In this document: positions 1 to 64,000 of the stretch, one piece after another
Numbering within the stretch: position 1 is the stretch's first letter
Layout of the letters: each line of letters opens with the position of its first letter
DNA from: Andalucia godoyi And28
Taxonomy: Eukaryota > Protista > Jakobida
NCBI GenBank assembly: GCA_009859145.1
Contig: VRVR01000047.1
Location: 181,093 to 245,092 of the forward strand
Direction of reading: 5' to 3'
DNA length: 64,000 nucleotides
Position numbers and translations under genes: made by a program
The notes under the pieces: model-generated
Told to the model about the DNA's origin: nothing
Databases searched by the model: none
Seen by the model: only the letters and a program-made list of their open reading frames with translations

Positions 1-2
1 CG

Positions 3-404
3 GTGTTGTGCATTGTTGCCATGGCAATTGAAGCGGTGCACGACGTGGAAGAGCTGATTAATGGATGGTATTTCATCATATATGCAGTTCATTTCATCCT
101 GCAAGCCGTCTGGATCTTCGACTGTGGTGCTCGAATCAGTTTGGTCTCATGGCAGATCCGAACGACGATTCTACGCGACATTGCAGCAAAGTTCGTCGTG
201 TTCCAGCCCGGCGAGTGCATCATCACCGTTTCCTCTTACATTGCGTACTTGCAGACTGCATATCGCGCATTCAATGTCCTTGGTGTCCCCATCACATACT
301 CTCTCGGCGCAAAAATCACGCAGGTTCTTGTCTTTTTCATCGGCCCACTCTTCATTGCTGCGTTCGTTCTTTACCGCTCTTCCAAAGGAGAAAACACCGC
401 TTAA
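3..404 (+). CDS. 3' part of a multi-pass membrane protein, probably gustatory receptor-like / 7TM ion channel (GRL/DUF3537-like); 5' end lies outside the window
   Basis: Hydrophobic helices; 'WIFDCGARIS' resembles the TM6 end and 'FNVLGVPITYSLGAKI' the TM7 motif of GRL/DUF3537 proteins, paralleling the ORFs at 5333 and 7280. Confidence 0.5.
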   Translation: MLCIVAMAIEAVHDVEELINGWYFIIYAVHFILQAVWIFDCGARISLVSWQIRTTILRDIAAKFVVFQPGECIITVSSYIAYLQTAYRAFNVLGVPITYSLGAKITQVLVFFIGPLFIAAFVLYRSSKGENTA

Positions 405-484
405 TGATGCCAGGATCCCATCAGTCGTACAGTCCAGCTTCGTTACAGTACTTTCGCCCTTTAGGTTTTACCGCTTTTTTTGCG

Positions 485-488
<4 letters not shown>

Positions 489-527
<39 letters not shown>
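489..527. repeat. (TA)n microsatellite
   Basis: Perfect TA run in an intergenic spacer. Confidence 0.97.
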
Positions 528-529
<2 letters not shown>

Positions 530-947
530 CGTCTTCTTTATTTTTTGACTAGTCTTTTTTGTGAAAACGTGTTTTATAAAACTATATATCGCTGTCCACG
601 GTATCATCACTTGGTTTCAAATGCTCCGAAAACGCCCTTTGGAGTCCTCCGATCGACCATCGAAGAAACCAAAGACACCGTCCTCACAACCCGTTCTCGA
701 TGATACGTTTCTGTCGTCGATTGGAAGAGACTCGTATTCTTCTTCTTCATTGTCGTTTTCGTATGGCTTCCCAGAATTCTTACTATTTTTTGTTTATTTA
801 AATTTCCAACAACAACAACAACAGAAGAAGAAAAAAAAAAAAAAAAACGAACACATAGTGTCATACAGTTGTGTGATGGTCGAGAATGTGGGTCTAATAT
901 TATGCAGAGGATCGAATGCGCTGGTTCGCTCGAGCTCGGCGAAGAGG

Positions 948-1911
948 ATGGGGACAGCAGTTTCTGAGCGAGAAGCACGATCGAACCGGCTTCCGAAGCG
1001 GAAGAAGGATAGGCTTCTGGAAGTTGACGTGTCGAAGGAAGAGACGCAGCGCGAGAAGAAACTTGCGAAGATCCAGGAGTTGAAAGACAAGGCGAGTCGC
1101 AGGGCCGATGTGCTGAAGATGCTCAAGGAGAATGCGGTCAATGTCGATCTGCTAGAAAAGATGAAGGAGGCTCATCGTCCACGAAATCACGACAAGGACC
1201 GAGAGTGGGACTTTGATGCCCTCGAGAAGGAAAAGGAGCAGGAGCAGGAGCAGGAGCAGGAATTGGAACAGGCAGCCGAAACACAAAGTAGGGAGTCGGC
1301 AGAACAAGGAGACAGACGACGAGAGCATGCAGTCTTGTCCCGAGCGCAGCGGAAGAAGCTTCGCAAACGCCAGCGGGTAGCGGAAGATGAGAACGGATCA
1401 GACAGCGATCGCAGTGTAGATTCCGAGGATGTCGACGCGCAGAATCGGAAGAGTAGGGGCGCTGAGCATGGCCGTCAGAAAGGGGTAGAATTAGAGTTCC
1501 AGCAGCAGGAGGAGGAGGAGGAGGAGATTATCCCATCGCAGGAATTGATTGGCAAGCTTGAAAAACTCAAACTGCAGTTCAAAGAGTGCGAATCAATGTT
1601 CTTCTGGACGGGATCGCTGACCGAGCGTCTGATGTCGTTTGTCAAGGGATTCATCACGGAGCTCGAAAAGAAGGACCTGCACTCCGAAGCCTCTTGGAAT
1701 CGAACTGTGTCAAGTATCAGGACGTTGATGGAGGAGGAAGCAAAGCGGTCGTGGTGGAATCCAAGATGCAAGAAAACTGTTCAGGGTTTTGTTGCGGCAC
1801 TCTCCACCGAGCAACCGCAGCCATTGGCAACTTCTTCCACACCGTCTTCTTCTGTGGAAACAGCCAAGGTGGATGCTGAACGAAATCTGTCGGCAGCAGA
1901 TGATAAGGACA

Positions 1912-1945
<34 letters not shown>

Positions 1946-4900
1946 GGATGAAGACAAGTCGCATGATTCTGCAGATGAGCCGTTTGAAGAGTACTTCCCT
2001 CCAATCAAGATTCCGTTGCCCGACATGGACAAGCCAGTGGAAGATGGCCCAAAACTGACTCTGCGAGACATTGTGCGAATTCATAGGTCTGCCGAGGTCG
2101 AGTTGCATCGTTCCTCTCTGCCTGCTTTAAGCGCGGAAGCCGATGTTCTTGAAGCAGTGGCAAACAACCCAATCATCCTTGTCTCTGGTTCCACGGGTTC
2201 CGGGAAGACCACGCAGATTCCTCAGATGCTGTATGAGCAAGGATACCAGCGATTTGGAAAGATTGGGGTCACTCAGCCCCGCCGAGTTGCAGCGACCTCG
2301 ATTGCGAGGCGTGTTGCTTTTGAAATGAATTTCGATCTTGGAAAAGAAGTCGGCTATGTTGTGCGTCATGATTCGAAAGCCTCTGACCAAGTCAGCATTC
2401 TGTTCATGACCGACGGAATCCTGCTTCGACAATTGCAGAAGGACCCGCTGTTGATGGAGTACTCGGTGATCATGATTGATGAAGCTCATGAACGGTCGGT
2501 TACGTCGGACATCCTGATTGGAGTCTTGTCGCGGATCGTCCATGTTCGTTGGACAATGCCCGAAAACAGGAAATTGCGCGTTATTCTCATGTCCGCTACA
2601 CTTCGCGTTGAGGAATTCCGAGACTCGTTGAAGCAACATTTGCCTCTTGTGGCCATTGAGAATCGCCAGTTCCCTGTCGAGGTCCATTTTGCCCGAGAAA
2701 CTCCAGATGATTACGTTCAGGCCGCGTTTGATCGAGTGCTGAGAATCCACGCAACGACCAAGCTAGAGGGTGGCGTATTGGTATTCATGACGGGTAGAGA
2801 GGAAGTCGAGCGGTTGTGTAAGATGTTGCATGACTGGGAATCCAATCGGGACGAAAAATTGAGGCAACTTGCACTGCGAAGAGCAAGAGAAAAGGAAGCT
2901 GAAGAAGCCGAGGAAGAGAAGAAGAATGGAGATGTGATTATCTTGCAGCCAGAAAGGTTTACGGAAGCAGACGCGACGGTGGAGCGGAACGAGTTCATGG
3001 CCGCACTCGACGTCTTGTTGCAGCGTAAGCAGTCCGAGGAATCGTTACTGCCACCCATGTCGTCGCACAATGACGCTAAAGGAGTGGGAAAGAAGACGAC
3101 GAAGAACAACAAAAGCAGCAACAGCAGCAGCAAGAGAGGCACAAAGGTCGAGACCGCATCTTCTTCTGCAGAGGAAGAAGAGGAGGAGAAGACATTTCTC
3201 CATATTCTGCCCTTGTTTGCGCTCATGGACATGGACAGGCAGAACCAAGTATTTGAACCAGCGCCATCTCCAAAACATCGACTGGTAGTGGTGGCGACGA
3301 ATGTTGCAGAGTCATCGCTCACAATTCCTGGAATTCGTTTCGTTGTTGATTCGGGACGACACAAGACGCGCGAGTACTCTGCAGCCACTGGAGTTGGATA
3401 CATGCGAAACACATGGATTGCACGCTCGAATTCCGATCAACGTGCAGGGCGTGCAGGGCGTGTGGGTCCTGGAGTTTGCTGGAGATTGTTTTCTTCTGCA
3501 GTGTTCGCAAACCACATGCCGCAGTGGGACGTCCCAGAACTTGCGAAGGCGCCGCTTGAGGGCGTGGTGTTACAGATTCTCTCCCTCGGAGTGCCATCTG
3601 TTCGGAAGTTCCCGTTCCTAACTGCGCCTGCCCCGTCCACTCTGGACCGAGCAATCGAGCTTCTGACCGTGCTGGGAGCGATTGTGGACGATACAGAAAC
3701 ACTGTCGCCGCTTGGACACTCGATCGCAAAACTTCCTGTACATCCTCGATATGGAAAGTTGCTTTTGCTCTCCAAAGCAAACGGGTTGCTGGAGTACGCG
3801 ATATCCCTTGTGGCTGCTCTGTCGGTTCGCGAAATCATTCCTTCGTTTGCAACTCTCACGGAAGAGCAAAAGCAAAAGATACTGCATCTTTCTCATCCAA
3901 AGTCGGATTTCATCACGTTTCTACGCATCATGGGCGCCGCGGAGTTCTCTCTAGACAAGGCAAGCTTTTGCAACATGTTTGGTGTTCTGCCAAAGCCGCT
4001 CAGCGAAGCCTTGAATTTGAAGCGACAGTTGCACATGATGTTTTTCAAGAAGGTTCCCGAGAAGAAGTTGCCTCCGCCGTCGCAAGAGGACCAGGATAAA
4101 TTGTTGACGTTGATTGCTTCTTGCTACCTTGATCGCGTCGCTCGTCGAGCCACATTGGAAGAGCTGAATGTGAAGAATCTGAAGCGGGAGTGGTTTTACT
4201 TCGCGATGGGATCGGACAAGCCGGTTCGGATCTACCGGGATTCAGGAGTCTCGCGACACGTAACAACGTCGTCTACTGTCCGTGAAGAAGACTGGCCGGA
4301 GCTGTTGATCTTTGACAGCATGGAGGACAAGGAGGTTCGACGTGGGTTTTCCCAAAATGAGTCTGCTGCAGTCGCGCCACAAGAGGGCAAAAAGACGATT
4401 TTGGACAAGAAGGATAAGCTCGACGTTGAGAATGACCATGATGATTACGCCGAGATGGACTCAGATGCGGAAAAGGAAACCAAGGGCCCCTCCGAGCTTG
4501 TTGAGAAGCATCGGTATATCCGAATGGTGTCGTGCATCACTCCCGATGTTCTCCTTCAGGTCGATTCCTCTGAGCGGTTCGTCAAACGTTCGAAGCCGCT
4601 TGAGACTCCGTGTCCATTCTACGATCCGGAAGAGGACAGAATCATGGCTCATTATCGCGTTTCGTACAATCGAGACGAGTTTGACTTGGGAATCTTTACT
4701 CTTGCAATGCCCTTCTCACTTGAAAGCATTCGCTGGATTGCACGCGGCTTTTTGGAGGGTTGTTTGTTTGAGGGGTTTCCGCGAAACGACCTGGACAAGA
4801 GAAAGACTTTCTTGTCAACGTCGCCGTCGCTTGCTACTCGTGGAAGTGTTCCGCATCCAAAGGCTGCGTTGTTGATCCAAGCCATCGGGCGCCGCAAGTT

Positions 4901-5261
4901 GACGAGTGCGAGATCGTTCATCGAAATGTGGCAGAAGGAACCGATGGCTCTCTGGAACGAGTATTCCGAATGGCTTGTCCCCGAACATAGAGTGTCTCCA
5001 AGTATGTCTGGATTCGCTTGGCCTCCAGTAGATGTCTCGCTCGACTTGGATGCATCTTTCAAGAGACGGTCCAAGACTCTGAAGAAGTCGCGTAAAGCGA
5101 AAGCGAAAACGTCGGCTTCGGCGTCGGAGGCGGGTGATGTCGAAGCTCGCGCGCGCCGTGTGTCACAGAGCCAGCGCCTTTTGGAGTTGGAGTTGACAGA
5201 CACAGTGGAGTGGCGGTTTCTTGGTGACGACGATGATTCGGAAGGCGACGCGTCCGACTGA
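948..5261 (+). CDS. DHX37: DEAH-box RNA helicase DHX37/Dhr1 (SSU processome)
   Basis: GSTGSGKTTQIPQ, TQPRRVAA, MTDGILL, DEAHERS, SATL, ATNVAESSLTIPG, QRAGRAGRVGPGVCWRLFSSAVF (Dhr1-type). ATG at 948 (MGTAVSEREARS) resembles the Dhr1 N-terminus. The ORF is open from 561 but runs through a poly-A/AT-rich stretch. Confidence 0.92.
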
Positions 5262-5332
5262 TTGCAGAGTTGACGGGGGACGGACCACGAGGTGGGTGGG
5301 GAGGAGCGGGGGGGACGACGGGACACGTTCGT

Positions 5333-6910
5333 CTAGTTACTGAGAAGCGTTCGTTCGAATAAGAACGAGAATATGGCCGTTGACATTCCGATCAGCTTGA
5401 GCATTGCGCGATACGTAACATCCATGCCCATGATCGATACCGGCTGACACTCATTTCGCAGTGTCGCAAAAAACGTGGAGAGCAACATCAAATCTGCAGA
5501 GCGCCTGGATGTGCCGTCCGAGTCTGAGGCTAAGACCGAGGCTGAGACCGATTTCGATGCTTGCAGCTGGCGCAGAGGGGTGTCGCCCATTTGGGACCGA
5601 CGTCTGGTCAGCTCGGACCATTCGATAACGGCCCTATGAAATTGCTTCTTGGGAACTTTGGAGGCCGACTTGCCGGTGTTCGCAACGCTGCTGATGGGCA
5701 CATAGAGTTCCAGCTGCAATTCGTCGACAACATGCCCCACTGTGATGTGGGACACAAGCCGTGCAAACCTTTTAGTTTGCTGCGAAGCTTCTGCAGCAGG
5801 TGAAACGCAGAGCAGCAACAAGACAAACATGGCCAATGCCATGCACGTCAGAAAGAGAGATCCCACTGACGATTCAAATAAAGAAGCTATTGCGCCGACC
5901 AAGAAGAAAAAGAACAAGAAGACAAGAGGAAACACAAAAGCCGTGAGCGATGCTGAGATTCCAAGGGCGAGAGCTTGCTGCTTGGCGAACAGATCCAGGA
6001 TTTGGGAAAGCGAGATTCTCGATGTCTGGCGCTCCGTCGAAACTGCGGAAGGATAAACTCCAGCACCATCCTGGTCCTCATCCACTCTCTCATTCGAACT
6101 GGCACGCGAGCGCACGGCCCAATAAAACAGCTCCTCAGTGACGTTCAACTGGAGCAGAACCATGATTTTGCACAGGTAGGCCACCGGAATCACTCCTATG
6201 AAGATCGAGACATACGGAATCGAGTAGAAGCATCCGTCTGACCACAGTTGCAACGAGCTTGCAGACTCTCCATATGTAATGAAATTGATGTACGCGTTCA
6301 ACCATGCTGCCGCCACACCAACACCTACCGCCACAAGCGATCTTCGAAGCACTGAACTGTGAAGCTGCTGCATTCGGCTCTTGTTGACGGAGGGAAACGT
6401 CGTGTGGATAATTGGGCCGACTCGCTCGTAGCACGACCATTGGTACATGACCAAGGCAACGAAAACCGAGAGCAAAATGAGCTCGACCAAGCTTCCGTAC
6501 ACTGCATACCCAGACTCGGACAACAAGTCCACAATCTTGACGGCTTCCACCATCCCAAACGAACACACAATCAACGAACGGATGCACAGTCGAAGCCAAC
6601 GAGGACACTCCGGCAACAGCGAGCACGCAAATCCGGTCAGCACAAGACTGTACAATGGAATTACGGGAAGGTCCACAATATCGTTCTCCAATTGCAGCTG
6701 CAGTCCGTCTGCTGCACTTCGCGCAGCATCCACCCCGCCTTGATCATTCTGTGCATGCTCGAACCGAAATGGCGGTTTCTCGATATGCGGGCCGCTCCCC
6801 CGTTGTCTTCTACCAGCATGCTTTCTGCGGCAAATACGAAATGCGAGGAAGGCAAGCATCCACAGCCCCACAAGCACCAGCTGCACGATCGGAATCACCA
6901 TGCTCAACAT
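5333..6910 (-). CDS. Gustatory receptor-like 7TM ion channel (GRL/7TMIC) family protein, paralog 1
   Basis: About 8 hydrophobic segments; 'LLLCVSPAAEASQQ' (TM6) and C-terminal 'VSIMGMDVTYRAMLKLIGMSTAIFSFLFE' (TM7); clear paralog of 7280-8932. Confidence 0.7.
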   Translation of the reverse strand: MLSMVIPIVQLVLVGLWMLAFLAFRICRRKHAGRRQRGSGPHIEKPPFRFEHAQNDQGGVDAARSAADGLQLQLENDIVDLPVIPLYSLVLTGFACSLLPECPRWLRLCIRSLIVCSFGMVEAVKIVDLLSESGYAVYGSLVELILLSVFVALVMYQWSCYERVGPIIHTTFPSVNKSRMQQLHSSVLRRSLVAVGVGVAAAWLNAYINFITYGESASSLQLWSDGCFYSIPYVSIFIGVIPVAYLCKIMVLLQLNVTEELFYWAVRSRASSNERVDEDQDGAGVYPSAVSTERQTSRISLSQILDLFAKQQALALGISASLTAFVFPLVFLFFFFLVGAIASLFESSVGSLFLTCMALAMFVLLLLCVSPAAEASQQTKRFARLVSHITVGHVVDELQLELYVPISSVANTGKSASKVPKKQFHRAVIEWSELTRRRSQMGDTPLRQLQASKSVSASVLASDSDGTSRRSADLMLLSTFFATLRNECQPVSIMGMDVTYRAMLKLIGMSTAIFSFLFERTLLSN

Positions 6911-7021
6911 CCCGGATCATACAGTGCTTCTGCTTGCCTCATCGACGAAGAACTGGGAAAGAACAGGAGAAAAAAAGAAGAATAATAAATGAATTTATAA
7001 ATAAATAAATTAATAAACACG

Positions 7022-7023
<2 letters not shown>

Positions 7024-7087
<64 letters not shown>
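7024..7087. repeat. Compound (CA)n(GA)n microsatellite
   Basis: Direct reading; lies between the two GRL paralogs. Confidence 0.97.
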
Positions 7088-7279
7088 CAAAGTGCGAGGG
7101 AACGGTTCAGACGACTCGGTTCGGAACGAGAATCGGGACGTTTCCCGCTCGCTTCCCGACAGCCTTTTGTTTCCTTTAAAAAATAAAGCTGTACGACGGA
7201 GGGGCTGCGTACGTGCGGTGCACAGAGGACATCACCGGTTACCGTAGGTGTGTCGTGCGGCTGGGATGCCGAGGAATGG

Positions 7280-8932
7280 CTAGACAAGAAGAAGGAGCCC
7301 GGCTTGGATGAGAAAGGAGAAAACCGCAAAGGCGGTTCCGGAGAGCTGGATGATGGACCTATGCGTGACGTCGAACCCGAGAATTTCGAGTGCCATTTGC
7401 TCTTCTCGAAGCGCCTCGAAAAAGATGCGCAGCTGATGCTCCTCCTCTGGGGTGCTGCAACTGCGCCTTTGCTCATTGCCGGTCCCCACTGCTGACGATG
7501 GTGAGGAGGAGGACGGTTGTTTTCGCGAGTGCTCAAAGAGAAAGAGAGTTTGTCGGACTTCGCTCCACTTGTGTACAATCTCATCAAACTGCGCAGGGAC
7601 ATCACCCTCTTGGGTTGCGCAGTGCTGGCGTTGATGCTTCTTTTGCGACGACGGATTTCGGACGGACGGAATATACATTTGCAACTGGGATTCCTCGTGA
7701 ATCTGGTTCAGCAGGACATGCGAAACAAGTCTTGCGAACCTTTTCATCTGCGTCGAAGCCTCGGCTGCGGGAAGAATGCAATAGAGGAAAGTTATAAACA
7801 CACACATTGCCAACACCACAATCAGCAGCGTCGACGGCGATTTCTCAAACACTGCAAACAGACTGAGTAGAATCAGAAAAATGACGAAAAATGCAAGAGG
7901 GAACACAAAGACGTTGAAGAAGCGAGACAAGTCATGGAGAAGCGACTGTTGTCGTTCGAACAGCGCGATTATATCACTCAGGGACGTCGGCATTCCCTCC
8001 TTCTTCTTCTCCAGCAACATAATCCTGTTGCTAACACCATCAGCACCACGAGCACCACGAGCACCACCATTGGACGCAGCTTTCGCGAAGGAGCGGGAAT
8101 TGTGTAGAGCCCAAAAGAAAAGTTCCTCGGTGATGTTGATCTGGAGCAGAAAGACGATTTTGCAGAGGTATGCGACGGGGATCATTGCGACAAAGATGAA
8201 TGTATAGGGAATGGGATAGAACAGCAACGAAGAGACAAAGACCAGCGTTGCGCGCCCATCATTCTCACGAAACGACAGATGCTGGTTTGAAAAAGAATTG
8301 ATGACTGCACCGAGTAAGCCGAGACCGAGGGCAAGAGCCGAGCGGATGGTCACTGCTGCGTGCAGTTCCCCGATCTTCGTGGTGTGGACGGATGGGAACA
8401 GCGTGTGGATCAGCGGCCCAACTTGTTCATAGCAGATCCATTGGTAGAAAAACATCAGCGAAAAGCCCAGCAGCACAATCGACTGCGCAACCAACGACGC
8501 AGACTGCACTGTCGACTCCGAGATTGCAACCAGCATGTTATTCACAAAAATGAGAAGAACCGTGCACACAATCATGCACCTCGTTCCATACCGCACGGTC
8601 ACGGTGCACTCGGGAAGAATCGAGCACATAAACCCGTTCAGCAGAAGCGCATACTGCGGAAGAACAGGCAGATCCACAATCAGCGACTGCAGCTCCGTCT
8701 CCAGCACCGACGAATCTGCTGCTGCCGTAGTCAAAGCCCTGCTCTCCGAGTCGAGCAGCGGCGACGCCATCAGCAGCTCGCGGCTCTGCAAAGACCACTG
8801 CGAGATCGTCTGCCGACGAGCTACGCGCCGGCTGTACACTACAGTCACCAAGCACATCAGCCATAGTCCCACAATCACAAGCTGCGCAATCGACGTCCCT
8901 ACTGACAACGCCGACTGGTCCAACTGCACCAT
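7280..8932 (-). CDS. Gustatory receptor-like 7TM ion channel (GRL/7TMIC) family protein, paralog 2
   Basis: 'FLYCILPAAEASTQ' (TM6) and 'LEILGFDVTHRSIIQLSGTAFAVFSFLIQ' (TM7a/b with terminal L-x-Q); shares QLVxVGLW, IVDLPVxPxYxLxLxGFxCSxLPEC and IPVAYLCKI with paralog 1. Confidence 0.72.
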   Translation of the reverse strand: MVQLDQSALSVGTSIAQLVIVGLWLMCLVTVVYSRRVARRQTISQWSLQSRELLMASPLLDSESRALTTAAADSSVLETELQSLIVDLPVLPQYALLLNGFMCSILPECTVTVRYGTRCMIVCTVLLIFVNNMLVAISESTVQSASLVAQSIVLLGFSLMFFYQWICYEQVGPLIHTLFPSVHTTKIGELHAAVTIRSALALGLGLLGAVINSFSNQHLSFRENDGRATLVFVSSLLFYPIPYTFIFVAMIPVAYLCKIVFLLQINITEELFFWALHNSRSFAKAASNGGARGARGADGVSNRIMLLEKKKEGMPTSLSDIIALFERQQSLLHDLSRFFNVFVFPLAFFVIFLILLSLFAVFEKSPSTLLIVVLAMCVFITFLYCILPAAEASTQMKRFARLVSHVLLNQIHEESQLQMYIPSVRNPSSQKKHQRQHCATQEGDVPAQFDEIVHKWSEVRQTLFLFEHSRKQPSSSSPSSAVGTGNEQRRSCSTPEEEHQLRIFFEALREEQMALEILGFDVTHRSIIQLSGTAFAVFSFLIQAGLLLLV

Positions 8933-9006
8933 ACAAACCGCACTCGTCCCCTTCTTTGTTCTTTCTTTCCTACGTCGCCCAAGCGGTCCGCTAAATGCTC
9001 AGCCAG

Positions 9007-9008
<2 letters not shown>

Positions 9009-9038
<30 letters not shown>
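9009..9038. repeat. (CA)n microsatellite
   Basis: Direct reading; just upstream of GRL paralog 2. Confidence 0.95.
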
Positions 9039-9040
<2 letters not shown>

Positions 9041-9453
9041 TACAGCATCAACAAAGGACAGCAAAACCCAAATTAAAAAAACCGCGCGCAGTTGTCAAAT
9101 AGTAACCGCGTAGATAACATGATGAATCAATCCCGCAGCTTGTAGTACAGCAGGCAATGGGGTTTCTGCTAGGAGGGCGTGGCGCAGGTGCGTGGAGAAC
9201 GGAGGGAGAGAGGGTGGTTTCCTAGGTCGATCAGCTCGTACGGCGAGTCAGCGATTCAGAGTCGTGCAATCACCCGGAAGAATGACAAAGAATCAAGAGG
9301 GGGAAGAGAGGGTGCTTCATTCCCTCTTACGTCATCCCAAAGCCATTTGGTTTCCCTTTACAATAACATTGATGTTACAAGAAAAACAGCAATGAAAGAC
9401 AAACAAAGGATTAGAAAGATAGTACGACGAAGGAACAGGAAAGGAGTTACGCG

Positions 9454-11286
9454 ATGAAGTCGATGCAGGATGTGCTGCAACATCCAGTGTATCTGAGCTT
9501 GATCTTTTCGGGGCTTCACTACCGAGAATTGGCGTCGATCGCGCTGGTGTGCTCGAGCTGGAATTCCGCCGCGCGCACGGCGGTTCTTCGCGGGATTGCG
9601 CGGCGATGGGACTCAGTTTCATCGCGAGGGGACGAAGAATCGTCAAACTACAGCCATGCCTGTACCGGGTCCTATGCTGCTATCCGCGTCTGCGAGTTTG
9701 GGAGTGGGTATGACGACGAGCATGCGTACGAGTTGTGTGCATACGCAAGCGGCACCCATGCGTCTGGTCAGAGGCTCCCGCCGAGCATTCGGTCGCTGCT
9801 GCGCTCGTATACCTTGTTTGTCGGGGCTTCGAATGCACAGGGATCCGCCTCCACCGATTGCCGCGACGCTGATCATCCTGCTGCGCTGATGGAGGGTCTT
9901 ACCGCTCTGACGCGCTTACAGGTGCACGTCGTAGGAGCCGATGCGTCACAAGCCCGAATGCCTCCACTGTTCAACGTCTGTGCTGCGCTTTCCTGCAGCT
10001 GCCTGCGTGGGCTGAGGTCGCTCTGTGTTGCTCTGTCTGAGGACTGCTCGCCGGACTTGCGGTTATCGGACGCCATCCCTGCGCTGACCACGGTGCGACA
10101 GACGTGCTCGCAGCTCTCGAGCCTGACGCTTGCAGCACCTCAGTTGTCGCGACAGGATATTCTGCACATAGCAAGTGCTCCGCAATCGTTTCTGCTTTTG
10201 TCGTGCTTTCGCTTATCGTCCTCGAACACGTATTCTCTAGACAGCGACGACCCTGCTGACCATGCGGCGGTCTTGCAACTCGCGCGAATGATTTCTCGAA
10301 ACACCGGGTTCCAAAAGATTGCGTTTCACCAAATCGCGTTCACGAGAGATGCGATCCAGCTGCTTGCAGAATCGCATTTGCCGTTCCTTCGCTCGTTCGG
10401 GCTTACGGCAATGCACTGGAATGTGCAAAAGGCACAGGCGCTCGCTTGTTCGCGCTGGAGAACCATTGAGGAGCTGCACTTGACGGACGCTGCAGGGCTA
10501 TATGAAGACGGCCTGTCTGTCCTGTTTTCGTGCACAATGATCCGCCGTTTGCGAGTTCTTACGCTCTCCACGCGATTTTGGAACGTGGATCCGATGCTGT
10601 CTGCCGAATACGGACTTCCGACGGTGGACCACGCCAACGTGCACAGCTTGTATGCCCCGATGATGTCGTTTGGCGCACTCTCCGCGATCGATCTCTCTGG
10701 AAATGACTGGTTCTGCAGCACGGTCGAAGCGGTATCCGCTTCCACTCGGCTGTTCTCTACCCACGGCTTCGCCTCGAGAATCTCCAAACTCGGTATTGCG
10801 AATGTCGGCTTTTCTGCGCAGACCCTGGAGATTTTCCTGACCAACTGCTCATGGGACAACGTGCAACATCTCGATGTCTCTGAAAACGACAAGATGGGAG
10901 ACAGTGTGCTCGATATCCTTTCGTCCTGTCCGTTCCGCAAACACCTCGCTTCTCTGGAAATGCGTGGTTGCGGCGTTTCTTCCGCTGCCTTCCAGGCGTT
11001 CGTTGGCGTGAACAACCTTCCAAATCTGCGTATGCTCGACATTTCTGCGAATGACCTTGACTGCACAGGGTGCGCCGCACTTGCCCGCCACTCTCGCAAT
11101 TTCCCAAATTTGGCGTCACTGATAATGGCGTGCAGCTCCATCGGGGAGGCTGGTGCCTGGTGCTTGTGCGGTCTCAAGCAGTTGTCGTATTTGGACGTTT
11201 CCAGCAATGGTGTTCCGGCAAGCTTCCGAGACGCAGTGATGTCTTCGCCGACGATGCTGCCTCTCCTAGAAGTTGCCCTGATTTAA
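9454..11286 (+). CDS. F-box / leucine-rich repeat (RNI-like) protein
   Basis: N-terminal 'LSLIFSGLHYRELASIALVCSSWNSAA' F-box pattern; C-terminal LRRs (LSAIDLSGN, VQHLDVSEN, LRMLDISANDL, LSYLDVSSNGV). Confidence 0.85.
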   Translation: MKSMQDVLQHPVYLSLIFSGLHYRELASIALVCSSWNSAARTAVLRGIARRWDSVSSRGDEESSNYSHACTGSYAAIRVCEFGSGYDDEHAYELCAYASGTHASGQRLPPSIRSLLRSYTLFVGASNAQGSASTDCRDADHPAALMEGLTALTRLQVHVVGADASQARMPPLFNVCAALSCSCLRGLRSLCVALSEDCSPDLRLSDAIPALTTVRQTCSQLSSLTLAAPQLSRQDILHIASAPQSFLLLSCFRLSSSNTYSLDSDDPADHAAVLQLARMISRNTGFQKIAFHQIAFTRDAIQLLAESHLPFLRSFGLTAMHWNVQKAQALACSRWRTIEELHLTDAAGLYEDGLSVLFSCTMIRRLRVLTLSTRFWNVDPMLSAEYGLPTVDHANVHSLYAPMMSFGALSAIDLSGNDWFCSTVEAVSASTRLFSTHGFASRISKLGIANVGFSAQTLEIFLTNCSWDNVQHLDVSENDKMGDSVLDILSSCPFRKHLASLEMRGCGVSSAAFQAFVGVNNLPNLRMLDISANDLDCTGCAALARHSRNFPNLASLIMACSSIGEAGAWCLCGLKQLSYLDVSSNGVPASFRDAVMSSPTMLPLLEVALI

Positions 11287-11511
11287 TGAAGACAAGATTC
11301 GCTTTCATTGATGTATGGAAGGAGGCGTGCATGCGCAAAAAGAAAGAAAAAGAAAAGCAAAGAAAAGAAAAGAAAAAACAAAAACCAATCAATGCGTAAA
11401 TTATTGAAGGATACAATACAGAAATAATAATAAAATAAATAAATACAGTGAAACCCAAAAAAACAAGACAAAAAACACATTAAAGAGACAGTAGTAACAA
11501 TAGGGAGGCAA

Positions 11512-14500
11512 CTAGGTGGACGTCGTCGTCACAGTATGAGGATTCGCAGGCATAGAGAATAGCGACCTCAGGCTGCGGGGTTCCTCATGAGGAAAGTCCA
11601 GAGATGCAGCAAGATCGGCGAACGCCGCAGGCGAAAGCAGTTGACTCTCGAACAGCGACCGCAGAAAATGCTGAACGACCAGGAAAATTTCTTCGACAAA
11701 AAGGTATCCTCGAGGACGAAGAAGCCCCAGCAGCCGCTTGACAAACGAGAATGCAGACACCAGGCAGGACACTGCAGAATCTAACAAGCATTCGCGAAAC
11801 GACTGGACCACAAACTGCAAAAATTTGATACAGTCATCCTGCAGTTGAAACGCAGCAGCAAGCTCCACAAAAAAGGAGCATGCATCAACAAATGCTCCGT
11901 AGAATGACTGTTCGATCTTGTCGTTCCACACTTTCTGCTGCTGCAGTTCACGCAGCATTGCGAAATCTCTCCGCATCCTTTCGAAACGATGCACGGGGTT
12001 GATCTTCTCGCTCGCACCTGCTGAGCGCGAATTCAAAGGGGTTGTCGAACGAAGGACCCGATTGACTTCAGATTCAAGAATAGGAAGCAACCGAGAATCC
12101 ACGACATGCTGGAACGATCCTCCAGACACGTGGTCTATGGTGATCTGAATGGCATGCTTCAGTGAGTCAACCATCTGCGAATTCAGAAACAAAAAGTGCA
12201 AATTCTCCAACGCTCTTAAGCGCTTCACAAACTCCTGGTGCAGGCGACGAAGAACAATCTCTCTTCGATCCGACGGCGTATCCCTAGCATGTCTCTGTGC
12301 GAACATCATTACATCCTCTCTTCGGAACCGGGTCTCCAACGAATCCATCAGAATATCAACACAAATGTTCATCAGACGGCCCAGCTGCGGATCTGAATTG
12401 AGAAATGCAGTTTCCAGATTTCTCCGGATGGACACCGGGACGATCCGAGCCAGGCGCTTGGTCGGAGTACTCCGGCCGTCTGGAGAACTGGTTGCGGACG
12501 TTGAAGTTCTGAAAATCGGCCGATTGGGACTGGAGAAGGAGGTCGAGAGTGTCTCGCCCATATTTGCAATTATAGGAAACAGCTGGGTCAGTTTGCCAGG
12601 GGGAAGAAACATAAATCTGCGAGAAGGACCTCGATGGGCGGGTTTGCGCGTGCCCATCGAAGACGTAAACCTCGAAGAAAGCAGCATTTCAACAACCGGT
12701 AGATCCAGATTCTCCGTAAACTCATCCAACAACATGCGCAGCAAGCACATCTCTTCCAGCAATGCCGTATGCAAATCCTCATGAGGGTCCTGGCCAGCCA
12801 CGACATCACGAACCTCCGAAACGGCACAGGTGTGAATGGACACGACGACGGAGGCTACGTCTTTGAGAAACGGAATGTGATCCCACAAATGCATGTGATC
12901 CAATGCCAGTTTGCACATCGGAAGCAGCCCACCAATAAGCGCCAGGAAGGCGCCAGTTTCGCAAGCACTCTTGAAGACCGCATCCAAGGAAAACGGACTC
13001 GGGCACAAAACGTCCCAAGCAGGATGGTCATGCCCGACTGTATGTTCAGAAGCTTGGAGAATGGGCTCGCTGTACAGAGTCACAAGGACTCGACACACTG
13101 TCTGCAGCTGCTGCATGTCCTCCCAGAAATGCGAAGCGCCACCAGAAGCGTAGAGTGCGAAGAGCGAGTGCAACCCATCTCGTAAGAACTGAGAGCAGGA
13201 GGCCAGAAGGTGCTGTCGGAAAAAAGGACGATTGCCTACCAGCCTCGCACATATCCCTGACATCAGTTTGTCCACAATCGAGACAGACGGGAACAGATCC
13301 AGCAAAAGTTCGTCTTCTTGACCGATTCCTCGGTCCGACGTTCGATCGGCATTTCGAAACTCTGAACCCGACGAAACAGGAACCGCATTCAGTAAGGGAG
13401 AGCGGACAGTCAGTGGTCTTGCAGAAGAGGAGGTAGAAGACGAAGAAGCGCCGCCGCCAGTGGACGATGCAGCGGCCTCCGCAGCTGATGGCGCGGATGA
13501 TGACGGAAAGGATTGCGCGGGGATGTTAGGGGCAACCATCCTGCTTTCTAATTTCAAGGTACGAACCATCTTGTTCGTTGGTTGCCACACAGAAGTTGCC
13601 GGAGAAGCTGCTGCAGGACCGACTGGAATCGGGGCTGGAGTCGTTGAAGACGAGCTCGCCATCACATGAAAGTCCTGCAAATTCAACCTCTTTTTCCTGC
13701 ATTGCGTGGCCGATGACGAAGGCCTCGTATCCGCAGAAGCAAAAGCATGCCCGGAGCGCTCGACAGAGGCGCCTGGCAATACAGTTGTGGAGCCTCCAAC
13801 CTGGGTGCTCTTCTTGTCGAGTGGATCTAAACGAGTCGCAGCTTTGTCGGCCAACGCCTCGCTCCAGATGCCCTCGCTCCAACGAGCAACAATCCACTTT
13901 GCAAACCAGTACTCGTTGCTTGGCATCAACAGAGCATTCAGCGCATCCACAGCGCTTCTGAGCTCTTCCTTGTTGATCGACACTGCAGAGCAAAACGGCA
14001 AAATTCTTGTATAGACAATTTCGAAGCACTTGACACGGTTGTCAAACTGCGATGTCTCTGTTGGGCCCCAGTCATGGCGCGTAGCTTTCATCAAGTCCAT
14101 CGATTGCTGGCGCTTTTCAGCATGCGTAGGCGGCGTGAATCGTAGTGCTGAGCCAGCTTTTTGAGTCAAATACGCATCAATCAGCGGACACTCCATGGGA
14201 CACGTGCTCACACTCTTCATAAAATTCTGAACCACACTTGCTTGCAACGGGACAAGAAGATGGCTCAAAAGAACGCACAGCATCCCGAGCATTCGATCCA
14301 CACTCGCGATCCGGAATCCAAATGCATTCGGTGCAGAGAGTTGCTCGGCACCCAAAACCCTGCCCAAGTCGCGACACACTATGATTTTGCATCGGCTGCT
14401 AAGCAGAGCGCCCAGTCGACCGACAATGAAGAGCGACGACACACACACCGATCCAGGAACAGGTGCCCTTGAAGGAACAGGATCCGCCGCGTCCGCGATC

Positions 14501-14991
14501 AGCGATGCAAGGTCCGCATAGGCAGCCGCGGCGTCCGTGATGCGTAAGGCCTCCAGAGCACGTGCCTCCTCATCCAGTGCCCCGGAACTAGACAGCTCGG
14601 GATATGAAAGCAACTTTTCAGCGGCTGCTCGGTGACATGCCAGAACCTTTTCTGCATCCGACACAATCTTCTTGACGAGGGCCTTCACAAACTGCGACCG
14701 GCCTATCCTGACTGTGTGCTCCTACGCGTACCGCTCACTCCCGAAAACATTACTCATCGCACGTGCACACAGAGATAGACGGACAGACGGACAGACATAA
14801 AAGAGGTAAAACAAAGGGTTAGTCAACTGAAATCAACAAGGAGACAGAATGAGAGCAGAGGCGGGAATGGCTCATACTGGAAATATGTGTGTTGGAAATG
14901 CAAGCGATGTGTCAAAGAGCCACTCGCGAACGGACGCCCAAGGAGCATGTGGGTCCCGCAATAGGAGACGCGCCGCAGCATCCGCATCCAT
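11512..14991 (-). CDS. CDAN1: Codanin-1-like protein; spliced model join(14991..14878, 14721..11512)
   Basis: Exon 1 MDADAAARLLLRDPHAPWASVREWLFDTSLAFPTHIFP ends at a GTATGA donor (14877); phase-0 acceptor CGTAG at 14722. 'RSQFVKALVKKIVSDAEKVL', 'VDRMLGMLCVLLSHLLVP' and 'RRNLETAFLNSDPQLGRLMNICVD' resemble conserved codanin-1 blocks as I recall them. Confidence 0.62.
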
Positions 14992-15217
14992 AATAATAAT
15001 AATAACTATTATTATTCTTATGAAATAATCGCGGGGTTCTTGGTCCTCCTCCAGCTGCTTGCTGAAACCTCGTTAGCGTCTTCTGTTTTGAGGATTTGTA
15101 TTTTTTATTGCTGAGGTCGCAGTTTCCATGTTCACGGTAAGCACTACGGACAGGCTGGGAAATGCTACGACAGGCTGATTGTAGACGTCGGAATGAGGAT
15201 CGATGCGAGCGCCGTTA

Positions 15218-18200
15218 TCAAGAAGTGTGGCTGGTGCACTCTGCATCCTCCAGCTTGCTGAGATCGGTCAGATGAGCGGACTTGTCTCTGATGAAAGAAT
15301 CTTGGAGAAACTTTGATATTTGCTCGTGGGTCGTGCCCCCGCGAAGATCCGTCGAGCGCATGAAGAGCGGAGCGAGTTGTGGACAGACCGTTCGAAGCAC
15401 GGCCACAGCCATTTGCACGTTCTTTTTCGCACGCGGGTTCATGCGCTTGTCGCAAAGAGCAATGTATGCCTTGAGAACTGGAACTGCAAATGGGCTGTCG
15501 GATTTCACCAGCTGAGACACGGATTCCAACGGAGGCCTCCGGAAGAGCTGCCGAGACGCACAGCCGTCTGTCCAGAGATCTGCGGCTAGCGCAGCCAATG
15601 TGAATGCCTTGGCATGGCTTCTGTCCTGGAAAACAAACAATCGCAGCGCACAGAGACTGATCATCTGAGGCCAGTTTCCAGGAGCCAGAAGCTCAGAGCA
15701 TCTGGAGACCAGAGTCAGAACGCAGGTGTCCAACGCCACCTTCCCTTCCTTGAGCATCCCGTTCACGCACTTTGTAAACATGATCATGTATGTTTCGCGT
15801 TCGCGCAGACCCTTTCGCTTGATGATCTTCATGGCGTGCTCAAAAGCATTACGAAGCGGGATGCATCGATCCAGCAGGGAGCACACAAACGAGCCAAAGT
15901 GGTAGGACAGCGGGACCAAGGAGTGCAGAATGGACGGGAAAACATCCCCACAGAACAGGTGTTCTCGAAACCCCAGCCCTACTGTGCTGTCAAGAAAGGA
16001 GAAGAGAGATGCGGACACCAGCCTCTTGAACCCAATGAACGTTCTAAGCCGATGCGTTATTTCCACAACTGACATCGAGGTTAAACAGAATATGCACTGC
16101 TGAACCGCATCGAGCAGCGTGCGGTCCAGAGGTCCTTTCTGATTGTTCAAAAGGTACTCGTCAAACCGTTGGGCAAAAGTCATCATGGACGAATATGCGC
16201 CCGAGGTAACATTCAGATCCGTGTGGGTGTGCATGATCCACGCCCGAAGCGCTCCAAAGGTTTCACTCATTTCCTCGCTGTCTGGACTGGCAATATTCAG
16301 TTTTCGCAGACGAGCAGCGCTGCGGCCAAACGAGCTCTGAAGATCCTCGCCTGCAGTGAACGACGGTGTATAGATATGAAAGGAGATCTGCGTATCGGAA
16401 AGAGACTCGTTGGCTGCGTCCACTGCGCCGTCGCCTGTATTCCCGCCACCGACGAGCCCCAAGCCGACGTTCGACATGCAAAAGCTGGCGTCGAGGCTTT
16501 CTGCAAAGTTCTGGCGCTCGGGTAATGGGGGACCTTTTGGAAGCCCGGCAATGTTATCTTCATAAAAGTCGAGAATGTCCATCGAATTGCAGTCATGGGC
16601 GGACAGGCACACCGTATCCGCGAGAGATGCCTCCATGAAAGATCCTTCAGGCGGAGTGTCATCGAGCAGGATGTTCAAAACCTCCGGCAGATCGGGGATG
16701 TCATCAAGAACTGTGCCGTCTCTCAGCGAAGACATGAGCGAGTGGAACTCGTTCACCAGCCGCGGGCTTGCGAGAGACGGTTCGAGACCGGGGCTAGAAA
16801 CGCTGGACCGTAGCGATCTTTTAAAAGTCTCGAACGATGAGTTCAGATCGTCCGAGCCATGTTCGTAGCACACGTAGTTGGGTCCGACAACGTGGTCATT
16901 CGAAATGATCTGCACCAGTCCATTTGAATCGTCCTCAGGGGCGGGATAAGCGTACCGAGATGGCAGTTCTTCGTCTTTAGCGAGCGACGTGACGCACACC
17001 TTGTGCGACAGCAGTGTGTCCGCCATATCCAGCAAGGTGTCTGTCGACAGGGCTGTGAGCATTCCAGAGGGCTCCGCTGGGTGCCGCACTGCAATCATCA
17101 TTCGAGTACTCGCGAAAGGAAAACACACATAGGAGCAGAACATCGGGACAACATGAATACTGGGGCAAAACAGACTGCACATGCGTTTGGACACCATTTC
17201 AAGCAAAGACGCATATTCGACTTCCACACTGGAAGAGGCAATCCAGTGGCATGAAGAACAGGGGACGCTTTGGGCTGGCCCCACCATTCCAGACGCCCAG
17301 CAATCTGACACGAGAAAATTCCGGCATTCTTGCAAATAGGCAAGACTCGGAGATACGGACGCCGCCTGGGTGGCGATTGCCATCATGACAAGACTGATCG
17401 ACAGAAGCGGATACGAAGTGTCGAGGACGCTTTTCACCGTGTCAGACAGTTCAAAATCAATGCACCCCAGATGCGCTCCGAAGAACACCGCTGCGATCGA
17501 CAGCAGGGAACCAACCTCAGAGGTGACGTCGAACTGTAAGAGGCCAGCATTCTTTGCAGAAAGCGGTGACGACTGCAGAAATGGCTCCAGTGCGTCCAGC
17601 GCGCTTGCAACGAACTGCCGATTCTGCGGTAAAAACCGAAGCGAGTTGCGCTTGGACAGTATAGTGTCAAATATCCCAGAATTCAGCAGAGTTATTTCGA
17701 CAGCGGAAACATCACGACCCTGCAGCGTAACCTTTTTCGGTTCGCACGGGAAGAAACTCCAAGAAGTCTGAGTATTGCAAATCAGAAAAGGAAACACATC
17801 GCTCAGTGTGGAAAACATGCGCAACAACACTCCGTCCAATGATGCTGTGCTTTCATACCACAACGAAATTCCGGGTTGGAGCGACCGGTCAATCGAGATG
17901 GAGCGAATGTGGAGAACACCAGGCGGATCAAGCTGGATGAAATCATTCAGCTGCTTTGCAGCAGATGCAGTTGCGAACGAATTGAGCAAGGACTGCGGAA
18001 GCAACGTCAGTCGCTTCAGTATTGTGATCGGGCACCCGAGCATCACCAAGGATTCCACGTGGCGATGCTCTACCTTCTTGAACACTCCGAACGGATCCAC
18101 CACAATGTGCTTCCACGGCCGAGGACGCTGCGATTTGGCATCCACCAGCTTAATCTCGGCCGACTCGCCATCGCAGTAGCGGTACGTGCTGTGATCTTCG

Positions 18201-18259
18201 CACACCGAACACACATTCCACCGTCCGTCGCCGTGAAACGCGTGCATCGCCCCTCTCAT
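15218..18259 (-). CDS. Hypothetical protein (1013 aa), helical C-terminal region
   Basis: Long ATG-initiated ORF with globular composition; no family recognised. Confidence 0.75.
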   Translation of the reverse strand: MRGAMHAFHGDGRWNVCSVCEDHSTYRYCDGESAEIKLVDAKSQRPRPWKHIVVDPFGVFKKVEHRHVESLVMLGCPITILKRLTLLPQSLLNSFATASAAKQLNDFIQLDPPGVLHIRSISIDRSLQPGISLWYESTASLDGVLLRMFSTLSDVFPFLICNTQTSWSFFPCEPKKVTLQGRDVSAVEITLLNSGIFDTILSKRNSLRFLPQNRQFVASALDALEPFLQSSPLSAKNAGLLQFDVTSEVGSLLSIAAVFFGAHLGCIDFELSDTVKSVLDTSYPLLSISLVMMAIATQAASVSPSLAYLQECRNFLVSDCWASGMVGPAQSVPCSSCHWIASSSVEVEYASLLEMVSKRMCSLFCPSIHVVPMFCSYVCFPFASTRMMIAVRHPAEPSGMLTALSTDTLLDMADTLLSHKVCVTSLAKDEELPSRYAYPAPEDDSNGLVQIISNDHVVGPNYVCYEHGSDDLNSSFETFKRSLRSSVSSPGLEPSLASPRLVNEFHSLMSSLRDGTVLDDIPDLPEVLNILLDDTPPEGSFMEASLADTVCLSAHDCNSMDILDFYEDNIAGLPKGPPLPERQNFAESLDASFCMSNVGLGLVGGGNTGDGAVDAANESLSDTQISFHIYTPSFTAGEDLQSSFGRSAARLRKLNIASPDSEEMSETFGALRAWIMHTHTDLNVTSGAYSSMMTFAQRFDEYLLNNQKGPLDRTLLDAVQQCIFCLTSMSVVEITHRLRTFIGFKRLVSASLFSFLDSTVGLGFREHLFCGDVFPSILHSLVPLSYHFGSFVCSLLDRCIPLRNAFEHAMKIIKRKGLRERETYMIMFTKCVNGMLKEGKVALDTCVLTLVSRCSELLAPGNWPQMISLCALRLFVFQDRSHAKAFTLAALAADLWTDGCASRQLFRRPPLESVSQLVKSDSPFAVPVLKAYIALCDKRMNPRAKKNVQMAVAVLRTVCPQLAPLFMRSTDLRGGTTHEQISKFLQDSFIRDKSAHLTDLSKLEDAECTSHTS

Positions 18260-18491
18260 ACGAACCTGTCCAGTATTTCACAGGGATATACTCAAAGTAA
18301 TAAATGCATATTTTAACGCTTACAATACACATGGGGGAAGCATCCCCGGTACATATGCAGGAAAACAGCACCGTATCCGGCAGAACGTAGAAAAAATACC
18401 CCTTTCGGAACATTCTGCAACCGGCCATAATATGTGTCAGCCAGGAAATGCGAAAACCTTCCATATTCTGCACGATGGATCGGGAGATTAC

Positions 18492-20192
18492 CTAATGAGA
18501 CGCTTCCTCACGACAAGCTGCCTCAAACAGTGCTGCCTCGAATGCTGCTTCCTCGTCCACACCAGGCGTCGTTGTATGAGCTTCGTCGCAGAGCAGCGGT
18601 AGCACACAAGAAGGCGACTGACCTGGTGCGCCAACGTCCCTGAGGAGAGCATCCACAGAAGTATCATCTTGCTGGAGAATCACGTCCATGAACACGCCCT
18701 CGATTTCAAACGGCAATGGTCGAAAAGATGGAAGGATGGGCTTGGGAGACGAGCGGTAGTCTGCATACCGGCAGTCTGGATCGAAGCATTTCTGATAAAA
18801 CGTGCCGGATTTGAGGTCAATCAAGTAGTATTGTGTGTTGGACTTGTGTTGCCGACCGATGTTTTCACAATACTTGTTTCCAATTGTCGACACCGTCAGA
18901 ATCTGTGCGCTGCTATCTATGATTTGCCACTTTCGCATTTGCAGCGGTTCATGCCGTGTGTAGAAATCCGGGATGGGAAATCCTGCAAACGACTGCCATT
19001 CTTCAAACAGAGGGTGCAAGTTGGGCTGCGAAACCTTGGTGAAAAGTTGCTCGAGGAAGAAGCGAACGGAAGGAAACGGGAACGTCGTCAACGACCCTTC
19101 AGCGACAGGAGCGTCTCGTTCCAGGCTTGGGCAACCGGAACCATTTTGCCTCCACAAGCATGTTCCCAGCGGGTACTTCGACCCCGAGGACGATGCAGAT
19201 TTTGCGTCGAGTGTCCATTCCAGTATTCTTAGCGATGCTGGGTTGTACAAGCTCAGATCCGCTACAACAAGCGAGTTCTTAAACTTGCACTTTTCTGCAC
19301 TGATGCTGCCGAGCTCCGAGGACTTTCGATACAGAAACGGATTGTGTTTCGCAAACTTGCTTGATCGATACAGCCGAAAGCATCTGTTCCGCGTGTACAC
19401 GCCAACGTCGATGCACGGAACCTCCTTCTTGGACACATTACCATCGTCGTCGACATCTTTTTTCTTCACAAACAACACGTTGATTCTCGGATCGAATTCC
19501 CGGCGACCCTGGAGCTCATCCAGCATTGCAAAGACGAACTGTCCGACATGCAGATTGTTCTTCCACACAGCATCCGCGAACGGGACAACCAAGTGCTTGG
19601 AGAACTTGTGGCTCGTGCACGCGTCCAGGCACACGATTTTTGCCCGTGTGGACTCGAGGGTTGTGCATTGCACCGCCATCAGCCGCTGCGCGCCTTCCAA
19701 GAAAAGATCAATCAGAACCTGCACCATATGTTCGCCGTCACGGTCCGGACTGTCCTCCAGCATGTATTCCACATCAAAGTACAAGTGACACACGTCAGCC
19801 TCGCGGATAACTTCGTTGTAGCACACTGCACCGTCTCTTCCCGCAACAGCAGTGTTCCTTTCTTCCTCCAGCAATTCATAGTACCGATCGAAAAACGAGT
19901 CCACGGACGCAACAACGTACTTGCGACGTCCGGCACTCGACAGCTCATATGCCCACAGTCGAAGATGCGCACCTGCTTCGTGGTGCCGCGCGTACAAAAG
20001 CGCCTCTTCCTGCTTGCCAAACTCGGTCCACACAGCACGACCACTTAATCTCCTTTGTTTCGCGCGATCCTCAACTTTGCGCAGAAACTTCCTCCACGCA
20101 GGCTCGTCGTCCGCACCAATGCTATCGCTCTTCTTCCCGTAAAAGAAAGATTTCGACAAGGACTTTAGCTGCTTTCGACCTTGCGAATCCAT
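18492..20192 (-). CDS. PRIMPOL: DNA-directed primase/polymerase PrimPol
   Basis: AEP motifs 'HLYFDVEY', 'KFSKHLV', 'IDVGVYTRNRCFRLYRSSK'; UL52-type Zn finger 'YCENIGRQHKSN...QKCFDPDC'; acidic C-terminal tail. Start is uncertain (ATGs at about 20192-20231). Confidence 0.95.
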   Translation of the reverse strand: MDSQGRKQLKSLSKSFFYGKKSDSIGADDEPAWRKFLRKVEDRAKQRRLSGRAVWTEFGKQEEALLYARHHEAGAHLRLWAYELSSAGRRKYVVASVDSFFDRYYELLEEERNTAVAGRDGAVCYNEVIREADVCHLYFDVEYMLEDSPDRDGEHMVQVLIDLFLEGAQRLMAVQCTTLESTRAKIVCLDACTSHKFSKHLVVPFADAVWKNNLHVGQFVFAMLDELQGRREFDPRINVLFVKKKDVDDDGNVSKKEVPCIDVGVYTRNRCFRLYRSSKFAKHNPFLYRKSSELGSISAEKCKFKNSLVVADLSLYNPASLRILEWTLDAKSASSSGSKYPLGTCLWRQNGSGCPSLERDAPVAEGSLTTFPFPSVRFFLEQLFTKVSQPNLHPLFEEWQSFAGFPIPDFYTRHEPLQMRKWQIIDSSAQILTVSTIGNKYCENIGRQHKSNTQYYLIDLKSGTFYQKCFDPDCRYADYRSSPKPILPSFRPLPFEIEGVFMDVILQQDDTSVDALLRDVGAPGQSPSCVLPLLCDEAHTTTPGVDEEAAFEAALFEAACREEASH

Positions 20193-21090
20193 CGTCGTCG
20201 CATGCTCCATGCTCCAAACTGCCATACATCCGTCTGGTCTTGCCAAACGCGTCTATGCTCCCTCCCGCCCCCAGACTATGCCTCCTCCTTCTCCTCCTTC
20301 TCCTCCGAGTTTCGGCGCCGTTTCATCACGATACGTCTGCTGCATGAAAGATTACCAAAAGACGGGGCCTTTCCAACACGAAGAGCGACCCCCCCGATGC
20401 TGGGAAACAATGGTGATTGATGCTGAATAGCAGTAGTCAGTAAGATGTGCAGCAAGCTTGAAGTGTCGCTGCAGCATCACGTGTCATTGGTAATCACAGA
20501 TAGCTAATCTCTTCCGTTCCCGTGTTTCGTTTGTCTGCCAACGGACTCGGAGTGGGTTCCGTTGGGAAACCTGCAGCCCGTTTTGCAAGAGATGCGACGT
20601 CTTCCCCCCCAGCTCACCCTCACGATACTGGCGCCGCCGCCTCGTCAGTAATCATTGGAAGAACGTTATCCGTGGCGACACCTGTCGCGTGTTGGGGCAC
20701 GTACGGTGAGGGGGGTGCAGAAAAAACTTGGGTGAGAAGTGCACAATGCAGGCATTTTAGTGGTGCTCTTAAATGTGCATTTTACCGACGGGAGTTTGGT
20801 CTCTGGGATTTTTTCTTTTAATTTTACACTACTACAAGCTTCTATTTCTCTTTCTCCTTGAGATGCGGCGGAAGTAGGAGGGGTTTTCAAAGCATTTTGT
20901 TATTTTTTTTTCTCTCCCTCCTGCAAGAAAACATCTGAAGATAAGAACAAAACAGACATACACAGACAGGACAAACAAACAAGACCAGAGAGACCCGTTA
21001 CAAACGAAAGAAGAAGAAGAGGAAGAAGAAGGGAAAGCGAGGTAGTGCATGATCGAAAGAGATGCTCTGCAGAGAGATCCGCTGGTCAGA

Positions 21091-21744
21091 TTACTTGCAG
21101 TCGACCTTGGACATGCAGATTTGGTTCTTCATGGCCTCGGTGGTCTTGGGGCAAGTGATGCAGCACAGGCCGTTCTTGCACTCTGCAGTGATCTTGTTGC
21201 GCATGATGCAGTCCATGGGGAGACGGACGAGACGCTGGCACATCATTCCTCCACATCGCTCCATGCGATGGCACATCATGTTGTTCATGGCGGCGTTGGG
21301 GGTGGTGGATGCGGCCATCATCATGGACTGGGCACACATCTGAGCACACGACTTGGGATTGCAGCAGATTCGCATGATATCGCCACAGAGTTCGACGCAA
21401 ATGTCCTCCTTGGCGCATCCCGGGCAGTCGATCATGACCATGTAGCACTCCGGCATCTCCATGATGTCACAGGACATCTTGTTCATGGAGCGCATCATCA
21501 TCATGTTCGTGGACGACGCCATGCCGTTGTTGTTGTTCATCATCATTGCCTGCGATCCGTTCGACAGCGACGCAGGGGACATTTGCTTCATATCCTGCAT
21601 CATCTGCATGTCCGGAGAGCACGCATTCATCATCATCATCGAAGGGTTCATCATCATCATCGGCATCTGCAGCATCATAGACTCCTGGTCCATCACTTTA
21701 GGTGCAGTCGCACAGTCAAACATGCATGTTTCGCGGGCTTGCAT
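21091..21744 (-). CDS. Met/Cys-hyper-rich small heat-shock protein (HSP20/alpha-crystallin domain)
   Basis: 'CDIMEMPECYMVMIDCPGCAKEDICVELCGDIMRI' matches D(I/V)xExxxxYxxxxDLPGxxKEDIxVE; 'HRMERCGG..QRLVRLP..I.AECKNGLCCITCPK' matches ERxYGxFxRxxxLP and AxYxNGVLxIxxPK; hand count 48 Met and 23 Cys in 217 aa. Confidence 0.85.
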   Translation of the reverse strand: MQARETCMFDCATAPKVMDQESMMLQMPMMMMNPSMMMMNACSPDMQMMQDMKQMSPASLSNGSQAMMMNNNNGMASSTNMMMMRSMNKMSCDIMEMPECYMVMIDCPGCAKEDICVELCGDIMRICCNPKSCAQMCAQSMMMAASTTPNAAMNNMMCHRMERCGGMMCQRLVRLPMDCIMRNKITAECKNGLCCITCPKTTEAMKNQICMSKVDCK

Positions 21745-21920
21745 TTTTCCAGAAATGTCGTAAGGAAGGGGAGTGAGGTGGAAAACAGTGAGGGACTGAA
21801 AGAGTCGATGTTCGTTGCTGCGTCTTTCTCGGCGAAGAAACTTGAACAAACAAAACAACAAGAGGAAGGAAAGAAGGAAAGAAAAAAGACAAAAGCACGA
21901 GAGACTCGCGTTTCCGAGGC

Positions 21921-21927
21921 TTATATA
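21921..21927 (-). promoter_or_regulatory. Putative TATA box (TATATAA) upstream of the Met/Cys-rich sHSP
   Basis: CTGTATATAAGCC on the minus strand about 180 nt upstream of ATG 21744, followed by a pyrimidine-rich leader. Confidence 0.45.
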
Positions 21928-22373
21928 CAGAATGAAGGCCCACCACAGACATTCGCGTTGTTGAACGCGTCGTCGAGTTCAATATTTCCAGTCGCCACTT
22001 GCCCTCTTGCTAAAAGAATCGGATGCAGGAGCTGTAGCACGAACGGCGGACGACCGGATTCTGGTGCAGGCAGACTGTCCCGTTGCTTGCATTCGCGGGG
22101 AAGCATGTCTGCTTGCTTGAAGTTCGTCTTTCAGTCTGCATACTTTCTGCGGTCGGATATTTCCCCCTCGTCTGCTCAGACGCGTTGCTTGTTCGGGCCT
22201 CCATTTTTGTCATTCCAGTACTTGATCCCCCGCGACATTTTGAGGAATCGCCGTTTTCCACAACGAGCCGCGGAACCTTCCAACCACTCGCTTCGCTTTT
22301 GTTCCAGTCCAGTGGAAGCTGCGGACGCCAAATCTCGTTTTGGGTGGGAGGAACTCATGCAGGAGAATGACGA

Positions 22374-22438
22374 AAATAAATAAATAAATAAATGAATGAA
22401 TGAATGAATGAATGAATGAATGAATAAATAAATAAATA
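22374..22438. repeat. (AAAT)n/(GAAT)n tetranucleotide microsatellite
   Basis: Direct reading, intergenic. Confidence 0.95.
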
Positions 22439-22509
22439 ACTTCACACACAGTGCAACAAGTGCTCGGTGCTCATGCTCGTGTGGAAAAAAAAAGAAAAAT
22501 GCTACCATT

Positions 22510-23079
22510 TTAGTCTGATTTGTGAGGGACTTGGGGGCGCTCGAGAGCATGGCTGACGATTGCAAACAGCTTGATCGCGATGCAAAACGGAACGACGATC
22601 CAGACGCCGTTTGGGATGCCGTACAGCTTCCACCAGTCGAGCTGCGACGCATGGCCGGACGCATGCCACGGCGGAGTGGACAGCGCGTCTTGGCCAAAAT
22701 ACAAGACTGTTTTCCAGAGCTGCATGCAGTTGACGACGAGTAGCATGAGCGTCGATTTCGCGTTGTTGGTGTTGTTGTTTCTTCTGGAAAGGACTGTGAG
22801 CGCATACACGATCAGCAGCTGCTCGGCGGCATTGCACCACGACTGCGCAACCACAAACCCATCCGTCAAGCTGCTGTACAGCGTGTCCACCGACACGTAC
22901 AGCTGGTACGGTGCCCACAGACGCGACTGCATGGAAAACGGCCGTAGAAGTACAAACGACGCGTCCCACGCAATCACCGCCACTTGCAGCATGAACCACC
23001 ATCGGATCCACGCAGGCACAGCCGCCACACCGCGCGCATCAGCAGCAGAATTCCCGCCCGATCGCTCAATCTTTCCCAT
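22510..23079 (-). CDS. EXPERA / emopamil-binding-protein (sterol isomerase-like) family membrane protein
   Basis: Four TM segments; 'LWAPYQLYVSVDTLY', 'DGFVVAQSWCN', 'KTVLYF', 'LYGIPNGVWIVVP' are typical EXPERA motifs. Confidence 0.8.
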   Translation of the reverse strand: MGKIERSGGNSAADARGVAAVPAWIRWWFMLQVAVIAWDASFVLLRPFSMQSRLWAPYQLYVSVDTLYSSLTDGFVVAQSWCNAAEQLLIVYALTVLSRRNNNTNNAKSTLMLLVVNCMQLWKTVLYFGQDALSTPPWHASGHASQLDWWKLYGIPNGVWIVVPFCIAIKLFAIVSHALERPQVPHKSD

Positions 23080-23344
23080 TTTCCCACCCGCCGTCTCTTG
23101 TTTGCTATCGTAAGTCACTGTCCTCCTCTTTTGATCGTTCGCAATAAGCAGACGCAATGAGAGACAGAGACAGAGACAGAGAGAGAGAGAGAGACGAAAT
23201 CAGGAAACATTGCGCCGCTTTCGGTTTGCTTTTTATTATTAGTATGATTTTTACGACTGATAAATCTTCTCGTAATGATCTGTTCTTGTTTTGCAGAGCG
23301 AGTGCGTGAAGCACTGCGATGATACTTAAGAATTAATTGATGTT

Positions 23345-24178
23345 TTATTGAGCAGGTGACCACACGCCAGGCTCGACGACAATGCGTGCCTTTTTTGCAG
23401 ACGGTTTTCTCTTCTCTCTGTCCTCGCTGTCTCTTTCCGTCTTGTGGCTGTTGCTGTTGGAGTTGGAGTTGGAGTTGGCGGGAGTCGGGAGGTTGGTGCC
23501 GATTGCAAGCACTCGGTCGATTGATGCTGTGTCGGTGGCAGCAGCGATCGCACGCACGAGCTGATCGACACGCGATCGGATGACATCGACGCCCAATCTT
23601 GACTTCTTCTTCTCATTCTCATCGTCGCCGCTATTGTTCGACGGTGACTCCACACCCACATCGGCGCTCACACTGACGCCCACTTCATCCAAATGCAAGT
23701 GCAGGAACGCCGCAAACGACTCGTCCTGCATCGTGGATTGGACAAGCTTGACGATCCGACGTACTGCAGTCAAATATGCATTCCGAGCGCGCGCAAGCAC
23801 GAGCCGTCTGCTCTTTTCCGTCCACTCCTCCCGCAGTGCCGGCTTCCGACTCGATGCCACAGCGACTGCTGCCTGCACATGCGCATGTGGCAGCGGCAGC
23901 GGAAGCGACGGGACTGTGGGGGGCGGGACGGCGAGAATGTTCCTTGTGACGTAGAGCTCGAATCGGTCGAGGGCGGCGCTGAAGGAGGTCTCGAGATGGG
24001 CCTGGAGATGGGAGACCGAGGCAGAGAGCGCGACACGACGCCGCGGGTATGACTGCGCCAAATGAGACTCGAGAGACTCCAGACCCGACATCAGATAGTC
24101 CACACACACATTGACTACATCATCCAAAAACGACTGCGGTGTAAACTCGAAATACGCTGCAGACGACTCGACATCCAT
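23345..24178 (-). CDS. MIS12: Kinetochore protein Mis12
   Basis: 'YFEFTPQSFLDDVVN' and 'LETSFSAALDRFELYVTRNILAVP' are the two conserved Mis12 blocks. Confidence 0.85.
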   Translation of the reverse strand: MDVESSAAYFEFTPQSFLDDVVNVCVDYLMSGLESLESHLAQSYPRRRVALSASVSHLQAHLETSFSAALDRFELYVTRNILAVPPPTVPSLPLPLPHAHVQAAVAVASSRKPALREEWTEKSRRLVLARARNAYLTAVRRIVKLVQSTMQDESFAAFLHLHLDEVGVSVSADVGVESPSNNSGDDENEKKKSRLGVDVIRSRVDQLVRAIAAATDTASIDRVLAIGTNLPTPANSNSNSNSNSHKTERDSEDREKRKPSAKKARIVVEPGVWSPAQ

Positions 24179-24543
24179 TTTTTCCTTTCTTTCTTTCTCT
24201 TTTTTGATGTGTGTGTGTATGTTTTGTTTCTTGTATTCTCTGGTACGATTGCGTTGGATTCTTCGAGAAAGGAGAAAACACAATGCAAAGACAAGGAACG
24301 GAAGCGGGAAACAAGACGGAATCGACAAGCGGCGATTAACGGTGAGAATCGGACGGTAGCGAAAAGCTCGGAGGATAAAATACTGCACGCCTTCAATCCG
24401 AATCTTTTTTCCTGACTTTTATTGGGATCCGAGGAGTGCGTTGATTTGAAGAATTCAATAGGCATAAATCCGTATATGCATGTATGCATTCAGTTAGGAA
24501 TATACCAGCAGCGACAGTTTGGAAGAAGGATTGAAAGAAAAAG

Positions 24544-26028
24544 ATGGGATGCTGGCAGTCGAAAAACACACGAGAGGTCGAGAGACGTAATGTAGAAGAA
24601 CACAAAGAGACTCGAGGAACCGGAGATGCAGAAGAGAGCAATCAGTGCTGCGGTGCCCGTGGCGGTGATGATGGAGGTGGATGTGGAGAGATGCAGAGTG
24701 TGGGATTCCGTCGGATACCACCTTCGCAGTCGGATCCTGCGCTTTTCCCGTCGGCTGTCCGTCAGCCGACAATGTCGTCGTTTTTCCGAATCGCGCAAAA
24801 CCACCACGGCGAGAGGACGAGCGCGAGCAAGACTGAGAACAGTAAGACTCAGAAGAAGCAGGATGAAAAGAAGAAGAAGAAGAATAAGAAGAAGAAGTTG
24901 ATTCCGAGTCCGTGTGATGTGGACATTTGCCGTGTCTCGTCGTCAGTGTCGGTGCCGTGCTTTCTGGCCAGCAGCACAACAGTGTCTGATCATGATGACC
25001 CCCGCGATGGAGGTCGTCGTCGCAACGATCAAGACGGTGGCGGAGAAGGCGGAGAGGAGGAGATTGAGGAGACATACTGGGTGCACGGCAAGGATGACGG
25101 AGGGAGAGGAGTGGAGCGGCAGGTGATGGCAGAGCAGAGCACGTTTTGGAGACGCCGCGGGCTGGAGGGACCGGAGTCGGGGCGTGAGCAGAGGATACAG
25201 GGCGCAGAGCAAGGCGGTTGGCTGGTCGTGCGGTCCGAGGACCCGAATTCTCTTCCGGTGCGCGTGGATGTGTTCGACGCTTCCGGGAAATGGTACTCGG
25301 CGGTCTTGACGGGCGTGATGCACACCACGATCGATGTCTCTGATGCGCTCTTTGTCACCTACGTCTGCGGCGCTCACTCGGTCGTTGAGACCCTCTGGCC
25401 CGCGCATTGGTCCGCCTTTGATCGACGCGCAGCGACTCTCGTGCCACACCAACACCAGCTTCAGCGCCGCGTTCAACGAGGAGAAGGGGAGCAACAGCAG
25501 CGAGAAGAACAGGAAAAGGTCGGAGAGGCGGATTGGGTACCGATGCGCACTTGCACTGTCGCATGGTCCACTCAGCCCACTGCTCATGTCAGCCGACTGA
25601 CTCCATCTCCGCAGCTGGCTCCACTACATCAACAGCAACCAGGGCGATCGCACCTGGTGGTGCATCGGTCGTACGTGTGTCGGACGTCAAGGCAGCTCGT
25701 GGCGAAACGCATGGTGCGTTCCGAACGCCACGCAGATCTCCAATGGTCCGTCATTGATGACGACTCGGAGCTTGGCGTCTACATCCCCAACCGCTTCTCC
25801 CTCGCCGCTATCCAACATGCCGATCCAGTGGCGGCCGTCATTCCGGAACTCTATCCGCCACCGATGTTGGAACAGCTGCAGGTCCCTCCGCCATCACAAC
25901 ATGCATCACAACATGCATCACACCACGTAGAAAAGGACGAAGAAGACGAGAGCCAAGTGACGCTCGAGTTACTAGAGTGCAGCCCACACCTGAACTCACG
26001 GCCGATGAATAATGCCGCGTCATTGTGA
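24544..26028 (+). CDS. Hypothetical protein; N-terminal MGC (possible myristoyl/palmitoyl site) and a possible Tudor/Agenet-like segment
   Basis: MGCWQSK start; 'VRVDVFDASGKWYSAVL' resembles Tudor-like beta strands; low-complexity linkers; 5' half uncertain. Confidence 0.5.
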   Translation: MGCWQSKNTREVERRNVEEHKETRGTGDAEESNQCCGARGGDDGGGCGEMQSVGFRRIPPSQSDPALFPSAVRQPTMSSFFRIAQNHHGERTSASKTENSKTQKKQDEKKKKKNKKKKLIPSPCDVDICRVSSSVSVPCFLASSTTVSDHDDPRDGGRRRNDQDGGGEGGEEEIEETYWVHGKDDGGRGVERQVMAEQSTFWRRRGLEGPESGREQRIQGAEQGGWLVVRSEDPNSLPVRVDVFDASGKWYSAVLTGVMHTTIDVSDALFVTYVCGAHSVVETLWPAHWSAFDRRAATLVPHQHQLQRRVQRGEGEQQQREEQEKVGEADWVPMRTCTVAWSTQPTAHVSRLTPSPQLAPLHQQQPGRSHLVVHRSYVCRTSRQLVAKRMVRSERHADLQWSVIDDDSELGVYIPNRFSLAAIQHADPVAAVIPELYPPPMLEQLQVPPPSQHASQHASHHVEKDEEDESQVTLELLECSPHLNSRPMNNAASL

Positions 26029-26665
26029 TGCATACGGAAGAATACATAAACAGACACGGTCGATACTTGGCCGACACTAGCACGTTTGTTTCACAGGAAT
26101 TCGTGATACAGGGCCTCCTAGGTCCCGCAGACCTCCAAAGAGACCACGTGTCACTACGCCTACCGCCTCTTCCTCTCGCATCTCCAGTTGCATCAATCGC
26201 TGCAACTGAGGACACGAAAGCGCCTGCTGCTAGGGCCGTCAGAATCAAAAAATGCACCCTTCTCAGAAACCACGTGTCACGCTGAGAAAGTGGCTCACCG
26301 ATTGATCGAGATTGGGAACGGAGCGCGGAGCATTTATCTGAAGAACGCCAGCAAAGCCTGTGGGGGCCTATCCCCTTCCCGGAAACGGGATGCAAGATTA
26401 AATATGCATGTCTACGAATAGACATGCATGTTCAGTGTGTAATGTAGGCTTCATGAAACACCGTTTCCCCTCCGTCAGCTCCTAATTACCAGTCGTAAAA
26501 CATTAAAATAAAAAGGAGGAAAAACGTCACACCTCACCTGCTTCTGCCGTAGTCAAAGCTGTTCTATTTCTGTTTTCTTTCTGCAAATGAGTATATTTTG
26601 TGTTGTTGTTGAGCAGGAGCATTGTTTCATATCGCGACGCGGCAGCTTTGGTTCTGCGGACATGC

Positions 26666-28297
26666 ATGGAGTCCATTCTTGAGCGTCTGGCGACGCTGGT
26701 TCGTCTTTGCGCAGCTCGCGACGTGGGCGAGGATGAATGCGCGGCGGTGGCCGGGACTCTAGTATCACTTGATGCTGCCCTGCTGGCGGCGGACAGCGGT
26801 TCTGCCGCGCTGCCTGGGGCGCTGTGGCCGGTGCTTGCGCGGCTGTCGACGCACGCGCCGCTGATGGTGCATCGCAGTGTCGCCGAGCCTCTTTTGCGGA
26901 TCTTCTTGTCTCATTTGATGCTACCCGGTTCGGAGGGTCGGTGGGCGCGCAAAAGAGTGCTTATGGGCATGCAGCTACGACCGCGGTCTGAAGTGTGCGA
27001 GTTTGTCGTGGGGTCTCTGCCGACGGCCACCGACCACGTTGCGTATCTCGTGGATATTGTGTGCACGGCATCGCGTGCATGGCTCCGTCGTGCAGCTGCG
27101 ACATTGTCCGCGTCAGCACCGGGATATGATTCTCGGGCGATCAAGACGCTTGTTGCCGAGTTTGTGAATGTATGGAAAGCAGTTTTGTGGGAGCCAGCTT
27201 GCCAAGAGTGTGAAGGATCGTCTGCTCCATCAGTGTCATTGTCGGCGCTGTGGCTGTGGTGGCGAGGATTCTCGGATGCATTTTTGGAAATGATGGTTGC
27301 GTGTCTGATGGCTAACGAGTGTTTCGCAACCGACATGCAGCACCTTGCGTCCGACTTGTGTGTCGTTTCTCACCGTTCGTCGAGTCCATTCATCCGTGGC
27401 AGTACCGTTGAGAGTACGAGTAAGACGGGGAGGGGCAAGGAGAGTGATGAGGAGCGTGATAGCCGGGATGGTTGGCATGAACTCTACTCGGGGTTTGGAT
27501 GGTCGTGCGTGTTTCAGCTGAATGTGTCGATGTTTGTGGATGCCGTGCTATGTAAGAGCGATGCGTGGGATGTGTATCGCCGAGATGATCCTGCATGGCT
27601 TCGGCTTGTCGAGGTGCTTGTACATGCACCAGATCTGCTTTTTGTTGTCCTGCAGACGTGGTCCAACGACGGTAGTCATTCAAGCAGCTCCAGAAATTCA
27701 GGCGACGGCGACGGTAATGAAGGCAATGAAGGCAATGAAGGCAATGGAGGTCGTGGTGTTGATCGACTGGTCTTCTTGATGAACCAGTGCACTGCTGAAC
27801 AGTCAATTCGTATTCTGTGCAGTGCGTTTGGGGAGCGGTTCAGGCCGCTGATAACAAGTCTTGCATACGGACGCCTGGCTGCATCGTCGTGTGAGCAAGT
27901 ATCAAAGGGGTTCGAGCGGGTGTTATCCGTGTGCTTTTCAAGGGTATTTGCGGAGACGCTGCGGATGGCAGACGTGCAGGCTGAGCAGGTGGCGGCGGGA
28001 TTCAGGGAACGCATCCGCTGCGTGTCTTGCCTCGACGAGCTGTTTTTGGACGACTCGCCAGCGTATCTGTTTCGCAGTCCATGGACTCTTGCACTGGGGC
28101 TCTGGGTGTATCGTGATTCAGAAGAGCTCAACGGGCAGCTTTTGAAGTGGATCACAGGGCTAGAGCGACGACGCATGTTTCGCAAGTCGACCGCTGCGAT
28201 CCTTCGACGAGGAACGCGCTTGTTTGCAGCTATGCTTATGGAGCCAAGCCCTATTCTTGAATTCTGCATCCGATGCTGCACCATCAAACCCGTGTAG
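26666..28297 (+). CDS. Hypothetical all-helical protein, weak resemblance to FANCC
   Basis: ATG at 26666; 'LWPVLARLSTHAPLM..EPLLRIFL..RWARK' and 'PSVSLSALWLWW' loosely recall FANCC blocks. The CDS is likely; the family is tentative. Confidence 0.6.
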   Translation: MESILERLATLVRLCAARDVGEDECAAVAGTLVSLDAALLAADSGSAALPGALWPVLARLSTHAPLMVHRSVAEPLLRIFLSHLMLPGSEGRWARKRVLMGMQLRPRSEVCEFVVGSLPTATDHVAYLVDIVCTASRAWLRRAAATLSASAPGYDSRAIKTLVAEFVNVWKAVLWEPACQECEGSSAPSVSLSALWLWWRGFSDAFLEMMVACLMANECFATDMQHLASDLCVVSHRSSSPFIRGSTVESTSKTGRGKESDEERDSRDGWHELYSGFGWSCVFQLNVSMFVDAVLCKSDAWDVYRRDDPAWLRLVEVLVHAPDLLFVVLQTWSNDGSHSSSSRNSGDGDGNEGNEGNEGNGGRGVDRLVFLMNQCTAEQSIRILCSAFGERFRPLITSLAYGRLAASSCEQVSKGFERVLSVCFSRVFAETLRMADVQAEQVAAGFRERIRCVSCLDELFLDDSPAYLFRSPWTLALGLWVYRDSEELNGQLLKWITGLERRRMFRKSTAAILRRGTRLFAAMLMEPSPILEFCIRCCTIKPV

Positions 28298-28423
28298 CGC
28301 GGCAGACGCTGTGCAGCGCCGTCACCTTTTCATCTTCTTTCTCCTTCTTCTTATTAGCAAATCGCAATCCAATCATAGCCCTAGTATTTTACCATGCAAC
28401 AATCGATCCTACGAAAAAATCAA

Positions 28424-28678
28424 TCATCTAAGGAGACAGGCCCCCCAAGCATACAAGTGCATGCGCATCATGTTCTTCAACTTCTGAGACCCGCATACTC
28501 CGTTGCGCTTGTGCAGCAGTCTCTGGCGGAACTGGAAGTGGGAGTCCAGCGTCAGCATCTGGTGTGCGGTCTTGTCTCCAATGCGGCGTTTCTTCCCTTC
28601 TGCCGGGTCCCTCCGCACCATACGAGACGTATCGAATTTCGGACGTTGAATGCAGTCATACTCATCACACCCAGCCAT
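28424..28678 (-). CDS. Small basic hypothetical protein (84 aa)
   Basis: ATG follows a T-rich spacer; fills the gap between two genes; no family recognised. Confidence 0.4.
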   Translation of the reverse strand: MAGCDEYDCIQRPKFDTSRMVRRDPAEGKKRRIGDKTAHQMLTLDSHFQFRQRLLHKRNGVCGSQKLKNMMRMHLYAWGACLLR

Positions 28679-28753
28679 TTTGTCAAAGACGATGAAAACA
28701 AAATAAAAAACAAGATAAGAACAGTTCAAAAAGTTGCTATCGACATCTGATGC

Positions 28754-31700
28754 CTACTCGGCAGGACGCGAGACGGTCCATGTTTCGGTCTGGCCATCCG
28801 GCGCGAGAATCTCCTCTTCTGCTGCAGGAGGCACAGGCGCAGCGGTATCTGGAGGGGCATGCGTCGCTAAATCCTCTGCCGGCTTTGCCGTCGCCGCCGC
28901 CTTGGAAGACCGTTCAGATCTTGGGGAATTCTTCGGTGGTGATCGGCTGTTGTTGTTGCTCGCGCCACTACCGTTGGGTTTTGGGGGAGACGTCTTGGAA
29001 GACACCGAGGTATTAGTCTTTGGAGCCGCGGCAGATGTCCTTGTCTCGGACTTTGCAACTGCGGGTGACGATGCGGATTCTACAACAGGCTCATCCTTGT
29101 TGCGAAGTGGGATCTTGTTTGGGCTGGGCGAGCGCGACCGAGTCGAGCTAGTGGGAGAGCTCGGACCACCAAATAGCAACGTGCGGTCCTGGTCTTGCTT
29201 TTCTTTGTACTGTTTCAGCAGCTCCTTTTGCTCTCGTCGCCACTCATCCTCCTTCTTGCGCTTCTTCTCGTCCTCTTCCTTCTTTTTCTGCCGCTCCTCT
29301 TCTTCCTTTCGAATTCGCTCCTCATCCTCCTTGATCTTTTCTACACGCAATGTTTCCAGCTTTTCATGCAGCTCGGTCTGCTTCCTCTTTCGCTCCTCGC
29401 GCTCAGCATCTTGTTTCGCCTTCTTCACCTTTTCCTGCTCCTGCTTGCGGAGCTCGTCTTGCGCAAGGCGGTCTGCTTCCTCTCTCTCCTTTTCCTTTTT
29501 CTCAAGATCAGCCTTCTCTTTGAGATGCTTGACGCGAGCAACTTCCCTTTCCCGTTCCTTCTGCCTTTGCTTTCTCATCTGTGCCTCCGCGTGTTTCTGA
29601 GCAATGCGAGCTTGCGCTGTACCCGTGCATACGTCACCAACCAGGGAAATCATGATTTGGGCAATAAACAGGGCATTCGAGCGCTGAGTGGTCGGATACT
29701 TGGACACAACGGGAGCAACCATGTTTTGCAACGCTTGCGAGAATGAGCGGGGGTTCGTGGTCAACGACGGCGCGTTGAACGTTGTGGTCCCAGACGGAAC
29801 GCTGCTCGAATTAGAGACAGACGCAGCACGACGATGGCGCTTTTCTGGAAACGCATGCGACGGCGGAGCTGGGGTCGCCAATGCATTGACACGTTCTGGA
29901 TCTTGCTCCGGTTGGGGGTCCGGACCGAGAAAACTGGACAACATCGACCCAAACAAGTCTGCGGCAATGCTTTGCGGTGTGTCTTCAACGCCCACAGGAG
30001 GCTGGTCCTTCCCTCCCGTCAGAGGTTGCTTGGGAACACCGTCGGGAACCTCGGAAGCTGGCGCCGAAGATGCATGCTTTGAACGACTGTCTGGTGCCTT
30101 GTGAGTGGATTTGGACCTTTCATGGGCAACTGCCTTCTTCTTATTCGGACCATTTTCTTGTCCTCCAGAATGACCAAAGGACGCTCTACGCGGGCGAGTT
30201 CCTGCAGGTTCCACCCTCACAATCGGCGGCAATCGTGCTCCGGCGTCCTTTCGAGGGGCACGCCTGGTTGTTGGTTCACTCTTACTGGAGACTGCTGGCA
30301 CCTCCTGCGAGCCATCAGGATCTTCATCAACGGTGCTGTGAATGCTTGCATCGGACCCGCCTTTGCGGTTCTGCAAGTGCCGATTTCGTTCGCGCAACAT
30401 CGCGCCCCTCATCTTTTCTTCCTTTTCTTGTTTCTCAATTTCCTCTCTTCGTTTCTTTTCCTCCTTTTCTTCCCGTTTTCGACGGGCATCTGCAATTTCG
30501 CGTTCTCTGCGTTCCATAACGGGATTCAGTGGTCGCTTAGGGCCAGAAGCAGCAGCAGCAGAAACAACAACAGAGTTCTGATCGCATTCAGTAGCACCGC
30601 GCGTATCAACAACCTCTTGTGACTCCGGATCCTGTAGAGAATCACCAGATGCGTAGGACTCTTCGTTCGAATGCTGAGCGCGATTCTTCTTCTGCTGCGG
30701 TTGCTGTTGTTGTGAGAGATGCGGATTACTGGAAACAGAAGATGAAATAGAGGCCGCAAAATCTGCCCACTTGGACCGGGACAGTGCGACCCGAAGCCTG
30801 GCGGTCCAGTCTCCATCACGCATCAGCAACACGGACAAGATAGACTGCACAATCTCATTTCCAGATACCCTGTCCAATGTTCGAACCACCGTCATCGGAC
30901 TGAGGCCGGCGGAAACAGACAGATCGTAGACGCATGCCGGGTCATGAAGCACGAGTGTTTCAAGGACCGTCGACAACGTCGCTGCAGCTGCCTGCGTCTT
31001 GCATTTTGAAATCCAAGATGCTCCATGCGTCCAGATCACGCGTCCTGCGGAAGCCGCAATCTCCGCGGCTTGACTCCCAGAAGGATTCAACACGACTCTT
31101 TCCAGGCACTCCACAAGTGGCTCGACGGGCGGCTGGGACTTCGCATGCGTACTCGCTGCATCTTCCTCGCTGCTGGCCAGCACCATCTCTGGTTGATATT
31201 CATCCGAATATGAAACCTCTCCGAGGGCACGAAGTAGCACAACTTGTGTGGCGGACTGCCGAACAGTAACCAACAGCACAAACAACGTCCGGAGAACGCG
31301 CGCGGCATGGACAGGTGGCCATTCTCGAACAAGACTCGCAAGTCCTTTTGCTGCACAGAGGACAGCTCGATCACTATTCTCTGCTTCCTTGTCCTTACTG
31401 CCCTTTGCGGCAATCGAAGAAGAGGCGATGCCGGTGAGCACCTTGAGAACAACCGTCAGACTCGCCTCGTTCTTCCCACTGGCAATGGATTTTTGAAACA
31501 CCATTGCGATTGTCAGTGCAAGTTTTGCCGTCTTCTCCATCATTGCAACCGAAGCGCTTCCTCGCACTGCATCTTCGCACAGTGCAAGAAATCGAGGGAC
31601 GCAAGGAGGCTGTGCAGAATCCATTTTTGCGATCGACTCGGCGCCTGCAGACCGCAGCAAGTCCGTTGCACAATCAATCTTTGCAGCAAGCGAGAGCGGC

Positions 31701-32653
31701 GGAAGAATATGAGAGAGAACCAGGGATGGATGGGAATCCGACAACAGCAGTAGCAAGTTCATCACTTGGAACGTGAGATGTGGACCCGCTACCAATGCAG
31801 AAAGAAACCTTGTCGCAGGCAAAGTCCTCGGTAGGGACGCCTGTTGTCCCCCATTACTACTACTACTACTACTACTGCTGCTGCTGCTGGATAGTGTGGA
31901 TGTTGCAGTGGCCCAGTTCCAAATTGCTTCAGCAGCCGCGCTCCCAAACCTGGCCTTCGAATGCTGAATAATCTCAGCAATGGCACACATGATAGATTCA
32001 TTGGCGGCGGCCCATCCCGCGGTCGAACTAATCAGCGCGACCAACTTTGTTAGCAGCACTGGAATCGAAGGAATGTCCAACGACAGCGCAATTTTGGAGA
32101 TCGGCAAAGTCGACGCAAACTGCGCCACGCATTCCGGAGTCGGCGGCGATGGGATTTGCAAGAACGCCCAATGCTGCTGGCAAATCACAACCGCAGCCGC
32201 AGCCGCAGCCGCAGCCGCAGCCAGGTTGCTGGAATTATGACTACCATTACTACCACTACTACCGCTATTACTACTATCGCTGTTGCTGTTGCTGTTGCTG
32301 TGGAATTCGGGTTTTCTGGAGCTGGAGCTGGTCGTGGATTTTGACGACTTCCGAGAGGCTTCTGCGAGGTGTTCCGCGAGATGAACGAGAACTTCGTAAA
32401 GATCTGCGACGTCATGCGGGGCCGCAAAGCCTGCTTTCAGCGACGACGCAATAGCCGTCCACAGTTCCGCCCGCGTTGGGAAAGAGACGCGGGAGATCCC
32501 CAGAACGGACGCAATCGCACCCCCGGACAGTAACTGTCGTACACAGCTGTCCGTCAGAACTACAGTCGGCTCCTCCGAGCTGCTTTCGGCAACGTCCAGC
32601 GGAGACAGCAGCGTCGGAACAAGCGCATCGTAGATCGACCGGTCTAACCTCAT
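28754..32653 (-). CDS. Hypothetical protein: helical-repeat (ARM/HEAT-like) N-terminal half, disordered linker, Glu/Lys-rich coiled coil
   Basis: About 1300-aa ORF; Leu/Ala-rich helices; EK-rich stretch 'EREREVARVKHLKEKADLEKKEKEREE...'; poly-Ser/Ala microsatellite tracts. Confidence 0.8.
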   Translation of the reverse strand: MRLDRSIYDALVPTLLSPLDVAESSSEEPTVVLTDSCVRQLLSGGAIASVLGISRVSFPTRAELWTAIASSLKAGFAAPHDVADLYEVLVHLAEHLAEASRKSSKSTTSSSSRKPEFHSNSNSNSDSSNSGSSGSNGSHNSSNLAAAAAAAAAAVVICQQHWAFLQIPSPPTPECVAQFASTLPISKIALSLDIPSIPVLLTKLVALISSTAGWAAANESIMCAIAEIIQHSKARFGSAAAEAIWNWATATSTLSSSSSSSSSSSSNGGQQASLPRTLPATRFLSALVAGPHLTFQVMNLLLLLSDSHPSLVLSHILPPLSLAAKIDCATDLLRSAGAESIAKMDSAQPPCVPRFLALCEDAVRGSASVAMMEKTAKLALTIAMVFQKSIASGKNEASLTVVLKVLTGIASSSIAAKGSKDKEAENSDRAVLCAAKGLASLVREWPPVHAARVLRTLFVLLVTVRQSATQVVLLRALGEVSYSDEYQPEMVLASSEEDAASTHAKSQPPVEPLVECLERVVLNPSGSQAAEIAASAGRVIWTHGASWISKCKTQAAAATLSTVLETLVLHDPACVYDLSVSAGLSPMTVVRTLDRVSGNEIVQSILSVLLMRDGDWTARLRVALSRSKWADFAASISSSVSSNPHLSQQQQPQQKKNRAQHSNEESYASGDSLQDPESQEVVDTRGATECDQNSVVVSAAAASGPKRPLNPVMERREREIADARRKREEKEEKKRREEIEKQEKEEKMRGAMLRERNRHLQNRKGGSDASIHSTVDEDPDGSQEVPAVSSKSEPTTRRAPRKDAGARLPPIVRVEPAGTRPRRASFGHSGGQENGPNKKKAVAHERSKSTHKAPDSRSKHASSAPASEVPDGVPKQPLTGGKDQPPVGVEDTPQSIAADLFGSMLSSFLGPDPQPEQDPERVNALATPAPPSHAFPEKRHRRAASVSNSSSVPSGTTTFNAPSLTTNPRSFSQALQNMVAPVVSKYPTTQRSNALFIAQIMISLVGDVCTGTAQARIAQKHAEAQMRKQRQKEREREVARVKHLKEKADLEKKEKEREEADRLAQDELRKQEQEKVKKAKQDAEREERKRKQTELHEKLETLRVEKIKEDEERIRKEEEERQKKKEEDEKKRKKEDEWRREQKELLKQYKEKQDQDRTLLFGGPSSPTSSTRSRSPSPNKIPLRNKDEPVVESASSPAVAKSETRTSAAAPKTNTSVSSKTSPPKPNGSGASNNNSRSPPKNSPRSERSSKAAATAKPAEDLATHAPPDTAAPVPPAAEEEILAPDGQTETWTVSRPAE

Positions 32654-33082
32654 TTCTCCGTGAATCACAATGTAAAATCCACAAATTGAATATATAAATA
32701 AGAAAATGAACAAATAAAGCAATTATAATATGGTATTTCGATTCTGCAACGGCATGCTTCAGTAAAAAGGAAGAAGGATCGAAAACCAACACAGAATTGT
32801 CGATGGAGCTTTTAATGAAAGCAGTTTCAAAACGGTCTTGATTACAGCAGGAGGAGACCGTCTTGAAAATGAACTCGGCCGCCCGAAAAGTCGAAAAACT
32901 GGAAGCCTTTGCGTTTTTCCTTATACTGCCTCACACGCTCTGCACGCAACGAATGGTGCTCGCAAGTCGCGACATGTGCAGCATGCAAACCTGGAGACCG
33001 AATCAAGCTGGTTGACCAGTTCGTGAACTTTTTGTGCAAGTTGAAAGGAAGACGGGTTGCTGTAGCACGCACAGCAGAGCGC

Positions 33083-35392
33083 ATGATGTCCAACTGGCCG
33101 AGTGTACGCGCTTCCCGAACTGCGCGGCCTTTACCGGTATCAGATGTAGCTTCAGAAGAGTATGCAACCATTTCGTCCAAGGTTGCAGATTGCGCAGAGG
33201 CCATTGCAAAGTCGTTTGTTGATGTAAATCGAGAACTTGACACGGACCCGCATGTGCTTGCAGTTCGAGATCGCATTCAGGAATTGACGGATCGAAAAAA
33301 GAGGTTGACGGATGCACTTACCAACATATCGAATGAAATGAAGAATCTGAAAAGTGGAATGTCGGCTCAGATTTTGCTGTGGCAGCAGAGCGTGGAGGAC
33401 AGTCTCGAGGAGCTTTGCATGAGAGTCTATGCGAATGCAAGGTCTGCTGCCAAATGCAGTGGAAGTGATGCAGATGCAACGGTCACTTGGAAGAGCCAAC
33501 ACAGAATCGAGGAAACGGGGTTCTTTCTCCGTATCAAACTAGGTTGGAAGTCGCGTAGCATCTCCAAAACTCTGATCGCAAAGTTTGTAAGACAGAAGGG
33601 CCTCGACGAATCGTGGATTGATGAACTGTGGAATTTCCAATATTTCATTGAGAGAGACAGTGCGTTGTCTCATTCAGCTCCACAGCCCCCACAGGCCAGT
33701 GGAAGGTTGCTAGTGCGGACACTGAATCCGAGCGTGGCCGCCAGATCAGGACGGGTGTTTGAATCGCGACCAGAACGCGGCTGGCCCGTGCATATAGAAT
33801 TTGATCGCTACAACGAATCTCAATTGGAAAAAAGAGTACGCGACATGTTGCTCGGGTTCGGGCTGAAGCCCTGTCTTTCAAAAGATGCGTTTTCATCGAA
33901 CATGCATGGCATGTTCAAGTCTGAGTGGGACGACGGGTGCATGCAGAGTTATGAAACCGGGTCGTACCGATTTGACTTTGCTGTAGCGAGTGCGCCGCAT
34001 TTGAACACCTTGGGGATAATCGAATGCGACGGGCTTCAGCATGGGAGAAGCAATTGCGCGCTGAACGATCGTGACCTCCTCAAAGAAAAGTACTGCAGGC
34101 ATCATCGCTACCCTGTTTGTCGGCTGAGCTGCAAGATGTCCGACGAACGACTGGTGCTCGAATTAAGAAAATTCCTGAAGGAGTCTCTTGGGTTGGCGAT
34201 GAACCCAGAAGATTTCTCGGCAATGCCGTTATGTTTTGAAACGAGAATCGCTTTTTTTGAGAATGAAGCTGCATGCCCTGTTGTTTTGAGCGCCGAGCGA
34301 CACACTGAGAATTCCATCGATCTGGCCAAATGTCTGCTGCGACGCGTAGGTAAGGTTCAGCGCTCATCGGCGCTGGGTCTCAATGATGTGTGCAGGTTGT
34401 TGCATATTGACGCATCGGCAAGGCATGTTTGCCTGGGAGACATAGTCAGCTTTGCGAACAATGAATCCGTTATGCTGAGCGTCGTCGTTGTGAATTCTGC
34501 CGGCGAACCTTTATTTCCTGCGCCACTTCGGTTAGTTCTCATTCTGCAGTTTTTGAGTTCTCCGAACCGGTTTTTGCTTCGTGCTGAGTTCCACACATTG
34601 TCGAGTTTTCAAAAATCGGTTAGGCTGACAATTGCTTCAGGTTCGACACCTGAGGATGGCGACACGAGACCTCCCGCTTCGAAACGTCGTCGAGTCATCT
34701 CTTCCAAGGTAATTCCCCATTGCATTCTCAGTGCAGAGGACCAAGCTCTTGCCGTCAAGTGTCTGCAAAGGATGAGCCATCTGAAAGCACCCTCCTGTTA
34801 TGAGATTGAACCAGTGTTCGAGTCTATCCGACGGCAGCTGGCAGTGTTACAGGCAGAGTATGCTCGGTTGGAAAAGGAAGGTGCTGCTGTTCAGCAGGCC
34901 CTTGACGAGTGTGCAAACGAGCATACCGTACTTTACCAGGCGGTGTGCAGTCGCCATAGATTGGTGGAACAACAACAGACGCACGCCGAATTGCTTTTGG
35001 AACTCGACTTAGTACGAGATAAGATGCGGCGGCTTTTCGTCCCACTTGCCAGTTCTGATTCTGGTGCTATTCCTGTTCCTGTTCCTGTTTCTGGTTATGA
35101 CACTGACGATGCGGATGCTCCTGTCGAAAGTTCTCGTGGCGGCTTAATGTTCCACGTTTGCGCCGCCCATGCGTCCTCTGCGACCAATCGCAAGCCGCTG
35201 TCACAAGAATTAATGTTGAAATTCTTCCGATCGAAGGGACGCGAGCCGCTCGGAAACGACCTGTGGACGTTCGAGCAGCCACGCTCTGTTGAGCTGTCAG
35301 CTGTCGCAGGCGGCGAGGAGGCAGAGACCTCCATATGTCCCATGTCGTTTCTATACGCTATCCCCGTCGAGGATGATGACGCTGACGGTTGA
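33083..35392 (+). CDS. Coiled-coil protein with a central Vsr/DUF559-like (restriction-endonuclease fold) domain
   Basis: 'SQLEKRVRDML...YRFDFAV...GIIECDGLQH...DLLKEKYCRHHRYPVCRL' at about 33818-34190, flanked by two coiled coils; first ATG at 33083. Confidence 0.65.
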   Translation: MMSNWPSVRASRTARPLPVSDVASEEYATISSKVADCAEAIAKSFVDVNRELDTDPHVLAVRDRIQELTDRKKRLTDALTNISNEMKNLKSGMSAQILLWQQSVEDSLEELCMRVYANARSAAKCSGSDADATVTWKSQHRIEETGFFLRIKLGWKSRSISKTLIAKFVRQKGLDESWIDELWNFQYFIERDSALSHSAPQPPQASGRLLVRTLNPSVAARSGRVFESRPERGWPVHIEFDRYNESQLEKRVRDMLLGFGLKPCLSKDAFSSNMHGMFKSEWDDGCMQSYETGSYRFDFAVASAPHLNTLGIIECDGLQHGRSNCALNDRDLLKEKYCRHHRYPVCRLSCKMSDERLVLELRKFLKESLGLAMNPEDFSAMPLCFETRIAFFENEAACPVVLSAERHTENSIDLAKCLLRRVGKVQRSSALGLNDVCRLLHIDASARHVCLGDIVSFANNESVMLSVVVVNSAGEPLFPAPLRLVLILQFLSSPNRFLLRAEFHTLSSFQKSVRLTIASGSTPEDGDTRPPASKRRRVISSKVIPHCILSAEDQALAVKCLQRMSHLKAPSCYEIEPVFESIRRQLAVLQAEYARLEKEGAAVQQALDECANEHTVLYQAVCSRHRLVEQQQTHAELLLELDLVRDKMRRLFVPLASSDSGAIPVPVPVSGYDTDDADAPVESSRGGLMFHVCAAHASSATNRKPLSQELMLKFFRSKGREPLGNDLWTFEQPRSVELSAVAGGEEAETSICPMSFLYAIPVEDDDADG

Positions 35393-36282
35393 CTGCTTTG
35401 TGTAACAACGTTGAACATCAAAACAATACGATTTTCTTAGCGTAGTCAAGTCCAGAATCTCTTCAATCCTTCACTTCTTTATCTTTCTTTCTATTATCTT
35501 CTGTTTTTATTATTATTATTTCATTATTAATCGAACCCTCAAGCAGACAAGCCATCTCACGGCTCCAAAGAGGGATCTTCCCGCCAAACGCAAACCCGGT
35601 CATGCCCAATGATACCGAAGACCAAGAAAACTCGCGGCTGCGACGACCTTCTGATGCAAAGCAATCTGCATTGAAGAGTTTGTGCTCGTCCCCCAACCCC
35701 TCAAATAAAGAGCAAAAACACATGACTTAGCCGATGATCTACTGTATAATGATTCATGTTTTGGTGAGCGGCGATACGCCTACATTGTACACTAACCACG
35801 GATAATCATCGCTGATCACCCATAATCAATTCTGCAACCCAACAACATGCATAATGCAACGCGGTGGCGTATTCATATAGGGATTTCATGATCAAAAACG
35901 GGGCGAAACGAATCGGGCATCGTGTGACGGAGTTGCTTAAGATAGCAAACGCATGCGGCATGGCGCGTGACAGTGTTTTTGTTTTACGTGCGCTGTAGAT
36001 TGCTTCAGCATACCGCATCGCAATCAGTGGTAGCTGCCGGAGTACAGCTGTTATATCTTCTCTTGCAGCAGCATTCACATTGACATTGACGTTGACGTTT
36101 TTTAGATTGTCGGAAATTGTGGAAAGAGTAAAATTTCCGAAAGAAGACTTCTTTCCAGGACGATTCGGGGTTTCAAAGCCAGCAAAAAACACACAGATAG
36201 TGCTCAGCGATAGGCACGAACCGTGACAGTTGTATCGAATTGGTGCTTGTTGTGAACTGGGAAGCAGGGTTGATTCGCAAGA

Positions 36283-37371
36283 ATGTCCCCGTCGCCGAAG
36301 AACAAGCCGCAAACGTACATGAATTCCATGTCCTCTTCGCGATCGCCGCTGGTGTTTCCGACAACAAGCAACGCATTCCCCCAGTCGTTGGAAGAGTCGA
36401 TGCACCTTACATCTTCCTATATGGGTTCTGCACAGCAGGATGTGAGCAGACTGCACAATCTTTCTCTTGGCAGCAGCAGCCGGTTTTACCCCAAGCCGCG
36501 GGAGAGCGAGGTGTCTGGATCTGGTTCGCAACGGATGAAAATTACACCGCCTCGGCAGTTCGTTGCGCATCCTCTTCATTCGCCACGACGAATATCGCCG
36601 AGAAGTAAGGCTGGGTCTGAGCAGCTGGACGACAATGACCCTGCTCGTCGGGAGGATCTTTCTGCTGCAGAATATGCAGTGTACTATGCATCTCCCTTTA
36701 GAGCACAGTTTCATGCTCCGGCGGCGGCGACGAGCGCTTCGATTCCAACAAGTGGGCTGTCTTCGCATGCCAGAATTCGAGGAATTCCCGAAAGTGATTC
36801 TTTGCAGAACGTCTTTGAGACCCCGAGAACGTCTCGCCAGAGAGCCAGACCGAGAGAGTCGACATCGCTGTTGAAGATGGAAAAGCACGCGCTGCTTCAA
36901 AAGGCCTATGCCCCTCATCTCGTTCCGAAGCAGACAGAAGAAAGACGGTCCAGTACCGGCACTAGCGGCGGTGGCGGCGGCAGCAGCAGGGGCAGCGGAG
37001 TGTTTGGACTGCCTCCTGCTGGATCGCTGTCGGCTAGATCGGCTCGCGACACTTGTAGAATGTCGAAAAGCGGGAAAGACAGGAAGGGAGGGAAAACCAT
37101 CACTGGAAACGCGGAAGAAGCCCTGTGGCTTGACGAGTTTGTGGACGAAGAAAAGGCCCTTCCGAACTGGGCTCTGGAGTGGAATGCAAAACCGTCCACC
37201 ATCGACGCGATGAATGATCAGCTTCGACTGGGACTGCTCAGCGGGGGTGTAACTCGGGATCCTGTTCCCAGCCCCCGAATCATCAGTCCCGGAACCGGCA
37301 CGCCAAAGACTCCTCGACGAGGAGAGCGTGTCTTCTCCGTCGCAGGGACTCCACATTTTGGGCATCCGTAG
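36283..37371 (+). CDS. Ser/Pro/Arg-rich, probably disordered hypothetical protein (362 aa)
   Basis: ATG-initiated ORF with many SP/TP sites; the longer antisense ORF looks like its shadow. Confidence 0.6.
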   Translation: MSPSPKNKPQTYMNSMSSSRSPLVFPTTSNAFPQSLEESMHLTSSYMGSAQQDVSRLHNLSLGSSSRFYPKPRESEVSGSGSQRMKITPPRQFVAHPLHSPRRISPRSKAGSEQLDDNDPARREDLSAAEYAVYYASPFRAQFHAPAAATSASIPTSGLSSHARIRGIPESDSLQNVFETPRTSRQRARPRESTSLLKMEKHALLQKAYAPHLVPKQTEERRSSTGTSGGGGGSSRGSGVFGLPPAGSLSARSARDTCRMSKSGKDRKGGKTITGNAEEALWLDEFVDEEKALPNWALEWNAKPSTIDAMNDQLRLGLLSGGVTRDPVPSPRIISPGTGTPKTPRRGERVFSVAGTPHFGHP

Positions 37372-37586
37372 GTCACTCTGCGAGACTTCGCTCCACAATA
37401 ACAAAATACACGTAGCATATGAAATATCGTATTCGTGGATTGCAACGCGTTGTCTGTAGCAACGGCATCCTCATTGTCAACATCGCACGATCGCGATTGC
37501 TACTATTTTTGGTATTGTATTTATTTTTCTTATTTTAATTATTATGATATCACACTCGTGCTTGGGAGTGCACGACGGAGCGGCAT

Positions 37587-40148
37587 TCACGCAACGGAAG
37601 AAGCGCTCGGCGTCTCTGTCGAAACGGCTGTTCCAATATGATTGATTCGTGGCACAAATGAGCCGACAACAGCACGCAGCCGATGCATTGCGGTTCCTAG
37701 AATGTCGGATACCGCGCGGTCTCCCACGGCAACAGACATCTCGCTAAGACGACGTGCAGTGGCACTCATGCCAACACGTTCCACCAGACCAGCATTTCCA
37801 ACCGATCTTTTCGCCCACTGAGCACACACAAAATCAGTAAGAGACGCGATGCGAAGTGCAACTTCCGCACGCTCTGGGTTGATAACGACCGTTTGGGATT
37901 GGGGTTGTTGAGACGCAGCCTGTCCCTTGTTCTGCTGCCCTTGCTTACTTTGAATGATCGTCCCTGTTGCTCCGGCAACGGCCTGCGGATTCGCGTTGGG
38001 TCCCATAGAAGTCCGCAGCGACAGCAGATTTTCAAGAACAGGAAGCAGGACTGCTTCGACAACATCCAGAACACACCCAACGCCAACGCACTCCAAAAGA
38101 GCTTCGTACAACATTGCTGAGCACTGCTGGCCAGCGAGAGCCGACGCCGACCCACCAGAGCCAACAATATCATCGTGATCATCCTTGTTTCCTTCCATCA
38201 CACACAAAGCATTGGATGAATCTGTCGCGGCTGGTCGCGCAGGAGCAGCGAGCAGCAAATCGTCCACACCATCCTCGGCAGACAGCGACTCCTCGGCCAA
38301 GAAGTCATCCTCTCCTGGGATGACCGCGCGCGACGTCCCCCCCGCCACGTGGGCGTACATGCTGACCACTTTTAGCGCATCAGCATCGATTCCTACACCA
38401 GCACACGCACATCGGCATGCATGGACTGCAGCATACAGGGCATGAACTGCTTCGACAACGGATTCCGCTTTCGCCAAACTCAAAGTCGGAACAAACGCTG
38501 CGACGTTCGACGGAGACTTCGAAGGACCTCCAAGCGCAACAGAAACCACAATCGGATCCACAGCAATCAGCCTTGAAAAGGCCCTTGCAAGAACCCAGGG
38601 CCAAAGCGCTCCAGAAACCTTGCTCAAGCTGTCGGGAACTTTGAAAGGGCCGCCGTCACTGTTTCCAGACACTGAAGGCTTCAAAAACGGAAGCAGTGTA
38701 CTCGACGTTGCGGGTTTCAAAGGGGAAGACGAGGCCCATGTAAGCAAGTGCGGTCTTGTAGCTGGGTGAGACAGTGCAATGCGCAATGCGGAAAGTCCAA
38801 GCGTGATCCATGTTTCCTGTGGCGACATCAGCACCTCTGGTTCCCAATCGTGGGCCACCCCGGATCGAGAATACTTTTCAAAGGCAGAAGCATTCTCTGT
38901 CCTCGCCAACACAGATGAAAATGGAAGAAAGTCGGAAACAGCAATGCCGGCAAGGCGTCTAGCAAATCTCGCCCACAATCTTTGTACGCTCCAATACAGT
39001 TTTCGTAAACTGGAGACCTCATCATCATCTGGTTCGATGAGGGCGGAGACTCCACCAAGTGCCCCGGAACTTCCCGTCGGAGCCGTTGGCGTGACTTGCA
39101 TGGCAACAACGAGCTCGTTCGAGAGCTCGACAGGTCCCGAGAGGACGCCTCCAGCAACGACCAGATGTGCAAGAACGGCATCCCAGACACACCGCGTCGT
39201 GGAGCAACCCGGCTTGCACCATCTACGAACCAACAATAAGCTCCTGAGCAGAGCATCTCGTTGCGCAGAGAGCATGACGTGTGCCTGCTGGAAACTTCCC
39301 GCAGTCAAAGCGTACGGATAAAGCTGCATCCCATGGGCAGCGAGTCCTTGCGAGTCTGCATGCTGCAAGTAGTTCTTGTCATGAGTCGAGAAGCGCCACA
39401 ACACGTACGCATATGCATGCATGAGCACCACGTCTTGTCCGCCTCCATATTTTCTTGCATTCTCAAACGAATACGAAGCAGGGTATGCCAATGCACGAGA
39501 CAAGACGTCCCACAACGCCCACGACGTCGGCACCAGAGCATCAATCAAAGCCTCTTCCGCATGATACGGTGTTGCAAAAGGCGCAACATCGCCTCTTAGT
39601 ATTCCTGCCAGTTGTTGAAGCGCCCATACACGATGTCTTCTCCCTTGTCTGTCCATCACGACATGCGCCGCACGGCTGCTCTCATTCCTTTGCTTGCCCG
39701 CCCCTGCGTCCTTTGGAGGATAAAACACCATCGGTGATTCCAGCGCACACAGAATCGACTGCAGCTTTGCACGGATGACTGGATGCATCGCATTTGCGGG
39801 TGGTGGTGCTTGCGGCAGGGGACGCGGAGCACCCGAGACTTGTGTATACGCCGCCGCATTCTGGCTGTAATGCGTGTTCTGTTGATACGCATGATGCGCA
39901 GTGTTCTGCGGATTGGAAACATGCCGGCTGGAACTGGAGTGCGATCCGCTTCCAGGCGTGGACACAGACCCGTGGCGCATCGTTGGCGTCAGACCGGTAG
40001 TCTGTGACGAGGGCGCAGAAGGCCCAGAAGCAGGCGTCGATCGATTCCCACCGTAGTTTGACGTCGAAGACACTCCATAGGCTGGAGTCCCATAGAGCTG
40101 TGGGTTCGAACCTGAACCACCAGGCGCATTCGGAGTTCGAGAAGCCAT
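37587..40148 (-). CDS. Hypothetical protein: low-complexity S/G/Q N-terminus followed by a helical domain
   Basis: ATG at 40148 after an A-rich leader; long ORF; no family recognised. Confidence 0.75.
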   Translation of the reverse strand: MASRTPNAPGGSGSNPQLYGTPAYGVSSTSNYGGNRSTPASGPSAPSSQTTGLTPTMRHGSVSTPGSGSHSSSSRHVSNPQNTAHHAYQQNTHYSQNAAAYTQVSGAPRPLPQAPPPANAMHPVIRAKLQSILCALESPMVFYPPKDAGAGKQRNESSRAAHVVMDRQGRRHRVWALQQLAGILRGDVAPFATPYHAEEALIDALVPTSWALWDVLSRALAYPASYSFENARKYGGGQDVVLMHAYAYVLWRFSTHDKNYLQHADSQGLAAHGMQLYPYALTAGSFQQAHVMLSAQRDALLRSLLLVRRWCKPGCSTTRCVWDAVLAHLVVAGGVLSGPVELSNELVVAMQVTPTAPTGSSGALGGVSALIEPDDDEVSSLRKLYWSVQRLWARFARRLAGIAVSDFLPFSSVLARTENASAFEKYSRSGVAHDWEPEVLMSPQETWITLGLSALRIALSHPATRPHLLTWASSSPLKPATSSTLLPFLKPSVSGNSDGGPFKVPDSLSKVSGALWPWVLARAFSRLIAVDPIVVSVALGGPSKSPSNVAAFVPTLSLAKAESVVEAVHALYAAVHACRCACAGVGIDADALKVVSMYAHVAGGTSRAVIPGEDDFLAEESLSAEDGVDDLLLAAPARPAATDSSNALCVMEGNKDDHDDIVGSGGSASALAGQQCSAMLYEALLECVGVGCVLDVVEAVLLPVLENLLSLRTSMGPNANPQAVAGATGTIIQSKQGQQNKGQAASQQPQSQTVVINPERAEVALRIASLTDFVCAQWAKRSVGNAGLVERVGMSATARRLSEMSVAVGDRAVSDILGTAMHRLRAVVGSFVPRINHIGTAVSTETPSASSVA

Positions 40149-40366
40149 TTTCAACCGATCTTTTCTCGCTCTTTTCTTTCTCTTTCTCGCGTGAATAAAC
40201 ACGCGAATCAAATAGACGCTGCACACAAAACAAAATACAAAAAAAAAGTAGATTGCTATAATAACTTTAAAGACAAATAATTAAACCAGTAATATTAAAA
40301 TAAAATAAAAAACGAAATGAGAAAACGAAGTCTAACAGTGTGCATTCAGAATGGAAAACGCGCGCT

Positions 40367-40410
40367 CAGTCTGCCCAAATGACGTCTGGGATCAATTGAC
40401 GCCAATCAGA
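40367..40410. promoter_or_regulatory. Cluster of eukaryotic promoter-like motifs (ACGCGCG, TGACGTC, CCAATCA)
   Basis: Three canonical-looking motifs within about 45 bp of intergenic DNA upstream of the 40148 gene; function untested. Confidence 0.25.
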
Positions 40411-41028
40411 GACGATGCTTTTTGAAAAAAGTATATTACAGTCGGGTGGGCTCTTTGCACCGAAAACGCGCACCGTACAGCAGTCCAGCCGCTTGAAGTG
40501 GAATTGGAAATGGGAATGGGAATGGAGTTGCCAAAGCAAGCTGGGGAACGTGTGGAAACGAAGAAAAGAGATTGTTCCGCCTTGTGGGGGAGGGCGCTTT
40601 CGACGGGATCATCCATGAGTTAAGAGCGGCGAGAGGACAGAAAATCTCCAGTGAAAGTGACGGCTTCTGGATCCAGTTCAGTAAACATGCGAGCAAAATG
40701 TCTGCACAGTGCTCGCACACAGCCCAAGAATCTGCTCACATAGACGCTTTGCGGGCTTCGAGAAAAAACCGGCAGACATTCCGTTTTGGGCTTTTCCGCA
40801 TCGAAGCCCTTCAAAATGCTCGAAACCGCAGAGGACCAAAGTGGACAGGAAACCGCACGGTCGGTTTTATAATAAATTACCTTATATATATATATTTGCA
40901 GGTTTGCAAGATGCATTCATCTGTAATCATTCGCAATTTCGGAATCGTTTCAGAAACCGCCTTGTTGTTTCTGTTTCTGCGATTCTAGCAGCTGTTATTG
41001 TGGGTGTGTGATTGTGAATCACGGAATC

Positions 41029-42692
41029 ATGAGTGTCTCGGATGACAGGAATCGATGCGAATCGATTCACAACGACGACGATGTAATACTCAGCCAATCC
41101 TCTATCCATGCTTCACCAACCTCCGCAGAAAGACAGTCGAATAGTTTTTCGGAGATTCCGCTGATGGCTGCATCTGCTGTCGAGGACTGGGTCCAAGACT
41201 CGAAATCGTGGGCATCCTCAATCGCAGATGGCGAACAGCAATCGCAGGACGGTGGCGAGAACGCAAGAACCGTCCAGTACGTGAATCTGCCAACAGCTTC
41301 TTTGCCAGTTACATTGTGCAAATTGCGCATGATGGTTGGCCTCGTTTGGATTTCCTATTTTGTAGCATACCTCGGAAGAGTATCCGTCGTCATTTTGCTT
41401 TCCGAACTGGTGCGCGATTCATCTGCCAACATGTCCACTGCACTTGTGGGTTCCTTTCTTGCTGTTGGATCATTTGCAGCTCTGGGAGGAAAGCTGTCAC
41501 TCTGTCTTGCGATTGACAGAATCGGCGGTACCAAGAGTCTGCACATCTCTCTCCTTCTTTCTGCTGTGTTCCTCGTGGTGTTTGCCGTGTCTGCTTCACC
41601 GCTGTTGTTCTTCTTCTCGTGGAGCGGATTTCGGTACTTCTCGACGCCATTGTGGCCTGCCTCCTTGCGCATCTTGAAGCTCTGTTCCGCGGCTGAAGAT
41701 ATTCCAAAATGGACAGGCTTGATTTTCACCGCTCCACGAATTGGAGCTCTGGCCGCAGCCTTTTTTGTTGGGGCTCTGCTGTTGATGGAGACATCGTGGA
41801 GACTTGCCGTTTTCCTGTGTGCAGTTCTTCATGTTGCTTGTTCATTGCTCGCCTTTTGCTTGTTTCCGTCCACCTTGCAGCCGATGGGAAATGGTGCAGC
41901 ACCAGAACCAGACCTGGAGGACGCCCAAGAACTCGACAACTCCTGCAAAGACCAGGCTGGCGGAAAGAGCCCTGATCAGCAGCAGCTTCGTATTGTTGGC
42001 GCTGGCCATGTCACTACGCCGACGAATCCACCACCAACGACAATTCTTGAGGCTCTCAAGTTTTATTCCAAATCGCAAACATTCTGGGTCGTGAGTGCGA
42101 CTAACTTTGCCTTCTGCGCAGTAGTGGAAATGGAATCGTTTGTCCTCTGATGCTACGACACTATATGGACGCAGATTCCGCGATCGCGTCATTTGGAACC
42201 TCAAGCTTCATGACTGGCGCAGTCTTGTCCATGTTGCTCACCGGTTACTGCTTGTCAAGAATGTCCACCAGCGTCCACAAGCAACTGCAGTTCACACGCG
42301 TTGTTATCTCCTTGGCAGTGGTAATGATGCTGATGCTGTGGTTCTATCTATCGACAGGTTCCCTCCTTGTCACCGAGACCGCGTTGCGCTGGACGCTCGT
42401 GTGTTCGCTGTTGTTCCTTTTTGCATTTCTGTTCTACGGAATGTCTTTCTTGCCAGCAAACACGTTCGCATCAGAAGATGGCGGAACGCACCACGTCGCA
42501 AAACTCTCTAGCTTGCTTGACGGGCTCGGATACACAGGGTCGATCATGTTTGACATCAGCGCTGGCTATCTTGTTGTCCAGGGATCACTGTGGTGGATGT
42601 TCTTCCTGGAGTGTACACTGTTCTTGATGATTGGAGGTGGACTGATGACATTCTTCATGTCAATACGACGCGACCAACCCGTTTCACAATGA
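41029..42692 (+). CDS. MFS transporter (GlpT/UhpC/SLC37-like) interrupted by a 1-nt frameshift at about 42144
   Basis: ORF1 (YFVAYLGRVS, IDRIGG, FSTPLWPA, TAPRIG) stops at TGA 42148-50; ORF2 starts at ATG 42150 and supplies the remaining TMs; one extra C at 42144-45 gives a continuous ESFVPLMLRHY. Confidence 0.8.
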
Positions 42693-42816
42693 GATTCACT
42701 GGGCATCGGGGTCTTGAATTCCGAAAATGTGCAGAATCAATATGAAAAAACTTCGTCTATTAGCACTACGCAATAAAGACTTGTAAAAACAACGGGGGGA
42801 AACACGCAAGACGAAG

Positions 42817-43194
42817 TCATTTTCGCAGGGAAGGGGTGTATCCATACTGTCTTGTAGACCACTTGCCAGCGCCTTTGCATGCAGGAGCAATTTTGCTACA
42901 GAATCCTCCCAGTCTGCCCGTTTCGGTATGAAACGACGATCCGCCTTGTGTTCTTGGATCTGCATCCCCGGAAAAACAGTCTTTGTGATAGAACAAACGA
43001 ATTTTCCGACCATCACGAGTCACAATGGGGTCACCAAGAGCAATTGCGCTATGGCATTCCCGGCAAGAAGTGGTTGCCGTTACTGCACACCCATACGACA
43101 GAGTCCAGTAGGTTGACTCGTGGCGGCCAGCATCAGCCCGGGACGCACTCGCTGGCTGCGTGCGTTCTTTCGACTCTTCCTCTGCAGGACGCAT
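42817..43194 (-). CDS. Small stand-alone PARP-type zinc-finger-like protein
   Basis: 'YGCAVTATTSCRECHSAIALG...LFYHKDCF' gives C-x2-C...H-x2-C ligands of the zf-PARP type. Confidence 0.7.
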   Translation of the reverse strand: MRPAEEESKERTQPASASRADAGRHESTYWTLSYGCAVTATTSCRECHSAIALGDPIVTRDGRKIRLFYHKDCFSGDADPRTQGGSSFHTETGRLGGFCSKIAPACKGAGKWSTRQYGYTPSLRK

Positions 43195-43631
43195 GCTCAG
43201 TCACGCACAGACCAAAGCGCACACACCGCCCTCGAACCAAACAAAATAAAGAAAACAATCCGTACAATCCGCCGACAAGGCAAAAGGAAAGAAAGAAAAG
43301 AAAGAAAAAGGAAAAAAAAAAGAAAAAAAGAACCGATACAGCGATGAAGAGAGCAGTTGTTTGAAAGATTCCTACGAAGAAAGTTGCCCAACGATGAGCA
43401 GGAACGGAGGAAGGGTATCAGACAATAAGCACCTTGGAGTTGTTGTGTGAAACAGTAACGAAGAGTTGGGGATAACAGCAAAAAGAGTGAGACGGTATTT
43501 GTCACTTCCATCGAAGTTACCGAGCATGCCATGGAAGCGACCTGGAGAATTTTCTGCAGTGAGGACGATGACCTGCGCATGTATTTTTGTGTTTCCTTTA
43601 TCAAGTGAATCAGAGACTTTTCGATAAAACC

Positions 43632-44465
43632 ATGAGTTCTCAATTACCGAATCCGGGAACAAGGTCTTCACGCTTCCTCTTTGGAGTTCTCGGAGCGACT
43701 GTTCTTGCACTGCCGGCGTTTGCGACTTATGAGAGATATCGCAGCGGCCTCTTGCATGGAAATCCGCAGCCCGAGGTTCCTGGATCACCAACAGCATTTA
43801 CCACAAAAGCGCTCGAGTATGGTGGAATGATGTTCCAACGGTTTCATCCTGTTCATAAGATCAACATGCATCTCTGCGGACTGCAGTGCGCTGCAGATGA
43901 CGCGTCGGAACAAGTCATAGTGCATCGCTTTTGCGCACAGGTGAACGAGGACTTGCGACAGTGCATCATCTTTGATTCGGGGCGGTTGGATGCGAAACTC
44001 ATTGGCATCGAGTACATCATATCGGAAAGACTGTTCAATGCGCTACCCGCTACCGAGCAACAACTGTGGCATTCTCATGCACACGAAGTTGCCTCGGGCA
44101 TGTTGGTTGGCAGTCATCTTCCCGAGTCGATTGAAAACTCCGTCGTGTCTCGACTGTCAACCACATACGGCAAGACGTTTCTGACGTGGCAGGTGCAAAA
44201 GGAAGACCCACTGCCCCTCGGAGTGCCTCGAATAATGCAAAGCTTTACTGCAGACGGACAGGTGCGTCAAGACCTGCTGGACCGCAGGGACCTTGTGGAA
44301 GGCTGCAACACTGCGGAAAAGCGCGGCCGTCGTGAGCGTCTGGATATTCCAAAGAGTGCGCCGAAGCATCCTGAAGCAGACGCACTGTGGCACGGTAGAT
44401 TGCTCGAGCTGTCAGTAGCATCCAAAACGGGTGATCTGTCCCCGGATCCGGATCGGAAACGTTAA
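43632..44465 (+). CDS. DUF1264 / oil-body-associated protein (OBAP) family
   Basis: 'HRFCAQVNEDLRQCIIFDS...AKLIGIEYIISERLF..LP..EQQLWHSHAHEVASGML' and 'TYGKTFLTWQ'. Confidence 0.9.
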   Translation: MSSQLPNPGTRSSRFLFGVLGATVLALPAFATYERYRSGLLHGNPQPEVPGSPTAFTTKALEYGGMMFQRFHPVHKINMHLCGLQCAADDASEQVIVHRFCAQVNEDLRQCIIFDSGRLDAKLIGIEYIISERLFNALPATEQQLWHSHAHEVASGMLVGSHLPESIENSVVSRLSTTYGKTFLTWQVQKEDPLPLGVPRIMQSFTADGQVRQDLLDRRDLVEGCNTAEKRGRRERLDIPKSAPKHPEADALWHGRLLELSVASKTGDLSPDPDRKR

Positions 44466-44566
44466 ATCAGGCCATCAACCCATCATCCCCGCCATTTCTT
44501 CTTGCTCGATTGTCCGAAGCATCGTCGGGAATTCTTCTTGTTTTGGACATTCGAGGAGCCGGTCAC

Positions 44567-44616
44567 CACTTGGACAAAACACTTGGACGAAACACTTGGA
44601 CAAAACACTTGGTCAA
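44567..44616 (+). repeat. 13-bp tandem repeat (CACTTGGACAAAA) x about 3.8
   Basis: Units at 44567, 44580 (one mismatch), 44593 and 44606 (partial); about 125 nt upstream of the giant Cys-rich gene. Confidence 0.93.
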
Positions 44617-44741
44617 TGCTGGTCCTTCTTCAGAAAGCCCATTGCTTTGCGCAATCTCGTTCACTTTACAGAGTGCACCACACCAGGTGTTTTCCCACAC
44701 GGATTCCAACATCAGTTCTCACAACGCCCTTATTCTCCATC

Positions 44742-47700
44742 ATGCGACACAACAACCATCATTCCTGTATTTTCCTCTTATTGCTGTTGATCGTGCAGTG
44801 CCTGCCGAGTCCAGCACTGGGGTGCAACGTAGGAGAGTACCCCGATTCGGGGACTCTGCAGTGCGAACCGTGTCCCGCGGGATACTACTGCCCGGATCCA
44901 AGCAGCCAGCCGAGCGCATGCAGCGCAGGAACGTATCAGCCGCTGCTGAACCAGACGTCGTCAGCAAACTGTACAAGCTGCCCTGCGGGGACTTTCTCGC
45001 CGTCTGCGGGCAGCGCGGTCTGCCAGTCTTGTTCGCCTGGGTCGTACTCGACCGGAGGAACATCGTCGTGCGCGCAGTGTGCAGCTGGAAAGTACCAGCC
45101 GTACTACGGACAGACATCGAGTGCAAGCTGTCTGGCGTGCGTCTCGCCGGCATACACGGATGCCGCGGGGGCAGCGCGCTGTGCTACGGTGCAGCCGGGG
45201 TACCGGTTTTCGTCGGTGTCCACGAGTCCGGTCGCGTGTTCTGCGGGGCAGTATCAGCCGCAGTATGGGCAGACGGGCTGCGTGCCGTGCCCTGTCGGAT
45301 CGTACTCCACGGGGAGCGGGTGGGCGTCGTGCCTCCCGTGCGCAGCGGGAAAGGCGTCGGTGGGCGGCCTGGGCTCGTGCGCCGACTGCGTGGCCGGCAC
45401 GTTTTCTGCGAACGGCAGTGCGGCTTGCACGAACTGTCCGGCAGGGACGTACTCGGCAGGCGGCGCGTCGACGTGCACTGCGTGTGCGCCGGGGACGTAC
45501 TCCGCGGCCGGGGCGTCCGGGTGCACTGCGTGCGCCGCGGGGTTCCAGTGTGCGTCGCCCGCGGCCCCGGTTGCGTGCAACACCGGGGAGTACGCGCCGG
45601 GGGGTGCGACGGCATGCACGGTGTGCGAAGCGGGGTACGCGTGCCCGACGACGACGGCGCATGTGGCGTGCAGCCCGACGTCGGAGTACTCGGCGGCAGG
45701 AGCGACGGCGTGCGCGCCGTGTCCTGCGGGGTACCGGTGTCCGTCGGTGTCGTCTGCCCCGGTGGTGTGCGGCGCAGGGTCGTACGCGCTGCTGGGGTCC
45801 GGGACGTGCACGGTGTGTGCCGCCGGGTACGAGTGTGTCGTGCCGTGGGCGGATGCAGTGGCGTGTGCGACGGGGTACTACTCTCTTGGGGGAGGGTCGG
45901 GGACGCCGCGCTGCACGCTGTGTCCTGCGGGGAGCCAGTGTGCGACGACGTCGGCAGCACCGGCGAGCTGCGCTGCAGGCCAGTATGCGCGTGCCGGATC
46001 GACGGCGTGCACGACGTGTCCTGCGGGGCACCGGTGTCCGGTGGGCAGTGCCGCGCCGATCCCGTGCGAGAGCGGGACGTTCCGGAGCGGGACGGGGCAG
46101 GCGACGTGCGCGGCGTGCACGGCAGGGAACATCTGCCCGAACGCCGCGTCGACTGCGGTGGTGGCGTGTGCAGCAAACATGTATGCGCTGGGCGGGGCGA
46201 GTCGGTGCATGGCGTGTCCGGCGGGGTATGCGTGCCCCAATCGCGTCGGCACGTCGATCACGCAGTGTGCGGCCGGGTGGTATGCGGATGCGAATGCGGC
46301 AACGTGCACGCAGTGTCCCGCGGGGAGCTACTGTCCGTTCCGGGACGCATCGGTAGTGATCCAGTGTCCGCCGGGGACGTATTCGGTGGCGGGGTCGTCG
46401 AGGTGCACGCAGTGTCCCGCGGGCAGCTACTGTGCGGCGGGGTCGTCGACGTTCCCGACGTGCTCCAGCGGTTCGTATTCTCTTGCGGGGTCGAGCAGCT
46501 GCACGAGCTGTCCTGCCGGGTATCGGTGCCCGTCGACGACGTCTGACTACAAGGTGGCGTGTGCAGCGGGGACGTATGCAACGGGCGGGGCGACGGTGTG
46601 CTCGGCTTGCGCGGCCGGGTCGAGCTGTCCGCAGACGTCGAGCTCGACGTCCTCGGCGTGCACAGCGGGGACGTACTCCACGGGCTCGCAGGCGTACTGC
46701 ACGGTGTGCCCGGCGGGGTTTATGTGCCCGAGCGTGCTGGGGACGGGGATCGTGAAGTGTGCGAGCGGCCAGTACTCGATTGGCGCGGCGGCGGCGTGCA
46801 CGGCTGCGACGGCGGGGTTCATGGTTCCGGACGGGATGCAGGACAGGCCGCCCGTGCCGTGCCCGGTGGGGACGTACACGGCGGTGTCGGGCCAGAGCGC
46901 GTGCACGGTGTGTCCCGCGGGCTCGTCGTGCGCGAACCCGGCGGTTGCGCCGGTGCAGTGCGGGGCGGGGACGTACTCGGAGGAGGGATGGGACGTGTGC
47001 CGGGACTGTGAGGCGGGGTGGCTGTGCCCGGCGGGGTCGACGAGCCGGACGCCGGTCAACGCGCTGTGTCCTGCGGGGTCGTACTGTCCGACGGGCACTG
47101 CGAGTGCGGTGGCATGCGGGGCGGGGTCGTACCGCGGAGCGAGTGGTGGTCGCAGCGGGGCGGACTGCGCGCCATGCCCGGCCGGGTACTACTGCGCGGG
47201 GGCGACGGTGACGCCGGCGATCTGCCCGGCGGGCAGTTACTGTCCCGCAGGCTCTCCGGCTGCCAAGGCGTGCGACACGGGGCTGTACAATCCGAGCACG
47301 GGGGCGTTTTCGAAGGCGTCGTGCCTGATTTGTCCCGAGGGGTATGCGTGTGCCGCCGCGGCGACGTCTGGCACGGCGACGGCGTGTCCGGTGGGGTTCT
47401 ACTGCCCCGCGGGGACGATGGGCGCGACGCAGTTTCCGTGCCCGGCGGGGACGTACCAGCCGAGCACGAACCAGGTGTCGAATGCGTCGTGTCTTGTGTG
47501 TCCTGCGGGGTCGTACTGCCCGGCGGGGTCGAGCGCGGCGGTGCCGTGCAGTGCGGGGCGGTGGTCGGGCCTGCAGGGGCTGCACGCGGCGTACCAGTGC
47601 CAGCTGTGTCCGCCGGGGTGGGCGTGCCCGGTGGCGGGGCTGCAGGTGTCGACGACGTACACGTGTGCGAAGGGGCACTACTGTCCCGAGGGGACGAGCA

Positions 47701-50700
47701 ATGCGACGGCGCTGCCGTGTCCGTCGGGGACGTTTACGGACCGCACGAACCTGAGCAGAGCAGGGGAGTGCAACGTGTGTCTGTGGGGGAAGTACTGCCC
47801 GCTGCGGTCGTCCAGCCCGCTGCCGTCGTGCCAGCCGGGATACTACTGCCCGGGCGTCGATCCGGCGTCGGACACGCGGCTGGAGGGGTATGTGGAGCGG
47901 TATGCAATGTTCCCGAACCAGTATGCGTGCAGAGCGGGGACGTATTCGGCGTCGTCGAGTCTGTACGACGCGTCGCAGTGCAGCGGCTGTCCGCCGGGCT
48001 CGTACTGCACGGAGGGGCAGGCGGCGCCGACGGGCACGTGTCCTGCGGGGTACTACTGCCCGGCGAACACGACGTCGGCGACGCAGTTTGCGTGCGCGGC
48101 CGGCACATGGTCGGCGTCGACGGGCTTGTCTGCGCAGGCGCAGTGCAGTCCGTGCCCGGCTGGAAACTACTGTCCGGGTCTTGGCTCGCCGTCGATCGTG
48201 CAGTGCGAGGCAGGGACATACAACGACGCGGCGAACGGCACGGATGCGGCGATTTGCAGGACGTGTCCGGCGGGGAACATGTGCCCGACGATGTGCTCGG
48301 GGCCGCTGGCGTGTGCGGCGGGGCAGTATTCTGCGGCGGGTGCGGCGTCGTGCACGGCGTGTCCGGCAGGGTCGTTCTGTGCGGCAGCAAACACAACGGC
48401 GAGTGCGCTGACGGCGGGCAATGCGTGTCCAGCGGGGCTGTTCTGCCCTGCGTCGACGTCCGTGGTGCCGTCGTCGCCGGCGTTTGACTGCGGCACGGGG
48501 ACGTACTGTCCGGCGGGGTCGTCTGTGCGCCGCAGCTGCAGTCCGGGGTCGTACAACCCGTCGACGACGGTTGCGTCCCAGGAGGGGTGCCTGCCGTGCC
48601 CGGCGGGGAGCTACTGCCTGGAGGGGGCGTCGGCGCCCAGCGGGGTGTGCAGCGCGGGGTACTACTGCGTGCAGAACTCGACGTCGCCGGCGCAGACGCC
48701 GTGTCCTGGGGGCACGTACCGAGCGACGACGGGGGCGGCGGCGCTGGGGGACTGTGCGGCGTGTCCGGCGGGGAGCTACTGCCCGTCGGCGAGCGTGAGT
48801 CCGGCGACGTGTCCGGCGGGTGCGTATTGCGACCCGGGGTCGGCGGCGCCGACGCTGTGTCCTGCGTCGCGGTATGGGAATCTGACGGGGAACCGGAATG
48901 TGAGTGCGTGCGCGCTGTGCGATGCGGGGTGGTTCTGCGACACACCGGGGCTGACGGTGCCGCGGGGGCTGTGCGATCCGGGGTTCTACTGCTTGATTGG
49001 GTCGTCGGTGTCGAACCCGTCGGACATGGCGTGTCCGCCTGGCGGGTACTGCCCGCAGGGGACGGACTATCCGCGGCCGTGCGCAGCAGGGACGTTCAAC
49101 AACTTCTCGGGGGCACAGACGCAGGAGGACTGTGCGACGTGCACGCCGGGGTACTACTGCGCGGGGTCGTCGAATCCGGAGCCGACGGGCCCGTGTTCGC
49201 CGGGGTACTACTGCACGGGGGGTGCGGTGTCGCCGAACCAGTTCGAGGCGCCCCCGGGGACGTACACGACGTACGGGGCGTCTGGACCGACTCCGTGCCC
49301 GCCGGGGACGTTCAATCCGATGTATCGGCAGGCTGCGTGCCCTGCGTGTCCGGAGGGGTTCGTGTGTCCGTTCGCGAACAGCAGCCTGCTGGTTGACTGC
49401 CCGATCGGGTTCTACTGCCTGAACGGGTCGTTCGCGCCAAGCGCGTGTCCGCGGGGGACGTACCAGCCGAAGGAGAATGCGGTGTCCCTGGCGGACTGCC
49501 TGCCGTGTCCCGGTGGCCAGTACTGCTCGGAGAACTCGCTTGTGGCGCCGAGCGGCAACTGCTCCGCGGGGTACTACTGCGCGGGGGGAGCGATGCGCGA
49601 TCGGCAGGCCGACTGCCCGGTGGGGCACTACTGTCCGCGGCAGTCGAGTGCGCCGCTGGCGTGTCCGAGGGGGACGTTTTCGAATGCGCTGCTGCGGACG
49701 CAGCTGTCGGACTGCGTGGATGCGCCCGCGGGGATGTTTGTCAATGTGACGGGTGCGCATGCGGTGTCCGGGGTGTGTGGGGCCGGGTACTACTGCACGC
49801 TGCGCGCGGTGTCGAGCACGCCGACGAATGCGTCGGAGGGTGGTGGCCAGTGTCCGCCGGGGCACTTCTGCGTTGCCGGCTCGAGCACGGCGGTCGGGTG
49901 CGAGGACGGGTCGTACCAGAGCGGGTCTGGGGCCAGCAGCTGCGCGTCGTGCCCGGGGGGCTTCTACTGCGTCGCGTCGTGCAGCAGCCCGGTGGCGTGT
50001 CCGGCAGGATACTACTGTCCGCCGGGCACGGGCTACGGATGGAGGGCGTGTCCCGTGGGCACGTTTTCGAACCGCAGCGGCCTGAACAGCAGCAGCGAGT
50101 GCTCGCTGTGCGCGGGGGGCTACTTCTGCGACGAGGTTGCGCAGACGGCGTCGGTGCGCGCGTGCACGGAGGGGTTCTTCTGCCGGGCCGGGGCCGTGTC
50201 TGCGGTGGGTGCGGTCGCGTCGATTGCGGGGGCCTCCGGAGGGGTGTGTCCTGCGGGCCACTACTGCCCGGCGGGGTCTGCGGATCCGACGCCGTGTCCC
50301 GGCGGGTCGTACAACCCGAACACGGGCTCGACGAACAGGACGTCGTGCGTGCCGTGCTTGCGGGGGCAGTACTGCGCGGGCGCTGGGCTGTCTGCGCCGA
50401 CGGGAGACTGTGCGGGCGGGTACTTGTGCCTCGGGGGTGCGTCGGTTGCGAGCCCGGTGGACAACGTGACGGGGATGGCGTGTCCGACGGGGCACCGGTG
50501 CGCAGCAGGGGCTGTTGCCGCGACCCCGTGCGCTGCGGGGACGTACCAGGATGCCGCGGGGTCGTCCGTGTGCAAGCTGTGTCCGGCGGGCTATTTCTGC
50601 GGCGACTCGACGACGACGCCGTCCGGGTGCCTGCCGGGGTACTACTGCCCGAGCGGAACGCGGTCAGCGACGGAGTCCGCGTGCCTGGCGGGGACGTTTA

Positions 50701-51389
50701 ATCCGGCGTCGCACGGGACGTCGAATGCGTCGTGCGTGCCGTGCACAGCGGGGTCGTACTGCGCGGGGCTGGCGAATGCTGCGGTGTCGGGTGTGTGTGC
50801 CGCGGGCTACTACTGTCCGTCGGGCTCCGTGGCGGAGAAGCAGACGATTTGCAGCAGAGGATACTACTGTCCCGCGGGCGCGCCGGCGATGGTGCCGTGT
50901 GTCGGGACGTACTGCGCATCGACGGGTCTCTCGGCTCCGAGCGGGCCGTGTGCGGCGGGGTGGTTTTGCGCGAGCGCGGCTGTGACGTCGACGCCGACGG
51001 ATGGGACGACGGGCAGCATTTGTCCTGTGGGTCACTACTGCCCGTCGGGGTCCTCGAGCCCGTCGCCGTGCCCCGCGGGGAACTTTTCGGCGTCCACGGG
51101 GCTTGCGTCTGCGGACCAGTGTTCTGCGTGCCGGCCTGGGCACTACTGTGCGACGTCGGGTCTTGGGGCGCCGACGGGCTTGTGTGGTGCGGGGTTTTAC
51201 TGCCCGTCGGGCGCCGTGCAGCAGAGCCCGCCTGGCCTGGAGTGTCCCGTTGGATACTATTGTCCTGCGGGGTCTGCAGCTCCGGTGGTCTGTGCGCCGG
51301 GGACGTTCACCAACACCACGCAGCAGGCGGTCTGCCAGCCGTGTCCACCGGGATCGTTCTGCCACAACCCTGTTTGGGAGGTGCTCTAG
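44742..51389 (+). CDS. Giant secreted cysteine-rich repeat protein (GCC2/GCC3, ephrin-receptor-like / TNFR-like repeats), 2215 aa
   Basis: Signal peptide MRHNNHHSCIFLLLLLIVQCLPSPALG; dozens of C-P-x-G-x-Y-C repeats; many N-x-S/T sequons; no C-terminal TM or GPI segment. Confidence 0.92.
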   Translation: MRHNNHHSCIFLLLLLIVQCLPSPALGCNVGEYPDSGTLQCEPCPAGYYCPDPSSQPSACSAGTYQPLLNQTSSANCTSCPAGTFSPSAGSAVCQSCSPGSYSTGGTSSCAQCAAGKYQPYYGQTSSASCLACVSPAYTDAAGAARCATVQPGYRFSSVSTSPVACSAGQYQPQYGQTGCVPCPVGSYSTGSGWASCLPCAAGKASVGGLGSCADCVAGTFSANGSAACTNCPAGTYSAGGASTCTACAPGTYSAAGASGCTACAAGFQCASPAAPVACNTGEYAPGGATACTVCEAGYACPTTTAHVACSPTSEYSAAGATACAPCPAGYRCPSVSSAPVVCGAGSYALLGSGTCTVCAAGYECVVPWADAVACATGYYSLGGGSGTPRCTLCPAGSQCATTSAAPASCAAGQYARAGSTACTTCPAGHRCPVGSAAPIPCESGTFRSGTGQATCAACTAGNICPNAASTAVVACAANMYALGGASRCMACPAGYACPNRVGTSITQCAAGWYADANAATCTQCPAGSYCPFRDASVVIQCPPGTYSVAGSSRCTQCPAGSYCAAGSSTFPTCSSGSYSLAGSSSCTSCPAGYRCPSTTSDYKVACAAGTYATGGATVCSACAAGSSCPQTSSSTSSACTAGTYSTGSQAYCTVCPAGFMCPSVLGTGIVKCASGQYSIGAAAACTAATAGFMVPDGMQDRPPVPCPVGTYTAVSGQSACTVCPAGSSCANPAVAPVQCGAGTYSEEGWDVCRDCEAGWLCPAGSTSRTPVNALCPAGSYCPTGTASAVACGAGSYRGASGGRSGADCAPCPAGYYCAGATVTPAICPAGSYCPAGSPAAKACDTGLYNPSTGAFSKASCLICPEGYACAAAATSGTATACPVGFYCPAGTMGATQFPCPAGTYQPSTNQVSNASCLVCPAGSYCPAGSSAAVPCSAGRWSGLQGLHAAYQCQLCPPGWACPVAGLQVSTTYTCAKGHYCPEGTSNATALPCPSGTFTDRTNLSRAGECNVCLWGKYCPLRSSSPLPSCQPGYYCPGVDPASDTRLEGYVERYAMFPNQYACRAGTYSASSSLYDASQCSGCPPGSYCTEGQAAPTGTCPAGYYCPANTTSATQFACAAGTWSASTGLSAQAQCSPCPAGNYCPGLGSPSIVQCEAGTYNDAANGTDAAICRTCPAGNMCPTMCSGPLACAAGQYSAAGAASCTACPAGSFCAAANTTASALTAGNACPAGLFCPASTSVVPSSPAFDCGTGTYCPAGSSVRRSCSPGSYNPSTTVASQEGCLPCPAGSYCLEGASAPSGVCSAGYYCVQNSTSPAQTPCPGGTYRATTGAAALGDCAACPAGSYCPSASVSPATCPAGAYCDPGSAAPTLCPASRYGNLTGNRNVSACALCDAGWFCDTPGLTVPRGLCDPGFYCLIGSSVSNPSDMACPPGGYCPQGTDYPRPCAAGTFNNFSGAQTQEDCATCTPGYYCAGSSNPEPTGPCSPGYYCTGGAVSPNQFEAPPGTYTTYGASGPTPCPPGTFNPMYRQAACPACPEGFVCPFANSSLLVDCPIGFYCLNGSFAPSACPRGTYQPKENAVSLADCLPCPGGQYCSENSLVAPSGNCSAGYYCAGGAMRDRQADCPVGHYCPRQSSAPLACPRGTFSNALLRTQLSDCVDAPAGMFVNVTGAHAVSGVCGAGYYCTLRAVSSTPTNASEGGGQCPPGHFCVAGSSTAVGCEDGSYQSGSGASSCASCPGGFYCVASCSSPVACPAGYYCPPGTGYGWRACPVGTFSNRSGLNSSSECSLCAGGYFCDEVAQTASVRACTEGFFCRAGAVSAVGAVASIAGASGGVCPAGHYCPAGSADPTPCPGGSYNPNTGSTNRTSCVPCLRGQYCAGAGLSAPTGDCAGGYLCLGGASVASPVDNVTGMACPTGHRCAAGAVAATPCAAGTYQDAAGSSVCKLCPAGYFCGDSTTTPSGCLPGYYCPSGTRSATESACLAGTFNPASHGTSNASCVPCTAGSYCAGLANAAVSGVCAAGYYCPSGSVAEKQTICSRGYYCPAGAPAMVPCVGTYCASTGLSAPSGPCAAGWFCASAAVTSTPTDGTTGSICPVGHYCPSGSSSPSPCPAGNFSASTGLASADQCSACRPGHYCATSGLGAPTGLCGAGFYCPSGAVQQSPPGLECPVGYYCPAGSAAPVVCAPGTFTNTTQQAVCQPCPPGSFCHNPVWEVL

Positions 51390-51404
51390 TGCTCTGGTGC
51401 TCTG
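51381..51404 (+). repeat. 8-bp tandem triplication GTGCTCT(A/G) spanning the stop codon of the giant gene
   Basis: gtgctcta-gtgctctg-gtgctctg read directly. Confidence 0.85.
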
Positions 51405-51501
51405 ATGCGTTGGTGCCAGCCGGTTTCGTCTTACACCTCGAGAAGCGGCGCCGAATCGTGACGTATATGCAGCAAAACAACACTCAGTACCGTGATCTGG
51501 G

Positions 51502-52413
51502 CTAGATCAAGGGTTTCATTTTAAGAAGGGTTTCAGTGTCTTCATTTGACAAAATGATTCCAGTATTTTGGAAGTGGTCCCACTGCAGACAACCCAGATG
51601 CGGGTCATATACTTTAGCGATGATCGATTCTGAACCTCTGTAGAAGAACCCTGCAAATTCAGCGAATTGAGAAGACTGTGTGCTCCATTGGACGGCGTTG
51701 TGCATAACATCCTCGACGTTCGCAAGGACGTCGTCCACGAACACAACACGTCGTATGTGCGCGAAGGAATCAGTATGATGTTGCAAAAGAGCCGTAAGTG
51801 CTTCTCCTTTTGAGTTTAGATCGTTGATGAACAAGATGCCACTCTGCAGCCGAGCAGGTTGCCGACTCAGCTCCATGTCCAAAATTGGCAAGCAGTCCGC
51901 CCGCGATGGGTTGGTGATTGCGCAGGACTTCGCGAAGCACAGCCCAATGGAATTCACTTGTCGTATGGTGTCTACAGCAACAAACGGTTGTCGATGGGTG
52001 AATCCCATGACGATACAGCCTGATTCCTGGAGTTTGTGGATGCAGTCTACAGTCGAATCTTCGCAAGGCATCACCTGACACCTCGGTGCAAGACGCTTCC
52101 ACATCGGGTGTGTCGCAAGTTGCGCCTCGGCAAATGACAAGCCGGCGTTCTTCATGAACTCTGCGCGGACATCAGAAAAGTACTGGACAGTCGCCAAGGC
52201 CTGCTTTGGGATCATTACAGTATTGTCCAGATCAAGTAATACCAGCGTCTCCGCAGCCCCAACACAACTGCCACCACCACGACCCACCTCCGTCATTCGC
52301 ATACTGTCTGCATCTGCTTCAGCCGCTGTAAATTTCAACATATCCGAAAATGAAAAACACTCGGATATCGAATGCCTCATCCGCATTGTCGACAATTGCT
52401 CTTCAGGTAGCAT
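51502..52413 (-). CDS. DUF2608-family HAD-like hydrolase (bacterial type)
   Basis: HAD motif I 'LLDLDNTV', motif II 'GFTHR', 'SGILF...SKGEAL', motif IV 'VVFVDD'; overall pattern as in DUF2608. Confidence 0.72.
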   Translation of the reverse strand: MLPEEQLSTMRMRHSISECFSFSDMLKFTAAEADADSMRMTEVGRGGGSCVGAAETLVLLDLDNTVMIPKQALATVQYFSDVRAEFMKNAGLSFAEAQLATHPMWKRLAPRCQVMPCEDSTVDCIHKLQESGCIVMGFTHRQPFVAVDTIRQVNSIGLCFAKSCAITNPSRADCLPILDMELSRQPARLQSGILFINDLNSKGEALTALLQHHTDSFAHIRRVVFVDDVLANVEDVMHNAVQWSTQSSQFAEFAGFFYRGSESIIAKVYDPHLGCLQWDHFQNTGIILSNEDTETLLKMKPLI

Positions 52414-53325
52414 CTACCGTCTCTAATCCCAGGTCTGCAGAGAAATATGAACCGGCGAACATCAACCGAAAGTTCAGAGAAGCATAAAATGGCAAATCAA
52501 AGAACGCTAAAACTGAAAGGAAACGGGTTGCTTTTTGATCAAGTTCGACAGGCCATTGGTGACAAAGCAAGTGCCAGCCTTGGCATCCGTCGTACTGCAC
52601 GCATAAGCAAACCACATTTCCAGTTACTGTCCTCATAGCCCTGATTTACTCTACTCTACCGCACTCATCCGGACATTTCAGACAATACCATTCCGTCCGC
52701 CCTTTTTCATGCACGCCCAGTCCATCGTCATTCCGATATGCCCGTCCATGTCTTGATCGAGAGATTGGAATGGTGCGCGCAACATCGACGTAAAGAACGT
52801 TTCAACGCATTGGGGCCTAATCCCCTCTTTTCTAAATTGCAGTTACATTCGGTGTCGATGCAACGCTGAATGTGGATTGGTCAGCCAGGATTCCCCATGC
52901 TTTCGTGTACAATTTGTTTTTGTTTGTTTTGGACGAGGACGCATTCTTGCATGAACCATGATGCCGTACCGGCAATTGGGGGAATGGGGAATCGTGGGGT
53001 CGCGGCGGGGTTCTGTTGACGCAGTCGTGAAACATCCATAGAGACAGCTACCTGCGTTCAAAGTGAATACTTTTCTCTTGTGCGAGTGATTCATGAAGCC
53101 AGTAGTATCACATGCCGATTTGCAGAGCTCCCCTTCGCGGTCGTCTTTTTTCAACTTTTCAAATCGTCATCTCAGTCATCCCATCAACCGCAAAAAAACA
53201 TTCATCACAGTTATTATCATGGATCGACTCTGGCAATCGTCAGCCAGGATAAACTCTTTTTGCTTCCGGACTATGATGTCTGTGAACAGGAGAAAGGACC
53301 CCTGTGCACCAACCAAGAGAGCGCA

Positions 53326-55606
<2,281 letters not shown>

Positions 55607-55899
55607 TAATCCGCCAAAACTTGCATGTTTTATATTGGTTTTTCTTCTTTTTCTTTCTTTTCGGGACGCAAGGTCTCTCTGTTTTTGTTGTTTTTGTTGT
55701 TGTTGTTGTTGTTTTGTGGACTGTGGGAAAAGATTGTTGTCTTGGAGCGTATGCAGCACACCCAGGCACCCAGGATCATCACAACGACCACGGCATCAGC
55801 AGCATCAAAGCAGACACAGGCAGCAAGGAGAAGAACGGGTGCATAGAAATTGAACGACAACGGCTGCTAAGAAAATAGTTTTGAACAGAGGGGACTACG

Positions 55900-56754
55900 A
55901 TGGATATGCAGCCTGCATTTTTTAAAGGATGGGCGAAGCCTGGTCCGGTTCGTCCGCAGGAGGTTCCTTGTGGCTTGATTGACGATTCGCGGGAGACGGT
56001 TGACTTTATCTCGGGATACTATCGCATTGTGCAGTTGAAAGACGGGCATCGATTTTCCACCGACGATGTACTGACTGCGTGGTATGGCACGTCTCATGTC
56101 CCGTCTGCACGTTCTGTATTAGACCTTGGATCTGGCATTGGGTCCGTGGGCATGATTGCGGCTTGGAGACTACAAGGAGCCCAGTTTGTGACGGTGGAAG
56201 CTCAGGACATTTCTGTAGCGTGCGCTCGCAAGTCGGCGGTCATCAATGGACTGGTTGGTCGGTACGATATTCGACAAGGCGATCTCCGCGATCCATGTGT
56301 TCTTGCAGACCATGAAAAGTTCGATCTTGTCTTGGGATCTCCGCCGTACTTTGCTGCAGATACAGGTGCTCTTGCAGAGCATCCGCAGAAACAGGCATGC
56401 CGATTTGAAATGCGGGGCACCGTTGCAGATTATTGTGCTACCGCTGCGAAACACTTGGAAAACGGGGGCTATTTTGCATGTTGTTTCCCGATACGTCCTC
56501 AGTTCCAGGAAGAAAAGGTAATTCTCGGTTCGCGGGCTGCAGGACTGACGATTGTGAGATGGAGACCGGTTGTGTTCAAAGAAGGCGAACCTGCGCTTCT
56601 TGGCTTGTACTGCATGGTCAGGTCAGTGGACATTCCTGAGGACCTTCGAGACCGAATTCTTTGGGAGGAGCCTGCGCTTGTCATCCGGACTGCCGACAAT
56701 CGAATACATCCGGAATACCAGTCTATCAAGATGTCTTTTGGTTTCCATCCCTAG
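55900..56754 (+). CDS. SAM-dependent N6-adenine methyltransferase, TrmN6/YfiC (tRNA1Val A37)-like, bacterial type
   Basis: 'GHRFSTDDVL', 'VLDLGSGIGSVG', 'FDLVLGSPPYF', 'ACRFEMRG', 'LENGGYF'. Confidence 0.85.
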   Translation: MDMQPAFFKGWAKPGPVRPQEVPCGLIDDSRETVDFISGYYRIVQLKDGHRFSTDDVLTAWYGTSHVPSARSVLDLGSGIGSVGMIAAWRLQGAQFVTVEAQDISVACARKSAVINGLVGRYDIRQGDLRDPCVLADHEKFDLVLGSPPYFAADTGALAEHPQKQACRFEMRGTVADYCATAAKHLENGGYFACCFPIRPQFQEEKVILGSRAAGLTIVRWRPVVFKEGEPALLGLYCMVRSVDIPEDLRDRILWEEPALVIRTADNRIHPEYQSIKMSFGFHP

Positions 56755-56978
56755 AACACCCCGCGCCGACGAAAAACGCACAAGTCGCAATCGAGCCCAT
56801 GTTGATCTTGTTCGGCGTGTCTCTCCCATCTTGAATTTCGCCATCTTTATTTTTACAAAATAAGCATTCCCACACCCACACTCACACCAACGCCGATACT
56901 GTTAATTTAAAATAATAAAAAATAAAGAAGACTGATCATCAACAAATCGAAATAGCTGCTTGAGATAGTCGTCGTGTC

Positions 56979-57677
56979 TCACTCTGCATTTGCAGCAAAA
57001 AACTTGGAATTCGACGTGCTGAATCCAATGCGCGTTGGGGACTTTTGTAGATACGTTGTGACATGCGGAGGTACTTGCAAGCGATTGTCGTGGGTCTTGA
57101 ACGGCTCTTCCGAGAACGAAGCAGTTTGGACAATAGGCGGCCGATTTCCACGAGTCTGGGCGTCCTTCTTCACAATGACAGGATCCATTGCGCCAACAGG
57201 CTCTGCTCGAGCATTGACTTCGTGCAAATCATGATACATCGTATTGTACGTCGTCGGCAGAAGTTCGGCAATCTTCAAGGGTGAGGTAGGGCGCACAGGG
57301 ATGGAGGTGGCAGAAAACTTGGAGTCCAGTTGGTGATTTGGTGCCTCATACGCCGGGAACTGCCTGTGTGTGGCAGAGATTGGGCACGTCGACACTACCT
57401 TGGCGGACGAACGCAGGGGGGAGCAATTGCGGGAAAATTGCGATAGATACTGGTTGCTCGCAACAGGAATCGGCTTTTCGTAAATGGGATTTCGAAGTTC
57501 TTGAGGCGTGTGTTTCGGCGAATGATATGCGGTGGTCGTTGTTTGCGAGAAGAACGGCGTTTCAAATGCAATTCGTTTGGCGGGAGAAGATGGGCGCGTT
57601 GGAGACGAATGCAGCACAGGCGACACGGGACTGCACACTCCAATACGCGTCGAGGTCTTGTAAAGCGACTGCGACAT
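56979..57677 (-). CDS. Ser/Pro/Thr-rich hypothetical protein (possible microtubule-inner-protein-like repeats)
   Basis: ATG at 57677; recurring SPTR/SPxK and TT(Y/T)xxxY segments. Confidence 0.55.
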   Translation of the reverse strand: MSQSLYKTSTRIGVCSPVSPVLHSSPTRPSSPAKRIAFETPFFSQTTTTAYHSPKHTPQELRNPIYEKPIPVASNQYLSQFSRNCSPLRSSAKVVSTCPISATHRQFPAYEAPNHQLDSKFSATSIPVRPTSPLKIAELLPTTYNTMYHDLHEVNARAEPVGAMDPVIVKKDAQTRGNRPPIVQTASFSEEPFKTHDNRLQVPPHVTTYLQKSPTRIGFSTSNSKFFAANAE

Positions 57678-58141
57678 GGCCAATAAACAAAACTACGAAG
57701 AAAGTCCAGAAGAGTGCTTCTCAAAAACAAGAACGAACGGATCACAAAAGGCACCAGCGATGCATGCCCACCCGGCCATCATCCAGTGTCCAAAGACATT
57801 CCGACTTTTGTCGGGTGCGCAATGCTCAAACGTCTGAAACTACAGATGTTTTTTCCTTTCTTTTTTGACCCGTACGGCAGTTGCGGATTCTTGGTTATTT
57901 TATTTTTTTAATTATTATGTTTTTCGGTTGGAAATCTCAGTTTTCTTCGACCACCGTGTACAGCTAGGTGCCAATTTTCTGAGTTGGTGCTGGATGATGC
58001 CTGCACTGTACAAGTGGTCTACATTTATCAGCGAGAATATGATGTGGCTAATGCAGAACAGAACAGGACAGAATAAAACTCCTCTGGCTGCATATGACTT
58101 TATTATCATTATTTTCTTTTGACGGACCGATTTTGCTAACA

Positions 58142-61100
58142 TCAGTGGCTCGGCTGCGGAACGAGAACTGCGATTGGAGGAAGATCCTCGGCGGGAAAAA
58201 CGTCAATCAAAGTCGTGCGACTGCTTAGAAGGCGAATTGGTTTCGAAGCGTCAGCACAGATATTTCCCCACAAACAAGACTTCGAAGCTGACAGAATCTC
58301 GCTGTTCAACTCGATAACTGTTTCTGCGAAGCACCGGCGACCAGTTGCTACAGAAAACGGTAAGCGCGGAACAAGAACAATGCATGCTCGGGGCGAACTT
58401 GCGTCAACACTTCCCGAGTCAAACGCCCTGTAGTATGCGACAAACTCTTGCTCGAGCTTCCCTGACAAAAACAGCGGATGATACTTACCACGAGAAAGTA
58501 AATCACTCGCTTGATTCCGCAGTGACAGCAACACGCGCGTCACATGGATCTTCCCGAGATTCTGGTCTGCATAAATACCGGAGAAGTCACGCTTCTTTTC
58601 AAGATCCTCACTACTTGCAAGACACCGTTCACGCAACGCATAATCCACCGGACGTCTGTTATCCGGATCAACAAGCGAGAAATCCATAATTTCGTTGCCC
58701 TGATATACGTCAGGAATGCCGGGGGACGTCATTTTCACGATCGTCTGCGACAATGATACCAAGAACCCCATTGGTGCAAGCGTTTTCCCGACAAACTCGG
58801 AGATCAGTTGCGTAATTTCAGGAATGCTGTAAATGGAGTCGATGCGCGAGTTCATGCGCTGTTCGAACTCGTCATTCACGTTAATCCAAGATGTGTGTAC
58901 TTTCGCTTCTCGAACGGCCTTCATCATATATCCCCGTAATCGGTCTCGAGAGAGCGGCCATGAGCCGCACACAGTCTGAAGCAACAGCCAATCTGTCGGG
59001 GCATCCAAGGACGTCGAAAACGATCGATACTGCTGCCACAGTTGTAAAAACAAGTCGGGGACGTCAGACAACGCATTTAAACGAGCACGCACATCTTCCG
59101 ATCGCTTCGTATCGTGTGTAGAGGAGGACAGCATAGAGTACGGGAAATTCGTTGACCTCTGCACCATACACGCATGGAATGCACTAACATGGACTCCAAA
59201 ATCAACAGGATCTGTGCCAACTTCGCACAGCGACAGAAGGGGATAGAACCTGTACATGAACGTATCCTCAATGCCTTTGGCCATCACAGGCCCAGTTGCT
59301 TGCTGCAGTCTCGCTATCCAAGCGCCACAAGCATCATCCTGCAGAGCGTTCTGGAAAATGGACCGCAGATTCGAAAAATCCAAGTTGGGATTCGCAGCGG
59401 CGGCTTGAGCAAGAGCGTGTTCAACATATGCGAAGTCGCCTTCTCTTGAGAATGGCCATGACTTCCTGTAGAAAACCCTGTACACAGGAAAATGGACAAG
59501 AAATGCTGCAATCATTTCAGCAGAAAGAGGAAATTGTGACGGTGCTTGTGATGACAAGAGACGCACTTCGGGAAGGAAAAACATTTGCACGACCACCCTT
59601 TTTGAATCCAGTCGCATCCTTTCGATGCTTTCGGAATCCGTTTTTGTTCCGGTTTGCGATTCATACAGCTCCAGCCACCGCGTCCGCCTTCCTTGAGAAA
59701 TGAACAAGCCATTCATAAATCTCAAGAAATCGTATCCTGTCGTGCCATGCAAGGAAAACACATTCAAGGGATCCAGATCTTCAAATGATTGCAGAATCTT
59801 CTCCACCAGTACATACAGCGGCCCCGGAGAAGCCCGCTGAAGACTGTTTAGGTACCCGTACGGATCTCGGAGACCGTCTGTATGGTCAAGACGAATCCCA
59901 GATATGACACCCTGTTTGCATAGATTGTTCAAAATCAAATCATGTGAAGCTTGGAATACTTTCGGGTCCTCCTGGCGAACTCCAATTAAAGAGGGAACGT
60001 CAAAGAATCGGCGGTAATTGATGTGCTCACAGCCTTCTTTCCATAAGCAGAGACGGTAGTTTTGCTCCATCACAATCCGCTGAACAAGTTCTACATCGAC
60101 AGAATTAAGACCTTTGGAAAGTGCGTCCCGCTCAAAACGACGAGCAATTTCCAAGCAAGAGTCGCGCTTCAATGGGAAACATAAATTTGCAGGAATGTAC
60201 ATAAGAAAATACGAACCTACATCTTCCTCAGAGTAGCACGTAGAATTTGCAATTTCCGAGAACAGACGGATGTCCAGTTCGCGAGCTGCAAAGCAGTCCT
60301 GCAAAGACTTTCCAAGCACGGGTGCCATCAGCTTGTCGCCCCTGTCCCAGTCAACGAATGTGTCAAAAAAGGCAAAATATTTTGAACGAGGACCTTCTCG
60401 AAACGCATCCCACCACCACAAATTGGAAGGGCCGCTTGAAAGAGCAGCTAGATGATTCGGAACAAAATCTGCAAGAATATCCATGGAACGAGAAACATCG
60501 TGAAGCTCTTGAAAAGAGGATGCTATTTCGGGATTTAGAGTAGAATAATCGCACCCATCGTATCCATGAGAACTTCCGCGGACGGCAGAGCACAGTGGAC
60601 TGAGGTACAGAGTGCGGATGCCAAGACGCTTCAGATATTCCATGGGAACATTTCTGAGAGGGAACTCTTGATGCAGCTGAAGACGATACGTAGCAGAAGG
60701 AATGCGAGGAGAATGTAAATGCCGTTCCAACAACACGGCACCCGCTGCAGGGAATCGGATCTCTCGCTCTCGGAGATTCACTTCAACGGAGGAAACAGGA
60801 ACAGAAAAATCATTAGAAGACCAGCGAACAGACCACAGTGCAGTTGTTGAGGCAATTGAGGGATGTTCAGACACGGAAGCAAAAGACGCCCATTCCGGGG
60901 AGCTGGCAAGCGAAGCCAAGAGCAGGAAGCAACGGGTATCCGCAGGATACATGCTGAGCGACTGATCACCAGGGACGTACAGTATGGCCAGCACCGAAGG
61001 AGAAACAGCCTTCACTACTGGCCGCCACTTTCTTCCGCGATTTCGGACAGAAGACGCAAACCCTTTTTCAAACTCCTTGATGTGAGGGAGGATGTCATTA

Positions 61101-62716
61101 TTGCGAATGTTGATGAGCGTTTTGTAGACGTCCAAGCACTTTTGATGGCTATCGGGATTTCCAGCCTTCTTGGACACTTCAGTCCACTGCAATTTGGAAT
61201 TGAGGAAGGTTGCTTCGTCTTGCGGATCCGGAACCTCGTGTTCGTCAAAATTCGGAAACTCCTTCCGACGGCCCTCTGAAACCAGCTTGCCAAATTCTGC
61301 ATCAAAATCCGTAAAGAAACAAAATGGAGACGATGATTTCCACTCCTGACCTTGGAAAATCATCGGGGTCTCCGGTCCGAGGAGTAAGAGAGCACTTGCT
61401 GCTATCCACGCATCGTCCTTGATCACATGATGCAACCGATCACCGGTCGGCCTATTCCCTATCTGATCATGATTTTGGATGCATGTGATGAACTGACCGA
61501 CAGGCACTGTCCCCGGATCGCCGCTCCCTCTGAGTTTCTTCTGATTCACCGACCACTGACCAGAGTACAGCCAGCCTTTCTGGATGCATGTGGAAAGCTC
61601 TTCCATGGAGCCGCTGAAATCCTTGTAGTACAGCTGCTGCTCACCGGTAAGTGCAACACGCACGGAATGGTGAAAATCGTCCGCCCATAGTCCGTCCAAC
61701 ACTGCGGGGTTTTCAGAATCAACGCTACCACGTTCTCGTGTCATGAGCCCAGCGGAATTTCGGTCATCCTCTCCAAACAGCAGGGTACCAGGAAATCGTT
61801 GATGCATGACGCTGCAAATTTCGTTGAGAATGTGAACCGCGCTGTCATCCGCAATGGCATGAGTAGCATCAAGACGATAGCCATCAAATCCAAACGTTTC
61901 AGAAAGATAAGGCAAGAGCTCAAACAGAAAATTCCGAGAAAGCGCAGACATTTCATCATTTCCATCGAGATTCCATGACGGCCCCCAAATGGTGTTGTGC
62001 TTCTCGGAAAAAAATTCCGGCGAGAATTTCCCCAAGATGTTACCTCTGATTCCCAAATGATTCAGAACAACATCACAAAGAACCCGGATACCCAGACGAT
62101 GAGCTTCATCAATCAGTGCTCGAAGCTCAGCCGGAGTTCCATAGCATCGCGATGGAGCATACAACATAACTCCATCATATCCCCAGTTCCATCGCCCGAC
62201 CCAGTCTGCCAACGGCATAATCTCAATGCAATCCACGCCAATGCTCTTCAAATACTGCAGCTTGGAAAGCACCCCAGCATACGTTCCCGTCGAAGAAAAC
62301 GTCCCGACGTGCAACTCATATATAACAGATGGCCACCATTCTCCTGGCGTGCGCTGTTGCTGGTCGCCGTTTCGAGTGTGAAAGCACACGTCGAATTCGG
62401 ACCATTCAAACACACCGTTCGGCAAGAAGCGCGACGCAGGATCCGTCCACTGCTCGTCTTCCTTGCCGTCGATTTTGAACTTATACCAGACGACATCCGA
62501 CGGCGAGACCTGCGGAACCGCAACTATCCAGAGTTGCGTCGTTTCATTTTCTAATTTCATGTTCACTGTGCAAACACGCAGCATACCGGCATTTTTTGCG
62601 TCTGGATTAACAACGTAAAGCAATTCTACAGACATGGATGCACGCGTACACCAGGTTCGGATGTACAATTGACGCTCCGATAGAACATAGCGAGGTCCGA
62701 GGGTCAACGAGCTCAT
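58142..62716 (-). CDS. treZ-treY: Fused malto-oligosyltrehalose trehalohydrolase (TreZ, N-terminal) and malto-oligosyltrehalose synthase (TreY, C-terminal)
   Basis: TreZ: IYELHVGTFS, NWGYDGV, DVVLNHLG, RLDATHAI, FGEDDRN, WADDFHH, QNHDQIGNR. TreY from about 60705: ATYRLQL, SSHGYD, DFVPNHL, NYRRFFDV, GIRLDHTDGL, VEKIL, GTTGYDF, GPVMAKGIEDT, STHDTKRSEDVRARL, PDVYQGNE, LVDPDNRRPVDY. One uninterrupted frame. Confidence 0.96.
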   Translation of the reverse strand: MSSLTLGPRYVLSERQLYIRTWCTRASMSVELLYVVNPDAKNAGMLRVCTVNMKLENETTQLWIVAVPQVSPSDVVWYKFKIDGKEDEQWTDPASRFLPNGVFEWSEFDVCFHTRNGDQQQRTPGEWWPSVIYELHVGTFSSTGTYAGVLSKLQYLKSIGVDCIEIMPLADWVGRWNWGYDGVMLYAPSRCYGTPAELRALIDEAHRLGIRVLCDVVLNHLGIRGNILGKFSPEFFSEKHNTIWGPSWNLDGNDEMSALSRNFLFELLPYLSETFGFDGYRLDATHAIADDSAVHILNEICSVMHQRFPGTLLFGEDDRNSAGLMTRERGSVDSENPAVLDGLWADDFHHSVRVALTGEQQLYYKDFSGSMEELSTCIQKGWLYSGQWSVNQKKLRGSGDPGTVPVGQFITCIQNHDQIGNRPTGDRLHHVIKDDAWIAASALLLLGPETPMIFQGQEWKSSSPFCFFTDFDAEFGKLVSEGRRKEFPNFDEHEVPDPQDEATFLNSKLQWTEVSKKAGNPDSHQKCLDVYKTLINIRNNDILPHIKEFEKGFASSVRNRGRKWRPVVKAVSPSVLAILYVPGDQSLSMYPADTRCFLLLASLASSPEWASFASVSEHPSIASTTALWSVRWSSNDFSVPVSSVEVNLREREIRFPAAGAVLLERHLHSPRIPSATYRLQLHQEFPLRNVPMEYLKRLGIRTLYLSPLCSAVRGSSHGYDGCDYSTLNPEIASSFQELHDVSRSMDILADFVPNHLAALSSGPSNLWWWDAFREGPRSKYFAFFDTFVDWDRGDKLMAPVLGKSLQDCFAARELDIRLFSEIANSTCYSEEDVGSYFLMYIPANLCFPLKRDSCLEIARRFERDALSKGLNSVDVELVQRIVMEQNYRLCLWKEGCEHINYRRFFDVPSLIGVRQEDPKVFQASHDLILNNLCKQGVISGIRLDHTDGLRDPYGYLNSLQRASPGPLYVLVEKILQSFEDLDPLNVFSLHGTTGYDFLRFMNGLFISQGRRTRWLELYESQTGTKTDSESIERMRLDSKRVVVQMFFLPEVRLLSSQAPSQFPLSAEMIAAFLVHFPVYRVFYRKSWPFSREGDFAYVEHALAQAAAANPNLDFSNLRSIFQNALQDDACGAWIARLQQATGPVMAKGIEDTFMYRFYPLLSLCEVGTDPVDFGVHVSAFHACMVQRSTNFPYSMLSSSTHDTKRSEDVRARLNALSDVPDLFLQLWQQYRSFSTSLDAPTDWLLLQTVCGSWPLSRDRLRGYMMKAVREAKVHTSWINVNDEFEQRMNSRIDSIYSIPEITQLISEFVGKTLAPMGFLVSLSQTIVKMTSPGIPDVYQGNEIMDFSLVDPDNRRPVDYALRERCLASSEDLEKKRDFSGIYADQNLGKIHVTRVLLSLRNQASDLLSRGKYHPLFLSGKLEQEFVAYYRAFDSGSVDASSPRACIVLVPRLPFSVATGRRCFAETVIELNSEILSASKSCLWGNICADASKPIRLLSSRTTLIDVFPAEDLPPIAVLVPQPSH

Positions 62717-63308
62717 TCCTGTAGTAAACGTTACCTGCACGAAGCACACACAGCTAAACAAAAATTATTAATATTAATAACAATGATGTTATTATTGTTA
62801 TTATTATGTGCTATTGTTGTAAGTTACGGTTTACGTCTTGTAAAGGAATTCTCGTGATTGAGAATCCCTTTCCCCTCGCTCCTTATCAACGATTGCAAAA
62901 CCTTTTTTCTTTTGTGCAAGTTCAACCGAACAGTCGAAGAATCGAACGAGAATTTTCACGAAACTTGAAGGCGGAAATTACTGGACCATCAAAAAAGCCA
63001 TTTTGGGAAAACAAGACGCCGGCATCTACAGTTGACGCAGGCTGGGTCGATTGGTAGGGGGAAATGGTAACGATTAAAACATGATGTGCGAACTGCGATG
63101 TGCAGCCACGAAAGCCTGGATCCGGAGGAAAAACTTCGGTTGCTGCTGGGGCAATTCCAAGGCTTGTAAGAACAGGGCGGTCCCACACACCCTGGAATGT
63201 GCAGCGGAAAAAAAAGAAGAAACGGTGATTACTGATTCATTGCAATTAAAAACAAAGGAAAACGGCTGCTTTGCGAAACGAGATGAGCACACAGCATCTG
63301 TCAGAATG

Positions 63309-63560
63309 CTATAAGGAGGACCTGGAATGGTGTAAAAGAATCATCTCAGTGGACTTTATCCTGACGGACTCTCGTACGTTAGGCAGCAAAACACCTCTAC
63401 GACGAAAGGATTGCGCAACATCGTAGCCCGTTGTACTTTCAGAAAAAGTGCTGAGGCTGTGCATGCATTTTGTAATCGTCCTTCTCCAAACCATAACTGT
63501 CGTTCGTCCTGCACATTTCAAAAAATGAGACAACGGACTCCGCGCGACCAGCTCAGACAT
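63309..63560 (-). CDS. Possible short ORF or first exon (may continue to 62922-63188)
   Basis: ATG start with a basic/hydroxylated N-terminus; no convincing splice junction found. Confidence 0.2.
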   Translation of the reverse strand: MSELVARSPLSHFLKCAGRTTVMVWRRTITKCMHSLSTFSESTTGYDVAQSFRRRGVLLPNVRESVRIKSTEMILLHHSRSSL

Positions 63561-64000
63561 TGCAGGCCTTTTGTTGTCAATTGATAGAAAACGACGTCAT
63601 TCCATGCGAGCAGTTTGGCAACCGAAGCGGTGTTGTTGCTCGTTCGGGTCCTCCCCTTTCAGTCACACAGACACTCTGCCAAAGCCCCGGTCTGTTCAGT
63701 GACGAGACACAGAATCTCTTTTTGCTGTTGGACTTCTCCTGCCAAGTGCAATTCGTCCTTACAAAACATTCATTCATCCATCACCATCATCATACGCATC
63801 GTCGAGTGCAGTTGGCATTGAATTTATCTTTTCGTCTTTTGTATCATTGTTGCGTTAAATGACCCGAATCAATCTCGTTCTTTGACCGTTCGATCTCTTT
63901 CTCCATGCCAAAAATGACTTATTCGCCGCTTGCGCGGTTCTTTCTATTACTGTGTTTGTTTTCCACTTATCAACAATGTCTGTCTGTTTGTGCACCTGGG

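Follow-up and report, generated by a model that had tools for sequence, protein, structure and literature searches.

Can a small heat-shock protein (sHSP) in which roughly every third residue is Met or Cys be real, and what would be gained by such a make-up? The question is raised by an open reading frame (ORF) on the minus strand of the window, the term used here for the whole 64-kb stretch of DNA that was analysed. Its translation contains 48 Met (22.1%) and 23 Cys (10.6%), exactly the numbers counted in the first-pass annotation, together with 6 Leu, 5 Val, 1 Phe, 1 Tyr, 1 His and no Trp. When the 113 window ORFs that begin with ATG and reach 100 aa are compared, it is an extreme outlier, with 32.7% Met plus Cys against 14% in the runner-up. 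Window ORFs of 300 aa or longer contain 2.1% Met and 3.0% Cys on average, and the binomial probability of drawing at least 71 Met/Cys in 217 residues from a background of 5.1% is 2e-37. In 72 ordinary sHSPs the mean is 3.2% for Met (at most 8.5%) and 1.2% for Cys (at most 5.7%), and the sample holds nothing of comparable composition: Met plus Cys reaches 33% here versus ~4%, while charged residues make up 17.5% versus ~29%, and Leu, Val, Ile, Phe, Tyr and Trp together 10% versus ~26%. The Cys are unevenly placed, 20 of the 23 lying in residues 90-217, where their share is 15.6% (15.3% over residues 90-200). Two sources of the composition were rejected, namely a genome-wide bias, since the neighbouring genes contain 2% Met and 3% Cys, and slippage at ATG repeats, which might have produced the Met runs, since tandem ATG repeats and microsatellites are absent. 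The host is an intron-poor microbial eukaryote, and tRNA and Rfam scans of the 64-kb window gave no matches. The features of the locus are collected in Table 1.

Table 1. Features of the sulfur-rich sHSP locus, in window coordinates (residue numbers refer to the window protein).
Feature	Position	Strand	Description
Sulfur-rich sHSP coding sequence	21091..21744	-	217 aa + TAA, no intron required; Pfam HSP20, in-frame relative, GC3
N-terminal arm, residues 1-89	21478..21744	-	28 Met (31%), rich in N/Q/S/P, runs MMMM and MMM; pLDDT ~50, predicted disordered
N-terminal motif M-F-D-x-A-x-A-P-K, residues 8-16	21697..21723	-	Conserved in the relative
α-Crystallin domain, residues 90-200 (strands β2-β9)	21145..21477	-	17 Cys + 18 Met; Pfam, PDB matches, AF2, Foldseek, hhalign
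C107-P-G-C110	21415..21426	-	sHSP 'L-P-G-V' turn changed to CxxC; C-A-G-C in the relative
End of strand β5 and loop insert, residues 127-148	21301..21366	-	C127-C128-x-P-x-x-C133-x-x-M136-C137, then a Met run
C194-C195-I-T-C198, strand β9	21151..21165	-	L-T-I-T-I/L/V in ordinary sHSPs
C-terminal extension, residues 201-217	21094..21144	-	Putative anchor V214-D-C216 (21097-21105) replacing I-x-I/V
Putative promoter and leader	21745..21928	-	TATA box GTATATAA (21921-21928), 183 nt upstream of ATG, then CT-rich leader

A search of ~15 billion proteins yielded one relative with this composition. This protein (P0002) is encoded on a 6.9-kb metagenome contig (L001), where it adjoins Mis12 as in the window, and carries the machine annotation 'HSP20 family molecular chaperone IbpA'. 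At full length it has 227 aa, with 60 Met (26%) and 26 Cys (11.5%), and is 49% identical to the window protein; the Met:Cys ratio is ~2:1 in both (48:23 in the window protein, 60:26 in the relative), and 13 of the 23-26 Cys are conserved in position. Word-indexed protein searches, with the protein and with a two-sequence profile, returned only the query itself and this relative, which was also the sole match of this composition in an exhaustive phmmer search of 1.84 billion representatives; the remaining 73 phmmer matches were ordinary sHSPs with E-values of 3e-7 or weaker. Two back-translated metagenome scans, the first with patterns from the low-complexity arm, added no relatives and are weak negatives, as neither recovered contig L001. 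The first-pass annotation had proposed a search of related genomes for sulfur-rich paralogs; the searches made here produced one divergent homologue. The annotation's statement that no equivalent had been described stands insofar as full-text literature searches found no described sHSP of this composition, but a machine-annotated counterpart does exist. Muskelin is also encoded on the relative's contig. Elsewhere in the window, the core of DHX37 has no relative above ~50% identity over partial alignments, with 37-42% near full length, and its named matches are scattered over fungi, animals and one oomycete.

On the evidence of these two genomes, the sulfur-rich sHSP is a real gene. Both carry an unbroken sense ORF that can be aligned from end to end; 24 of the 72 identical non-Met columns use different codons, and dN and dS amount to 0.51 and 0.94. 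A 444-aa ORF (21049-22383, plus strand) overlaps the sHSP and might suggest that the latter arose by chance or mirrors a gene on the opposite strand; this His-rich antisense frame, however, matches no Pfam family and is broken in contig L001, and was rejected as a gene, whereas the sense frame carries a significant α-crystallin domain (ACD), is conserved over its full length in the second genome and has a strong codon bias. The no-gene reading is scarcely credible and already effectively refuted. The neighbouring Mis12 has diverged to a similar degree (46% identity between the two genomes). Where the two sulfur-rich proteins differ (106 aligned columns), 26 and 35 of the residues are Met or Cys (25-33%; P = 2e-11 and 2e-19 against background). 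Because the Met/Cys share stays this high at diverged columns, selection acts, as far as one pairwise comparison of two sequences can be read, on the composition as well as on individual positions. A make-up of about one third sulfur amino acids is held in at least two divergent genomes.

The protein is a true ACD sHSP. Pfam HSP20 (PF00011) matches residues 93-206 with 24.6 bits against a gathering cut-off of 20.8, the relative alone scoring 19.6 bits, slightly below it; in a Pfam scan to E 10, HSP20 was the sole match, with no metallothionein, Csp or seed-storage profile. Alignment of the sulfur-rich pair against 70 ordinary sHSPs with hhalign gave a probability of 99.6% (E 2.4e-24), and sequence matches in the PDB are exclusively sHSPs, including pea Hsp18.1 and wheat Hsp16.9. 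The AF2 models reach pLDDT >90 at residues 90-130 and 170-210 of the window protein and in the ACD core of the relative; strands β2-β5 and β7-β9 exceed this value in both proteins, the modelling alignment having been built from sHSPs and thus favouring this fold. The predicted models of both proteins adopt the seven- to eight-stranded β-sandwich of an ACD, and the best 50 Foldseek matches listed against the PDB are all sHSP ACDs, with TM-scores of at most 0.78 on the target. The first-pass assignment to this family is thus upheld by all five approaches, its proposed ACD span (21145-21474) is essentially that of Table 1, and its caveat that no ACD fold might be predicted falls away.

Hallmark residues of sHSPs are retained at D93, E96, P108, G109, E162, R163, R171, P176, A187, G192 and P199, and K112, H-R-x-E-R, L-P, N-G and P-K are likewise common with ordinary sHSPs. 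The signature motifs noted earlier are present as DCPGCAKEDICVE, HRMER...R171..LP, A187...NG and PK, but the spacing from ER to R is one residue longer than had been given. Because R171, P-G, A-x-x-x-N-G and a putative I-x-I-like tail are retained, the protein probably still assembles as an sHSP oligomer. With the sHSP hallmarks kept and the relative annotated plainly as HSP20/IbpA, the protein could be an ordinary stress holdase whose composition is neutral or tolerated, Met serving as a flexible hydrophobic client binder in place of Phe, Trp and Leu; Met-lined surfaces indeed serve promiscuous binding in other chaperone-like proteins. This leaves unexplained, however, the 23-26 Cys, the replacement of charged surface by sulfur and a sulfur share of 25-33% where the two proteins have diverged, compared with 5% in the rest of the genome, and the 72 sampled ordinary sHSPs show nothing similar, so that we regard it as quite unlikely.

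The substitutions extend through every region. The Met-rich arm reported by the first-pass annotation is borne out by its 28 Met, and the relative's arm is likewise Met-rich, with MPMMNPMMNPMM and MPMQMQMPMQMPMM. F9, D10, A12, A14, P15 and K16 are invariant in both proteins, and conservation of this N-terminal motif supports a start at 21744 or 21723. In the ACD, columns 107 (Leu/Val in ordinary sHSPs) and 110 (Val/Ile/Leu) are Cys in both sulfur-rich proteins, as is column 194, whose near-invariant Leu is present in 69 of the 72 ordinary sHSPs; C195 is conserved too. Only 2-5 of the 72 have residues in the columns of the 17-aa Cys/Met loop insert, in which C127, C128, P130, C133, M136, C137, M142 and M143 are kept in the relative and where both AF2 models predict a short helix. 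At the C-terminus an I-x-M/V-like motif had been proposed; the alignment instead gives V214-D-C216 (I-D-C in the relative), not I-x-M, as the candidate anchor opposite columns 214 (Ile/Val) and 216 (Val/Ile) of ordinary sHSPs, in which Cys would have to fill the β4/β8 groove. The further claim that core hydrophobic positions had become Cys or Met proved partly right: column analysis identifies eight changed positions (Leu to Cys at 107 and 194, Val/Ile to Cys at 110, 198 and 216, Tyr/Trp/Phe to Cys at 158, Phe to Cys at 169, and Leu to Met at 124), but about half of the core positions are still Ile, Val or Leu. Met or Cys also occupies columns 100, 104, 127, 153, 156, 157, 195 and 205, which are usually polar or charged surface sites; the shift therefore spans the whole protein, beyond the core.

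With conserved CxxC (107-110), CC (127-128 and 194-195) and CxxxC (133-137) motifs in an ACD of 15.3% Cys, the protein might act as a sponge for the soft metals Cu(I), Ag, Cd and Hg, in which the Met clusters of the arm would capture the ion for transfer to Cys sites within and on the ACD, the oligomer forming a metallothionein-like or Csp-like sequestering particle. Judged topologically from the strand boundaries, Cys 107, 110, 127, 128, 133, 137, 194 and 195 should share one pole of the sandwich, and aromatics and His are nearly absent, as in metallothioneins. MPMMMM and MxMxM in the arm recall the Met cluster MMMMPM of human CTR1 (PMC8867124), and Csp proteins store Cu(I) inside a protein core lined by Cys (PMC9484137). 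Met nevertheless supplies two thirds of the sulfur, only 13 of the 23-26 Cys are positionally conserved, and the Pfam scan to E 10 revealed no resemblance to metallothionein or Csp families. Met is moreover a weak ligand in a thiol-rich cytosol, where glutathione would outcompete it, and known Met-rich copper sites are extracellular or periplasmic, whereas the N-terminus here, read by eye, shows no signal-like hydrophobic stretch. A metal-sequestering role is, in our judgement, rather unlikely. The high Cys content would also suit a structural protein of cysts, spores or granules that is held together by disulfide bonds, much as the first-pass annotation had suggested for a cyst or granule, and sHSPs build up in the dormant stages of many organisms; but the N-terminus, read by eye, lacks a hydrophobic stretch that would lead to an oxidising compartment, and the Met richness would go unexplained, making a structural role of this kind very unlikely.

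Signals of expression are similar at the two loci. GC3 is 0.76 in the window gene versus 0.47-0.64 in its neighbours, and 0.84 in the relative's gene versus 0.50 in its neighbour(s); the relative's locus has the same upstream layout, with TATAAA at -157 followed by a CT-rich leader. Because both genomes combine a strong codon bias with a TATA promoter, the gene is suggested to be highly expressed in each. No convincing canonical three-unit heat-shock element was found within 900 nt upstream in either genome, where the host's own elements may differ, and the sole near-match lies at -15, inside the leader.

The abundance that codon bias suggests would be expected of a sulfur amino-acid reserve, in which a soluble, long-lived sHSP scaffold, tolerated at very high concentration, would have been recruited as a store of Met and Cys, accumulated in a resting or stress stage and degraded on regrowth, in parallel with sulfur-rich seed proteins and with sHSPs serving as lens crystallins. 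The composition is held even at variable positions, the Met:Cys ratio is ~2:1 in both proteins, sulfur residues substitute surface polar as well as core residues, and the Met-rich storage protein delta-zein has a like Met fraction, 24% (PMC3514235). Yet the conserved sHSP hallmarks and the 13 specific Cys would be needless for a pure store. We also know of no unicellular heterotroph with a sulfur-storage protein, and consider this role rather unlikely.

The function that we tentatively prefer, as possible rather than probable, is that of a cytosolic sHSP particle whose thioethers and thiols would form a reversible oxidant sink of high capacity, combined with a redox-gated holdase. A cytosolic location is likely because the N-terminus, by eye, is without a hydrophobic stretch resembling a secretion signal, which also speaks against an extracellular or wall protein. 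Cys thiols and the Met side chains exposed in the arms and on the surface of the ACD would absorb strong two-electron oxidants such as hypochlorite, chloramine, peroxynitrite or singlet oxygen, yielding Met sulfoxide and disulfides that methionine sulfoxide reductases and thioredoxin/glutathione would reverse; the oxidised arms would become polar and shift both the oligomer state and the holdase activity, giving a redox-gated chaperone. A redox role fits in that a single principle covers Met and Cys, surface and core. Trp, His, Tyr and Phe oxidise irreversibly, and their near-absence fits a protein built for oxidation and repair. Proteins with >20% Met are readily oxidised, above all by hypochlorite, and Msr enzymes reverse this oxidation (PMC3514235). 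Several observations speak against an oxidant sink: no heat-shock or other stress element is recognised upstream, the conserved Cys 107, 110, 128 and 194 face the core and would be poor scavengers, and the 13 positionally conserved Cys in CxxC, CC and CxxxC arrangements resemble a defined metal or disulfide centre rather than a bulk sink. Towards H2O2, protein-bound Met and ordinary thiols are too slow to rival peroxiredoxins, so a redox sink would work only for fast oxidants or at very high abundance.

Two more specialised forms may be considered together. In both, the sHSP cage would have become a particle with ~70 sulfur side chains per subunit and thus hundreds of thioether and thiolate ligands, a natural 'soft-ligand ferritin'. 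One form would sequester Cu(I), Cd, Hg or Ag, both within the oligomer and at the Cys cluster of the sandwich pole; the other would sense redox state by forming condensates, its Met-rich arms dissolving when oxidised. Jointly we give these two forms a low probability; neither function, if true, is known for any ACD protein.

The ACD β-sandwich may bear wholesale replacement of Leu, Val, Phe, Tyr and surface charge by Met and Cys. If so, few natural proteins of defined fold would be richer in sulfur, and this one would offer a test case for the limits of fold re-coding. A composition kept while positions change is seldom so clear outside storage proteins and metallothioneins, and a redox buffer, a sulfur reserve or a soft-metal sponge would each be new for an sHSP. 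The family is barely caught by profile annotation, its two members falling narrowly on either side of the Pfam cut-off, and comparable re-coded proteins may therefore be routinely missed.

Compared with known systems, the protein shares its arm-ACD-anchor order, fold and hallmarks with class I plant-type, fungal and bacterial sHSPs, such as wheat Hsp16.9 (1GME), pea Hsp18.1 (5DS2), yeast Hsp26 and S. pombe Hsp16. It differs from ordinary cytosolic sHSPs in the 17-aa Cys/Met insert after β5 and the Cys-ended anchor, at 22-31% identity. Among known sHSPs, only chloroplast Hsp21/Hsp25.3 has an N-terminal region rich in Met (PMC5427286; PMC3252397), a segment proposed to exert redox control over chaperone activity and oligomer dynamics (PMC3252397). 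Hsp21, however, combines one Met motif in that region with an ordinary ACD and a transit peptide, whereas Met and Cys here pervade arm, ACD, loop and tail; the N-terminus has acidic residues and, by eye, no transit-peptide character, and similarity to Hsp21 chains is confined to ACD residues 173-203. A survey of methionine sulfoxide reductase substrates with >20% Met includes a Nostoc hypothetical protein (33% Met, 12% Cys) and maize delta-zein, which MsrA/B reduce (PMC3514235). The surveyed proteins have a similar Met fraction, and the Nostoc protein a similar Cys fraction, but those listed include no described sHSP or ACD protein and are mostly hypothetical, secreted or storage proteins (PMC3514235); homology to them was not detected, HSP20 being the one Pfam match of the window protein. 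The resemblance to the seed-storage proteins 2S albumin and delta-zein, which are marked by a signal peptide and by a prolamin-superfamily fold or repeats, lies in composition alone, with no Pfam match and no signal-like stretch by eye.

Metallothioneins and Csps are likewise Cys-rich and nearly free of aromatics and His, with CC and CxxC motifs. Metallothioneins are <10 kDa, contain 15-35% Cys and few or no aromatics, and have metal-thiolate clusters in place of a fold. The present protein, by contrast, has 217 aa, a Cys fraction of 10.6%, below that of classical metallothioneins, and a predicted folded ACD. In Csps, core residues of a stable fold are replaced by Cys and metal is held inside (PMC9484137); this Cys-for-core principle is all that is shared, the predicted fold here being a β-sandwich, neither foldless nor a Cys-lined four-helix bundle, with a large Met excess and no sequence kinship to either family. 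Met-rich low-complexity domains, finally, can serve as redox-sensitive assembly switches, as in yeast Pbp1/ataxin-2 (PMC8394241). The proteins are unrelated, and the Met-rich region here is the N-terminal arm of an sHSP, but by analogy its disordered Met/Asn/Gln/Ser/Pro-rich stretch could self-associate and loosen on Met oxidation.

The sulfur-rich small heat-shock protein (sHSP) gene of the window is an unbroken ORF of 217 codons followed by TAA, and its translation contains exactly the 48 Met (22.1%) and 23 Cys (10.6%) that the first-pass annotation had counted by hand. Together these residues make up 32.7% of the protein (binomial P = 2e-37 for the excess), against 14% in the next richest window ORF of at least 100 aa. 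Since the mean content of window ORFs with 300 aa or more is 2.1% Met and 3.0% Cys, this richness is not a genome-wide property. Residues 1-89 account for 28 of the Met and 3 of the Cys, and residues 90-217 for 20 of each; a repeat check of the gene found no ATG microsatellite beneath the Met runs. Leu (6), Val (5), Phe, Tyr and His (1 each) and Trp (0) are scarce. Charged residues (17.5%) and L/V/I/F/Y/W (10%) compare with ~29% and ~26%, respectively, in ordinary sHSPs, those without unusual Met/Cys content.

By profile, predicted fold and hallmark residues, the protein belongs to the sHSP family, in agreement with the first-pass annotation, which had named HMM and structure prediction as the check on the alpha-crystallin domain (ACD). 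Pfam HSP20 scores 24.6 bits against a gathering score of 20.8, and no other Pfam family was detected, even at E up to 10. Searching PDB sequences returned sHSPs only (pea Hsp18.1, wheat Hsp16.9, yeast Hsp26, Hsp21 and Hsp16.5), and when the two sulfur-rich proteins described here were combined into a profile, it matched a 70-sHSP profile with 99.6% probability (E 2.4e-24). AlphaFold2, supplied with an alignment including ordinary sHSPs, predicted the canonical ACD strands with pLDDT >90 at residues 90-130 and 170-210 and with low confidence in the N-terminal arm and the long loop; the relative gave the same outcome. The top 50 matches listed by Foldseek for the window model against the PDB were all sHSP ACDs.

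In a column-by-column comparison with 72 ordinary sHSPs, the window protein retains the hallmarks D93, E96, P108-G109, K112, H159-R160, E162-R163, R171, L175-P176, A187, N191-G192 and P199-K200, while the C-terminal anchor columns, I-x-I/V in ordinary sHSPs, read V-D-C. The earlier view, in which Met and Cys rebuild the core, is only half right, because Ile, Val or Leu still occupies about half of the core-facing positions, with Cys or Met at the remainder, and surface columns carry sulfur residues as well. Judged from the alignment, the Met/Cys shift spans the entire protein, surface as well as core. A 17-residue insert after strand b5 brings C-x-x-M-C and a Met run. From the ACD strand order and the predicted strand boundaries, Cys 107, 110, 127, 128, 133, 137, 194 and 195 are expected at one and the same pole of the sandwich.

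Features of the window, of metagenome contig L001 and of the window protein
Feature	Sequence	Position	Strand
DHX37/Dhr1-type DEAH helicase ORF, 1566 aa	window	561-5258	+
Antisense His-rich ORF, 444 aa	window	21049-22383	+
Sulfur-rich sHSP gene, 217 aa	window	21091..21744	-
ORFs read as repeated FIHS	window	22200-22400	-
(AAAT)16 microsatellite	window	22374-22439	
Small EXPERA/EBP-like ORF	window	22513-23157	-
Additional ORF	window	24544-26028	+
DUF1264 and DUF2608 proteins	window	43587-44462; 51505-52413	+; -
GC island	window	44500-51400	
Cys-rich repeat ORF, 2257 aa	window	44616-51386	+
Muskelin gene	L001	3-1121	-
Mac/hexapeptide acetyltransferase	L001	3358-3956	-
Relative, full length, 227 aa	L001	4738-5418	+
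Relative as called, 153 aa	L001	4960-5421	
Pfam HSP20 match	protein	93-206	
Insert	protein	S132-T148	
L to C	protein	107, 194	
V/I to C	protein	110, 198	
G/A to C	protein	128	
Y/W/F to C	protein	158	
F to C	protein	169	
L to M	protein	124	
Met/Cys at columns polar or charged in ordinary sHSPs	protein	100, 104, 116, 120, 127, 153, 156, 157, 195, 205	
Conserved C-x-x-C	protein	107-110	
Conserved C-C	protein	127-128; 194-195	
Conserved C-x-x-x-C	protein	133-137	
Conserved single Cys	protein	158, 179, 216	

Of 1.84 billion cluster representatives searched exhaustively, a single protein proved to be of the same kind (P0002, E 1e-19); the remaining matches were ordinary sHSPs, none better than E 3e-7. 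The sulfur-rich sHSPs thus have two members so far, and the window protein itself has a record in EukProt alone. P0002, machine-named 'HSP20 family molecular chaperone IbpA', derives from the 6,860-bp JGI metagenome contig L001, where a prokaryotic gene caller had shortened it; the true start lies 222 nt upstream. Read from that ATG, the relative contains 60 Met (26.4%) and 26 Cys (11.5%) and has the N-terminal motif F-D-x-A-x-A-P-K in common with the window protein. Its full-length score against Pfam HSP20 is 19.6 bits, just under the 20.8 cut-off, and it could thus escape standard annotation. Mis12 adjoins the gene on L001 and also lies near it in the window, where the EXPERA/EBP-like ORF separates the two; another downstream ORF is common to both. 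The orientation of the sHSP gene relative to Mis12 is inverted between window and L001, and in the window an additional ORF separates Mis12 from the next gene in common; linkage has thus been kept through local rearrangement. L001 further carries a muskelin gene (Muskelin_N and Kelch), which we take as weakly suggestive of an opisthokont-type host, and an acetyltransferase in two adjacent ORFs, a split that a short intron or a frameshift may explain.

The two sulfur-rich proteins are 49% identical, similar to the neighbouring Mis12 (46%), and have 28 Met and 13 Cys columns in common. Where the aligned proteins differ, at 106 columns, Met/Cys provides 26 residues in the window protein and 35 in the relative, a share of 25-33% where the background is 5% (P 2e-11 and 2e-19, respectively), so in this one pair composition is maintained beyond conserved positions; this points to selection on composition, for which the first-pass annotation had proposed a test. 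In the sense frame, a crude estimate gives dN 0.51 and dS 0.94, and 24 of the 72 identical non-Met columns use different codons. GC3 is 0.76, against 0.47-0.64 in all neighbours except one Cys-rich repeat gene, and 0.84 in the relative, against 0.50 for L001 Mis12. A TATA box precedes the ATG by 157-183 nt in both genes, with a CT-rich leader downstream of the box; a motif search found no canonical heat-shock element upstream of either. On these sequence grounds the window ORF is a real gene, and its expression is probably high. The product has an acidic N-terminus in which inspection revealed no hydrophobic stretch, and we therefore infer a cytosolic location. The antisense ORF overlapping the gene and its promoter was rejected as a candidate: it has no family match, is not kept as an ORF in L001, and is His-rich because sense-strand ATG reads CAT on the opposite strand. 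Upstream of the promoter lies the (AAAT)16 microsatellite, beside the FIHS-reading run.

Any function must explain a Met:Cys ratio of ~2:1 in both proteins, enrichment of surface and core, a composition held at variable sites, near absence of Trp, His, Tyr and Phe, retained sHSP assembly hallmarks and probable high expression. One principle that would cover all of these is an sHSP particle on which sulfur undergoes reversible redox chemistry in bulk, and we favour it tentatively, from sequence and analogy. Fast oxidants would turn Met into Met sulfoxide and thiols into disulfides, Msr enzymes and thioredoxin would repair both, and oxidation of the arm would change assembly and holdase activity. 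Precedents are the Met-rich region of Hsp21, with its proposed redox control (PMC5427286; PMC3252397), proteins with >20% Met, which are readily oxidised, especially by hypochlorite, and repaired by Msr (PMC3514235), and Met-rich low-complexity switches (PMC8394241). A sulfur reserve would account for the composition as well as redox chemistry does, but is rather unlikely, leaving the conserved sHSP hallmarks unexplained. Also on the unlikely side is a soft-metal sponge, as two thirds of the sulfur is Met, and thioethers are not expected to compete with cytosolic thiols for metal. Such a sponge would nevertheless account for the Cys patterns, the possible Cys pole and CTR1-like Met clusters (PMC8867124), with Csp proteins for comparison (PMC9484137). 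An ordinary holdase with tolerated drift, which is improbable, a cross-linked structural protein, which is very improbable, and a non-gene, which is scarcely credible, each fit the listed facts less well.

The window is eukaryotic, intron-poor and of 53% GC; a long ORF occurs about every 2.5-3 kb, and the genes include PrimPol-like, Mis12, DHX37, F-box/LRR, ENT and alpha-amylase-domain ones. The DHX37 ORF is ~500 aa longer than its relatives (~1000 aa); its core shares 37-42% identity with them over near-full length and up to ~50% over partial alignments, and its matches are spread alike over fungi, animals and an oomycete, with no close relative. This long, diverged sequence suggests that the lineage is sparsely sampled and its proteins expanded. 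The GC island (64-71%, against 46-55% elsewhere) is a single Ala-, Gly-, Ser- and Pro-rich ORF with 10.8% Cys, 47 CxxC motifs, GC3 0.82 and six Pfam stretches of the Ephrin_rec_like (GCC2/GCC3) type. A hydrophobic, signal-like stretch lies near its N-terminus, and the product is probably a secreted or surface Cys-rich repeat protein; the DUF1264 and DUF2608 proteins flank the gene.

Full-text literature searches turned up no sHSP with pervasive Met/Cys enrichment, in keeping with the initial impression that no equivalent had been described. Proteins with >20% Met are a rare class, of which a 2012 survey of NCBI nr counted ~170; no listed member was described as an ACD protein, and one from Nostoc reached 33% Met and 12% Cys (PMC3514235). 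To find such a composition in a protein whose fold is defined and well studied would be unexpected for specialists in sHSPs and in protein evolution, and the rival functions could be tested at little cost. Among known systems, the window protein differs from Hsp21-type sHSPs and is distinct from metallothioneins, Csp proteins and seed storage proteins.

What the first reader, a model, noticed from the sequence alone, without database searches (positions are those of the whole stretch)
58142..62716. One-gene glycogen-to-trehalose pathway: natural TreZ-TreY fusion in a eukaryote
Seen: a 1524-aa intronless ORF with a complete TreZ (CBM48-like N-terminus; catalytic D in RLDATH, E in GEDDRN, D in NHDQ) joined by a very short linker (ERHLHSPRIPSATYRLQL) to a complete TreY (D in RLDHTDG, E in VEKIL, D in THDTKR). 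It has no targeting peptide and sits among eukaryotic genes with host-style spacers. Established: TreY converts the reducing-end alpha-1,4 bond of maltodextrin/glycogen to alpha-1,1 and TreZ releases trehalose; the pathway is described from bacteria and archaea as separate genes, while eukaryotes typically use TPS/TPP. Inference: lateral acquisition plus fusion gives an ATP/UDP-glucose-independent route from cytosolic glycogen to trehalose, plausibly for cyst, osmotic or anoxic survival, with possible substrate channelling.
Basis: partly seen in the sequence, partly recalled or inferred. Interest (0 to 1): 0.88.

Follow-up and report, generated by a model that had tools for sequence, protein, structure and literature searches.

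The report
Fused trehalose-making enzyme in a jakobid
A soil protist (Andalucia godoyi) carries a nuclear gene of bacterial type that joins the two enzymes converting short starch-like chains into trehalose; the route has been described only from bacteria and archaea, although such fusions are common in bacteria and a second, uncultured eukaryote has the same one.

Summary
Window 58142-62716 (minus strand) is an uninterrupted 1524-aa ORF. It holds a complete three-domain TreZ (aa 1-664), about five linker residues, and a complete TreY (aa 670-1524). All six catalytic residues are in place.

The window is the last 64 kb of contig VRVR01000047.1 of the jakobid Andalucia godoyi. There are no N gaps, the neighbours are eukaryotic, codon usage matches the host, and the spacers are host-like. 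Contamination is very unlikely.

- Natural TreY/TreZ fusions are common in bacteria in both orders (105 Y-Z and 14 Z-Y among the top 120 hits).
- The gene is not unique among eukaryotes. An uncultured eukaryote (JGI contig beside a Urb2 gene) has the same fusion with the same junction (LLERH...TYRLQL), but its TreZ half is catalytically dead. An amoebozoan transcriptome has a stand-alone TreZ that pairs with this one.
- It is two steps, not a whole glycogen-to-trehalose pathway. TreY needs free reducing ends, so a debranching enzyme or amylase is still required.

Each half is closer to stand-alone bacterial enzymes, often encoded as adjacent treZ-treY genes, than to the bacterial fusions. This favours an independent fusion. 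Activity, expression and physiological role are untested.

The parts
58142..62716 (-). Whole coding sequence of the TreZ-TreY fusion: 1524 codons plus the stop at 58142-58144. No intron, no N gap.
60725..62716 (-). TreZ half (malto-oligosyltrehalose trehalohydrolase, GH13), aa 1-664. It has an N-terminal beta-sandwich (about aa 1-110), a (beta/alpha)8 catalytic domain, and a C-terminal beta domain (about aa 565-664).
   Evidence: TIGR02402, 490.5 bits. 2BHU, 365 bits. Model and Foldseek matches to TreZ structures over the full length.
61868..61870 (-). Codon of D283, the TreZ catalytic nucleophile, in YRLDATHA
61769..61771 (-). Codon of E316, the TreZ acid/base, in LFGEDDRN
61466..61468 (-). 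Codon of D417, the TreZ transition-state stabiliser, in QNHDQIGN
60710..60724 (-). Junction or linker, aa 665-669 (RHLHS). R665-H666 are shared with the uncultured eukaryotic homologue (LLERH).
58145..60709 (-). TreY half (malto-oligosyltrehalose synthase, GH13), aa 670-1524. It starts with PRIPSATYRLQL, the conserved N-terminus of stand-alone TreY.
   Evidence: TIGR02401, 698 bits, above the cut-off. 6LCU, 365 bits. N-terminus compared.
59885..59887 (-). Codon of D944, the TreY nucleophile, in IRLDHTDG
59801..59803 (-). Codon of E972, the TreY acid/base, in VLVEKILQ
59111..59113 (-). Codon of D1202 in the TreY motif STHDTKRS
62760..62780 (.). AT-only tract in the upstream spacer. It is one of nine tracts of 18 or more A/T bases in the window, and all nine lie outside the long ORFs listed (eight in spacers between them, one upstream of the first).
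57895..57918 (.). AT-only tract in the downstream spacer, of the same kind as in other spacers of the window

Best explanation
This is a genuine nuclear gene of Andalucia godoyi that descends from bacterial treZ and treY genes.

It encodes a single polypeptide, probably cytosolic, with two active GH13 enzymes.
- The N-terminal TreZ half then cuts off that terminal disaccharide as free trehalose.
Neither step needs ATP, UDP-glucose or trehalose-6-phosphate.

The most likely history is that a treZ-treY gene pair, adjacent and co-oriented as in many bacterial operons, was transferred. The two genes then became one reading frame through loss of the treZ stop and of the few intergenic bases. A eukaryote cannot translate a second cistron, so fusion is a simple way to keep both activities.

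The fusion predates the split between A. godoyi and at least one other, uncultured eukaryote, which carries the same junction.

Shown here: gene structure, domain completeness, catalytic residues, host context, and relatives. Inferred: enzymatic activity, direction of flux, cytosolic location, the order of transfer and fusion, and any stress role. The protein still depends on another enzyme to supply free linear chains.
For: Gene and domains:
- Intact 1524-aa ORF.
- Full-length TreY match above the curated cut-off and a near-full TreZ match.
- All six catalytic residues aligned to solved TreZ and TreY.
- The TreZ half models as a complete three-domain TreZ.

Host context:
- The contig is A. 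godoyi VRVR01000047.1. That genome is compact, and about 88% of the 864 genes examined in the genome paper lack introns.
- No N gaps in the window.
- Neighbours are eukaryotic: DHX37-type helicase, F-box/LRR, Mis12, equilibrative nucleoside transporter, Ephrin_rec_like.
- RSCU correlation with the pooled neighbours is 0.79, in the upper range seen for the other ORFs (0.33-0.85). GC is 0.49.
- Host-type AT tracts lie in both flanking spacers.

Relatives:
- No close bacterial relative: at most 50% identity for the TreZ half and 38% for the TreY half.
- Each half scores higher against stand-alone bacterial enzymes than against any bacterial Z-Y fusion.
- In the three operons of close stand-alone relatives that I examined, the order is glgX-treZ-treY with gaps of 27 nt, 92 nt and a 4-nt overlap. 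Among 80 named genomes, 23 have treZ directly followed by treY.
- The TreY next to the closest TreZ starts MLARPRIPSATYRLQL, the same residues as at the junction here.
- The exhaustive search gives one outstanding relative, P0363/P0510 (653 bits against 474 for the next). It has the same domain order and the same junction, LLERH...P..TYRLQL. It lies on a contig with a Urb2 ribosome-biogenesis gene, about 50% GC and long intronless ORFs.
- The TreY halves of the two proteins pair in 100 of 100 NJ bootstraps and lie outside the bacterial fusion clades.

Precedent: an engineered TreY-TreZ fusion is bifunctional and raises trehalose in rice (PMC4163841).
Against: - No expression data or enzyme assay could be consulted.
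- The TreZ half falls short of NCBIfam's curated equivalog cut-off (490.5 against 538.8 bits). Several active-site loops are modelled with low confidence (pLDDT below 50 at 170-189 and 417-429).
- The gene is the last one on its contig, 1284 bp from the end, so only one flank carries identifiable eukaryotic genes.
- Bacterial Z-Y fusions exist and the deep branching of both halves is unresolved. A pre-fused, unsampled donor cannot be excluded.
- The homologue in the uncultured eukaryote has lost TreZ catalysis, so the two-step function is not always maintained in this lineage.
- Whether A. godoyi stores glycogen, or has an enzyme that releases free maltooligosaccharides, could not be checked.
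Confidence: 0.75

Rival explanations
1. The gene was acquired already fused, from a bacterium that had a TreZ-TreY (Z-Y order) fusion gene. No fusion step took place in eukaryotes.
For: Fourteen of the top 120 full-length hits are bacterial-type Z-Y fusions of 1311-1727 aa. They include Marinimicrobium, a Pirellulales MAG and a Sericytochromatia bin, and the three examined sit in bacterial glg/tre gene clusters or on a bacterial bin. Deep nodes in both half-trees have low support.
Against: All 120 listed stand-alone TreZ score above every Z-Y fusion against the TreZ half (404-428 against at most 370 BLAST bits). Most stand-alone TreY also outrank the fusions. Neither half groups with a bacterial Z-Y clade in NJ trees. 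The bacterial Z-Y fusions are themselves not one clade.
Confidence: 0.2
2. Bacterial contamination or an assembly chimera: the gene belongs to a food bacterium or a culture contaminant and was joined to the end of a eukaryotic contig.
For: The culture was fed live bacteria and contained other bacteria, and scaffolds were filtered only by BLASTn. The gene is the last one on the contig.
Against: - The sequence is continuous, without Ns.
- Codon usage and GC match the neighbours.
- Host-type AT tracts lie on both sides, and there is no bacterial gene or operon partner in the remaining 1284 bp.
- The nearest bacterial proteins are at most 50% and 38% identical.
- The closest relative of all lies on another eukaryote-type contig, beside Urb2.
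Confidence: 0.03
3. The protein no longer makes free trehalose. For example, it may work only as a TreY-type transglycosylase making non-reducing maltooligosyltrehalose, or as a general alpha-glucan hydrolase, or it may be an unexpressed relic.
For: In the uncultured eukaryotic homologue the TreZ half has lost all three catalytic residues and two conserved segments, while its TreY half is intact. The TreZ half here is below the curated family cut-off.
Against: Here both catalytic triads and the family motifs are intact across 1524 codons without a stop. On the TreZ side these are WNWGYDG, DDFHH and NHDQIGNR. On the TreY side they are NYRRFFD, MAKGIEDT, THDTKRSED and LVDPDNRRPVD.
Confidence: 0.1
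4. TreZ/TreY is an old eukaryotic trait that was inherited vertically and lost many times. On this view it was not a recent transfer into jakobids.
For: Relatives occur in three very different eukaryotic sources: a jakobid, an uncultured eukaryote, and the amoebozoan Clastostelium recurvatum. The TreZ halves of A. godoyi and Clastostelium pair in 99/100 (Kimura) and 59/60 (gamma) NJ bootstraps.
Against: - Only these few eukaryotic sequences appeared in searches of billions of proteins.
- The literature reports only TPS/TPP in eukaryotes and no TreY/TreZ in metazoans.
- The two paired TreZ sequences have the highest mean distances measured (0.595 and 0.55, against 0.514 for a sample of the others). 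They share only 11 rare residues, against 9 and 8 for the next sequences, so long-branch attraction is not excluded.
Confidence: 0.04

Closest known systems
Uncultured-eukaryote homologue P0363/P0510 (1438 aa; JGI metagenome 3300042934, contigs Ga0456364_0005482 and _0012157)
   Same: Same Z-then-Y order and the same junction (GAILLERH...VPASTYRLQL). The TreY half is 42% identical and intact. It is an intronless ORF in a compact contig of about 50% GC, beside a Urb2 gene. The TreY halves pair in 100/100 bootstraps.
   Different: Its TreZ half is a pseudoenzyme: RLD has become RLL, GEDDRN has become AKDDQN, NHDQ is lost, and there are two large deletions. It has no TIGR02402 match. Its neighbours differ (a GH13 alpha-glucosidase upstream) and there is no synteny with the window.
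Bacterial TreZ-TreY (Z-Y order) fusion proteins, e.g. Marinimicrobium sp. ABcell2 (1629 aa), a Pirellulales MAG (1727 aa) and a Sericytochromatia bin (1543 aa)
   Same: Same two enzymes in the same order on one chain.
   Different: - They are 36-43% (TreZ half) and 29-35% (TreY half) identical, which is less similar than stand-alone enzymes are.
- They do not group with the A. godoyi protein in either half-tree.
- Two of the three examined sit in bacterial glgE/glgX/glgB/treS clusters.
- Several have longer linkers or inserts.
Actinobacterial TreY-TreZ (Y-Z order) fusions, about 1370 aa (Nocardioides, Janibacter, Propionicimonas); JGI name 'malto-oligosyltrehalose synthase/malto-oligosyltrehalose trehalohydrolase'
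   Same: A natural single-chain TreY plus TreZ.
   Different: Opposite domain order. They largely cluster together, apart from the A. godoyi protein, with moderate support in the TreY tree (bootstrap 96 for the TreZ part and 50 for the TreY part).
Stand-alone TreZ (GH13; D. radiodurans 2BHU, S. solfataricus 1EH9) and TreY (Arthrobacter 6LCU, Sulfolobus 1IV8) of the bacterial and archaeal TreX-TreY-TreZ pathway
   Same: Same folds, catalytic residues and family motifs. These are the best PDB matches by sequence and by structure. The closest sequences of all are stand-alone enzymes from glgX-treZ-treY operons.
   Different: They are separate polypeptides, encoded in operons together with a debranching enzyme, in prokaryotes.
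BvMTSH, an engineered in-frame TreY-TreZ fusion from Brevibacterium helvolum expressed in rice (PMC4163841)
   Same: One chain with both activities, working inside a eukaryotic cell and raising trehalose without a trehalose-6-phosphate intermediate.
   Different: It is man-made, in Y-Z order, and is a bacterial sequence under plant promoters.
Eukaryotic TPS-TPP fusion proteins (the usual eukaryotic trehalose route)
   Same: Two consecutive trehalose-forming steps fused in one eukaryotic protein.
   Different: The folds and chemistry are unrelated. That route uses UDP-glucose plus glucose-6-phosphate and passes through trehalose-6-phosphate. It is an analogy, not homology.

Membership tests
TreY, malto-oligosyltrehalose synthase (EC 5.4.99.15; NCBIfam TIGR02401) | Full-length match to the family model above the curated cut-off | tested here: met
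   698.3 bits against a cut-off of 498.65; aa 673-1466 cover model positions 1-798 of 838.
TreY, malto-oligosyltrehalose synthase (EC 5.4.99.15; NCBIfam TIGR02401) | GH13 catalytic Asp/Glu/Asp and family motifs aligned to solved TreY | tested here: met
   D944, E972 and D1202 sit in RLDHTDG, VEKIL and THDTKRSED, aligned to 6LCU (365 bits). NYRRFF, MAKGIEDT and LVDPDNRRPVD are also present.
TreY, malto-oligosyltrehalose synthase (EC 5.4.99.15; NCBIfam TIGR02401) | Converts the reducing-end alpha-1,4 bond of maltooligosaccharides to alpha,alpha-1,1 | not testable with these tools
   Needs an enzyme assay.
TreZ, malto-oligosyltrehalose trehalohydrolase (EC 3.2.1.141; NCBIfam TIGR02402) | Match to the family model above the curated cut-off | tested here: not met
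   490.5 bits against a cut-off of 538.8, although E is 5e-147 and coverage is 9-508 of 545. TreZ outscores every other non-TreY family by more than 400 bits. The shortfall reflects divergence, not a different family.
TreZ, malto-oligosyltrehalose trehalohydrolase (EC 3.2.1.141; NCBIfam TIGR02402) | Catalytic Asp/Glu/Asp and TreZ motifs aligned to solved TreZ | tested here: met
   D283, E316 and D417 are present. WNWGYDG, DDFHH and NHDQIGNR are invariant in alignments with 29 relatives. The best PDB sequence hits are TreZ (2BHU 365 bits, 1EH9 320 bits).
TreZ, malto-oligosyltrehalose trehalohydrolase (EC 3.2.1.141; NCBIfam TIGR02402) | Three-domain architecture: N-terminal CBM48-type beta-sandwich, (beta/alpha)8 barrel, C-terminal beta domain | tested here: met
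   Pfam does not detect CBM_48. The AlphaFold model (pTM 0.86, mean pLDDT 76) has beta strands at 7-82 and 567-666. Its top nine Foldseek hits are eight TreZ structures plus one closely related putative alpha-amylase (3M07), aligned over about 650-670 columns with TM 0.82-0.85 normalised to the target.
TreZ, malto-oligosyltrehalose trehalohydrolase (EC 3.2.1.141; NCBIfam TIGR02402) | Releases trehalose from maltooligosyltrehalose | not testable with these tools
   Needs an enzyme assay.
Bacterial Z-Y order TreZ-TreY fusion lineage(s) | Same domain order on one polypeptide | tested here: met
   Fourteen bacterial-type proteins have TreZ before TreY.
Bacterial Z-Y order TreZ-TreY fusion lineage(s) | Both halves descend from that lineage, that is, they nest within it in trees | tested here: not met
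   Both halves are more similar to stand-alone enzymes. NJ trees give no supported grouping with bacterial Z-Y proteins, but only NJ with bootstrap was possible.
Resident nuclear gene of Andalucia godoyi (as opposed to a contaminant) | Physically linked to eukaryotic genes, with host composition and host-type spacers | tested here: met
Resident nuclear gene of Andalucia godoyi (as opposed to a contaminant) | Transcribed and polyadenylated as one mRNA | not testable with these tools
   RNA-seq exists according to PMC7050145 but cannot be read here.
Complete glycogen-to-trehalose pathway (TreX/GlgX + TreY + TreZ) | A debranching or chain-releasing enzyme that supplies linear maltooligosaccharides with free reducing ends | not tested
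   None is present in the fusion or elsewhere in the window. The rest of the A. godoyi genome could not be searched. In the bacterial operons examined, glgX lies directly upstream.

The most novel reading that the evidence does not exclude
There may be a eukaryote-specific lineage of TreZ-TreY genes that arose by its own fusion event. It would have spread between very distant eukaryotes: a jakobid, an uncultured eukaryote, and an amoebozoan that has the TreZ part. It would also be diversifying in function. In one member the TreZ half has become a catalytically dead module, so that protein would make non-reducing maltooligosyltrehalose rather than free trehalose. If this is right, a third trehalose route exists in eukaryotes and offers a natural series for studying how transferred operons become fusion genes.
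Probability: 0.3. Interest if true: 0.6.

Novelty: new member of a known kind. Interest (0 to 1): 0.45.

Why it matters
Reviews state that eukaryotes make trehalose only through TPS/TPP (PMC1769515). A dedicated search found no TreY/TreZ in animals (PMC8277472). I found no paper that reports TreY/TreZ in a eukaryote.

If the protein is active, it shows that a free-living protist has a route to trehalose that needs no nucleotide sugar and bypasses trehalose-6-phosphate. It would also be a clear example of two adjacent bacterial genes surviving transfer to a eukaryote by becoming one reading frame.

The near-zero linker and the relative with a dead TreZ half give natural material for testing whether such fusions channel intermediates. 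A compact natural fusion that already works with eukaryotic codon usage could interest people who engineer trehalose production in plants or yeasts.

The chemistry and the fused architecture are both already known from bacteria, so the novelty is evolutionary and taxonomic, not mechanistic.

Tried and rejected
- **Telomere repeats or a recognisable gene in the last 1284 bp.** I looked for these to anchor the distal flank and found none.
- **Rfam scan of the window.** No match.
- **Synteny between the window and the uncultured-eukaryote contig.** None was found. The downstream ORFs are unrelated, and tblastx matches are confined to the fusion gene.
- **JGI metagenome scan with the two-eukaryote alignment.** It returned 66 loci. 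Those I inspected (GC mostly 0.53-0.62) carry stand-alone TreY ORFs, apparently with a separate treZ downstream. None was eukaryote-like.
- **Naming a donor phylum.** A scan of 185,579 bacterial and archaeal genomes put the nearest TreZ in Acidobacteriota, Verrucomicrobiota, Gemmatimonadota, Myxococcota, Chloroflexota, Planctomycetota and others, at 35-46% identity. No donor can be named.
- **Literature searches.** Searches for TreY/TreZ together with eukaryote, protist and amoeba terms, and for Andalucia plus trehalose, found no report.
- **Testing the Andalucia-Clastostelium TreZ pairing.** Rare shared residues numbered 11, against 9 and 8 for the next sequences. With either partner removed, the other is unresolved. 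The pairing stays tentative.
- **Clastostelium TreY.** I found no evidence for one among the best TreY hits, but names were not available for most of them.
- **Rejected readings.** I rejected 'contaminant' and 'the first natural TreY/TreZ fusion'.

Full report
**1. The observation**

Window 58142-62761 holds a single long ORF on the minus strand. From its first ATG at 62716 it encodes 1524 residues, and the stop lies at 58142-58144.

NCBIfam places a complete TreY at aa 673-1466 (TIGR02401, model 1-798 of 838, 698 bits, above the cut-off of 498.65). It places a nearly complete TreZ at aa 39-551 (TIGR02402, model 9-508 of 545, E 5e-147, 490.5 bits). That second score is just under the curated cut-off of 538.8. 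Pfam sees only the generic alpha-amylase domain.

Against solved structures the best sequence matches are:
- Deinococcus radiodurans TreZ (2BHU, 365 bits)
- an Arthrobacter-type TreY (6LCU, 365 bits)
- the Sulfolobus enzymes

- D283 (RLDATH), E316 (GEDDRN) and D417 (NHDQ) in TreZ
- D944 (RLDHTDG), E972 (VEKIL) and D1202 (THDTKR) in TreY

.

An AlphaFold model of aa 1-669, built on 30 sequences, has pTM 0.86 and mean pLDDT 76. It has an N-terminal beta-sandwich, a barrel and a C-terminal beta domain. Its top nine Foldseek hits are eight TreZ crystal structures and one closely related putative alpha-amylase (3M07). They align over about 650-670 columns with TM 0.82-0.85 normalised to the target. 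The 'CBM48-like N-terminus' that Pfam misses is therefore supported by structure.

The linker is about five residues. Bacterial TreZ proteins end a few residues after the equivalent of GAVLLE664. P670-L681 (PRIPSATYRLQL) equals residues 5-16 of a stand-alone bacterial TreY (MLARPRIPSATYRLQL).

The N-terminus aligns with bacterial TreZ N-termini without an extension. This is the only basis for 'no targeting peptide'.

**2. Where it lies**

The exact protein is recorded once, on NCBI GCA_009859145.1 contig VRVR01000047.1 (245,092 bp). The window is the last 64 kb of that contig, and the gene is its last gene, 1284 bp from the end.

The accession belongs to the jakobid flagellate Andalucia godoyi. 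Its genome of about 20 Mb is described as compact, and only 12% of the 864 genes examined there have introns. The culture was fed live bacteria, and scaffolds were screened for contaminants only by BLASTn (PMC7050145). An intronless ORF is therefore normal for this host. Contamination had to be tested.

**3. Contaminant or chimera?**

- The other large ORFs include a DHX37-type DEAH helicase, an F-box/LRR protein, a PrimPol-like protein, Mis12, an MFS transporter, a giant Ephrin_rec_like repeat protein, an equilibrative nucleoside transporter and a methyltransferase. This is a eukaryotic set on alternating strands.
- The fusion gene has GC 0.49 and GC3 0.51, like its neighbours. Its relative synonymous codon usage correlates at r = 0.79 with the pooled other ORFs, in the upper part of the range those ORFs show among themselves (0.33-0.85).
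- Tracts of 18 or more A/T bases occur nine times in the window, always outside the long ORFs. One lies in each spacer flanking the gene (62760-62780 and 57895-57918).
- No bacterial protein is more than about 50% identical to the TreZ half or 38% identical to the TreY half.
- The closest relative of all lies on another eukaryote-type contig (section 5).

I rate contamination or chimerism at about 3%.

**4. Are fusions new?**

No. Of the 120 best full-length hits, 105 are Y-Z order fusions of about 1370 aa. They come from Nocardioides and other Actinobacteria, and JGI already names them 'synthase/trehalohydrolase'. Another 14 are Z-Y order fusions of 1311-1727 aa, among them Marinimicrobium sp. 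and a Pirellulales MAG.

I examined three Z-Y proteins in context. Two lie in ordinary bacterial alpha-glucan clusters with glgE, glgX, glgB and treS-mak. The third lies on a contig labelled Sericytochromatia.

**5. Relatives of each half**

I searched with each half separately. The best TreZ matches are stand-alone enzymes at 37-50% identity (named ones include Gemmataceae, Tautonia and Verrucomicrobia). The best TreY matches are stand-alone enzymes at 34-38% identity (named ones include Rubrobacter, Acidobacteria and Deinococcus).

By BLAST bits, every one of the 120 listed stand-alone TreZ outranks every bacterial Z-Y fusion (404-428 against at most 370). Most stand-alone TreY do the same.

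Two eukaryotic sequences stand out.

The first is P0122, the second-best TreZ hit. It is a 695-aa complete ORF from the EukProt transcriptome of the protosteloid amoebozoan Clastostelium recurvatum.
- It is a bona fide TreZ (TIGR02402 at 588 bits, with CBM48).
- It has a 30-residue acidic and lysine-rich insert that the five bacterial sequences aligned with it lack.
- It ends where bacterial TreZ ends, so it is not fused.

The second came from an exhaustive phmmer search of 1.84 billion representative proteins with the TreY half. That search gave one outlier, P0363 (653 bits against 474 for the next).
- P0363 and its 90%-cluster mate P0510 are 1438-aa proteins from one JGI metagenome (3300042934).
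- They lie on two contigs that are 98.0% identical over 6.1 kb, which suggests two haplotypes or strains.
- The longer contig (11.8 kb, about 50% GC, long intronless ORFs) also carries a 1073-aa Urb2/Npa2 ribosome-biogenesis protein with a long acidic tract. Upstream and divergently transcribed is a GH13 alpha-glucosidase. This is a eukaryotic contig.
- The protein has the same Z-then-Y order and the same junction: GAILLERH-ETEVYV-PASTYRLQL, against GAVLLERH-LHSPRI-PSATYRLQL here. It also shares C-domain motifs (WRP.V, LW.VRWS) that are not seen in the five bacterial TreZ sequences aligned.
- Its TreY half is intact (TIGR02401 at 632 bits).
- Its TreZ half is eroded: RLD has become RLL, GEDDRN has become AKDDQN, NHDQ is lost, and two conserved segments are deleted. 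It gives no TIGR02402 hit.

**6. Trees**

Only neighbour-joining with bootstrap was possible.

The TreY halves of A. godoyi and the uncultured eukaryote pair in 100 of 100 replicates. The pair's deeper position is unresolved, and it lies in neither the bacterial Z-Y groups nor the Y-Z clade.

The TreZ half pairs with Clastostelium in 99/100 replicates (Kimura distances) and 59/60 (gamma distances). However:
- These two sequences have the highest mean distances measured (mean p-distance 0.595 and 0.55, against 0.514 for a sample of the others).
- With either one removed, the other is unresolved.
- They share 11 rare residues, against 9 and 8 for the next-best sequences.

Long-branch attraction is therefore not excluded.

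**7. How the fusion probably arose**

In three bacterial contigs that carry close stand-alone relatives, the order is glgX-treZ-treY on one strand. The treZ-treY spacing is 27 nt, 92 nt, or a 4-nt overlap.

Among the 80 named bacterial genomes with the nearest TreZ:
- 23 have treZ directly followed by treY
- 21 have the opposite order
- 12 have treY further downstream

.

Losing a stop codon and a few bases in such a pair yields exactly the junction seen here. A eukaryote translates only the first ORF of an mRNA (established knowledge), so fusion keeps both activities.

The shared junction shows that the event predates the split of A. godoyi from the uncultured eukaryote. Whether it happened in a eukaryote or in an unsampled donor bacterium cannot be decided. 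I put independent fusion ahead of a pre-fused donor, at roughly 0.55 to 0.2. No donor phylum can be named, because the nearest TreZ are scattered over at least eight phyla at 35-46% identity.

**8. What it most likely does**

By homology, the TreY half isomerises the reducing-end alpha-1,4 bond of a linear maltooligosaccharide to alpha,alpha-1,1. The TreZ half then hydrolyses the adjacent alpha-1,4 bond and releases trehalose. The hydrolysis step makes the pair run towards trehalose (pathway as described in PMC11046441 and PMC1769515). An engineered TreY-TreZ fusion is bifunctional and doubles trehalose in rice (PMC4163841), so a single-chain enzyme can work in a eukaryotic cell.

'One-gene glycogen-to-trehalose pathway' goes too far.
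- TreY needs free reducing ends.
- The bacterial operons pair these genes with a debranching enzyme.
- In eukaryotic glycogen the only reducing end is attached to glycogenin, and the usual eukaryotic debranching enzyme releases glucose rather than chains (established knowledge).

A. godoyi therefore needs an isoamylase-type enzyme, an amylase, or some other source of maltodextrin. None is in the window, and the rest of the genome could not be searched. Roles in cysts, osmotic stress or anoxia, and substrate channelling, remain untested ideas.

**9. Novelty and verdict**

The chemistry, both folds and the fused architecture are all known. What appears new is the host domain and a eukaryotic fusion lineage.
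- A survey states that eukaryotes have only TPS/TPP (PMC1769515).
- A dedicated search found no TreY/TreZ in metazoans (PMC8277472).
- The A. godoyi genome paper does not mention trehalose or glycogen.
- My literature searches found no report of TreY/TreZ in any eukaryote. That library lacks most subscription journals.

I class the finding as a new member of a known kind. It is of moderate interest: a clean case of bacterial genes becoming a eukaryotic fusion gene, and a likely third trehalose route in eukaryotes. It is not a new mechanism.

Noticed in passing
L008:1395-5711 and L075:1441-5757 (JGI metagenome 3300042934): An uncultured eukaryote carries the same TreZ-TreY fusion, but its TreZ half has lost all three catalytic residues and two conserved segments while its TreY half is intact. 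It is a natural pseudoenzyme-enzyme fusion. Two contigs that are 98.0% identical over 6.1 kb suggest two haplotypes or strains.
   Followed up: partly
L008:3-830 (minus strand) and L075:1-876 (minus strand): A GH13 alpha-glucosidase / oligo-1,6-glucosidase-type gene lies directly upstream of the fusion gene in the uncultured eukaryote and is transcribed divergently. Pfam Alpha-amylase gives 334 bits, and the best PDB matches are alpha-glucosidases. This may be a small alpha-glucan gene cluster in a eukaryote.
   Followed up: partly
protein P0122 (EukProt EP01113, Clastostelium recurvatum transcript TRINITY_DN1649): A stand-alone, apparently functional TreZ occurs in an amoebozoan transcriptome. 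It has a 30-residue acidic and lysine-rich insert that the five bacterial homologues aligned with it lack. It pairs with the A. godoyi TreZ half in NJ trees, but long-branch attraction is not excluded. No matching TreY from that species was identified.
   Followed up: partly
window 44502-51389 (+), within the GC-rich stretch at about 44-52 kb: A 2295-aa ORF with Ephrin_rec_like repeats and GC 0.69 sits in a window that is otherwise about 0.50 GC. The many overlapping long ORFs on both strands there look like by-products of the GC richness.
   Followed up: no
window 51502-52413 (-): A 303-aa ORF matches DUF2608 (PF11019, 88 bits). As far as I recall this family is mostly bacterial, so it may be another transferred gene. 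It has no NCBIfam match.
   Followed up: no
window 18492-20246 (-): An ORF with a Herpes_UL52-type primase domain. It is PrimPol-like, an ordinary eukaryotic gene despite the Pfam family name.
   Followed up: no
window 485-529: A 45-bp A/T-only tract consisting mainly of (AT)n dinucleotide repeats. It is the longest of the nine AT-only tracts, and all nine lie outside the long ORFs.
   Followed up: no
loci L076-L155 (named bacterial genomes): The order of treZ and treY varies freely among bacteria with related TreZ. In 23 genomes treZ is directly followed by treY, in 21 the order is reversed, and in 12 something lies between them. Fusions exist in both orders, which suggests repeated independent fusion of this enzyme pair.
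   Followed up: partly
proteins P0380, P0430, P0466, P0479, P0481 (about 1670-1720 aa) and P0284, P0340, P0359 (about 1390-1425 aa): Other long bacterial proteins carry TreY at the C-terminal end behind a non-TreZ N-terminal part. Three of them have a precomputed PF02446 domain. These would be further natural fusions of TreY with other alpha-glucan enzymes.
   Followed up: no
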